NCBI RefSeq assembly: GCF_964204645.1
Contig: NC_134026.1
Span: 28,120,150-28,184,149 of the forward strand
Reading direction: 5' to 3'
Length of the DNA stretch: 64,000 nucleotides
Origin: Tubulanus polymorphus
Lineage: Eukaryota > Animalia > Nemertea
Below, in pieces: positions 1 through 64,000 of this stretch. The notes beneath the pieces are model-generated. The model did no database searches and was not told where the DNA came from. It was given only the letters and a program-made list of their open reading frames with translations. The translations under genes and the position numbers were made by a program. How positions within the stretch are numbered: the stretch's first letter is position 1; each line of letters opens with the position of its first letter.

Positions 1-75
1 CTGTAGGTGTTGATTTAAGTGGAATGTTGTGGGTAGATGAAGCATTCTAAAAGCGAGGCAGGAGTCAAACACTGG

Positions 76-112
76 CTCTTTCTGGGAGTTTAAGGTGGTC
101 CTGACAAGGACC
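76..112 (-). terminator. Histone mRNA 3' stem-loop plus histone downstream element (U7 site)
   Basis: Minus strand reads AAATC-GGTCCT-TGTC-AGGACC-ACC (hairpin 97-112), then purine-rich CAGAAAGAG (76-84), 35 nt past the H1 stop. Confidence 0.9.
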
Positions 113-147
113 GATTTAGACCTCAAAAGAACGCCGTAGGCTGAAAT

Positions 148-756
148 TTACTTTTTGGCTGCAGTTTTCTTGGTAGCCGCTTTCTTCGCTGGAGTCTTCT
201 TCTTAGCCGGTTTGGCTGCTGACTTCTTGGTTGGAGTTTTGGTTTTCTTAGCGGCAGGCTTGGCTGCTGCGGCCTTCTTTTTTGGCGAAGCTTTAGCGGC
301 TTTCTTCGCGGTGGCTTTCTTAGCGGCAGGCTTCTTCGCTTTCGGTTTAGCTGCTTGAGGTTTGGTGACCTTCTTGGCGACTGGTTTCTTCACGACTTTC
401 TTCGGTTTGGCTGCGGTTTTCTCCTCTTTCTTTGCTTCCTGACTCAATCTGAAACGCCCCGACGCGCCTTGACCTTTGTTCATGTAACGAACGTAAGTTC
501 CCTTGACGAGTCCGGACTTCAGTTCTTTACGGATAAAGACACCTTGACGGTCGATGTCAACTTTAAATTGTCCAGCGATGTGCTTCTTGATGGCAGCCAG
601 CGACGAACCAGTTTTCTCTCCCAATGCGGTGATCGCGGCTTTCACCATAACGTTGAATGGAGGATGAGCGGCTGGAGCCTTCGGTTTCGCAGTCTTCTTG
701 GCAGCGACGGCCTTCTTAGCGGGCGAGGCTGGAGCGGCGGCTTCGGCGTCAGACAT
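148..756 (-). CDS. H1: Histone H1 (linker histone), intronless, replication-dependent type
   Basis: 202-aa ORF: globular domain HPPFNVMVKAAITALGEKTGSSLAAIKKHI...KGQGASGRFRL with a Lys/Ala/Pro-rich tail; 3' stem-loop follows. Confidence 0.97.
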   Translation of the reverse strand: MSDAEAAAPASPAKKAVAAKKTAKPKAPAAHPPFNVMVKAAITALGEKTGSSLAAIKKHIAGQFKVDIDRQGVFIRKELKSGLVKGTYVRYMNKGQGASGRFRLSQEAKKEEKTAAKPKKVVKKPVAKKVTKPQAAKPKAKKPAAKKATAKKAAKASPKKKAAAAKPAAKKTKTPTKKSAAKPAKKKTPAKKAATKKTAAKK

Positions 757-3376
757 ATTTGAAGGTAGTTGATGCGAGTCTCGTAGATCAGAACGCGTGA
801 GCTTTATTAACGGTTTACTGTTCGAGTGATGTCCACCCCGCCGATACGCGCCTGTATATGTTCAACTATTGCCGACGCGCACGTACCGCTGTTAGATGCA
901 GAGCATACGATTCTACTCAGCTGAATTCAGCGACGCAGATTTTGTGCTGGATGATGCTGATAAAGGTTTAATTTCTTGCGTTAGCACTCTTAAATCTGAA
1001 AATTATTTTCGTATTCTGACAGCAAAGATATTACTCCATCAATCGATGTAATCAAATCGAAATTTTAGATTACTTAACGGTGTCGAAATTGCGGTTTCTT
1101 AAGGTCAATTGCAGAAAATGAAATGAAACTTTGTTTTAGAGCTAGAAATTAAGACGTTTCATACCTGTGAATCTATCTACTTGTTTCATAGTAAAGATGA
1201 TGTTGTTAACTATCAACTGACGAAGTTTCGTGAAATTTCGAAATGTAAAACCGGTGAAATATGACGATTTATTTTTGACCCTACGTCTAGAGCAGTTTCT
1301 ATAGTCACACGCGGTGGACACCATTCGGGTCCTTTTTTAAATCGACCCGGTGCAGAGCACATGATTAGATACGTAGAACAAACTTTATAATATGATTAAG
1401 CCTATTATTTCAAATAATCTTCGTATCAAATTTTGTATATATTTTCATGCGAAGTTGTTCAATTATAGTTCAAGAGTGATATGGCTCGGCGGCGTCCCTG
1501 AACCATTCTCCTTCTCAATTTCTCCATAGACTGTATTACTTACTTCAGTTCATTTATTGCCAAACATTTTCAAAGTCTTTAATGAAATGCAAAAAAAGTA
1601 CTGAAAACAAATAAAGAGGTACCGGAATCAAGCATGGATTTGGATAATGATAAGACCAAAAAATGTTCTTATCGGCGCGGGTAGGAATGGCCCGTACTGA
1701 TTCAGACGCCATCTATCGGAATACGGTGTCAACAACGTTTGAAGAATGCGCTACTCTGAATATCCCGTCGGATAAATGCATCTCTCCCCTCTCAATCTAT
1801 CTCCTCTCTCGATTTGTGTCAATTGATTGAATAATGAAAAAAATTGAAGAAAACAGCCAAAACGCATGCATTCAGAACATATCGCCTTTTCATTCAACTG
1901 AAACATTTTATTAAAATAAAAGAAGCAAAAGACAATTTATTACAAAATGATTTCATTTTATTTGGAACAAAATGATTAATACTGCCAAACAATAGGTACT
2001 GCCATTTTTTAACAACTGAAGTTCTGTTCCATAGTTCTACAAATGACTTTACCACCTAAAAAACCTTGAGAAAATTGTTCAGACCTGGACTCGGGCCAAG
2101 AAATGCAATAATCATACCATACCACATGGGGGAAAAGAGGAATGTGGTACAATAAACAATAACAGTTCAATTATCATCGACCAGTCAAATTCGAACTTGT
2201 ATATGTTTAGATTTTTGTCACATCAAAATTGCACATGTATTCCGATATCATTATTATCTATATATCTAGTATTCGATCTTATCAGTATCATTAATATTTA
2301 TCGGGAATAAAATGTCAAGAAATCAAGTTTCAAAGTTGTGGCACCAAGGATCTTCACCTCAAACGTAGCCATCAATTAACTCATTCATACACAATAGTAT
2401 CATGAGTAATAGTAGTAGGATAGCGAAGTACACAACACAATAACAAAAACGCAAACAAAATAAAACACAAAGTATGGGAATTAACCTCATAAAATACTAA
2501 AATAAACCACAAAATAAAATAAAACTAAGTATCTAAGACAATAACATGGCGGCATAACTCAATCAATTCTAATATTGGTTATCTCAAATGGATAGAGTTG
2601 ATTAATGACCAGCAAAACACGATAAAACACTTGATGAACTCGAAGAACAATTATTCATCAGATATATCTACATGAATACAAAATTATTGTAAATAATGTC
2701 TTAAGGAGTCATTGAATAGTAAAACAGTTAATTTCAACTAAAAATCATTTTTCAGTTACTCAACAGAACCTATTGTAAAACCTATTGTAGTGATACAAGT
2801 GTTAACGTACAGATCTGTGAAAAATGTTTATAATATAAACGCAGCGAGATTCAATAATGAACAGGACACGTAATTCATCTGGTAATATGCATAGAAATAA
2901 CATAAATATATGATCACAGATCTACATCATATATCATAAAGAGAATATGAAAATACAGTAACAGATGAAAGAATATATGAAAATATATAACGATATCAAT
3001 TATGTTATTGAAATTAATGCAATAGAAGTATAAGTTGTTCAAGTTTGTAGCCCTGTCTACACTAATCACTGAAAGCGTTACCAAAATCTCCTTTAAGGGT
3101 GGCAACCAAAAACCACTTTCTCTGGAATCGTTTTATGGTGTAGATAAGGCTTCTATCGAGTGGCAAATATTTAGAATCTCTATAGAAATTAATCTCAAGT
3201 TTTTTACATGTGACATACCGGGTAACCACAAAGCACAACTGAATATCACTATAGTATCGTATATTCTGTAGATAAAACAGCTAATAGAGAATCTATGGAT
3301 TAGAAAGATCTAAGATTGATTCATACAATAATGCACATGCACCGATATTCCCTGAAATCATACTTCAATGAATATT

Positions 3377-5742
3377 TCACTGATCATCTCCATCAGGAGC
3401 AGTATTTGCGTTTTGATCTTCAACAACTTGAAAAATGGCAATAACGTCATTCTTAGGTCTCGATACTGGCAACCATTTATATTTGAGATCTTGTCCTTCC
3501 GGTAATTTCCAAGTATATTTAGACACAAGTAGGGCAGCAGTCATCTGTTGAATAATTGAGTAAATCAGTATATATTTTTTTAGCTTTATTGACAATGTGT
3601 GAGTATTTGTACTACCTTGATGATTCCCCATGAGAAATTTTTACCAACACATCCACGCGCGCCACTACCAAAGGCTACAAGCTTATCGCGGTCATCTTTA
3701 TTACTGAAAAAAAAATCCCAATATTTACAAACAGCCATTCAAAATTTCCAAAAAAAACTTCCTAGATTTTATCTCAACTTCTGAGGCCCAGTAGAGCCTT
3801 CGTAATTACCTACCATGTCATCCACCGTTCAGGAATAAATTTTTCTGGTTGACTGAATATACATGGATCCCTGTGTATAGAATAAGTTGTATACATTACT
3901 GCCCAACCTTTACTGAACTTATATCCAAGAACTTCGAAATCCTGTAAAAAGATAGTAGACATCAAGTCACGTCTTGGGCAAGTTTTGAAAGCTGAAATAT
4001 CAAACATCAACTTTACTACCTTGCGTATCAAGCGCCGGCCAGCAGCGAATGGAGGCCACAGTCTAATGGTTTCTAGAAGAATACTTTCAAGATAATCTGA
4101 TGATGACTGCATGTTTTTCATAGTAGACTCAATCTCCTGATATGTAACAATAAAATAGATAATCAATACTACAGATTGCTTGTTGTAGGCCTATATTTCA
4201 GTAGCAAAAGTAGTAGTAAAATTCAGTCTCTTACATCCAAGTCAAGAGTAGATCCTATAACAAATGAAGTTAATATCGATGCAAATGCTTTTGGAACCAA
4301 GGCTGATGTGAGCAGTAATAAATGGTTGACAATGGATGATTCTGTTGGAAATGATGATGGTAATATCAATTTCAAGAACCCTTTAGCAGAATTCTGAACC
4401 TTTTCCTCTATGATATGAATTAACTTGTCCTAGAAGTTAAAAAAAAAACATTCATAGATTTTTACTGTCTTAATTTTTCAGCCCTTAATCCAATCACATG
4501 ATGACTACCCGGTACTTACCCTTGCTTGCACAGCTTTTGCAAATGTGGATTTACCCATTCCAAGTAATTTCACATTTAAAGGGACAGAAATTATACCTGA
4601 AGAAATATGTTAAAGGTATTTGTGAGTGTCATTCCAATAACAGTAAAACATTAGATAAATTAGTTTGACACTAACCATGCCAGTGAGTTGTGGTAAGATT
4701 TACAATTGTCGATGCTAATTCAGTAGATTCTTCAAAGTCTAGATCAAGAAAAACGCTTAAACAAATCTCCGTCATCATACGTTTAAAGAACTCATACACC
4801 TTGATCTGAGCTGTGTTAGTAAGTTGACCCAATGATTTCTGTATTATGCTATGGAAAAACGAGAAATTTGTAACTTATCATGTTTATATACATACAATGG
4901 AGAGATATTCAAGTGTATTTGTCCTACCTCTCAATCTTTGAATGAAAGTTGGACATTTTTCCATGTGAAAAAAGATTTGACATCAACAAACGTAGATTAT
5001 GCGCTTCAGGTCCTTAAAACATGTTCAATGATATTTTGAAAATGAAATCACAAATTGAAGAAAAACCTGCAACATCATCGAGATACAACTTAACTATACC
5101 TTCTGTAAATAGGATATTTTGTCCGAAGATTTCGCCCATTAATGATTTATAACCCAGCTCCAGATTATCTGTTTGATCTATTTGAATAAAATGGTCCAAT
5201 TATTGATGAAACACTCAGTGTTGTAAGGAAAATAATAAAGAAAATCCCAAACTTGGAAAGGAAAACAAGCCTGAAAAGGTTTCTATTAGTTTATGATTTC
5301 ATCTTCGATGTTTGGACTGCAGTATTCCTGATTGATAAGGCTCAATTAGTCAAGATGTCAAAAAAAATTTATCAATTAAGGAAACCTTTTCAGACTTGAT
5401 TTTCTTTCTGGGTAGGGACTATGGGATTTTCTATTGAAATTGAATACTTATTTAGATTTGCTTAATCAGAAATAACTGGTACCGAACAACAGTGATATCT
5501 ATAACTAACGGCATCTACTTACCGCTTAGAAGTTCCCTAGCAACTGTATTAGACCCGACGAACACAGTCGGTTTATTCAGAATACGTGATACAAAAACCC
5601 GCGATTGATGTTCATTGATTTTAGTTTCGACAAAGTCGACCGGATCGGCATAATATTCATAAGATTTGTCCCCAATGACGGGAAACCCTGCATTCCCTGG
5701 TATGCCATTAAATCCATCATCTAATGCGGCCATCATCATCAT
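3377..5742 (-). CDS. Cytochrome P450, CYP26-clan-like (CYP16/'CYP120-like' type), ~10 exons
   Basis: Spliced translation gives IPGNAGFPVIG hinge, ExxR (ETIR), PERW and heme motif FGSGARGCVG (~3645-3675). GT-AG introns, e.g. exons 5523-5742 and 5100-5177; stop at 3377-3379. Confidence 0.92.
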
Positions 5743-6507
5743 ACATGTTCATTTACCCCATACAGCGACAACTTCTAACTGGTCTCTTCTTATAGTTATA
5801 GTGTAGTTTTAAGAAAGACTATGAACCTAAAATACGCAAGTACTGTAAAATACACAAGTAGGCTACTACACAAAATTCACAAATATACGACTGCAGCGGC
5901 GAAAGCCGCGGCAATAATTTACTGAATGACGTTTTTTTTTTTAATACAAGCTTTTGAAGAAATTAAGTAAATTCGCCGCGGCAATATTTAGAACCTGTCC
6001 AAAATTGGTAGGCCTACTTTTGGCCACGGCATTCAAAAATTGCTTCCATCGCGCCTGCGATACCACTCATAATATTGAAACTCAAAGCTCTGCCTCTGCT
6101 GGCATGTCTTTGGTCTTCGACATTCATTCATTTAAGTCTGAACAACGTCAACGACAACATTAACCAGTTGTTAACATACTTAATCTTCTTAGCTTAGGCC
6201 TTTCATCGTCTAATTAGTACCTAGCCAAAAGCGATAACGAACGTTAGGGGCCTAACTGATAATAAAAACAACCACACTATTAGAGCCTACAGTGTGATCT
6301 TTCTTACGTTGTTGCACAGGTGGTTGGTGGTTGGCCTATACATGATTTCGAGAATGAAATAGACAGGTCGAGGTCAGGACACGGTTCGATGAATGCACGG
6401 GAATAGGTGAATGTCGCCGCAATGTGAGATCCGATGCAGCGAAAAGATCGAATCCGGAAAATAATTTGAATTGAATTGTTCATCGCGGTACTCTGTACGA
6501 CGGAGCA

Positions 6508-9500
6508 ATGGCGGCTAGCGTAAGAAAACTTCCGAATCTCAAGATTTGCGTCGAGAAAAGTGACGATGAAGAGTCTAACGATGCTCGGGGAACTGAGACA
6601 CGCATTTCGTCGGACGAAGGAGAACAGACGGAAGTGAGTAAATTAGAAGAAGTAGAATTCAGTGTCGCTATTAAGGATTTAGACGCGATCAAACAGCGAC
6701 GACGTGAACAATATCCAACAACAGGATCACTTCCGGGTTTGAGTGCTGTGAGTATAGAACGCCGTTGAAATATTCCAGTCATGCTTTCCCATCATCCTAT
6801 TTCATGTGTTTACACTCCAAATTTATCTCAACTAACAGACTTCTGGTCCGAAGAAGTATGAAAATCGATCTGGCGATTTCATAACCGGTTTTAATCTTAC
6901 TACTGAGGTAAGTATGGACTTTTTTGTTTTGATTTATCATTAGTTAGGCCTAATGTCTGTTTATTAATTGATGAGACCTGTTTTTCTGGGATATTTTGCT
7001 TACTTTTTGGGGTACATACCTCATTTATGTCTTAACAGAATGCCAAAAATCGCGGACAACAACTGAATATCCGATATATTTCCAGTTCTGTACCAATTAG
7101 ATGGATTGGCAAAAAGACTCCTTAAGTCCAGTTTAATGAGAGAGAAAATCCTCCATTTTGTCAGATTTCTTGGATTTGAACATTGTTACCATGCCTACGC
7201 CACCCTGATTTAGTTGTTGAGACCCCACAAGAAAAATAACTTCATTTCGTAGGCATGGTGACAATGTAAAAATTCAAGAAATTTCACAAAATGGAGGATT
7301 TTCTCTCTCATTCAATTGGACTTAAGGAGTCTTTTTGCCAATCCATCTAATTGGTACAGAACTGGAAATATATTGGATATTCAGTTGTTGTCCGCGACTT
7401 TTGGCATTCTGTTAAGACATAAATGAGGTATGTACCCCAAAAAGTAAGCAAAATATCCAAGAAAAACAGGTCTCATCAATTAATAAATAGACATTAGTGC
7501 CGTAGTGGTTTTATTTGACTAGCCCAATGAAATTACATCCATATCCTGTGAGTGGTATTGTGTTAATGTTACTTTTAACATTTATTCTAGGAATTCAATG
7601 AGAAGAAACAACAAAGAGCTAAAAGGTTTGGTATATCATCAGATATACAACCGAAAGCTGTTACTGAAGAAGACCTTACTGGTTTATATGAGAGGTATTA
7701 TAAATATAGGCCTATTGGTTCTGCGTGTATTTTGAATCATTTGTTTGAATATAATGTTTATTCGATGTTTTATCTAAATCCAGTCTTGGAATCACGGAAC
7801 AAACAATAAGAAGGAGTGAACGAGGAATTCGCCCCGAGGCCATTCATCTGAGGGGAACTCATGAAATGAGCACTAGAGATGTTTTCAACTATTTCAAAGA
7901 TTTTTCTCCAGGCTCAATTGAGTGGATTGATGATGCCTCTTGTAAGTTTCTGATAACGAATTAAGTTGTTTCCATTGTTCTATTCATATTTCGATTATAT
8001 CTTTTTTGTTACTAGGCAATGTTGTTTGGATGGATCCATTGACTGCTGCCAGAGCTATGTTTCATTTGAGTTTTCCCACATCTAAACCAGAATCTAAAAA
8101 GAAGAAACCGGTGTCGAAACTGCCTGCTACCAGTGAGAGTATGGAAACTGAGAAAACCACTGAGAGTAACGAAACTAAAGATGGTAAAAACCTGAATAAA
8201 TTTTCATGCTTTTTTCATTTTTACACTGAATGATTCATATTTGATACAGAAATGATTCTTGTGTTTTAGAAAAAATGGAATCATCAGAGAACGCTAAGGA
8301 TTTACTGTTCGATGACGACCTAGATTTACTTAGTGATGATGAAAAAGAGAACAAAAAAGATACGCAAGAAATTAAACAGTCCAATGAGAACGTTGTTGTT
8401 TCTGATGAAAAGCAAGATGTGGTGTCAGAAAAAGCATCAGATAAAACACCTTCAGAAGAGTTAGAGGTATAGTTTCCTGAAACACTTTCAATGGAGCTCT
8501 CCTTCTCGAGCCGGTTGACACTTCAATGAACTTTTTGTAGGATGGAGAAATATCTGATGATGATGCAGGAGAACAGATGGCTGCTGATGTGACAAATGAT
8601 AGCAATCAAACACAGAAAGCTGATTTTGAAAATCTCTTCAAACCTCCTGGCATCTGGAGGATTGGCTTGCCTTATCAAAAGAATGAACTGTTCATGAGAT
8701 TTGCTACTAAAGGTGAGGAACCGCAAATTGAGGCAAGTTATTTTTGAATTGATAACAGCTGATCGATAATGGTGTAAAACTGTATGATTTCAGCTGACAA
8801 AAAATTGCCAGGTGCAGAAAGGAAGAGTAGATATTACCAAAAATATGGTAATCCAAACTATGGAGGTATGTGAAATAACACAAGATTTCTCAATACAGTA
8901 TGTTACAAACATCCTTACTATATTTGCTTAATCTCCGTTTTAGGTTCTAAGGGAGTTATCAGTATATCGAGGTAGGTAAACGTTGTTTCATTGTAGTTAT
9001 ACCATAGAGCAAAGGTGGGCTTAATTCACGTTTTTGATTTATTTAGAAAGCGCCGGTTACGTGATCGCCAACGTAAAGAGGAAAACTTTGAAGCGAAACT
9101 CGCAATTGAGCTTCAGAAAAAGGATTCGAAGTTAGATTCAAAATCAACGTGGTTATACGATGTTGAACAAGAACTACACGATGACCAACGTTTAATCGAT
9201 ATGCAAGATTCTGATAATGAATCAATGGATGTAGAGTTTGAATCAATACCGTCCAGTAGGTCACCGGCTCAACAGAAAAAGCCATTATTTTCTAAATCTA
9301 GTCGAGAAGCCATGTCCCTACGATTAGAAGGAGATTCAGGTAAACATATTACATCGCTATATTGAGGCGATATTAACTGTTTACAGTGTTTGATTATTAA
9401 TCGATTGATCTTTGAAAATAGACTCGGATAGCAGTTGTAGTGAGCCGGCTGATGGGGAGGAGGATGATCTGCAACTTCATCGTAGATTAAATCGCTTACC

Positions 9501-10069
9501 TGTCAGTGAAGCGGAAAACTCGGATGTTGATGATAATTTGCCACCAGTTATGAAGAAAAGGAAAATGAGGATGTACGCGGATGATGAAGAGAAAAAGATT
9601 AAAAAAAGAAAAAAGTAAGTTTTGTCGTTAATTATTTAGCATAAGATTAATAATAAATTTCATTTTGTTTTCGAATAAAATAGTTTATAACGATATGAAT
9701 TTAAAAGTTTCTTGACGTAGATTATTTGTAATTTTCAGAAAAATGTGGGAAGAACAAGTTATTACTGCTGGTGCTAGTGTAACATCCGCTGGTGACGCTC
9801 GCGATCGAATAATGAAACGTCAATTAGAACGCGAACAATACAGTACCGTTACTGTTTCTAGATATCGGGATGATAACAAAGATGAAAGCGATGATGATAG
9901 TGATGGTGATGATGATCGTCCCGTCGATAAGAATGCGAAGACTCAGTCGGGGGTCGATCTCCGATCTAAGTTGAGCAGTCGTAGGAAACATAGACATTCA
10001 CCGAAATCATCTACTAGTAAAAAGTATTTACCCCTACGAATTGAAGTGACTGCTTCTGATGATGATTGA
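6508..10069 (+). CDS. NCBP3: Nuclear cap-binding protein subunit 3 (multi-exon)
   Basis: Exons encode KYENRSGDFITGF, RAKRFG, RRM RPEAIHLRGTHEMSTRDVFNYF..IEWIDDASCNVVW, LFMRFATKADKK, SRYYQKYGNPNYGG and KMRMYADDEE, all typical of NCBP3. Confidence 0.93.
6950..7497. mobile_element. Foldback/MITE-like element in NCBP3 intron 2
   Basis: ~250-bp near-perfect inverted arms (6950-7199 / 7248-7497) with 48-bp spacer; right flank continues ...GCCGTAGTG (reverse complement CACTACGGC), left end lacks this. Confidence 0.85.
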
Positions 10070-10782
10070 TATTTGATATTCTGCAGCGTTTGCGAACCGT
10101 GTTTTTTAATAGTTACTGCTATTTAAATCGAATAGTCGATAGGTATTTTTCACCGCAATTTTCAGAATCACAGGAACATCAAAAACTATACTGCATTTAA
10201 GAAGAAAATTAGTTCTCAACAACTTCAATAGTGTAATGTTTGCGTGTAATCACGTTATCTTTTCATGGCATGAAAAAATCTTGTTCATGTTATATATTTA
10301 TATAGAAAGAATGAGAATGAAATTGTATAATATAAAGAATCCCTGGAATATGGTGTTTTCATTATTGCTGCTGAATCACGTTTCTCATAGATTTCGATTT
10401 TTATGATGGTATCAATCCACAATCTTAGACCTGACCCTTCAAAAGAGTTTGACTTGAGACGAAAATTGCCATTCAATGCCGCTTGGATTCATCTCTGCTA
10501 GACGTTGATTTTATCACCACTCTTTCGAAAAGTTATAATCCAGATTTTACAGGAGACATTAAATCCTTGATGGATGGGATCCGGGCTGCAAATTGATCAA
10601 CTAGCAATCGATCGATGTATCCGGCCCGACAGATAGTTGTCTTCTGAACGGTTAGTGGCGGTAAATAACATACTCTCTAGGGGGCGGTGTTTGCAAATAA
10701 ACTTTGACAGGAAGAATATTTTTTCCGGTTGCATCTCAGATTTGACAACTTTTACTCCGTTGAGAAATAGATTTACAGTAAG

Positions 10783-13700
10783 ATGGCAACATACAGCGAC
10801 ACAGTATCGATGTCAGAAGAGTTTGAACGATGGAGGGAAATTGGAAATCGGGAAGATGTCGTCATGTTGCAGGTAACAACCACAAACAACCACCACCGTT
10901 GACTTACTTACTACACTTGTCAATGACAATGTCATGTATCTACTCCCTCTACTCTTCTCTGTCACACTGTCCAGGTTTCTCAGTGATGATAGTCCTGCTG
11001 CCCTTACTATTTATGAATACTTCTAAACATGCCCTTGGAACTTCAAAATTACATTCTCTGAAATGATATAGGCCTACCGCTTCATTTAAATCCATTACGA
11101 CATAAGTCTCTATATTATTGTCATAATTGTAGTTAAACTGCAAACTGAAGAAAATAAAGAAAACAATTTCTATTACAGGAAAGTGGTAACAATGATGGGT
11201 CAGTTTTGCTGGAATTGATTTTGGTTGGTCAGCATGAATTCAAGTTGCATTGTCCAGAAGGTTAGCACTAGAGACTTAATAACAGAAGAGTTATAGTCCT
11301 AATTCAATGATACGATGCTAAAGCCGATTTTTGATATTGAAATATTCTTATAAATTCAGGTTATCCTGAACATATTGACAATTTCTATGTGGAGTCATTT
11401 AATCCTGCTATTTCTATTTGGGCAAATATGTTTAATGAGGTAAGCTCTGCGTTGCCTTTTTTAGCACTTCATTCATAATTGTATCCTAGAAATTTTTCAA
11501 ATTTTCTTCTTATTTTCTAAAAATAGTTTTTACTTGACTGTCAGCGTCCATTGACTCTCGGTGAAGTCCTCGAAAAGTATGTAAAAAGTCTTAAAATGTC
11601 TGAGAATTCAGCGATTGATCTAGCAATGTAATATCTGCTTCAGGAATCAGTTTTCGATAGATTTCTATTCATTGAATTATTTACAGGGCTGTTAACCTTT
11701 TCAAAGCTGATCAGAAAGCACAGAAACATGAAGTAAGCGTTACATACAATTATGATGAATGCCCTATTTGAATACACACAATGGCTGAATGAATTTAATC
11801 ATTATTTGTAGGAAGAAGAAATGGAAAGTGAGAGTGATTCAGATGAAGTAAGTTGCTGATTCTTTAATAAATTATTCATTGATTTGTACCATGTTTCCAA
11901 AATGCACCATTTTGCTATATAGGATATGTGCGGTTTTGATGATGAAGAATTATATACAACAGATATGGAGTTGGTCATCGCTAGAAAGAAGGTACATGTA
12001 CAACACTTGGAGGATTATTTTGCGGCATTGTCGCCCTGATAGTTGATCGACCCCTATAGATCCTGTTGATAACATGTATAATATCAATTTCTTTTTTAAG
12101 AAACGTTGGATTGAAAAAGAAGTAAAGCTACGAGAAGAGCTTTGTAAACAAATACCGGAAAAACATGCCGGTAACTCTGAAACTGACGCTATAGGTTCGT
12201 GTGCATTTCATATTGTTCATTGATAATGGACTTTTTGTGTATAATGTTTATTGATATTTACTTGCAGGTAAAGGGACAGCTCAAAATAAACAGATATTTA
12301 CAAGTGTGGCCGCATCAGGAATACTTATCAATGATCTTGTAAAAATCATGCAAATGAAGGTAAGATTATGGCTTATAACTGCCATTGACTAATTGCAACT
12401 TGATTCTCTGTAGCAGCCAGCGACAATCATGTTTCAAAAACCCATCAACCTATGTGTCCTTGCAAATGCCACATATTCTACTTTTTGCAATGTGAAATGA
12501 AAGTCTCTCCCAGTTGCAACTGAAATACACTGCTCTTGCGAATAAGAGACTAGATGCGCTCCTATGTCCATCTTAAGATATAACTACTGTCACTTGAAAT
12601 ATGTTGTTACTGGTTCAAATTTTTTTTCACCGACTTATTTCTCATGATTCATAAAATTTTTAGGATGAAGGGGTAACTGCTGAACCAATTGATGACAATA
12701 TTTATAAATGGCTCGTCCAATTAGATAAATTCAACCCAGAAAGGTAAAGGCATGGTAAAAAAAAGTTTTATGCCTGATAGTGAATTGTTTCTGAAGTAAC
12801 GTTACTTATGGTTGTTGTATTGATTTATATTTGTAGTGATTTAGCTGCTGATTTAGAGATTATTCATGAAAAGTTTGGATATGGATATATAGAATTACAA
12901 TTGGTACTTCAATATTTTACCATTAAACTGCTGTGGATGAATTTATTGATGATGCGTGACGTAACTATTTGAATTGTTTTCAGGATTTTGCTCTTGATCT
13001 CTACCCGTTTTATCCTCCACTTGTCAAAGTTGTTCGACCCAGATTACAGGTAAGATATCGACTAAGCATCCTCTTGATGTACTGTATATTCAAACTGGCT
13101 GTATTACGCTGTAGTGTGTTTCAATTTTAGCCTAGTCTTATGCAGAGAGTGACGAGTATGGAACTACTCAAACTATCTCACTGGAACCCAGCTCGTGATA
13201 TGGCCAGTATTGTCTTTGATATAAAACAGTTAGTACAAATATGGGCCAGGTAAAACAACGTTTTCGTTTGTGGTTCCATTTAATATATGGGATGAGAAAT
13301 AAAAAACCTGAGTACTCTGTTTGTATTATTTCAGGCTTGATGTAAATAGTTTGCGTAATGATCCCATACGGTATCCAAATGGTAGTTTTGTAGATATAGA
13401 ACATTTTCTACTACGTCTTGCCTTAGTAAGTACTATGTTGGCGCACTTCAGAAGTGCTATGAAATGTTTTACTAACATTTATTCGCGATTCGTTTTCTTA
13501 GACTAGTGAAGTAAATCCAAGAGCAAATGAAAAGTACCAAATGGATGTTGATCAAATTCCGAGACCAGTAGAAGTACCTGAAAAGGTAACAGACGATGAA
13601 TAGAATAAAATTCTATGAAGTTTGAAATCATTTTGAAATCACTGCAATTTCTGTTTGGACAGGAAACTGATCAAAATAAAAGCAAGAACAAAAATGAATG

Positions 13701-16700
13701 TTGGGAGAAAGGTGTTGGTTATGGACATGGCGGACGACCAGGTATGTCCAGTCTTATTTTAAACGTTTTCCTGAAATTTCTCTTAATCTTGAAACTGATA
13801 TGATTCGCATATATGATATTATCAGGTTGGGATTACAACGCATACTTAGCGGCACAGCGAGAGAAAGATAGACAGATCGAAAATGTGTTACAACAAATTC
13901 TGCAAGAGTTGAGATTGTTATATGCAAATCACGCTCCGCAGTTGAAACCACGGCGCCATGTCACAAATCCTGATAGTTCTCAAGCTATAGATCCTGTCGA
14001 TGACATGTACAATATTCTTGAAGGTTCAGCACTTATACCATTCATTGAGGTATCTTTCATTCGAATTTCATCAGTGATAATTTCAAACCTTGCATCAAAG
14101 CACACGTTCACATATTTATGTTTTAGGTTTATATGAAAGCTGATTCATTCTTGGAGATTTGTCGTCACACTTCTGTAAGTAACTATGCATCATGGTTGTC
14201 GTTAGAATAATGCTAAATTATGCACATGTTGTCGTTCATTTTTCCTAGGTATACAAAGCACTGGTTGATATTATCAGAGAAATTGGTAAGTAATGATCAT
14301 TTAGTTGTTTTGAAATTGTTTGTATCTGAATAATTATAGCTTTGGTCTATTATTACAGCGATGCAGCCAAAACTGTTACCTCTGTTGGCGCAATTACCAG
14401 GACAAATACATTCAGTTTATCAGCTATTAGAGAATTTAGAAAGAATGGTGAGATACGACTTGTAAATATATGATGTCAAAATGTAACTGAATATATATGA
14501 CATTGTTAGAATTATCAGAGATTAATTGAAAAATTCATTATATGAATTACGCTTTTTTAAGGCGAGTGTGCTGCTACAGAGGATGTGTAAGGCTGGGAAT
14601 GGGAGTGTTCCGAAAGGTGCAAAACGTCGGTACGAAGAAGAAGAATGGGCAACATCGACAAGCGCTGCTGCTTCACTGTTACCCTGCTTACAAAACTGTT
14701 CTCAAAGACAAAGCTCTGGACCAGAATATGAACACAGCACACAAGAGGAAAAATTAGCTCGTGATTTTGTGACCCTTTTTAGAGATCTTTCTGGTAAGTT
14801 TCAAGTTTATTTTCCATGTATATGATTGAGAAAATACATAGTATACATAAATAGTTTTTTTCTCCAAAATTGTCTCCATATTTTTCATATGTTTTCAATT
14901 CGAGGTGAATTTTCAATACTGCAGATGCATTTAAACGGATAGGATTATTGAATGGAGTTGAAATGGATGAGAGTGCTGCTTCAATGGACTGTGATATAAC
15001 AACTACTCAACCTGATACTTTACCACCGCTCCCCGTACCAGATGTTCCACAACCTCAAATACAGGTAAGTTTATTTCAAATATCAAAAAAGGAACTGTAG
15101 ATACATTCCTTTTCAAGAAAACACTATCTTTGATTTCAGGAAACGACAGAGGGTTTGTACATACAACATTTAAAACAACTACAGTTTGATACGTATTCTA
15201 TGGAGCGTAAGTAAATCAAATGAATTAATTGTTTAGTCGTTTAATCCGTTCATAGCTCAGTTCATTTCTTTTTCAACAGTTGAAGGGCATAGTAAGCATC
15301 ATTTTGCCACTGAATTCAAGAATCAATACCGTATGACTCAAGCTCAGGTATTTTTATTCAAATCTGTATCAACATTCAATTATCCAATGTTTGATCTGTC
15401 AATCGATCAATATTATAATGATTTTAGATGTGTCGTATTGTTCAAGAACTCACAGCTCTTCCTTCATCCCTTCCAATTGACCTATCTTCTTCAGTGTTCT
15501 TTCGCTCTGTAAGTAGTTTGAATGTTACTGATATACTGGTATTGATTTTGGTGAATATACGTATCAATGTGATATGTATGAAAATTCATTCAATGTTTAA
15601 TGTATACGTTTTTAGGATGATGATAAAATGACATTAGTGCGAGCTCTTATAACTGGGTAATTTACATAAAGATTTTAATCACGTTGTTGATACTGTTCTT
15701 TTTTATACTGTTAATGAGACTGCATTTCTATCTCTATTAGCCCTGAAGGAACCCCTTATTCCGGAGGCTGCTTTCTATTCGACATATATTTAGATCGTTA
15801 CTACCCTGAAAGACCACCGAAAGTGAACTTTCAGGTGAGCTTGGATATCGTGTAAGCAAAAAATAAAGGTGTTAAAAGTTTATGTTATAAATGTCGTGTA
15901 TAACATGTTTTACAGACAACTGGTAATGGGACTGTTCGCTTCAACCCTAATCTCTACAAGTATGTTTAATGATAGTAAACAATATATTTGTCATTAGACA
16001 TTTTTGATTTAGTTGTTATTCCATTAATTCTCTTGAATACATTTGCTTTTGTAGCAATGGGAAAGTGTGTTTATCTTTGTTGGGAACATGGGAAGGATCA
16101 GCTGGTGAAAAATGGGACCATCGTACCTCTACTCTACTTCAGGTTCGTATCATAAATGAAATACGTGGTAATTGATCATCAAACCAGACCATGGATTGTA
16201 TTGCTTCTTATAGGTTCTAGTTTCTATCCAGTCTTTGATCTTCGTGCCGGATCCATTCTTTAATGAACCGGGGTACGAACACTCAATCGGGACTGAAAAT
16301 GGCAAGAAAGCCAGCGATGACTATAATAAAGGTAACGCAAGCTCATCTTGTTATCATCTTTGTTGAATTTGCTGTTGGGATGAAATTGTTGGTAATTTTG
16401 TCCATTTCATCCAGATGTCCAGATTAACTGTATCAAGTATGCAATGTTGGATCAACTACGACATCCTAGTCCTGGTTTTGAGGAAGTCATTCGCACACAT
16501 TTTTACTACAAAAAGGAAAAATTGTTACAGGTAAAAATAAACTGTCTATTAATGCATTCATTATCACATTTGGAGAGTTCAAATTTCTGGATGTAATGGT
16601 AATTATGTATTTTTTGTAGGACATCGAACAATGGTCGAAGATGATTGAAAAATCTGATTATATCAAAAATCTAATTTCCACACTAAAGCAGGAATTCAAC

Positions 16701-16748
16701 AAATTGAAACTACCGATTCAGAAGCCGCAGTCATCATCAGACACTTGA
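10783..16748 (+). CDS. Two-module ubiquitin-conjugating protein: RWD-like + UBE2Q-like inactive UBC + BIRC6-type C-terminus with active UBC; ~32 exons, roughly 950 aa
   Basis: Exons give [40 protein letters not shown] (UBE2Q-like), then [33 protein letters not shown] and [70 protein letters not shown] (BIRC6-type UBC). TGA at 16746-16748. Confidence 0.9.
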
Positions 16749-17561
16749 CGCAATTTACAATTAATCTTTCAAATGCTAGTAAAAATCTTCGATGTGTCGG
16801 TTGAGTTTCTTGATTTTTGCTTGAACTCTGCGATCCAAAAATTAAGCTTCACATATCTCAGAAGATATATGCGAGTCAGTTATTCATGGAAACCTGATTC
16901 AGATGAATTGAATTCATAGGTCGGGATATAGATTTGTTTAATATGTAACTGATACTAGTGACAATTTAAATCCTACTGTTTCGATCGTGTCCTATTGTGG
17001 TAAATTCGATGTTTCTTTATTCTGTCTCGTTTCTTAAAGCATTTAATGTTCAGTGAGTGCTCTGTCAAGTGAACCAATAATTTATAACAAAATTTCATTT
17101 TTTATCATGATTAAAAAAATCGGGAAATTCATAACTGTAGTTGGACAATGTAATTGTAGTGTGGCTGTATTATTACTATTATTTTGCACGTTTTTTATGT
17201 TATGTAATTTTTCTGTTGTGAGACTCCAGGTCTGGATGTTATTTTTTGTTTTCATCTCCTCATGTTCTCTCAGGCTATACATATGGGTGGGAACTACATG
17301 AACCCTCTGAAATTTGAGTTGTGTAACGATGAAATAAAAAATTTGTTTTCGTAAATCATTTGTCGTTCTTGTCTATCATTCTTTGTTCAGTTGTTCTGCG
17401 ACATCAGCTAAAATCTCTACCCGCATTAGAACTTGTAGGCATCGACCGTATTGTTTCGACTGTTTCAACCTCTTTCGATAAATAGTACGCACCGACAGGC
17501 GGCGCTTTCTTCGATTATGGTCGATTTTATTTTGGAAAAAGTGTCTCTTTATTAATGAAAA

Positions 17562-19777
17562 ATGGCCAATAGGACTGTAAAAGACGCCAATTCCGTGAAG
17601 GGAACAAATCCACAGTATCTCATAGAAAAAATTACACGCAGTAGAATATATGAATGTCGATATTGGAAGGAACAATGTTTCGCATTATCAGGTAACAGTG
17701 AACACTCTTTTTTGTAGTTTCAAAAATGTTTATGCTCCTCCTTCATTTTTATCATAATTTTTATCACGTTTTTGCGGTGGCATCATGTTTTTCTTTTTTT
17801 CAGCTGAATTGCTCGTCGATAAAGCGATGGAGCTAAAATATATCGGCGGCGTATTTGGTGGAAATATCAAACCGACACCATTTCTGTGTCTCGTATTGAA
17901 AATGTTACAGATTCAGCCGGAGAAGGATATCGTAGTCGAGTTTATTAGAAATGCAGATTTCAAGTGAGAATAAATGAGATGAAGAGTGATTTGTTCAAAT
18001 CTACAGTTGTTAAATGTACTTGCTTGTTATTATTTTACAGGTATGTGCGCGCTCTTGGAGCGTTCTATATGAGACTTGTCGGAACATCATTAGAAATTTA
18101 CAAATATCTCGAACCATTGTACAACGATTTCAGGAAACTGAAAAAACAAAATCGAGATGGAAGTAAGTTCTTCTATCCGGCACTAATCGGGATCTCGAAT
18201 CAAATTTCCGATGTAATTAGTTTTATTTTCTCTTTTTTAGGTTTTGTAGTTTGTCACATGGATGAATATATTGATGATTTATTACATGAAGAACGGAATT
18301 GTGATGTCATTTTACCGCGGATTCAGGTATCTATAGTCTGGATAACAGAGCCCGGTTTTCTAGACTGGCTATTTAGATTCTCCCCAAGGGTTAATGCCTC
18401 AACCAGGTGACAAATCACCCTTTTTAATCTTTTAGTGCCAATGAAAAATCCCTCAAATATTTCAAGTCTTTTCCTAAGCTACAATTTCGAAATGTTCTGG
18501 TGCAAGATCTCCTAGTCTTTAGCCATTGCTGGGCCTCTAGCACTCGCTTTTTGGGGGAATAATTCTGTAGTGATTGTCCTGGTCTATCAAACTGCATTAT
18601 TTACTGCATGCTAATGGTGTTTGTAGAAACGTAATGTACTAGAGGAGAATAATGAACTAGAACCTCGTGTAAGCGCGTTAGAGGAAGATATGGATGATAT
18701 GGAGGATGAAGAAGAGGATGATGAAGAGATTAATACGAGGGTAATGAATGATGATATGAAGTCTTACCCTGATTCCGGTATGGTTTATCTTGAATTGATT
18801 CTAAATGTTTTTGTTACAACAGGAAGTCGCTTCATCTAATGAGAAACAAAAAGGTCGTGATAGAGATTGGGATCGACCGAGACGTTCTGTCTCACCGGTT
18901 TATACTCGAGGCTCTTCACCACGCAGGAGGTACCTACGATTTCTAAGTTGATAATCTCCTATTATTCATATACCAGGGTCCCTCCTTCATTTCTTAAAAA
19001 AACTCCTTCAAACTGGAAAATGCTTTTAAAGGTGCTTGAAACTCTTTTATTTTGAACAGAGCACTCCTTCAATTTTGAGAAAAAGGCAATTAAAAATTCT
19101 TGTCTAGTTTGTAGTTGTACAGTAGGCTACCCCTATTTCTTACCCAGTTAGGCGGTAACCACAATCTGAGTTAAGTAGTTTAAAGGATAAGAATTTGCTT
19201 ACAAAACCACTGAATCAATGGTTTACTGAGATGAACAGTACCAATTTAGGAAGAGTCTACGGTAATTGGAATGTGAAAGTGATGCCGACGCTCCTCGAAA
19301 TTTGCTCCTTAATAACTCCTTAATATCTAGGAATGACTGATCTGTAATATGTAAACCTGTCGCGCATGTTCCGTTGTTGATTCTGGTTTATTTACAGGAG
19401 GAGCAGATCTAGAGATCGTCATAGAGACAGAGGAACCAGACGTAGTCGATCACCGCGTGAACGAAGAAAAAGATCGCGATCACCGGATAGACATCGCCAC
19501 GATGATGACAGGTAAATTGATTATTCATTTCAATTACTTTCGCCCGGATCGTGATTGCTGGATTGAGATTATCAGCTGTGACGTTAATTCTTTCAGACAC
19601 CACCATCGCAAAAGTAGCAAACACAGCCACAGAGACAAGGACAAGAAGGATAAAGATAAAAGTCATCGTTCGAGGGATAAAGGAAAGAGCAGTAAATCGG
19701 TTTCATCAGAGGATCCCGAGATCAAGGAAGCTAATGAACTTAGAGCTAAACTTGGATTAGCTCCATTAAAGTTATAA
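17562..19777 (+). CDS. PRPF38A: Pre-mRNA-splicing factor 38A (multi-exon)
   Basis: MANRTVKDANSVKGTNPQYLIEKI..YWKEQCF, KPTPFLCLVLKMLQIQPEKDIV, KYVRALGAFYMRL, RS-rich tail, C-terminal EIKEANELRAKLGLAPLK. Confidence 0.96.
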
Positions 19778-20192
19778 TAAATGCTTTTCTATCCTGTCTA
19801 GATGTATCTGTAGGTTTTCGTGCATTTGTTTATTTGTAAATATCATGTATTTTTAATGTGTGAAAATAAATATCTCGATAATGTACGTTAAAACCAGTTC
19901 GCTTCAATCGATATATCGAGAGGACATGCTGACATCTAATGGCAAAAACGAGAACTAACCAGGAAGTAATTCTGTCACCTGGTCACTGGGAGTAGCTTGA
20001 GATATCCATATGAGATATCATGAATGTGAATCTTTTCAATCATTCAAATTATTAAAAGTGGGTCTTAGTGGTTACTTCCAAAAAATTTGTCCATCGCATC
20101 CTGTAATTATGATCACTGAAATGCTCTCTAATTTGTTTTTTGATGTACTGTAGTTTTACTGCATTATTGAGAAAAATTGACAAGACACTAAT

Positions 20193-22514
20193 ATGGGTTG
20201 TGGAAAATTTGTGAGTTCTGCCGTTTCCTTTCTCTTTGAATATGACACCCCAAAAATCGTACATATCAACAGTAAGAAAGTAGGAGTTGTTAATAGGCTA
20301 ATTCAGTTAGCAGTTATTGGATATATCATTGGGTAATTAATTAAAATGTGATATATTTGGATATGGAATTGAAATATGATGTATATCTCTAAAAAATGTC
20401 AAATATTTTTAGATGGGTGATAATCATAAATCGAGGTTATCAGGCGAGTGATACTCCTATTAGCAGTACTACTACCAAACTAAAAGGTGTAGTTTATACA
20501 AATACATCGAATATGCAGCGTATATGGGATGTCGCAGATTATGTTGTTCCTCCTCAAGTGAGTTTTTATCGTTGTGTCTTTCATTATGTTCTAATTTGAT
20601 TTGTTAATTTGTATATGTATATTTTTTAGGAAAATGAAGCCTTTTTTGTGACGACAGATGCAATAATTACCAATAACCAGTCACAGACAACTTGTCCTGA
20701 GGTATTCAGTTTATTATTTTGAAGTCTTTAAAGCATCATGGTAATATTTGGTCAATAATATATTGAGTTGTTCTACATGTTTGAAAGGATTACACAATGA
20801 TTGGAGTATTATGCGACCCAGAAAATCCCCATGATGTCTGTCAACCAAACACTGCAGTTACAAATGGAAATGGTAAGCCTGTAGTATAAAAGCGCTTTGG
20901 GAATTACAAACTGTTTAGTTTTAATCAAAGTGCAAACACTCAAACATCGTACACAGGGTGATGGTATTGTCATTGTCATTACAGGAGTTAAGACTGGGAA
21001 TTGTGTAAAATCGGATGTAAATGAGACAGTGTATGTTTGTGAAATTCATGCTTGGTGTCCTGTAGAAGTCGATAAACCACCAGGGTATGAGGCAGAAATA
21101 TAATCATTATATCAGGAAAGCTGAATAAAGGATATACTGGCACCTTTTTCACTGAAGTCTGCTATAATAGTGCGTTTATTTATTTTTAGTCGCAAACCAC
21201 TATTGAATGTTTCGGACTTCACGGTGCTTATTAAGAATAATGTAGAATTCGCTAGTTTTAATGTCAAAAGGTAATTTACACTTGAAAAAAATGAACTTAT
21301 TCATCTATTAGCCGGATGGAAATGATTATTATTCCTTTATTACAGACGTAACATAATTAATGATACAAAGGATTGGCTGAAAAAATGTCATTACGATCCC
21401 AACGATGAACTACACAAATATTGCCCAATATTCAGATTAGGAGACATTGTTAGATTAGCAGGAGATGATATTACTGAAATGTCTTTGAAAGTCAGTAGAC
21501 AATAATTACTTATAGCTCTATGAGCTGTGTCTACGTAGTGATGTTAATTTTGGATTCTATATGAATTATAGGGTGGTGTTGTTGCCATTATAATCCGATG
21601 GGATTGTGATCTTGATCATGGGGAAGATGAATGTCTACCCAAGTATGAATTCAGACGTATTGATAAGAAGGACACTAAATTTGCTGGTGGTTGGAACTTC
21701 AGGTTGCTGTTTGTTACTTGTACTATTCCATTCGAGTGTATGTGTTATACTAAGTACTTAGTTCTTTTACTTTCAGATATGCAAACTATTATTTCGAAGA
21801 TGGTATCGCAAAACGAAGTTTGGTTAAAGCGTACGGCATTCGTTTCATTATATTGGTGAAAGGAACTGCATGGAAATTTAGTTTCATTCCTCTCATATTA
21901 AAAATAGGTAGCGGTCTGGCTCTGTTATCTGTGGTGAGTAGAGACTTCGCATACGTAGTTGTTCAGTCTTGTTGACTAATGCACATTTTATGAGTAATTT
22001 TCTATTTCTAGGCTACAATTATGTGTGATATATTTGTGTTGTATTGCCTGAAGAAGAGGAATTACTATCGTGAGAAGAAGTATCAGTACGTCAAGGGTGA
22101 TGATGCTTATCAGGTAAGAATCCATTGATTTCACTTATGCATTAACATCTAACCTCTCCAGAATAAACCAGGAATCGCTTCTTTGAGAATTGAATGCTTC
22201 CACATTTTAGATTTTTGATGATCACGAAAGTCAACAAATTCAACAATACGGCTCAGGAAATTAACATTTCACTGTTCACATACAGGTTTCTATTATACAT
22301 GTACAAATGGTTTCCTGCGGATATCCCCAATGGCAAAAATCCCCACCAATTTTGTCTGGTTTTATCAAAAGCTTTTGTCGATTGATTCATCAACCATTCC
22401 CAGCAACTTGATTTTCGTAACCTTTATAGCATTCATCTTTTCGTGTTTTTAATAGCATTTTCTCTTCATTAGGTGTTGGATGAGGAACCAATCAGAGACA
22501 ACAGTGTTTCATGA
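20193..22514 (+). CDS. P2X: P2X purinoceptor (ATP-gated cation channel), ~12 exons
   Basis: FEYDTPK, TM1 [33 protein letters not shown], ten ectodomain Cys, [24 protein letters not shown]2 [16 protein letters not shown]; AATAAA near 22975. Confidence 0.96.
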
Positions 22515-23193
22515 GCCAATCATCTTCAGTAATCTATATGATATCTATAATGTGATATTCTTGTATACATTCCTTATAAGCTCAGCCAGTCATATTTTTG
22601 AATATTGCTACATCCAGTCTACTGGAGCCATTGCTTACTATTTATTATAAGATAATATTGCCTCAAGAGAGATTAATTCGTACTTACGATGAAAGGCTAA
22701 ATCCATTGATTTTATGGTGTGAACTGGAACTATTGCATGATGGTAGTGAAAAAGGTGCTAAATGATATACAATGGCTTAATTTATACCACAATCTTGTTG
22801 AATGATATTATTGTTATTATCACTATTATCTTGCTCGACAGTTACCACCCGTTAAAACAATTTTAGATGAGATTGAACCAATTAATTTCACAACGTAGAA
22901 ATGGTGATCCTATACCTACACGTATGTCTCAATATTTGACACTTGTTAACTGCTGATCATAATGTACATGTATCAATAAAGTTTACACGCTTCAATTAAA
23001 TTCGATGTTGTTCTTAATCTATGCAAGTGCTGGTTGAACATGCGAGTTACGTCTTATGATTAAGATTTATTCGATAACACTTGGGATTTACGTTTTGTGA
23101 ACTGCGTTTTACATAAATATTTGGTAGTTTATGTACTACAGGTCTCGGTCGTGTAGCCCGCCAACCGCCCGACTGTCAGATCATGATCGCCAT

Positions 23194-23323
23194 GTGCTGC
23201 CCCTATACATTTCATAAGCGGTGAGTATGTGAACTAACTCGATTGCCGAATATTTCTACTGCGGCATTCGAGTAATAAATTAGTTCACGTATTTACCGTC
23301 AACGGTATGTATAGGGGCAGCAC
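23194..23323. repeat. 130-bp nested inverted repeat (small MITE or structured RNA)
   Basis: Perfect 17-bp outer arms GTGCTGCCCCTATACAT / ATGTATAGGGGCAGCAC enclosing 19-bp and 11-bp inner stems. Confidence 0.75.
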
Positions 23324-23874
23324 TTAACGGTTAAGATTTTACACGGATCATATGCCTACTACTGTGACAACTGCACTACTGTGGTATGCGAGTACATTAT
23401 ATCAAATATCATTCATCAAATACTTTGAAATGTATAATTCTATCGACGCTCAGATAATCTTATTTTCACACAAAACTTCAAACGGTTTTAATCGTTGTGT
23501 TATGCGAATGATCTATTCAGTTTCACTGGTAAACACGGCTTGTGTCTTCCGGCTTCCCGATTACCGTGAAAGGAATTGTATTCAACTGAATATATCATAT
23601 GATCATATAATGAATATCCGCAAGAAATTTAACTGATGTCTTATTTTGATAATTAATTCATTTACACAGACGAAAAAAATTACAAAATAAAGCTTTTTCA
23701 TACCAGCGAGATTTGTGGTCAACGCCAGTACAATTTTCGAAAGATAATCCATGATGTTAACAGATATCCCGTGTGGACAATATAAGCCCTTGTTATAAAC
23801 TTCTATGCCGGTACTTCCAATTCTATGTACTTTGTTCGCTTGTTTGTGTCAAATAACATACTTAGAAGCTCGTT

Positions 23875-24576
23875 TCAAGTATGTTCGGATTGATCAAATT
23901 GAGAAGGTAGTATATGCCAGTCGGTCAATCCGGAGAACCTCTGTGGCAAGCCATTCACCCAGTCTAAACATTTATTGTAATTATGATTATTTGGTTCATC
24001 TAAACCGGCTTCTTTTAAAGTTTTCGTGTCGAGTCGAATCATTTCCGATTCAGTTGCGTTATCGGTTGAATATTTTCTGAAACGACGCGGAGTTTGCGGC
24101 GGTCGTCCTACTTGGAACTTTCCCTGTGCTATCATCGCGTTCGGTTCCGATTTGGACGAGATTTTCCGAGATCTATGTCCCGATGGGGAATAAGATAATC
24201 CGGTTACCAAAACAACATCATTCGTGTTATTAGTACTGTATCCATCTCTGTGTGATTTATTTCCTTTTGAAAAAATGTTCGCTTCTGAGTGTGCTCGAGA
24301 TAAAGTAGGTCTACGGCTGTGTACAGAATCCTTTTTGCCACAATTACAATCTTTCCGATCAAAGGTGTAGCTGTGCCGGTTTGATCTATCGGTGATCGGT
24401 TGTAATGAATTTCCCGCTGATCTTAATCGAGCCGAATTCACACCTTCTGAAACATCTTTTCCCACAAGTCCATATTTGTAATTCGGTAATTTGAATGGCG
24501 GTCTAGTTGGCCGCTGAAGTAATTTGGATTCCGGCCCTTGTGTCAAACTCAGTTTATGTTGGCGTTGAGATTCCAT
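23875..24576 (-). CDS. Uncharacterised single-exon protein (~233 aa), Ser/Arg-rich and probably disordered, with C-terminal KCLDWVNGLP motif
   Basis: Long open frame with raised GC in AT-rich DNA; first ATG at 24576 (ORF track starts at upstream GTG 24591); in-frame stops upstream. Confidence 0.7.
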   Translation of the reverse strand: MESQRQHKLSLTQGPESKLLQRPTRPPFKLPNYKYGLVGKDVSEGVNSARLRSAGNSLQPITDRSNRHSYTFDRKDCNCGKKDSVHSRRPTLSRAHSEANIFSKGNKSHRDGYSTNNTNDVVLVTGLSYSPSGHRSRKISSKSEPNAMIAQGKFQVGRPPQTPRRFRKYSTDNATESEMIRLDTKTLKEAGLDEPNNHNYNKCLDWVNGLPQRFSGLTDWHILPSQFDQSEHT

Positions 24577-26128
24577 TACGGGGATTTTCACGCCCTTTCC
24601 TTTTCACTGGTGTTTTCGCAATCAGCTAATTGAATGGTGATAAACTCCGCGCCAACATATTACGACGACTGTTTTTCGTTGTACAACTTCAAGATTAGTG
24701 GTATCGCATTTTGTGAATTCACATTTAATTTAGTAATCTATATATCCATTTCATACGATACAAACAACTAGATCGACCACTTAGAGCATAATACCGGGTG
24801 CTTTTATATTCGAATAAAATAATCAAGTGTTTAACCGCACGGTACAATGGACATTTCCACAAAGTGCAAACATTAAGACACACTAAGTTATGTATAGCAG
24901 TGAAACATAACTCCTCAACCGTTATTTCAAATCCTATATCTATGACGTCATGCACAACATACCCGGCAACATACTGGATTATCAATATCCGGTTTCCGCA
25001 CTAAACTGAAATAAAGAAGATTTAATTCAGGCAGATTTATGTCAAATTCCGTATATTCTGTCGTGTGCTTGTCTTTCTCTTGGTCGAAAGAAATCAGTCG
25101 AAATGAAAGTACTAATCAAATTTTCTTCAAATATATAGAGATTACCTTTTAACTATTAAATCATACCAGAAAGTAATTTCCTTATCGAATTTTTGTATCA
25201 ATACATATTCAACTCAATTGCGTAGATACATATTACGAAACCGGTATCAAAACCCAGAACTTATAAGAATGATAAATTCCCACAGAAAAAAAACGGTAAT
25301 TACCTGCCTACATACCTGAATAAATAAGTATTGGTTATGACTGCAGTTGTCTGATAAATCAAAGCACACCCACATGTGTGTCACTAGAAATCTCTGCCGT
25401 ACCTCTCTTACAAAACCGGCTTCAACACGACAGGAACATTTGGAAGAGGAAATATTAAAAATGAAATCACGCACGGTACTGCTTGTTCTTGGCTAGCCGA
25501 TTTTATTGCATGTCGGAATCCAGTAGGGTGAAGAATAACAATCTAATGGTAATTTAACCACTCCACAGCGGAGGATCTTAAGGCCATAAAATGTCAGCAT
25601 GTCTTAGAAGCGGTTCGAAGATTGATATGGGATTAGTTTGTTAACAATATTGTTTATTAACAACCATACTTCCGAATAGAACTATCGATGAACCGTCATA
25701 AAAATTGTTATAAAACAGAACGAATAGATAACATTGATTATAACGAAAAGTGTTATATGTATTTCAATATATTACTATTTGCGACATTAATTCATTTCCA
25801 TAAAATAGAATCGTTAAGCTAACACGTAGCATCCACCACCCTTATTTAAAGTGCTTGAAAAAATAGTAATAATCTATCCGTGTCAAGTAGCATGCACTGT
25901 TATTCTCTAGGAAGCTTCTGGAATCGTTAAACCCGATTTTTCTGGAAAATTACGTACGACATTTATCATATTTAATATTATGTTGTATTCGTGGTACGTG
26001 TACTTGTATATTACTAATGTCTGCGCAGTACCCTACATAAATAATTCTAAATATATGCATTCAAATTCCTAAGCTATTCGCTTTTCTATTTTGAAACGAA
26101 GAGTAATGTTTTGCGCGGTTGTTTGACA

Positions 26129-31558
<5,430 letters not shown>

Positions 31559-31747
31559 TTATGTCTGCTTGTTACTTGTGATGGGGTTAAAACATTCTAC
31601 TTATAAGACTTTTATCCATCGAATTTAAAATCCATATCGTCAGAATTATAACTGACTAGTTGCGTCTGTAGTCATGGCACCTGTATCGCGTTGACGTCCC
31701 ATGAATCTGTGACATTGCGAGCCAAGCCACCTGAGCGGCACAGTGGT

Positions 31748-31761
31748 GTAGCCTTGGCAAC
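31748..31761. promoter_or_regulatory. RFX X-box-like motif upstream of the coiled-coil gene
   Basis: GTAGCC-TT-GGCAAC fits GTNRCC-N(0-3)-RGYAAC, ~190 bp 5' of ATG 31558. Confidence 0.5.
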
Positions 31762-32130
31762 AGCGGGAAACTGTCGGTGTTCACCGGGTCTTAACGACAT
31801 CTGAAGATCCATCAAAAACCTTTCTCCGAGTTTCATATGATTTCAGGATAATTGTTCCGTCTTTTGTATTATTTTCTATTGATTAAATGGCTGCCTTCGG
31901 ATTTAGAACAAGTGGATGACTATATCATCTACTTGATAATATTTTCATATCACGTTGATAGATTGATAACTAATGCTTTGAATTATGAATATCATGATTT
32001 ATGTTATTTCAAAATAAATCAATAGATACATTATTTTTAATCACATTTCAATTTATTTTCCTGCTGCTTCGAACTATCGTAACTTGGCTGATGCGTATGA
32101 TCGCAATAGCGTCGTCCGTGTAATGATCGA

Positions 32131-32335
32131 GTTCCAAAAATACAGATCGGGCACATTTCCAGAAATGACTTAAACAAACAAAGGTAGAAATATATTGCTA
32201 CTTTCCAGTAACTAAAAGCAATAAGTTGAAATTGAATAACAGTCCCGTTTCATGTTGTATTTTTGTATGGATTGAATGAGAAGAAATGTTGCAATGGTTT
32301 GAACTGTTATTTAGTTTGATGAAGATGAATTATAG
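32131..32335 (-). pseudogene. Decayed GPCR fragment (TM6-TM7-helix 8) related to the adjacent receptors
   Basis: Minus strand gives SSSSN*ITVQTIATFLLI (cf. SSSSLNGIVVTISIFLIV) and AIYFYLCL/HFWKCARSVFL (cf. AINFYLYCLSSSHFRKCTRSV) with a stop and a frameshift. Confidence 0.65.
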
Positions 32336-32382
32336 TTTGAAGATCATAAACGTCGCTATATAGCATCTTCATTGGGTAAATC

Positions 32383-32688
32383 CATCCTCTCCCGGCAGGG
32401 ATTCGAACCTGATGGCATCAAGATTGCCACGGCACGAAACCCTGCCATAATCGACCGTGTGCGCAGATACATGCGCAGTTCAGATGATGTGATTTTTAGC
32501 CAATCAGAAATCCCGTTTTATTTTAGCCCGGGTTTTCCCATTTATAGTTCTTCCTTGAAATTTGCCTCAACGATTATACAACGAGCAATCTGATTGGTGC
32601 CGCCAGTTTTCGTTCGGAAAGCTGCGCATGTACCTGCGCACCCGGTCTACTGTGGCAGGGGTGTTCGAGTCCCTGCAGAGGGAGGATG
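32383..32688 (+). mobile_element. MITE family A, copy 1
   Basis: Termini CATCCTC..GAGGATG, imperfect TIRs, flanked by direct repeat GGTAAATC (32375-32382 / 32689-32696); homologous to 37636-37968. Confidence 0.88.
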
Positions 32689-32768
32689 GGTAAATCAGTC
32701 TCATCTACTCATTTACCTGATGAAGCTATCATGCACTAGTAGCGAAAGTTCATACTTTCATAATTTCG

Positions 32769-33845
32769 TTAGCCTTCAAATCGATAGTTGTTTTCGTTGA
32801 ATTTTGGTTTCAGGAATACAGAACGGGTACATTTCCTGAAAAGACTTGAACTAAGGCAATAAAGATAGAAATTAATGGCTGAATTCATTATCAGCGAAGC
32901 TCGTGATATTTGATACATGACAATCTTAAAGAACAAGTAAACGTTACCAGAAGAGCTGTAGAAGTCCTTAAGCAACACATAAAAATTATAAGTTAAAGAC
33001 GGAAAATGAGTTACAATTAGAAAAATTGAGATCGTCACCACAATTCCGTTTAATGAAGATGATGATGACACGTGACTTTCTGAGATCTTTTGTCTTAAAG
33101 ACATTTGTCGTTTAAACGAAATCAACATAGCAACATTCGATATTACAACCAGAAAAAGTGGTAATTTCAACTCAAATATCAAATCTGAAAATGCCATAAA
33201 AATCAATGTAACTATCACGGGCACTTTTTCATCTAATTGTGAAACACAATCATATATACCATATTCGTTTACACGGGCTCCTGCCAAAATACCTTGCGGA
33301 ATAACTCTTAGTATTCCAACTAAAACTATACATAGCGTGAAGATATAAGCTCTTCTCGGAGTACAAAGAGATTTAGCTTTCAACGCGAATCTGACAGCTA
33401 TAAACCGGTCTATACTCATTAAAGCCAGTATTAAACTGGAGGTCGAAGACGAACCACCGCCGAGTACTTGATATAATCTACAGAATGGAGTTGATAGAAT
33501 TTGCTGATCGTAATGAATTCGTAGAAATAAAACCGGCAAATAAAAACAGATGACGTTAATATCAGAAAAAGCGAGAGCTACTAAATATACACCGACTGAT
33601 GTATCGCAGAAGCGGAATCTCGGCACCAGTAGAATTCGCAAAGATGAAATATTACCAATTGTCCCGATAATGAATATAGTTGGTAGTACGATATATGTTA
33701 CGACGTAGCGGACGTATTCCTTGAAATCAGCAATACGCGACTGATCTGTTGCATTTATTCTACGTAATGACGACATCATAACGTGAAATATGAATTGGGA
33801 CAACGAGGGATCATCAACGTCACCTTCCAAAGTCAGCATTATCAT
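32769..33845 (-). CDS. Intronless rhodopsin-class GPCR (FMRFamide-receptor-like / invertebrate chemoreceptor-type), copy 1
   Basis: Seven hydrophobic segments; GTIGN, LAFSD, TM3 Cys, SIDRFIAV, NSAINFYLY, helix 8 FRK. True start may be the MMSS at ~33780. Confidence 0.93.
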   Translation of the reverse strand: MIMLTLEGDVDDPSLSQFIFHVMMSSLRRINATDQSRIADFKEYVRYVVTYIVLPTIFIIGTIGNISSLRILLVPRFRFCDTSVGVYLVALAFSDINVICFYLPVLFLRIHYDQQILSTPFCRLYQVLGGGSSSTSSLILALMSIDRFIAVRFALKAKSLCTPRRAYIFTLCIVLVGILRVIPQGILAGARVNEYGIYDCVSQLDEKVPVIVTLIFMAFSDLIFELKLPLFLVVISNVAMLISFKRQMSLRQKISESHVSSSSSLNGIVVTISIFLIVTHFPSLTYNFYVLLKDFYSSSGNVYLFFKIVMYQISRASLIMNSAINFYLYCLSSSLFRKCTRSVFLKPKFNENNYRFEG

Positions 33846-34639
33846 TAGTCTTGACCACGCGTATCAATTTAAACGGTGTTATTCATCACAGGTTACCGAT
33901 TAAGAAAATCTTTGATTTTGATAACTCTACTACTGATATCAAATAACCAATTATTGCGCCTATGGATATAGCAACTTGATAACGACTGTATGATTTTTTT
34001 CAGTGGTGAATAACGTATTTCCACACACAAACATACATATGTTTACTACAGAATTATGTGCTGTGATAATTTAGATTTTACGGTTCATGTAGATGACGAT
34101 TCTGAAATTTTGTCTTATTTTTCATTGTAGTTATCATCTATAGTTTCGTTCGTTTATTTGACGACGAAGATGATAGATATTACAGTTTACAGTTTTAGCA
34201 CAATGTATTATTTGCCTAAGTGATTATTTGATTTGCAAATAGATTTTCTTAAGGTTTTGATTCATCACGAAAATGATCCTGTCTCGTGTTATTGAATGTA
34301 ATTTTGCATATGATTCTATACTTTTTACTGGACCAGATTTTTAGTCAGGGATATGATTAACAGCTAGTAGACCACAATGATAAAATGAAATTGAGATGTT
34401 TGTACAATTACCTATGAAAAAAAAACTATATTTTGAACATATTTGGCGGAATTCCTGGAATTTTGCAATCCGAGATCGTCATCAATGTCCGATTAGCAAA
34501 GTTGTCTGAGCATGGCTGCACCATTTCCAGAATCAAATTGTTAAATTCGATGTAATAACATATTTTAATGATGTTGATCTCAGTGCCGACATCACGATTT
34601 CATTAAAAAGAACAAAATGTTTACGAGAATGGAGAGTTT

Positions 34640-34806
34640 GGTAGTCGGTTGGCCACATATTTATTTTTTAAAAAAAGCAATTTCACCCAAAATTTTGAAA
34701 AAGGGTCGGTAGGCAATTAAATTCTATTCTGAAAATGATTATTTGAAACGACGAAATATCGGGTCGGTCGGGCCCGAGAAACAGGGTCTCTTTTGGTGTG
34801 GCCTTA
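34640..34806. mobile_element. Probable truncated DNA-transposon end
   Basis: Repeated GGGTCGGT motifs ending in TTTTGGTGTGGCCTTA; only one end is visible. Confidence 0.4.
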
Positions 34807-35013
34807 GCGTTCTTAGGACTTATGTCTAGGCCGAAGCTGTTGTCAGTGAATTTTGTTGAAAGTATATTTTAGTAGTGGTGAAATAGAAATGCGGTTTTCC
34901 TGTAGTTGAGTCGTGTATGTTGACATTTGAGACATGAAGTGATTGATAAACAAATTGTATTTCGCTGCTGAAGTTCAATGATATCTAAATGTTTCAAATA
35001 ATAATCACGATTG

Positions 35014-36015
35014 CTAATCGTAGCCCGTAGGTTGCGTTGTATGTTTACTTGATCTAGTAACTAATAATACGGATCTGGTGCATTTTCTGAAATGACTTGA
35101 ACTCAGGCAATAGAGATAGAAATTAATGGCTGAATTCATTATCAAGGAAGCTCGAGATATTTGATACAGAAGAACTCGAAAGAAAAATTGCACTTTATCG
35201 GACAGAGATATGTAACGTGCCGTCCACACGTGAAAATTATACATAAGAGACGGAAAATGAGTTACAATCAAAAAAATGGAAATCGTCACCACAATTCCGT
35301 TTAGTGAAGATGATAATGACGATGAAATGTTACTTTTTGACATCGTTTGTCTAAATGACATTTGTCGTCTAAACGAAATCAACATAGCAACATTAGATAT
35401 TAGTACCAGGAAAAGAGGTAATGTCAACTCAAATATCAAATTTGAAAATGCCATGAAAGTCCGTGAAACTACCTTGGGAATATCTTTATTTATTCGTGAA
35501 ACACAATCATTGAAACCCTCTACGTCTACACGGGCTCCTGCCAAAATCCCCTGTGGAATAACCCTAAGTATTCCTAATAAAACTATACATAGTGTGAAGA
35601 TATAAGCTCTTCTCGGAGTACAAAGAGATTTAGCTTTCAACGGGAATCTGACAGCTATAAACCGGTCTATACTCATTAAAGCCAGTATCAAACTTGAGGT
35701 CGAAGACGAACCACCGCCGAGTACTTGATATAATTTACAGAATGGAGTTGACAGAATTTGCTGATCGTAATGAATTCGTAGAAATAAAACCGGCAAATAA
35801 AAACAGATGACGTTAATATCCGAAAAAGCGAGAGCTACTAAATATACACCGACTGATGTATCGCGAAAGCGGAATCTCGGCACCAGTAGAATTCGCAAAG
35901 ATAGAATATTACCAATTGTCCCGATAATGAATACAGTTGGTAGTACAATATATGTTATAGCATAGTGAACATTTTCCTTCAATTCTGCGTTACGCGTCTG
36001 ATCTGTTTCATTCAT
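35014..36015 (-). CDS. Intronless rhodopsin-class GPCR, copy 2 (tandem paralogue)
   Basis: Same motifs as copy 1; TM1-TM4 almost identical in protein and DNA. Confidence 0.93.
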   Translation of the reverse strand: MNETDQTRNAELKENVHYAITYIVLPTVFIIGTIGNILSLRILLVPRFRFRDTSVGVYLVALAFSDINVICFYLPVLFLRIHYDQQILSTPFCKLYQVLGGGSSSTSSLILALMSIDRFIAVRFPLKAKSLCTPRRAYIFTLCIVLLGILRVIPQGILAGARVDVEGFNDCVSRINKDIPKVVSRTFMAFSNLIFELTLPLFLVLISNVAMLISFRRQMSFRQTMSKSNISSSLSSSLNGIVVTISIFLIVTHFPSLMYNFHVWTARYISLSDKVQFFFRVLLYQISRASLIMNSAINFYLYCLSSSHFRKCTRSVLLVTRSSKHTTQPTGYD

Positions 36016-37635
36016 TCTACTTAATGACGACGTCAGAACGTGAAATATACAAACCGATAAGTAGATTGAGGGAACATCGAAGACACTCGTGAAACGAATA
36101 GTTATACATCGGTCTCTGTACGACTACTGACACGTGCATCTATTTGATAAACAGTGAGTATAAGTATATACGTATTTCATTTTCATATTAGCCAAAGCTG
36201 AATTCGGTTACCAATTAGGAAAATATTCGACGACGCTAACCGTGTACTAACGGTGTCGAGTAACTAATTGGTTTCATGAATTTATAGTAACTTGATAATG
36301 ATAACGACTGTATGATTTTCACGTTCGTACATCGAAAATAGAAATAGAAAATCCCACTGAAAATCATATGCTTGTGAATCATGCCTATCAACTTCATGTT
36401 GAGGTTCTTGTATTTTTCTGTTTTGGACGACGACAATTTGAAAAATCTAAACCTGGTGGAATGAACCACGTTGATATCGGTGATATACAACACTCAAATA
36501 AATTCCTTACATGTAAAGAAAGATTTCAAATCTTTAGTATCGATTGCTTAGAAAAGTCGACCGACGCTGAGTGTAAGAAATGGCTTCACATTCCCTTGGG
36601 TCCATATTTTGTCAACAATGATATAAATCAGATATTCATATTGGCGATCATAAAACTGGATCAAAGTCTCGAGGAAAAGATGCAAATAAGTGAAACGATT
36701 GCGGCGGGACAAAACATATATACATCATCGGTATAAAGAATACGACATGAATATCTATTTTTTCAATGTATTTTTTGCATTAACGTTGATCTCGTCTGAA
36801 GCTGTGGATATTTTTCTATGTCACCCGAACTGATTTGGGGATTAACAAACATTCCCCTCTCTCTATCGACCTTCTTGATTGCCTTTCGCGGTGAAAATAC
36901 CAAAGGTTGCGCCATGACCACATTTTTCCCGGTTGGCCAAAAAGTGAAAATAGGCGAGTAATCTGAATTACCCAATTCACTCTCGTAGAAAAAGGATACC
37001 GGCTGAGCTGGTCGAATTTACATCATCGTTGTTAACACACACACCATTCATTCTAATTTCGAAAACTACGCTTCTCCGGGAAAACGTTCCAATCATACAC
37101 AATGGAATGCGTTTTTTCTCTCCTCCAGACTTGTAGAAATTGTATGCAATTTTCTTATGAAACGAAATTCAAATGCAGCAAAGTTGAGGAAAATCAGATC
37201 GGATACAATTGCAGATCATATATCATAGAATCTAAAATGCCAAGATTCATACGACATACGGCCGCCGAGCCTTAGTTGTAATTGTAATTGACAGATTGTG
37301 GTCACTCGAACGTAGCTGGTTATCATGAAATGATTTATTATATTAATCAACACTAATATCACTTATAAGTTCTATCAACAATTCCCGTATCAAAAATATA
37401 TACACAGGTCAGTGCCTAACATTTTGAGGGCAGTTCTATTTCAAGAAAAAGTGCACTTTTTCACCATGATAAGGGGCACTTTCCTATTGAAAAAGGACAC
37501 ATCTTAAATATGATTATTTCACTTTTCATTTCCAAAAAACATGAAAGTTGTATCGAAATTTCGAAAAATCTTGACCCAAATGTTGACACTGACTTAAGGA
37601 CACTGTCTTAGCTACCTTCGCTGCCACTGAACCCC

Positions 37636-37968
37636 CATCCTCCCTCTGCAGGGACTCGAACGTAATGGCATCGCTACACTCAGCCACGGCACGAACCCCT
37701 GCATCACCCTGAATCAGTAGACCGGGTGCGCAGGTACATGCGCAGCTTTCCGAACGAAAACTGGCGGCACCAATCAGATTACTCGTTGTATAATCGTTGA
37801 GGCAAATTTCAAGGAAGAACTATAAATGGGAAAACACGGGATTTCTGATTGGCTAAAAATCACATCATCTGAACTGCGCATGTATCTGCGCACACGGTCG
37901 ATTATGGCAGGGTTTCGTGCCGTGGCAATCTCGATGCCATGAGGTTCGAATCCCTGCGGGGGAGGATG
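37636..37968 (-). mobile_element. MITE family A, copy 2 (inverted relative to copy 1)
   Basis: Termini CATCCTCCC..GGGAGGATG; 9-bp direct repeat CTGAACCCC at 37627-37635 and 37969-37977. Confidence 0.9.
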
Positions 37969-38318
37969 CTGAACCCCGCCACGGGCCTGATATACATGTA
38001 TCGATGCATTGAAGATTTCGCAATGTTGCCAATGTATCGAAATATCATGCATTTTTAACGCGTGTTAGAAACTTCGCCTTTGTGATGAGCATGACTGCGT
38101 TGTGAATTGCAGTCACAGATTCTACCAATTCTTTAACAGCTTATTTAAGGTTTACACTGAAACGCGTGGAACAATAGTCTATGAGTCCAAACATATATTT
38201 GTTCTCTCAATAAATGTTCATCATTAATTCAGAATATTAGGAAATTATCTAATGGCGTGGCCAAATTCTATCGCTGATATACACACGCAGAATTGACGAT
38301 ATAAATGATTTTGTTGAT

Positions 38319-38419
38319 AGGGACCGTATTCACAAAGTGCCCGTAATTTATGAATGAAGCTACGTGATTAACTGTGAACTTACGGGCGGACCTACGTGAC
38401 ACGTTACAATACGGTCCCT
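38319..38419. mobile_element. ~100-bp palindromic MITE (Harbinger-like ends)
   Basis: AGGGACCGTATT..AATACGGTCCCT terminal repeats with inner GCCCGTAA / TTACGGGC. Confidence 0.6.
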
Positions 38420-38686
38420 GCTGCCTAGTATATTCAATGGTTTAAGAGTCTTCAATAAAAAGAATATGGATCCGAACCCTGGATTTAGTTATACGTCAGT
38501 GTGTATGAGAGTTTGGTTCCACGAAAGAAATTTCGATGAAAATACGTATATATATTTTTTTTTGTGGTATTGCGCGGGACAAAATTATATGAATGATAAC
38601 ATTAGAGATTGTCTTCATAACCTTGGTGAAACGCTCGATCCGTATTGTAATTTGACTTGATATCTTATTCGGTGCTTCGACTATAT

Positions 38687-39063
<377 letters not shown>

Positions 39064-39115
39064 GACTATATATCGATAGTTATCGTCTGGAATAATCATC
39101 TTCATTCTTCAATAA

Positions 39116-39394
39116 CACAGCCGTCGGAAGGAATTTTTCAGTGGCGAGGCTTATTTCTGAAGGGTGGTCTGGGGGCCCTCCGCTAGAAAAATTTCGAAAA
39201 TTCAATCGCCGGAGATACGTTTTGGGGCCATTTCACGGTCTCATTCACAGAAGCAAGAGAAGTCGTGAGCCAACCACCAAGGACAGAGACCAACGTGCTG
39301 CTACACGGTACAGCGTGCTTTTGAAAAAATTGTTGTCAAGCAAAAAGGTGGGGCGGCTTTGGCCACTCCTGCCGCCCCTGTTCCGACGGCCCCG
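39116..39394. mobile_element. Degenerate hAT-like MITE
   Basis: GCCGTCGGAA (39120-39129) / TTCCGACGGC (39381-39390) inverted ends, GC-rich interior; no clean TSD. Confidence 0.6.
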
Positions 39395-39949
39395 ATTAAT
39401 AGATAGTCGAAACTTCGAATCAAATATTAGTTCAAGGACACTTTGCGGACTCGTTTTTCTCGTATTGTGGAATCATATATCTTATTTCAGGTCTTCGTTT
39501 GATTGATTAAAAACATAGAACATCGTGTGAAATACTCGAAGCACTTTGTAGAAAATATTATTGAAAAGTTGTTTCAATGGTATAGATCTAGTTTTAAGTA
39601 CTTCATATCAAATAGAATTCGAAAATCATAAATAGATCATTTTATTTTAATGAGAAGTTCTCTGACAAATTGTAGCAAGCGGTCTGCGCAGTGAACGCGA
39701 GCCACTGTTAGTGATCGTGATAATGGTAGCTGGTGTATTTACTGAGAAGTGTTGCCAGAGTTTCGGAATGAATTTCTCGTCGAAGAAACGCAAACTTTTT
39801 CGATGAATTTTAAACTCATGGCATTTGTGTTGTCGCGCTATGTGCAAATCGATGGTAGAGAAGGATTTCGCGAAATTCCACGCGTTGTTTTATTATCTCG
39901 TGGAAACGCAGCACGCAACTTGTTTCTGGGAGAGTTCGTCGATTCTCGT

Positions 39950-40161
39950 CGAGGATTAATCGGATAGAGAGAAGAATAAAAGACACAAGTGCAGAGAACA
40001 TTTATTGCTGATTCCAACAATAAATACGCTTTTATTTCAACGCGTGAACTCTGGAATAGCAATCCCTAAGTAAGATAAGCATCCACGAGCATTCTCTTCA
40101 CTAAACGCCTCTCCCGCACGTTCGTATTCTCTCTTTTCACCTAGAACCGCTTCGAGATAAG
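39950..40161 (+). other. Possible non-coding first exon of the CNG channel gene
   Basis: Strong donor AAG|GTAAGC at 40161/40162; the first CNG coding exon opens with an acceptor (CTTTCAG, 56688) before its ATG, so an upstream exon must exist. The pairing is inferred. Confidence 0.3.
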
Positions 40162-43100
40162 GTAAGCGTTACGTTTCAATTTTGAATTCAGATTTATTTC
40201 CCAAATATTGTATCTATATGAAAATTGAGCAGAATGTTTCAACATTAGTATGCGATGTATTATGATTAGTGACTGACGAATACGCGATTTCAGAAGTTTT
40301 CACATTCCAATGAAATTCTTGTTACGTGAAAGTTCAGGATATTTCATAATAGCCTTGAATTCTGGATGATGGATACCCTCGAGATATTCATACCAATTGT
40401 TTTGAATATTGTGCTGAACATGTAATGTCTACAATCGAAACGCGTTTTATATTCAAACCTGGAGATTTACAGCGATCAGAATTTTTGCGACAAATAAACA
40501 TTCATTTTTCTTATTTCTTAGAATCGAATGAAATAACGTATGTACATGTGACATGTGTGCAAATAGTAAAGAATAAATAAAGTAGCTTAAGTGATCAAAC
40601 ATAGTACTTAAACACGATTTTTTTCCAATTATCCCGCATTAGATATATCCACATATGTTACCTGCGTACATTTGAATCATACAGCATTGTAGATACGAGC
40701 TTTTGGGTAATTCATCGTTACGACAAACCCTAAAAAGACCATGAAATTGTTAAATGTTTATATTGAATTTCTCAGTCAACAAATCATTATTCCAATCATG
40801 GACTTTCGTTTGAGAGTCCATGATTCAATCTTATTGAAGTAAAAAATGTATAATTGGATGTAGATGGATGCCCCGTCTATAGATTGATCATCGTTGACGG
40901 CTATGTATTCAATTCAGGCATTGTGCATCTGCAAATTCATTTATAACGTATTCTTTGTACGACCAGATGACACACGATTAATGAATATGGCGAACATGAA
41001 ATTATAGGTTATCGAAAAATAATAGAAAAAGAATCAATATCATCGTTTATTGGACAAAACTTGTTAGTGTCAAGATCAGTTTGATATATGAGCAGGTAGA
41101 TAGCTTTTTTCCTAGTTAGTACCAAGGTTGAGCGAGTGCATTCTCGATGAAGTAATAATCTTAGAAGTTGCCAGTTTAGACTAATTATCAGACCGATAAA
41201 TTGAGCAATAAAGTCAGTTCTCGTGGCCATACACGACCCGATTAGGTTTCTGTCAAGCAGATGTATTTAAATGCTGGGTGTAACAGCATTCTACTTCAAT
41301 ATCTCCTCTGTCAATAATTAAACGAAGTTCCAAGGCTTGGAATCGAAACAAACAGTCTCTGTTCTTGGTTTTTCATTGGTTTTTCGTTCAAGGTTTTCGA
41401 AAATGTGCCTGGAATTCTTAGAGGAATGAAATGTATCCATGATGGATGAAATAGCAGAGTATCATCGATGGAATATTGTCGATGTCATGAGTCTTCTTAC
41501 ATGGATAATGACCATGTTTTCTCGTAGGAATAAGTTACTTGGATCTACCAAAAATCAAACAAAATCCAATAGATCGCCATTATCTGTGGAGTGACCATTT
41601 AATTTACCTATTGCCAGTAGCATCGACTAACCGCACTTTATTTCTTCGAATTTGGCTCGTAGACATTATTTTTGTAAAATCTTTTAAAATGAAATGTTTA
41701 TTTACCGCTGGCTACTAGCATCCATGTGTGTGATTTCATTTTCCGAACGATTTCTTTTTGTGAATCTTAGCGATCGAGAAACTTGAACGCGAGTCTCTTG
41801 TGTCTCCAATGAGCCATTCAATTGAAAAACCCTTTCCTAGAGCTACATTTTCTGCCCGACATACTTGGGATCTTATTACAATAACGCAAATCAAAATCTT
41901 ATAATATCTAGATTGTGAAGCACTTTATCCTCGACTCATCGCGAGTCTCAAGCGGTATTGAAAAGCTTTCTTCTCTCATTTACTATGGTAATGAACCCTC
42001 TAGGTGACTGCAGTATGATGACGATTCTGGGGATGGATCCACGTATCATACACGACGGGTATGATCAGTTGATTACGTCTGCATTTAGAACTGAGATGAT
42101 CGAATCACGGTGACGTGATACGCAACGTTACGGCGCTACGAGCAAATGGATGTATTCGTCCGAATTGTCGTTTTATGTGGAATTCATGGTCGTTTACGAA
42201 TTGCCTGAATCATTGTTACGACGTACAGGTATATGATACAAATTTAAACAGCATACTCGACAAAATAATCTGAAAAAAATACGAAGGTATCTATTTCGCA
42301 GTTGGGCCTCGTGTCGTTAAAATGCCATCTACGAACATTCTTGGTAAACATGACAGCATGCCGTTATTTCTTTTATTGGGGTTGACATCATTAGTAAGTC
42401 TACAATCGTCTGCCATGCGAACACAAGAAAACAGAGGAGTTCTGTTCACATCATTGTTGTGACTCGTCTAATTACCGATGAAACGCTTTCAGCAATCTTT
42501 CGAAACAAATCGAAATATCCATAACTTTATAGCCATCAACAGAGAGCAGCATATCTCAATCTTATTTTTGGAAACAATAAATCATGTGCGCGGTTTGTGT
42601 CAATTCCAAACGCTGTAACCGGCTGTTCTTGACATCTAAATCGGTTTCTGGACCTCATATTTTGAAATCTTTTTAGATTGGATTCTTTACAGCATTTTGT
42701 TCACACAGAAGCGTTCTGGGCACTAGAGTGATATATGTGATTTATGAATTCAAAAATGTCAGACTGTTCAGAAATTTCAATTGCTGATAATTTTCTTCTT
42801 TGCGCAGTGGATCTAATTGGATAGCATAACTCGTTTGGTCAGTCCTCGGTCTATCTGCGAAGCCAGTGACCGATATTCGAGCTCCGTCAAATTGGAACAA
42901 TCAGCATAAAATCATTTTAAATTCAAATAAGTAAATTCGATTTGACTTTCCACCGTGTAACGACGAACTTTAGACTAATCTCATTTCCTAGCAAATCCTT
43001 TTCAAGCTAAATTAGATTTAGGTCGACTATTTAGTTGATTTTCTCGACGAATAGACTCACCCTTACACAAGTTCTATCGACGACAAATCGTCAGACAATC

Positions 43101-44918
43101 TAGGTCGAAACGAATCCCGACTGTGCGAAATATGATCAAATTATCGAAGCAGTCACAAACATTTTTATTGCAACAGAAGTTTATGTTGGTTTCACTACAT
43201 ATGCTGTACGCTCAGTTATGGCCATTCATATTAGCTATCATGATCAGTTATAATGGTACCAATTGTTTACATGATCAGGGAGGAATCTTAAAGCACCTCC
43301 CTGGTTTGATCGATGAAAGTATGGACATCAGGTTCTAAATCGCCTATTTGATCGCAGGCAGTTTATGTCAACATCTCATGTTGCACCGGAGTTAGGCATT
43401 ACGGTTGATAAATAATAGGCATTCACTGGTGAATTATTGAGAATCTTACATACAATCACTAAACGCGCTGCACTCTTAAAACAATATTGAACTCGATACG
43501 TCGAGCTAAATCCAATTTGATGTGTAGTGCATCGGTTTTAGTGAATTCGACTCTCAGGTACTCGACCCTCGTGACCGTGGCATTAAAACTAATTCAGCTT
43601 GGATTACGAAAGGCAACTGAGCAGGAATAGGGGATATTAAGTCAGCTTCTATAGCTGCAGGACCATTATCAGGATTTCTACCCGACCCTTAATCCGACTG
43701 AAGAACCTTTTAGTGTTCTTTGCCACAAACTCACACTTCAAAGGCCCGCATTCTTTTACGATGTAACTTATCTCAAACATAAAATTGAGCATTCTTTTTT
43801 TTTTTGTGGAAAGTCAAAAAAGTATTTGAGTCAAAAATTTCATGAAAGAAATATGACTATTGATAAAAGTTTATCATTATTCTAAGATCGTGGTTGTTTT
43901 GAGGACGTTTTCTTCATCACGTAATCCATCAATTGGTGATAACGATAACATTACTGGTAATGTCTGGTATTAACAACCCTCTTACGCTAACCCAAACACA
44001 TTTCATTAGATGTCACCTGATAGACCTACATCCATGTAAATTGGCTTACGTCAGGTAAAGCAAATCTAGAACGAAATTGGATCATCTGCTGCGGTATGGT
44101 TTGAGGGTATCGATGACTCGATGACTACGAGTTAAATTCCTTGGAATTAAATTCCGTTTCATGCAAGATTTTCTGCTCTTTCGAATGATGTTTGTGACAT
44201 ATTTTTCTCCGGTGCAATAAAGAAAATATTGCCCCAATTACTGTTGATAGATATATAACGTCTTTAACCAGGCGTAATTTGCTAGATTGTCGCCATCAAC
44301 ACCAGTTAACCTTGACTTAAGTGAACAATCATTGCAAGACGCCCTAATAAAATTTCATCATGATAAATTGGTTCTATATGTGAGTGTCAGTGACGGTATA
44401 GTACAAGTGTCATCCATCGCTGAAAGACTCGTATCGGTCGTCATTATCATAGGACGACTTATCATTAGCAATGCTCCTTCTTATAAAGGATAAGCACCCG
44501 TACTGTCAATACTTCTCAGCGCAATTATATCTAATTAAGGAGGACTTTCATCTGTATTTGGCAAATCGATAGTTTAAGCAGTTAATGGAATACCCTCGAA
44601 TGAACAGTTTTATCATCAGATTTGAGGAGATTAATTTGAATTAACTAGCATATGGAACCAATCGATTACTCCGCATCTTCTTTCGAAGACTGAAAAGATC
44701 TGAATTTTATTTCACAGATAACATGGACTCATGGTGAACTCTTGTGTGCGTCGTTATTCTAATTTCAAGTTATTCGGCTTCATATGAGCCTGTAATCACG
44801 ACTGAAAACATTTTTGCGAACGACATTTTCTTTAGTTATTTGCGTGCTAGGAGTTAACGATAGCGAGATTATACTCAAATAATGAACATTATCATTTATG
44901 AAAAATAAACAACGTGAG

Positions 44919-45112
44919 CAGGGGCGGAAACGAGGCTTGTGAGGGCAGGGGTTCAGGAGGAAAAAGATTTCCGGTAAAAAATGGGCACAATCCGCTGTTG
45001 ATTGTGAGATGGATAATCTCGCACGTCGGGGGTCCATTGCACTTTTCAAATTTTCCCTAGAGCGTGCGTGAACATTAACACCCCTGAACTCCTCTCCAAT
45101 AAATCCACCCTG
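44919..45112. mobile_element. Degenerate hAT-like MITE
   Basis: CAGGGGCGGA..TCCACCCTG ends with inner AGGGGTTCAG / CCCCTGAACT motifs; no TSD. Confidence 0.5.
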
Positions 45113-48100
45113 GTAAGTAATTTTTTTTTCCTAAGTTAACCTAAAATCCAAAAGCGACGAAGACACCAAACACCGTCTTCTTATACATGTTGAATACTTT
45201 ATCTTTAGCTGAGTCCCATGACAAAGATTTTCTGTGAAATTCTGAATGACGTGTCTTCAAAAGCAGGCGGCAGGCGGTATTTCGAGCTAAGATTTGTAAA
45301 TGCTTGTTGTGGGAGGCTTATAACTGATGTCTGTAATCTATCATAGTTTTAACCAGGGATTAATTTGTACCACGTCCTACAGTGATGTGATGGATAACTA
45401 CGGACAATAAGAATCTAGTCACCATCCTTCCCGTATCAGCTGTGTTGGAGGAAATGCAATTACGAACAGCAATTCTGCGCAAAAATCTGTTTGGTCGCGA
45501 ATAACCACAACTTTTCGTGTAAACAACCTGCCGCTGAGGAGCTGAGTAAAAGTGACATTTTCGCTTCAGTTATACTTCTACTGGGGAAAAACGTTCGACG
45601 ATCATGATTACATTTGACGTAACCAGTCATAAAGTAGGGCATGCGTGTATCTTATATGAAAATAAAATATGTTATGATATGTGATTTTCTCAGAAATCAC
45701 TTCGCTAGAAAGCCATTTTGTTTCAAGTACCACTCAGCCAAAACGAAATAAATGTCAACTAATAATTCGTTCGGTGTTTATTTAGAGTTGGAAATGTCGC
45801 TAAATGTAGAACCACACGATTGATTGCCACGTAACGTTAATGTCTTTCTGCTTTAGTAACATTTCTATTAACTTTCGGTGGATCAAACAACGCCTTAGTG
45901 TCACCATTAATGTTCAACTGTAGCGCACACGCAGATCCGACGCATCTTTTGATGACGTCAACGCGTATAACCAGGCGCCCGCAAATCACAGAATAGTTAC
46001 CTAAAAGCTATACTGAATTAAAGCCATATAATTGCCTCTGAAGGTCGATAAGACCAGGGGGCAGTCGCACAGTGAAAGTTTATACTTTCAAAACCCCGGT
46101 CTGTATCAATCATCGTTCTATTAAATCTTAAACGGAATTAAGACTATTAAGATCTGAGAATCTTTTTGGATTTTAGTTACGACTGTGCAAATATTCTTCT
46201 CGTTCCGACTACGCGCTATAATTTGAAATTTGTTACGTATAAATTCGTTCATTGACAGCGTCTCATAATAACAAATGGATGCTATATATTTCACAATTTA
46301 AGTAATTTGTTTAAATTGCCCTTTTTGACCGCACGTTACCATGGTAATTGCCTCTCATTCCGCCTGCTAGTATGCATTGCTAGGCGGCTAACACAGCGTC
46401 ATCTAATATTACACCAAATCTTCTTTAAGTTTCTGTCTCTATCGTGATATCGCAACGGAAACGTAACCCTATTTTGACGACAATTTTTTATAATCTAACT
46501 CGATTATGACTGGAGCCGCTATTGGGGACCCCTGATGCGTATACCGACATTGATCCATGAATTACACAAATATCATCTGTTATCATCAGCCGTTTTTCTA
46601 CATTAAATCCACCGCGATATGAATTATTTTTGAGGTATGGACTCGATCAATCTTACATCGAGACGAGAATTACATCTGCAATTTATCTGAATTAAACGAA
46701 ATGGATACCTGACACTGATTGGGCAATTTCTTTAATCAAAACTTAGGCTAATTTCGTTTCACATATTCACAATTCAAATTTGTACTTAATATGAATATTT
46801 CACAAGGTTGAAAGCTGCAGAAATAGACATGGTCAGGTTTTAATTTCTTAACACGGGAACATGATGCTTAATTCTAGTGTTGACACTTTTATTAATTTTC
46901 AGATTCTCGCCACTTCAATCGTGTTTCCATGGTTTCTGTCGAAGTCCGGATGATTTTCGCTGTCAATTTCCGTGTCAAAATTATCAAAGGGAATCAAATT
47001 TGAAATTAGAAAAAAAGACAATTTTATCATAACAGATTCGCAAAATATCAGTGTTTTCACGAAATTAACGAGTAACCGCCCAAATCAGGCAATTCGAAAG
47101 GTTGAGCAATAAGGGCGAATATATTTTATAGAATCGACTCAATATGCTTTAATGAAGTAGTCATAATGTATGCTTTGATTTCCAGGATAAATAGTTATTT
47201 TAACAAGATTCTTCTACGGTAGTGTTCATCTATTGCCAATAGAGAAATATTAATGGTATTACAATTACTGATAAGCAATACAACCTTAAACTAGTTACTG
47301 GATACTCGCAAGTATTGATTACAGATTATATACTTATCTAATGGGACTGATCGATATCTCGGAGAAAGTGACAGAAGTAATATTCGATTATTTTCGAAAT
47401 CTGACATCAGGAATCAACGTACCGACAAACGACCGATAAAGCTGACAGTTAAAAGTACATGTATGAGCTTTCGTAAGTAAATCCCCCGGAAGAAACATGT
47501 CTGCGGCGAGAGACTAAAAACCTGTTACATACAAAATATCTTCTCCTTCGTATTGATTGAAAACTTATATAAGAGATCAATAAAGATTACTGATGATGTA
47601 AATATATCAAAATACGACTCCCTTCGGCATTTCCGAAAAACAATAATCGATCAATTTTTTTGTGACCCGTGTAAAATTGAGTTGTAATTCCTTGCTTTCG
47701 GTGGCGGATACCACAAAAAAAGACTTTCTCTGCGCGTATGAATAAGTCGGCTAAAATGTCAGTGGTGCCGAATCCAGCGAGACCTCTTCTTAAAAATCCG
47801 TCTGATCTTTGGTTAATGGATGTCGCTACACTAGGGGAATATCTATGCTCCTCCATTAGTTTCTCGAATATTCCCGTAGGTGTTGCGTTTATTTTACCTG
47901 ATTTTTTGCCTCGCTGATGGTTGTTGCACTTGTGGTGTCAAATTTATTCCGTAACGGAAATCATTCGAAATTTGATGATATAGATCCATTAATCCCCATA
48001 TTTCACCCTATTCTAAATTTTCTATTCTTAGGAATATAGTGAATATGTGAAATATGCGAATAGTGTTTTTAGTACTTAGTTCTTAACAATGAATAGCATA

Positions 48101-51100
48101 TATGTTAACTAATATCTCGTTGGGAAAAGATTGCACCAAATGCACCATTTCTAGATCTTGTGCACAGGACAGGGGATAATAATGCAAGTGCTCGTTCATT
48201 GCAAAATCTCTTGGCATGCACACCAAGCTGGTTTGTACCAGGAACCCCGGGAAACTTACCTGCACATGAGTGGTCTCTGGAAGGATTATTTGGTGCACGA
48301 CCTCAAGTATGGATCGTCCATACTATTTCTACAAACATTTGTTGCACGTATTATTCCCGAAAATCTTAAAATGAATCTGTAGGCGTTAATACGATCTGTT
48401 GCTTTTTTTGTATAAAACGTCAAAAGTTTTCATCAATATGCTCGTGGAAGGAGTAGTGAATGGATCGTATCGTGGAAATGAAATTGCTCGAACGAATGTT
48501 TACAAAAAATGCGTTGGATGTATTTTCATCGCATCTCGACGATAAGGCATATGGTGGTTGCAATTACCAAGTTGATTAATCCAAATTTCTCTCACCACAG
48601 AGAATTCTATCAAACTTCTGTCAGCATTTGATCAGTACCAACATAGAATTGAGTCACAACTTCGAACCAATCGGGGTTATGCATCCAGTACTAGCTGAAA
48701 CGGATATTAGATCTTCCATTGTGTATAGCTTGTCACGCTTTTAACATATCCTTGCATTTTCTATAATCAATGTCACCAGACTAATATATAGATACAGGTG
48801 ACTAAAACAATAACATTGCACCACTAAGCTACCCCAGGTAAGACCATCAAACGAACAATTTCGTCGGAATTAGATTCAATTTGAGAGAACAATTTGATTA
48901 ATCAAAGCGTAGTGAAAATGCGGCATACTACCGAAGCTACGGTGCTCCAGGCAACATTTCATTCTCATAAAATCAGTGGAGTTTCGAGGGTTGTTTTATC
49001 ATGTAATTTGCTGAGCAAATAGTTCAAACAACGAGGTTTTGAATGGTAGTGTTAGTGCTAAGCGCGAAGGAACAGCGAGAATCTACGAAGGAACAATTCT
49101 CCAAAAGTAAGCCACACGCCTTACTCGGGGATGTACCTGGTATTTGAAACAGTAGACGGTGTCAAAAGAACATACCGCATCAGTAATTGTAAATGGCTTT
49201 ATCATATTTCAGTTGGTGAAAATCATAATTTTTATACCGTTTTGATGGCAGGTAACGATGTTGAATATGTTGTATGACAACATATTGAATGTATATATAT
49301 ATATATATATTCTATGTTATGATATTCGCGACGAAAGAAATACATGAAAAAGCAAATTGTCGGACATTATCGTGGTTATTATCAATGGATTACATAATTT
49401 TTTGTATGACGCTTGATGAAATATTTTTTTAAATCCAGGGTAAACTTATCGATAGACAATCATAATGCAGAATTCATTCTACCTGGGCAAATACATTGTG
49501 ATTGCTCAGATGGTTTCGGGAAAGATTTCCTTATCACTGGGAAACATACTAACGCGCGCCATAAGGCATTATTAACTTATACTCAATACGAGGGATTATA
49601 GTCCTAACAACCACAATGTATGCACAGGCTCTCCTTCCGATCCGTTACCAAGCGCAAACATAAATATAGATTCGGCACAGGATGACGACTAGGGTTCTGA
49701 AAGGTGTCCGTGGGTCAAAATTCTAGTGATTTTACAATCTGGAGCTCAGGACAGTTCCTGCATTGGTGATCCTACCGACTATACTCTTTTTTTACATAAT
49801 CGCCTTTAAGTAATAGAGTAATGCTCCTTTTATCGTCCATCATTGTGTAATGGAAAAATTGCCATCGAAATGACGGCATTTTTCCATTCAGAATGGATTT
49901 GCAAAATCAAAGAACGTTAGAAGCAGCAACAATCAAAGACTGTCATCAGACGTAAAACGATTATCTTCTAGAAGCGTCCATTATTCGCGAATGCATGTGA
50001 TCCGTTTTTATACCAGTCATCTGGACGTACTTACTACTTTGCCTTAGGTTTTCATTTGATTATTTGATATAATCAAGTGATAAGAAATACTTCGAACGTT
50101 CTTTCTGTAAACCATACATTGCCTTGTGGCCGTGCTAGTTAGTTCGCCAAAAATTACTTATGAACATTCTGCGACTGGGTATAAAAACGCAAACTTCCAA
50201 CGAAATGACTGAATGAAATCGCTCGTCAAAAAGTCATTCCCTGGAGCGGTCAAACTAATTATCAATATGGTCATTCGTCCATTCGCTGCCTCTTACGGGT
50301 TTGATTCTGCGGCGCCCACAGATACTTACCCAAAACGTCTGTGTGAAGATTGTTTGCCAGGATATCGTATGTCTTTTGATTAAATAAGGATGTGATCGGA
50401 ATTTTCTAGCACAAGACGACAATCAATGCAGGTTCGGCGTTGATGTTGATATTACTACGCTAGCGAACAAGTCATCGAGATTGACTGAAAGTTACATAGA
50501 CTGAATCTGTAACGGACAACCGCGCATTAATGGTGAAATATTTGATTACCGCGATCGTTTTTCCCCGGATTTTTTACCCCAATGGAAAAGGTCTATTCAA
50601 TCAGACCCCATTTTCATCCATGTTCAGATTACGTACACAGTCACCATCATGAGAGGGCATACAACGGCAATACATACGATAGCGTTAACGAATGAGCATC
50701 CCGGGACATAATGAAAATGTAGAGTTATTCGAAGTTGGTAGCGGAGACTTTATGTCTTAAACTTTATGACTTAAAGGGACTTTATCCTGCAAATTTAATC
50801 ATAAAACTTATTAAATGCCTTTGAGAACACGAATCAGTTCGTACATCATTTGATCTTAACTAGGTTCATTGTGATATTATATCGTTTAATAGAGAATCTC
50901 TTGGAAAAACAGCGTACCCAGTGAACTACCATCTCAGGTCCTCGTGGAAGATTCGATTTGAAGTGTAATCCATTGATGTCTAATCGAATTTATGATTAAA
51001 AAAATACTCTTCAAATAGATTCCACAGGTTTTTATAATGAATTCGAACACACATTATAATGCATGGAATTATGGATTTTTGCTCTGTGAACCGTCGATCA

Positions 51101-52482
51101 ACATAAAATCTGATTTTCGCCAAACCATGATCCGTCATCTGGAACTGTCGTAATCGATATAACGGCAGACGATTACGGTACTGTCTCGGTTGTAGTGTCC
51201 CTATTGATGTCGTGGTTGTCCATTAATTGGTGTCTATATATCTGGAATCAATTAACAGATTGAGTACGAATCGCTATCTGCATCTCGTTTGTAAAAGTCG
51301 GTTCTGTGCACATCCCACATAGATCGCAGATTTGTTGCATTCATTAGACACCTTGTAAATGTATTCATCGGATTAATGATAGCAGGGCTTCATTCTGCTT
51401 TTCCGGAAAATATCAAAAGTATTGGGAATAGAGATGATTGTTCTGACTACTTGCAGTCTGCCGTTCTTAACAAATAATTCATAAGCTAATGTATTAGCGA
51501 GTAAAAAAGTACGAATTCACAATACATTCATTAGTAATCGATCCATTTTCATTGTCGATTGATAAGCTAGGGGCATCCATTATTATCCTCAAAGATACGC
51601 TTTGCTTGGTCTTGCATTTTTGGAGCGACGATTTTCAGGATATTGCATTAAGCGAGGATAACGTAATCAAATCCGTTTCATCGTTTATAAATCTTTCATC
51701 TTCCTGATATTGATTTATATTTATTGTGCAGTGAATCTGTCCGGCGAAAGGGAATCCGAGAAACGATAAAAACATCTGAAAATGGATAAATAGGACCCAA
51801 GAGAATTTGTTTTGCCTTTGAACATGAAAATCGTCATGTACCGTGATAGATATATAAATGACGCCGTGTTTGAGACGTGTCTCTGATTCCATCCGCACTC
51901 AACCGACTACAGTCAATACACGGCTTATATATCTGTATATTACCGATGTTCAGAAAAAGAAAACAAATTCAAACTTATTACTAGACACGACCTTTTTCGT
52001 TATCGATTCACTGAATTTCAGGCATACTTTTCGTTTCGGAAGATGAATATTCTGATGAATATTTTTCAAGGTTAATTTCACTTTCGTTTTACGCTTTAAT
52101 TGATGTGGATGAATTTGAATATAATTTCCGTAATAAATTCCGGCGATATTTTGCGCTGTCATATCTCGTGACTTTTCGATCTAAAAGATGCACGCAAATT
52201 AATAGCAATTAAGCCTTATCATCCTAAACCACATTTCTATAGAGTTTGTCAAATGAACGACCTACTAGAATTATATTTATTGAAGGCACGGTGGTTTGAT
52301 TAATCAAATACATCACGCGAAGACTTTCAAACCGATTATTGCGGAATTCACTCGTGTAGCGATGTTTGCAAGATGAGCAACACAAAAGACCGACGAAGCA
52401 CGCAAGTTTTTGGATGTTTGCAGCTCGTCGCTGAAATATTTACATTCATTGGTGGAAACTCGAAACAGAAACCGCGAGTGTT

Positions 52483-52575
<93 letters not shown>

Positions 52576-52964
52576 GGAGGAGGAGGAGAGAGGGAGAGAG
52601 GGAGAGAGGGAGAGAGGGAGAGAGGGAGAGAGGGAGAGAGGAGAGAGGGAGAGAGGGAGAGAGGGAGAGGGAGAGAGGGAGAGAGGGAGAGAGGGAGAGA
52701 GGGGAGAGAGGGAGAGAGGGAGAGAGGGAGAGAGGAGAGAGGAGAGAGGAGAGAGGAGAGAGGGAGAGAGGGAGAGAGGGAGAGAGGGAGAGAGGGAGAG
52801 AGGGAGAGAGGAGAGAGAGAGGAGAGAGAGAGAGAGGGAGAGAGGGAGAGAGGAGGGAGAGGGGAGAGGGAGAGAGGGAGGAGAGGGAGAGAGGGAGAGA
52901 GGGAGAGGGAGAGAGGGAGAGAGGGAGAGAGGGAGAGAGGGAGAGAGGGAGAGAGAGAGGGGAA
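52483..52964. repeat. Polypurine tract: (GA)n grading into (GGGAGAGA)n
   Basis: ~480 bp containing only A and G on the + strand. Confidence 0.98.
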
Positions 52965-55900
52965 CGCAATACCTTGCCCATAGGTACTTCAGACCCTTAC
53001 ATTCCACGGGTTGCTCTGAAACTTATCCTGATTCATGTAATTAAATCAGCTCCTCTGATATTGTTTCAAAAATAACTACTTCCTCCGGAGCGGTCGTTCG
53101 TTCAATGGTAGTATTTATCAGACTTATCGGATATTTAGCACTGTGAGAGAAGGGGAAGGGAGTATTCTATTTCGCTAAACTACGTACATGGAATTAGTAT
53201 TCCAATCTTAAAGGAATACAGTTTTTCCATTCTTGGTCTGTTTCAACTTGGAACAAAGCCCGAACTATTGCATACCGATAGATATCTGTCGATGCCCAGA
53301 AGAATCCGTTAAACCAGAAAATAAATAAACGGGACAGATATTCAACAAAACAATAAGATAACTCGACGTTATTTTGTCATTTGAATATGATGTATCGTAT
53401 ATCTATGAGTTTGGAGCGTAGATTTTCGTAAAACGACTCCATTAGGCAACCCATAAAATAGACCAATCATCATAAACTGGCATTAAGTGTATGGTAATAT
53501 ACAATACCCACAAAAAACTGATTTATGTTCGTTTTTACTTTCATTTATTGCGCCGCTGGTGTATTACCGGGTAATAGGTATTTCACCTTGTTACATGTCC
53601 GTCGCACAGATATAATATCATAACTATGGAAAAACCATAAAAAAGTCAATTGCAATTGTGAATCTAACACTTCAAGCAAATTTCATTTTGTGTAATACCA
53701 ATGAAAGTTTGAATTGCTACATTGCTATATTTGTTTTACTCGCAGTGTGCGATACAGATTCACTTTACGTCATCATGTGCCATCATAAGGATTACGTATC
53801 AGTTACAAATTGTAGGATTAGCTGACGGATAAATCCTATCAACCTTCATTTTTCATCCCCGTCATATTCTCCGTACAGGCGAGGCAGAATCTAAAATATT
53901 CTTATCAACAACAAAACAATCAACTACTTCATGAGGAAATATATTCAAAAAGTAGAATAAAGATTGAAAGAGCACTTGCTCGTATGCAGTTTGGAAATTC
54001 CTTGCGATCAAACGTCGTTATTTTTTCAATCACCCTTTAATCTCACTTTCATTATTTTTTCAAAGCATGTGTCGTGTGATTCTTAAAAAAGTTATAGAAT
54101 TCTATTGTCATTTCAAGTAACAGTAACAGGTCCTATTGAAATCTACTGACATATATTAATAAACAGGTTAGTTCCTCCACATAGCGGGGGGTATTTCATG
54201 TCAAGAACATGTCGTTACACTGTGGTATATCATAATCAAAAATTGAAAATAGTACGTTATTTCGATAGCATGGCCACGGTTAAGGTGCAGCTCTGTAAGG
54301 GAAAATGTCAGTCACTTAGGTTAGATTCCGTGAATTCATCGTATGATACGAAGCACATAAGAGAGGCGTCTCCCGACAGTTGAAAACGGAAGAATTGAGT
54401 GGATGATTTTTATATCCGGGAAATATTCTTTGTCACGTCTCACGGCTAACATCAAGGAACGGCTTTAGGGGGATTAATGGAGTAAAAAAGTGCAGTAAAC
54501 GTCGCCATTAAGGATGTATAAACTATAACTAATGTTCATCGTTCACATTATAAATACATTGATGCAACGGTAGATATATATTCAAACCACACCAAGTATA
54601 TCTCCGGGACTCGTCGACCTTAGCAAAAGATTGAAAAATTGAACGAGGTGGCATCCATTGTAAGATAATTGCAATGTCATCAGTTGGTAAGTATGAATCG
54701 TTAGCAATAGTCATTAGATTCGTTAAATTTACTTTAATTTACGAATGGTCTTGTTGGGAGATTGATTTTGGCCATAATAAAACTCAATGGAAATGAAATT
54801 CAATACCTTCGCTATTGACTTGCCCTTATTCGATTCAGTTCTATTACGGCAGACCTCAAGTAGCTTGGATATATACCACATATAGACGTATCGATACTCC
54901 AGAAGACGGTGAAAGTTGACTTTTATAGATGTTAGTCGTGGATTTTGCAGCCTTATGAGTGATTAATGAAGCGAATAATGTTGCTTTTAATGATTTCGTA
55001 TCTGTAAGGTGGAAGTTTGTGCACGGCTTTAATCTCTATGATTAATGTTCGTGTGCCGGATTTTGACCCACGTAAACCGGAGATTGACTACACGCAGTAT
55101 TAACCGTTTACTAATTCAGCAGGCAATTCTTCATCAGGTGCTTCATTTTAAAGGTTTCTGTGTCTTCTTTTTTCATTTAGAAATAATTGAATTAGTTTTG
55201 TTCTGAGCGATGGGGAAGGTTATAATATTCATAATATGGCCCGATGCAATTCGGTAACAATCTACTGTGTAACCGACAGAAAGTTTAAGTCGAACGATGA
55301 ATATATGATCGTGTGATTATGTGTCATCATCATAAATGCTTAACGACGCGAGTAAGAGATACATAACTTCTGTCGAATGTCACACGATATCCCGTGTCAC
55401 ATATGAGCGCCAACCTAGTTATTACATATGCATCTTTTTAGCTTTTATTAATGGAAATATGATAAGGTAAATCGACCGGCCCCATATCTCCCTATAACAT
55501 GAAGTTTTATGGAGACAACAGTTTACCTGTATCTGCACCAAAATAGTATGCATGTAATAAAGACACTGTGGAGATTGATTTATTTTTGTTATTAGGAAAA
55601 ACATACGATTTCAAATAATGTATGTAGATACGACACGATCTTCATTGGCAGAAATGAATAATTACATGATTTTCATGAAATATTGAGTCCTAGATAGAAC
55701 GTTCCATTTATGAGCAACTCGGCAGCAACTCATTTCATCCCACACTGCTACTCTCTACTCGTTAATAACATATCACCATTTAGTCGGTGGAAGATGTCAA
55801 ATTATTCGCGACTTTTCTGCTAACAACCAGGCGACAAGTGCACGATAACCTGACTATGAAAACACAGTCATTTGCTGATAATAACAGTTCGGGGACTTGT

Positions 55901-56713
55901 AATTATTTGATTATCCCTTGTCTTATCATCTCGTTTCACTGATGATGTGAAACACTCATGTGTTGAGGCGTTAACTATGGTTTCCCCAATAGGATCCCAA
56001 CGGAAATACATTCAACAAAATATATAATAACTTGGCAAACAGAGATAAGAGACGTTTCTAGAACACTGAAACCTATCATTTCAGTGCTTTTATTGTTTGG
56101 ATGTAGATTATTTGAACATGTTTTTTCGGTTGGTATAGTATGTAATATAAGGTTCTTGTCGATCTTTTCAATCGTCTAAGAAGAGTCAAAAAATGACTAC
56201 ATTGTACTGAATTATTCATCTATGTATACAACATTATATGAATGGTATGTTATGCGGTTTCATCTTGGCTTATCTATTATGAATAAAGCAAAGGACGCAA
56301 TTCCGTCTTAGACCTGCGATTTGCGAAAAAAAAACGTATCGAGCTTATCCGGTGAAACAGGATCAAGCGATGCAGATATCCAGGGCGAACAAACCTATTC
56401 AGTAACTACTTCCTCGATAGTCCCATTTATGGATGTACACACTGTTGCCTGGAATTGTATTATATAATGTTTCTTCATCCCGCGTATTGATAAAAATATC
56501 AAGGAATTTTGAATGAGTTAGATATACATATATAGACTTGGAGGAGTCAGATAGTTGAAAATCCTTAGAAACAAAAACAGTAAAAATCTCATTTTCATTT
56601 TCGCCTCGGGAGCTACATTTTCCCTGTGTTAGAAAACAGTATGAACATATAGATTTTCATGTCGATTTCCCTCTATTGATCTTTCAGATTTGCGATGGTA
56701 GACAACCGCAACC

Positions 56714-59700
56714 ATGAGTTCGGTGGAAGGTCCGATGGGAAACATGCCTGACGATCATGACGCCAACAATTACGTGATTAACAATAATGTTGATAGTCTC
56801 AAGAGTAACGGAGATATTTCGGCAAAAATTCGAAGCCAGTCTTCCTCATCACTTGACCTACCGGACATCACCATGGAGACTAGCGATGAATCTCAAAATG
56901 TGCAGCAAACTATCAAAAGGGTCGGGTCGTCTGATAGTCTAAACTCTCAACAATCCCAGGTCGGATCGCTTACTGAAAATAACGATAACCGAAATGATAA
57001 AAATGATTCAATTAAACGAATCATCCGTCAAAGTTCCGAGCCGGAAGTTGAAATTCGAGTACCACGCATGCAGAGATTGGCCCGTCACAGTGTCGCAAGC
57101 GTGGTCAGCACTCAGTCACGTGATAGTATCGAAAGCGCTAATATGTACAATCACCGCTCTAGCATTAGTGTTGTCCGGGGGCCAGGTGGCGCTGGTAACC
57201 GTTGGGCAAAACTTCGTACAACCGTGAAGGCAACGAATATCGTAAGTGAACCGGCCAAACGAAAACGAAAAGCGTCAAACCTCAGTCGTCAAGACTCATT
57301 TTTGAAACGGTTTTCCACGAGGCATGGTGTCCACGGGAACGATTCAGATGGCGAAGGCGATGAAGAAAAATCAACTATTGGTCGGAATTCGTTGGAGTGT
57401 AAATCGGTACGGCGCAAGTTTGTTATTCATCCCGTTGAGAATGTGATGTTTTTGTGGCTTGGTTTTATAACGGCCGCCTGTCTCTATAACATCTGGACGA
57501 GTATCGCTCGAGAGGCTTTCACTGAAATTCAAGATGGATATTTGCCGGTTTGGTTTGCTTGCGATGCCATATGTGATTTTCTCTACCTATTCGACGTCGT
57601 GGTTCAACTAAGAACTGGATTTTTAGAAAAAGGTCTGCTGGTTTACAATAGCAAGAAATTAGCACATCATTATGTGAAATCTCATTATTTCATCGTAGAT
57701 CTCATCACGTTATTACCATTAGACTTATTGCAACTGTATATAGGTATCCATCCGCTGTTGAGATTCCCGCGGTTTCTGAAATGCTACCGCGCCGGACAGT
57801 TCAAAAATATGGTGGAATCGCGGACGATGTACCCAAACTTGTGGCGCGTTGTCAATCTATGTCATATACTGTTTCTTTTTTCACACTGGTTCGCTGCATT
57901 TTATTATCTAATCTCGAAAAGCGAGGACTACACCGGTGTATGGGCTTATCCTAAACCCGTTGGGCCGTATGCTGACGTCACCAGAAAATACCTAAAATCC
58001 CTCTATTGGTCGACGCTGACATTAACGACGATTGGTGACCTCCCTCCACCAGATACAAATTGGCAGTGAGTACACATTCATTTCTAGTTTCTATTATTTA
58101 GATATCGGCTTTCAAATGTTTAGTTTGTAATCAATCAATGATTATGTATTTATCGAAAAGGTGGCTGGCTGGAATTTTTGGAGACTTTTAGATAAGGTCA
58201 CTAAAGCGATATAATATTTTCTGATGATTTTTTTCTTTTCCCAAATGTTTATGTACCGTAGTTACGTTCCTGTCCGAGTATAATCTGCAGAGTGTGAACA
58301 GTTCTCCTTTTAGTATCAACATTTATTATCAAACAGTTTCGATTCCGACACAACCTCCTTGGACAAATTCCTTCCACATTGCCTCGCGTTTAGGGTTTCT
58401 CTTAGTGTCATTGTTTATCAAGAAAGCATCAGCAAGGTGCAGTGTTTGTTGTCTCGGCTGATATCAGAGTAGACCTGAAGCTGTTCTTTGTGGTGTTTGG
58501 CGGGGAGAATCGGGGTAGATTTCACCCACAGTTCACGAAATATCACCGTGTCATTTGAATGATATTTCATAAATGGCTCGTGCTTTCACTCCTGCACATG
58601 AAGAGTATTAGAAAGTTGACATAAACTAAGTACTCGCAGACATGTATTCGCTGTAGTTATGAGAACATACGTAGTCACCATATTGAAATATACGGGCATG
58701 AAAAATGATTCTATAGTTTGTATTCGGTTGTAAAGTTATCGTGTGTAAGAGTTAGTGTATGATTTAAAAATTGTTGCAGCAACCAACGTTACGTTACTTG
58801 AATTGGTGAATTCATTATCGTGTCTATCTGTGAAATATTTCTCTTTTTCTACTCATATGAAATTCCATTTGTTTTTCTGATTTTCTTTTGTAGATGGCTT
58901 ATGCAGGTGCCCAGATATTGGTAATAATGCACTTGTCATATTCTTATCAGTTCTATCATTGGATTTTTAGTTCGATATTTCAAATTCTCCGATGTGTTTA
59001 GTTTAGCCTATCTTTATTAGTAATAATTATAGTAATTATGATTTTAGTTCATCAAAGCTTCGAGACATTTTTCGTTGCGCGCATGTCAACATTAATCAGC
59101 ATTGTACAGCTTTTTGGACTCGGTGTATGAAAATCCGTCCTGTATGAAAATATGGAAGTGCATTGTTCATAGAAAACAATTATTAGATTCTTTTATCATT
59201 TGGGAACTTGCATGCTACAACGCCACCGCCAATATACCAGAGAATTAAATGTAATATTTGAATATATTCTATCTATCTCATGTTCTGTTATCAATAACAC
59301 ACACGATATTTCACCATTGATGAAATAGTTATCGCTGTCTCGCAACAATTTTTATTTTCTGAATTGTTTGGTTATTATCAGCCACAGTGTTGTCATCTAT
59401 ATATATATATATATATACATATTGTTTTAAAAACTTTCCTTTCGCAGAAATGTACAAGAGTAGTTGCTTTTCCTCTGTGTTTTCAGTAGCAGGGTTTTGT
59501 TGTGATTTATCACGTTGTGATCGAACTATAAAAAGACTGCAGAAAATATGACATTCGCCCGCTAGAATTATATTTCTCAGCTTTCAAATATTAGACATCT
59601 TTTTTGTTAAGATCTTTCAATAACTGCATTATTTCCGGTTGTCGAAGGACCGTCATTGCTGAAAATAAAACCAAAAAAGTATAATAAATGATTTTGATTG

Positions 59701-62700
59701 ACTAGAGTGCAGCTAATGAACACACGTTAAAATCAAGTTTGAAACGTCCTTACAAATGCATAGTCCATGGACGCTAAACTCTCCCGATGGGCATCCAAGT
59801 TTTCCAGCGCAAGGTTGTTTTTCTAACACATCATACGTTTCAATCGAGTATGTCGGCACAGTCCTGAAATAAAACATGTTTTTTCTTTTTCATAAAACGA
59901 ATCAATAGAGAAATGACTGGGCCACAAACAAAGACGATTGGACTTATCGCGAATTTCTATAGTATAATTTCGGTGTCATGAAATCTAGATCAATTAATTC
60001 TTAACGTGAAGAAAAAATCGTTACGTTGAATTGATAAAACGGGTGCTTACTTATACTTAAGAGTATAAACTGAACATTTGGCTGTTCCCAGAAATCCGCA
60101 GGAAGTAGTTCCACTTTTAACTGTTTCCGAAATCACTCGCTGCACGATCTTAGTTCGTGTTTTTTGAACATATTTGTCCGGTGCCGGATTCTTACATACG
60201 CTCGCTTCGCTGGAACATTCAAACGAAGCATTTGCTTTATAAAAGTAAACCCGACCCAGACATTTAAGTAAATCATCGAACAGTTCTCACCTGAATTTAT
60301 CCCGAAACTTTTCTGGAATATCTGATAATTTAAATGTAACTGAAGCCACTGTCGTCAAACAGGGAAGTATTACCAATATAATGTTAAGCCTCATCGTACA
60401 TACGGAAATGAATTTGAACGCTATACTCGTGTGTTATCTCTGTTATGTTTCATGTTATCTCTGCTGGTCAAACTGTTGTTTTTTTCACACGGTGTTTTAT
60501 AGATAATGTGTGTATGCGGTAATGGGAAAATGAACAGCTAATCTCGCATTATATAAACATCGCAAACCGTTCAGGTTCTTTTCCTTTAAAATGAATTCAT
60601 TTACCTCATTAGAAGAGAAAGGATAGCTGGGCTCATGTTTAGATTGTCAGATTGTGCTGTTTTTCGTGATCCGATTAAAGGTCCAACTTTACCCCGCGGG
60701 TAAAATCTTTTATTTGGACGCATCAAACAGCAATTTCGCGAGTTAAATTGACATCGATATTCCGCGACGGCGAGTTCCGTATTACATTGCATTAATTTAG
60801 TCAATTTCAAGACCTCGAGCGATCTCCGAATGTGCGATGGCACGTCAATCGAAATGAAGAAATAAACCTCCGGTAAGGGTATAAACCACTAGGACGGAAT
60901 AATACGTATAAAATTCCAGATTATCTGCTACTAGCGTATCATCGTATTTGACATATCAATTAACGTACTCGTTCACTCACTGGTGGAAATCACATTGTTT
61001 CCTTTGGGCTACGCAATCTACTCGCTATGTCATCGTCGATATTCGTCTACGAGAACGACGTTACGTAAGCAAGAAAATTACAGCTTTTGGAAGTATAATT
61101 TGTAACGGGGTATTCAGCTGCTTTTGAGAAAATAGAACAATTCGAGAAAGAATTCATATTCCTATGTATCCTTGAAACTAGTGGTCGGTTTTTCTTATGG
61201 TGGCTGATTCGTTTTTGAATGAGACGATGGCAATGAAATAGGAACGAAATTAACCAGATTAATGTAACATACTAGTCACTATAGTTGACACGATTTGTTG
61301 TCGTGAATCTTTTTCTGCAACGAGTCAACCGACAAATCATAACGAGTGAAGCGAAAATTCAGAAAAACAAACCCGGTTTTCGATCTAAGATGTTTATCAT
61401 ACATGAACTGGAAAGAAACGGCGTTAAATTTGAATCGGATTTCGATCAATCGTCAGGTTCTCGTGTGACACATAATTTCAGCATTCATACATCAATTATC
61501 ATTATTAGTCAGTTTCACTATTTCAGCGATTAATTTTGTCGGATATCAGACTTTCACTGTCAGATACACTCCCAGCTCTTGATTCAGTTCTTCGAGGCAG
61601 TAATGATTAAAGGCACAAACCAGTCGTCTAGACTTGTGCGGAATGAAAACTAGTTATAAAAATGTGTCTCCTGTCCACGAGTGGAGCTTTGCTCTTCTCG
61701 TTATCACTAGTGAATGTAATCAAGTTGGTTTAACAGGCAGAATAGATTGTTCAGAGTCTTTGCGTGGTAAGACGTTTCTTACTTTGGATTTCTTATCACA
61801 GTGGCCAAAACTCTTAAGGTTTTTAACGTATTCGCTCTGACTTGATAAGCTGATTGATGTAGGCTTTATGATAATCCTCCCAAGATGGGTCAAACGAACA
61901 CCGCGAATCGAAATAAAGGCGTATGTCTAATCATCAGATGACCGATATCTTGGAAGAATTTTTTGGAAATCTAGCATGTCATTTCACGTCAAATCTTTTA
62001 TTCATCTTTTCTAGGTACGTGTTCACTATTCTCAGTTACCTTCTCGGTGTTTTCTGCTTCGCAACTATAGTCGGTAAGTGGAATCATGTCCCGGAGGAAT
62101 ATTGCATCGGGAAGCGATTTCGGGACGATATTGTGGGAAACTTTTTATTCATCTATATCTAATATGTCACGACTCGGAACAGTCAGCGAAACAAAAAATG
62201 TCACCGCGTAAAACATTATTCATTGATAGAATGTCGACAAGATTCGACGCGCTGTCGAAGTGTAGGCGTTCCAAGTGGTAGAATGCCTACACAGCGCTGG
62301 CTTCTCTTATGTGAATAGATCTGTCAGTGACCGCGAAAAAAATTAATGAAATATATCAACAACTTCGACCCTCCAATCATCACAAATTCTGATATTTTCG
62401 TTATTGTTTGTATTCTGTCTATGCATTCATAATTAGATTTACGTCAAATAATCGTTGAAACGTATAATCAAATTGAAATGTATTCACATTTTTGGGAAAT
62501 ATGCAATTAGTTAAAGGAAGTACTAATTTGAACCGTACAGACCACTGGACTCGTAATGAAGTTTGATACATTTTTAAATACTTGATATCAATCAAAATAT
62601 CCAGGTTTGTACGCTATCGAAGTTGATCTACACGTTAACCACTGTTGACGATGAACTCTTGTTGAATGCTGAATATAAAAATGATGACAATGTCGCATCC

Positions 62701-63395
62701 GATTGCTTCGGAGAACGTTTAGAATTAATCCCTAGTCCTCTCAGGGGATTTCATTCCTTTTTTTAAATCTCGTGCTCATTAATAACGTATAGGGTTCCAG
62801 CTACTGATACGCTCGCATAACTGATACAGCTTAATGGATAATGGAAATACTGTTTGCACTTTGCATAAAATGAATTTTGAAAAAGCTTGCATTTTGATTT
62901 GTATTTGACTGATATTAAACAAACAGTCATGTTGTTCAAGTGAATGAATTAGTTTATTTATACTTCGTTCATTGTCCGGGTGTGTTTTTTTCGAGTTAAC
63001 GCATTGTTTTCTTAATTCATCAGGTCAGGTCGGCAATGTAATCACAAATAGGAACGCGAATCGACTGGAGTTCGAACGGTTACTGGTAGGTCTACGTAAT
63101 CCTTTTTAGATTGATCAAATCCTGTAAACGCTCTACACTGATAAAGATCTGTGTGGAAAGGAAGTAATTTTCAGCCAATTAACTTAACACGATCGACTGG
63201 CTTCCTACCTAACATTACTTTTGCGCTTTCTTTACCGACAGGAGGAGATCTCGTGAAGCTGTTATAGCACTACACAAATATATTCATGGTCTTTCTATTT
63301 CTTCAGGATGGTGCTAAAAACTATATGCGCACGCATAACGTCCCTCCTGATATGCAACGGCGAGTACAGAGATGGTATGACTATGCGTGGTCGCG
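56714..63395 (+). CDS. CNGA: Cyclic nucleotide-gated channel alpha-type subunit, partial (continues beyond the window)
   Basis: Exons 56714-58065, 62015-62073, 63024-63085, 63307-63395: S1-S5 (RTGFLEKG, LLRFPRFLK), pore YWSTLTLTTIGDLPPP, S6 FATIVGQVGNVI, C-linker EFERLLDGAKNYMR..RVQRWYDYAWSR. Confidence 0.95.
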
Positions 63396-64000
63396 GTACG
63401 TATTGGCGTCTTGGTTCCATTCTCACCATTTATAGCTTATGGCTAAAGCCATACGTTCGGGACATGAGAAATCCATTATAATAAAAAGTGTAAACAATCA
63501 TAATCCGCAATCTTCAAGTTGATATTTTAAGCTGGTCTAATACCCTACAACAAATTCCAGTCACGGTATCTAATCTTCAGTCGTGTTATCGTTTTTTTTC
63601 CTGATCGTTGATTATTTCAAGTGAAACTGTACGCGGATAGGTTTTTCAATCAGCCAATCCGGTCTACGTATATACATCGGGCTACGGGGAACAATTGTTT
63701 CTCGTGTAACACTTGTTTATCTGAAACCCCGCCGCGATGTATGGGCATTTAAAATGGCCACAAAATGATACGAGCAACCTGGTAAATGACGCCAGGGATC
63801 ATTAGAATAGCATTTATATTCTCGGACATGAGCTAATGATACGTACGATTTGTCAGGCTTTCGGGTAATGACACCACTCAGTAATGTCGGCTAAGCCAAC
63901 TGATTATAGACAAAGTTCTGGTATTTTAAGTCCATTCCGATATGGCGTCAGGATCACATGATAACTGCAAAAGCAATATTAACGTCGTATCCATTCTTCA

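Follow-up and report, generated by a model that had tools for sequence, protein, structure and literature searches.

A BIRC6-type ubiquitin-conjugating domain fused to a cysteine-less UBE2Q-type domain in Tubulanus polymorphus: a likely unnamed enzyme family shared by animals, protists and giant viruses

According to the accessible part of a 2025 paper (PMC12818219), no E2s other than UBE2O and BIRC6 ubiquitinate in the absence of an E3. The UBC of BIRC6 (BRUCE, Apollon) is described as loosely tethered in the available portion of 10.1101/2022.08.30.505823, and the gene has been proposed to originate from recombination of a BIR gene with an unidentified UBC gene (PMC13159474, available sections). 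UBE2O recruits its substrates through SH3-like domains, UBE2Q1 and UBE2Q2 consist of an N-terminal domain, an acidic linker and a Q-type UBC with a C-terminal helix, and in Mms2-Ubc13 (UBE2V-UBE2N) a Cys-less E2 fold stands beside an active E2 as two small separate proteins. In the Tubulanus polymorphus gene described here, a single chain of 946 aa combines an RWD-like domain, an acidic linker, a UBE2Q-type UBC with Ser293 at the catalytic position (UBC1), helices resembling the BIRC6 arm and a BIRC6-type UBC with Cys802 (UBC2). Judging from their sequences, two-UBC proteins of this kind likely constitute a family of enzymes, so far unnamed, that attach ubiquitin to proteins with no need of a separate ligase; that the Tubulanus chain is such an E3-independent conjugating enzyme, with the dead UBE2Q half recruiting substrates, we regard as an evenly balanced proposition. 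If true, the family would represent a third E2/E3 hybrid design in which a dead E2 was turned into a recruiting part. The size of the protein makes it a tractable model for BIRC6-type catalysis, the origin of the BIRC6 catalytic end becomes testable, and many 'BIRC6-like' annotations in invertebrate genomes are corrected.

Within the window (the whole stretch of 64,000 nucleotides that was analyzed), the gene extends from the ATG at 10783 to the TGA at 16748 and comprises 32 exons (Table 1); these form a single open frame, as the first-pass annotation had proposed. Each of the 31 introns has GT-AG ends (length 71-306 nt, median 83), an in-frame TAG lies upstream of the ATG (10768-10770), and the model is letter-for-letter identical to a T. 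polymorphus protein with the source name uncharacterized LOC141900782 (P0001). Both halves lie in a single spliced contig (3,384 nt) of run X2, its length corresponding to the CDS of 2,841 nt plus 86, 454 and 7 inserted minus 4 deleted nucleotides; exons 14-16 total 254 letters, exactly the record letters separating exons 13 and 17. This transcript evidence consists of assembled contigs of unrecorded library type, not long reads, and 15 of the 33 joints were viewed. That two neighboring genes, or a truncated BIRC6 remnant, were merged by the reading is a notion to which we give practically no credence: annotation merges do exist here, as three bivalve records join the family gene with ORC1, but the single spliced contig of exact model length practically rules out two neighboring genes, no stop codon separates the UBC halves, and intronless viral ORFs as well as 3-5 kb contigs from other species encode the same two-UBC chain. 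A truncated BIRC6 is ruled out by the pseudo-UBE2Q half, which is present in none of 117 long BIRC6-type proteins.

Table 1. Features of the two-UBC gene; positions are those of the window.
Feature	Position	Strand	Basis
CDS	10783-10872, 11179-11260, 11360-11439, 11527-11576, 11687-11732, 11812-11847, 11923-11991, 12101-12194, 12268-12359, 12664-12743, 12837-12903, 12984-13049, 13131-13249, 13335-13425, 13502-13585, 13663-13741, 13826-14049, 14127-14174, 14249-14285, 14359-14447, 14562-14793, 14925-15064, 15140-15206, 15280-15347, 15428-15508, 15616-15656, 15741-15834, 15916-15959, 16055-16142, 16214-16331, 16415-16530, 16620-16748	+	gene model, P0001, X2 contig
Transcribed span	10697..17202	+	one spliced contig (run X2 record 9); 5' UTR from 10697, 3' UTR to at least 17202
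RWD-like N-terminal domain, aa 10-118	10810..11817	+	predicted fold and structural comparison
Acidic disordered linker, aa 117-141, and long charged helix, aa 142-168	11812..12151	+	predicted structure, composition
UBC1, Cys-less UBE2Q-type with C-terminal helix, aa 194-358	12300..13513	+	phmmer, structural comparison
Ser293 (AGT), UBE2Q catalytic Cys position	13155..13157	+	alignment; transcript contigs X2, X3
Trp/Gly motif and helical module, homologous to end of BIRC6 C-terminal arm, aa 396-624	13702..14941	+	sequence and structure match
UBC2, BIRC6-type catalytic domain, aa 665-931	15062..16700	+	sequence and structure match
E1-choice sites: D739/D740, 15619-15624 (human BIRC6 E4603/E4604); insertion loop aa 785-789, 15922-15936 (BIRC6 4649-4653)	15619..15936	+	alignment
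Catalytic Cys802 (TGT) = BIRC6 C4666	16068..16070	+	alignment to BIRC6
Closed-state/safeguard residues S804 (16074), W809 (16089), E815 (16107), L834 (16235) = BIRC6 S4668, W4673, E4679, L4698	16074..16237	+	alignment to BIRC6

The N-terminal part of the chain has the same order of elements as UBE2Q1 and UBE2Q2. Residues 10-118 are predicted with pLDDT >90 as a helix, four strands and two helices, a topology that fits RWD, while the similarity to E2/RWD-type folds (Z just 7.0-7.7) is weak when taken alone; no match of the Pfam RWD model was found on aa 1-118, and no usable match by an Atlas feature search with aa 1-370. Both elements preceding UBC1 recur across the family: at least 9 Asp/Glu per 20-aa window are found upstream of UBC1 in 124 of 205 two-UBC proteins, and the N-domain profile scores at least 20 bits in 107 of the 205.

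UBC1 is a Q-type UBC without HPN whose best sequence and structure matches are UBE2Q proteins (phmmer E 1e-15 with UBE2Q2; Z 18.4, rmsd 2.4 and 156 aligned residues with 1zuo_A, the runner-up reaching Z 11.0). It differs from them in lacking the catalytic Cys and in being joined to another E2 that is intact. In the alignment, Ser293 takes the place of the catalytic Cys in both UBE2Q2 (1zuo, ALCMELL) and UBE2Q1 (2qgx), in agreement with the dead UBE2Q-like first UBC of the first-pass annotation, whose positions for this Ser codon and for the Cys codon of UBC2 also hold in the gene model. A sequencing error at Ser293 is ruled out, as exon 13 shows no differing letter in the X2 or X3 contigs, which come from two separate studies. 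Among 155 two-UBC proteins the site is occupied by Asn (69), Thr (38), Ser (22), Gly (6), Cys (5), His (4), Ala (4), six other residues or gaps. The site thus usually holds Asn or Thr, Ser being less common, and such a spread is expected for a small structural position, not for a nucleophile. This bears on the idea that both UBCs are catalytic, UBC1 relaying with UBC2 as a Ser/Thr ester acceptor or, in some lineages, by means of a Cys. Ser or Thr does occupy the site in 60 of the 155 proteins, and Cys is found in 13 of 254 UBC1 domains (from thrips, an amoebozoan, a foram, Symbiodinium and a virus-like protein), two of which belong to proteins with DUF3626 in place of UBC2. However, Asn is the commonest residue and Gly, Ala and His also occur, the Cys-bearing members are dispersed among lineages, and the YHW triad of UBE2Q has lost its Tyr (L287 in the Tubulanus protein, Met in 112 of 122 proteins), making a catalytic UBC1 very improbable.

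The C-terminal half is closely related to BIRC6. The pre-UBC helical region, recognized in the earlier annotation as BIRC6-like, matches BIRC6 4283-4418 with E 2e-11 and 8e2i 4155-4499 with Z 18.4 (rmsd 2.3, 165 aligned), and the BIRC6 structure is matched by the Tubulanus protein only at 4155-4499 and in the UBC. UBC2 matches BIRC6 with E 3e-75 and 3ceg_B with Z 36.3 (rmsd 1.9, 274 aligned), is 45-49% identical to 19 BIRC6 UBCs, and retains the catalytic Cys, the NPN motif, the closed-state residues and the insertion loop. It also belongs to the same group as the C-terminal UBC of UBE2O (Z 26.4); in both proteins the portion ahead of this UBC includes an acidic region, but it is made of E2-fold domains in the Tubulanus protein and recruits substrates with SH3-like domains in UBE2O. 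In 205 two-UBC proteins, a set containing isoforms and near-copies, C802 is kept in 204, S804 in 204, W809 in 197, E815 in 201 and L834 in 170, in line with an active second UBC as originally annotated. Mutation of the BIRC6 equivalents of S804, W809, E815 and L834 impairs E3-free ubiquitination according to the accessible part of PMC12818219, which also points to a closed-state mechanism that the family would have in common with UBE2O. These residues are probably common to the entire BIRC6/UBE2O/UBE2Z group and hence indicate a capacity, not stand-alone action in cells.

In other respects the Tubulanus protein is unlike BIRC6, which at about 4,800 aa bears a BIR, a propeller, a CBD, a UBL and a long armadillo scaffold. 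In Pfam, UQ_con was assigned to two stretches of the 946-aa protein, and neither the BIR nor the BIRC6 (PF12356) model matched it at E<=0.1; with a stop codon in frame ahead of the ATG and a contig start at 10697, the absence of a BIR domain originally noted was upheld. All 118 of the long BIRC6-type proteins compared carry this arm-plus-UBC cassette, placed after varying front modules (BIR, ZZ/F5-8/SPRY or TLDc) or ahead of an E1, an arrangement consistent with a catalytic cassette whose targeting is set by exchangeable front modules. BIRC6 forms an antiparallel homodimer and is charged by UBA6 alone; sequence signs bearing on this point in both directions. Two Asp residues take the place of the E1-choice Glu pair, a pair that occurs in none of 23 animal members, while the insertion loop is kept in 22 of these. 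The UBA6 exclusivity of BIRC6 is unlikely to carry over, since members are present in copepods and insects and UBA6 is reported to have been lost in arthropods (PMC12999496). A motif scan of 79 loci revealed no ubiquitin sequence.

The full-length AlphaFold2 model (pLDDT 84.7, pTM 0.79) has an ordered share of 0.78 with and 0.50 without UBC2, pointing to a docked unit, which would differ from the tethered UBC of BIRC6. In its favor, independent models of the megavirus and moumouvirus proteins superposed along the whole chain with TM values of 0.60-0.61 at 22-23% identity; against it, the model of Atlas itself reached a pTM of just 0.46. The predicted docking of UBC2 could equally well represent an autoinhibited state. 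Under the preferred reading, an E1, probably UBA1 or either E1, would charge Cys802 with ubiquitin, and S804, W809, E815 and L834, as suggested by their conservation, would keep this ubiquitin closed and reactive without a RING E3, like in BIRC6 and UBE2O. The elements ahead of the arm (RWD-like domain, acidic linker, pseudo-UBC) are predicted to pack on the arm and UBC2 as one compact unit, in which the N-terminal half would stand in for the BIR and armadillo scaffold of BIRC6. In the weakest step, which is drawn by analogy, this half may bind substrates, perhaps basic ones via the acidic linker, and the product may be multi-monoubiquitination.

Alternatively, UBC1 could play the part that Mms2 plays for Ubc13, holding an acceptor ubiquitin and directing one of its lysines to Cys802. 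The retention of a Cys-less UBC beside an active one across animals, protists and viruses, the compact predicted unit and the almost fully conserved residues surrounding the dead site (P270, P273, R280, P281, W302) are compatible with this analogy. Yet UBC1 derives from UBE2Q (Z 18.4) and resembles the Mms2-length chain of 5ojw (Z 9.3) no more closely than it resembles ordinary E2s, both E2 subfamilies differ from those of Mms2-Ubc13, the Pfam UEV match lies on UBC2 and below its cut-off with none on UBC1, and the related hybrid UBE2O is a multi-monoubiquitinating enzyme in the accessible text of its source, so that a single-chain E2-UEV appears unlikely. Of the two mechanisms initially envisaged, E3-independent conjugation is thus favored by the four conserved closed-state residues, whereas Mms2-like chain building is left as an analogy. 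Only slightly better placed, and still doubtful, is a regulatory or structural UBC1, serving either as a binding site for an E1, a RING E3 or an adaptor or as a clamp that keeps UBC2 off, with partners bringing the substrates. UBE2Q extensions at both termini gate E1 choice by steric occlusion (PMC12999496), a fold-back autoinhibited state has been proposed for UBE2O in the available part of the source, and the conserved N332, E346, L349 and L352 could make an intramolecular interface; this role would, however, leave unexplained the wide retention of the RWD-like domain and acidic linker and of the whole unit in many viruses.

In agreement with the preferred reading, UBC2 is also present in 152 of 159 UBC1 proteins of sufficient length. 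The search across eukaryotes and giant viruses suggested earlier recovered the architecture widely, in sponges, lophotrochozoans, some arthropods, hemichordates, lancelets, amoebozoans, brown algae, dinoflagellates, forams and giant viruses, the viral and protist labels being inferred for rows without a source name. This range rules out a lineage-specific fusion and, as far as sequences tell, the family is of ancient origin, extends across eukaryotes and includes copies in giant viruses; that these viruses retain the enzyme suggests a self-sufficient ubiquitin writer directed at protist hosts. A viral scan with the single protein P0179 gave no match, while an alignment query did match viral proteins. 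Vertebrate, dipteran, nematode, cnidarian, echinoderm, fungal and land-plant names were absent from the named matches listed (a minority of the best 120 of 126 and 150 of 1,017 rows). Members bear the database names BIRC6-like, UBC-17-like or uncharacterized, bearing out the suspected mis-annotation; several are auto-named 'probable ubiquitin-conjugating enzyme protein 17' after C. elegans UBC-17, whose sequence was not among the matches obtained, and ubc-17 RNAi enhances a ubc-25/UBE2Q mutant in the accessible part of PMC4025478. No published description of the two-UBC family was found in the literature covered, which did not extend to older E2 surveys.

Separate trees for UBC1 and UBC2, as had been recommended, recovered the same animal and viral groups. 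These were quick trees on hand-picked rows (103, 65 and 100 of about 440), with the long-branch rows P0148, L047 and P0219 left out of the 100-row tree and the topology test. In the UBC tree the animal family (SH-aLRT 98) was separate from BIRC6 (100), and a topology with both as sisters scored higher and was not rejected (p-AU 0.618). The catalytic end of BIRC6 was possibly derived from the two-UBC family. More broadly, and tentatively, we propose a third ancient E2/E3 hybrid family of three E2-fold domains (RWD, dead UBE2Q and live BIRC6-type UBC) that predates animals, was captured once by giant viruses and lost from vertebrates and flies, may be the source of the animal BIRC6 catalytic end, and uses its dead E2 as an in-chain receptor for substrates or acceptor ubiquitin. 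In Crassostrea virginica a family member (P0006) exists alongside BIR-bearing BIRC6-like proteins, the latter described in the available part of PMC8917759. In the UBC2 tree, P0186, a row labeled as protist, falls among the viruses.

Splicing by hand joined 32 exons, with all 31 introns GT-AG, into a single open frame of 946 aa, identical to P0001, the protein retrieved with exon 17 as query and named at the source as uncharacterized LOC141900782 of Tubulanus polymorphus. Four public runs were compared with the gene region, the matching records being contigs and not long reads. In run X2 one spliced 3,384-nt contig covers window positions 10697 to 17202, its length being accounted for by the model, the UTRs and two small indels on the 3' side. 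Between exons 13 and 17 it has 254 letters, which correspond to exons 14-16; exon 13 showed zero differing letters in X2 and in X3, a run from a second study. Since length and exon spacing are as modelled, both halves lie on one spliced record, in agreement with the single frame and transcript proposed in the first-pass annotation.

That annotation had also read the protein as an RWD-like N-terminus, an acidic linker, a dead UBE2Q-like UBC domain with Ser at the catalytic position (UBC1), BIRC6-like helices and a live UBC domain with Cys (UBC2), without a BIR domain, and this order was recovered in an AlphaFold2 model based on 126 aligned sequences (pLDDT 84.7, pTM 0.79). In residues 10-118 a helix precedes four strands and a further two helices, an arrangement whose match to E2/RWD-type folds (Z up to 7.0-7.7) is suggestive only; the acidic linker and a long helix come next. 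For residues 194-358 UBE2Q2 was the top match in both sequence (E 1e-15) and structure (Z 18.4, rmsd 2.4, 156 aligned; runner-up Z 11.0), while residues 396-624 resemble the end of the BIRC6 C-terminal arm (Z 18.4, rmsd 2.3, 165 aligned) and residues 665-931 the BIRC6 UBC (Z 36.3, rmsd 1.9, 274 aligned). Ser293 aligns with the UBE2Q2 catalytic Cys and Cys802 with BIRC6 C4666; a Pfam search of the 946-aa protein matched neither BIR nor PF12356.

Two-UBC proteins are a real and ancient family, distinct from BIRC6, UBE2Q and Mms2-type UEVs, and were found in both eukaryotes and giant viruses. Residues 190-420 as query yielded 126 proteins out of 1,511 candidates (120 of the 126 listed), and residues 1-370 gave 1,017 matches at E <= 0.001 in a 50%-identity library, 70 of them at 1e-30 and 150 listed, the others possibly including ordinary UBE2Q. 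Named among the matches listed were sponges, annelids, molluscs, a brachiopod, a priapulid, a centipede, copepods, several insects, hemichordates and lancelets, together with amoebozoans, stramenopiles, Symbiodinium and a foraminiferan. Among proteins having a strong UBC1 followed by at least 450 residues, 152 of 159 contained UBC2; most of the exceptions appear to be truncated, and in two of them DUF3626 stands in for UBC2. These two, P0204 and P0238, retain Cys at the UBC1 site and have short Cys/His finger-like motifs beside DUF3626, possibly representing a live-UBC1 offshoot. In viral contigs UBC1 (>40 bits) preceded UBC2 in one ORF in 33 of 79 fetched loci, many others showing weaker UBC1 scores, and whole-chain structural matches include proteins of Harvfovirus, Bandra megavirus, Borely moumouvirus, Faunusvirus, Yasminevirus and Cafeteria roenbergensis virus. 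Three viral copies (L006:3850-7863, L050:3880-7704, L012:3739-7965), two of them on contigs >1 Mb, have a ~600-aa insertion separating N-domain and UBC1, which in L050 contains a repeat and a YABBY/HMG-like match. The Atlas has two clusters of the family, one mostly molluscan and the other mostly from Nucleocytoviricota, and the names given to them are purely automatic.

The family apparently has no published name. No description of the architecture was found in the accessible parts of the literature found for the architecture itself, ubc-17, mimivirus R521 and giant-virus BIRC6-like E2s, and older E2-architecture surveys may mention the fusion. It likewise goes unmentioned in the accessible parts of a review on E2 evolution (PMC11354881), a survey of oyster IAPs from which BIR-less proteins had been pruned (PMC8917759) and one of metazoan IAPs (PMC13159474), the supplements of which could list members.

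Position 293 in 155 two-UBC proteins is occupied by N (69), T (38), S (22), G (6), C (5), H (4), A (4) or five single others, with two gaps, and these mostly small, helix-capping residues may reflect a structural constraint. The Tyr described as necessary for Ser/Thr activity of UBE2Q1 (PMC10971424) aligns with L287 here and is Met in 112 of 122 proteins; that both UBCs are catalytic is very improbable. The UBC2 Cys is kept in 204 of 205 two-UBC proteins, the sole exception being a diverged sawfly protein (P0148, Athalia rosae), a doubly dead, fast-evolving copy that has lost the NPN motif as well. Four residues reported to permit E3-free transfer by BIRC6 (PMC12818219) correspond to S804, W809, E815 and L834, retained in 204, 197, 201 and 170 of 205, respectively.

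Separate quick trees of UBC2 (103 rows) and UBC1 (65 rows), unrooted and with hand-picked rows, each placed the animal members in one group (SH-aLRT 98 and 100, respectively) and the viral members in another (96, with one other row inside, and 93), and therefore the two domains travelled together. BIRC6 formed its own group in the UBC2 tree (SH-aLRT 100), its sister placement with the animal family was not rejected (p-AU 0.618), and a tree constrained to join them scored 12.5 log units above the free quick search (100 rows, unrooted), so that descent between the BIRC6 cassette (arm plus UBC) and the family is possible in both directions. The arm is common to all 118 long proteins examined, and UBC1 occurs in none of 117 long BIRC6-type proteins, the single UBC1-bearing one being a family member annotated as an ORC1 fusion. 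Such joins are annotated in Crassostrea virginica, Saccostrea cucullata and Pecten maximus (P0006, P0014, P0290) and are probably merged neighbours or read-through, because on contigs of 3-5 kb the comparable proteins, 943-956 aa long, stop before the ORC1 part.

The cassette recurs in other settings, following BIR, ZZ/F5-8/SPRY or TLDc modules or preceding an E1. P0297, P0312, P0347 and P0361, with the cassette in front of the E1 domains ThiF and SCCH (P0297 additionally with FCCH and UFD), are natural E2-E1 fusions, occurring in Paramecium among others and forming their own tree group (SH-aLRT 100). Giant proteins of ~3,250-4,400 aa (P0291-P0296, P0299, P0302-P0305, P0310; P0293 is a 1,660-aa piece) carry ZZ and SPRY, often F5/8, ahead of the cassette, P0304 also a BIR, and are candidate non-animal BIRC6 relatives.

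Of the two mechanisms proposed in the first-pass annotation, an E3-independent enzyme is favoured by cassette reuse, retention of the closed-state residues and a fold predicted to be compact. In such an enzyme UBC2 would transfer ubiquitin without an E3 and the N-half would recruit substrate; this is our best reading, at about even odds, and the family is of a predicted E2/E3-hybrid type. A compact fold including UBC2 would fit the pTM, which is close to the ordered share (0.78; only 0.50 without UBC2), and the superposition of predicted whole-chain viral models at TM 0.60; against it stand the pTM of 0.46 of the Atlas model and the reported mobility of the UBC of BIRC6 itself (10.1101/2022.08.30.505823). 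A regulatory UBC1 seems rather unlikely, and the other proposal, Mms2-like chain building through UBC1, is unlikely. In human BIRC6, UBA1 is reportedly kept out via E4603/E4604 (PMC12999496) and also by loop 4649-4653 (PMC13623948). The pair is D739/D740 in the Tubulanus protein, and none of 23 animal members has EE, compared with 7 of 19 BIRC6 proteins. Loop length is unchanged in 22 of these 23 animal members, and 10 of 20 viral members have a loop shortened by two residues. Given these substitutions and the presence of members in arthropods, described as having no UBA6 (PMC12999496), charging by UBA1 or by both E1s appears likely.

Long simple repeats elsewhere in the window account for spurious ORFs and a GC-skew spike.

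Features of the window, with our presumed identities for the neighbouring ORFs
Position	Strand	Feature
148-861	-	presumably histone H1-like ORF
7946-10069	+	adjoining upstream, presumably NCBP3-like by ORF sequence
10783-16748	+	two-UBC gene (P0001)
17559-19777	+	adjoining downstream, presumably PRPF38A-like by ORF sequence
about 31350-31460, 38750-39000, 52400-53000		simple repeats, (AT)n and (GA)n
32769-33863 and 35014-36123	-	presumably two similar tandem intronless GPCR-like ORFs
56702-58069	+	presumably cyclic-nucleotide-gated channel-like exon
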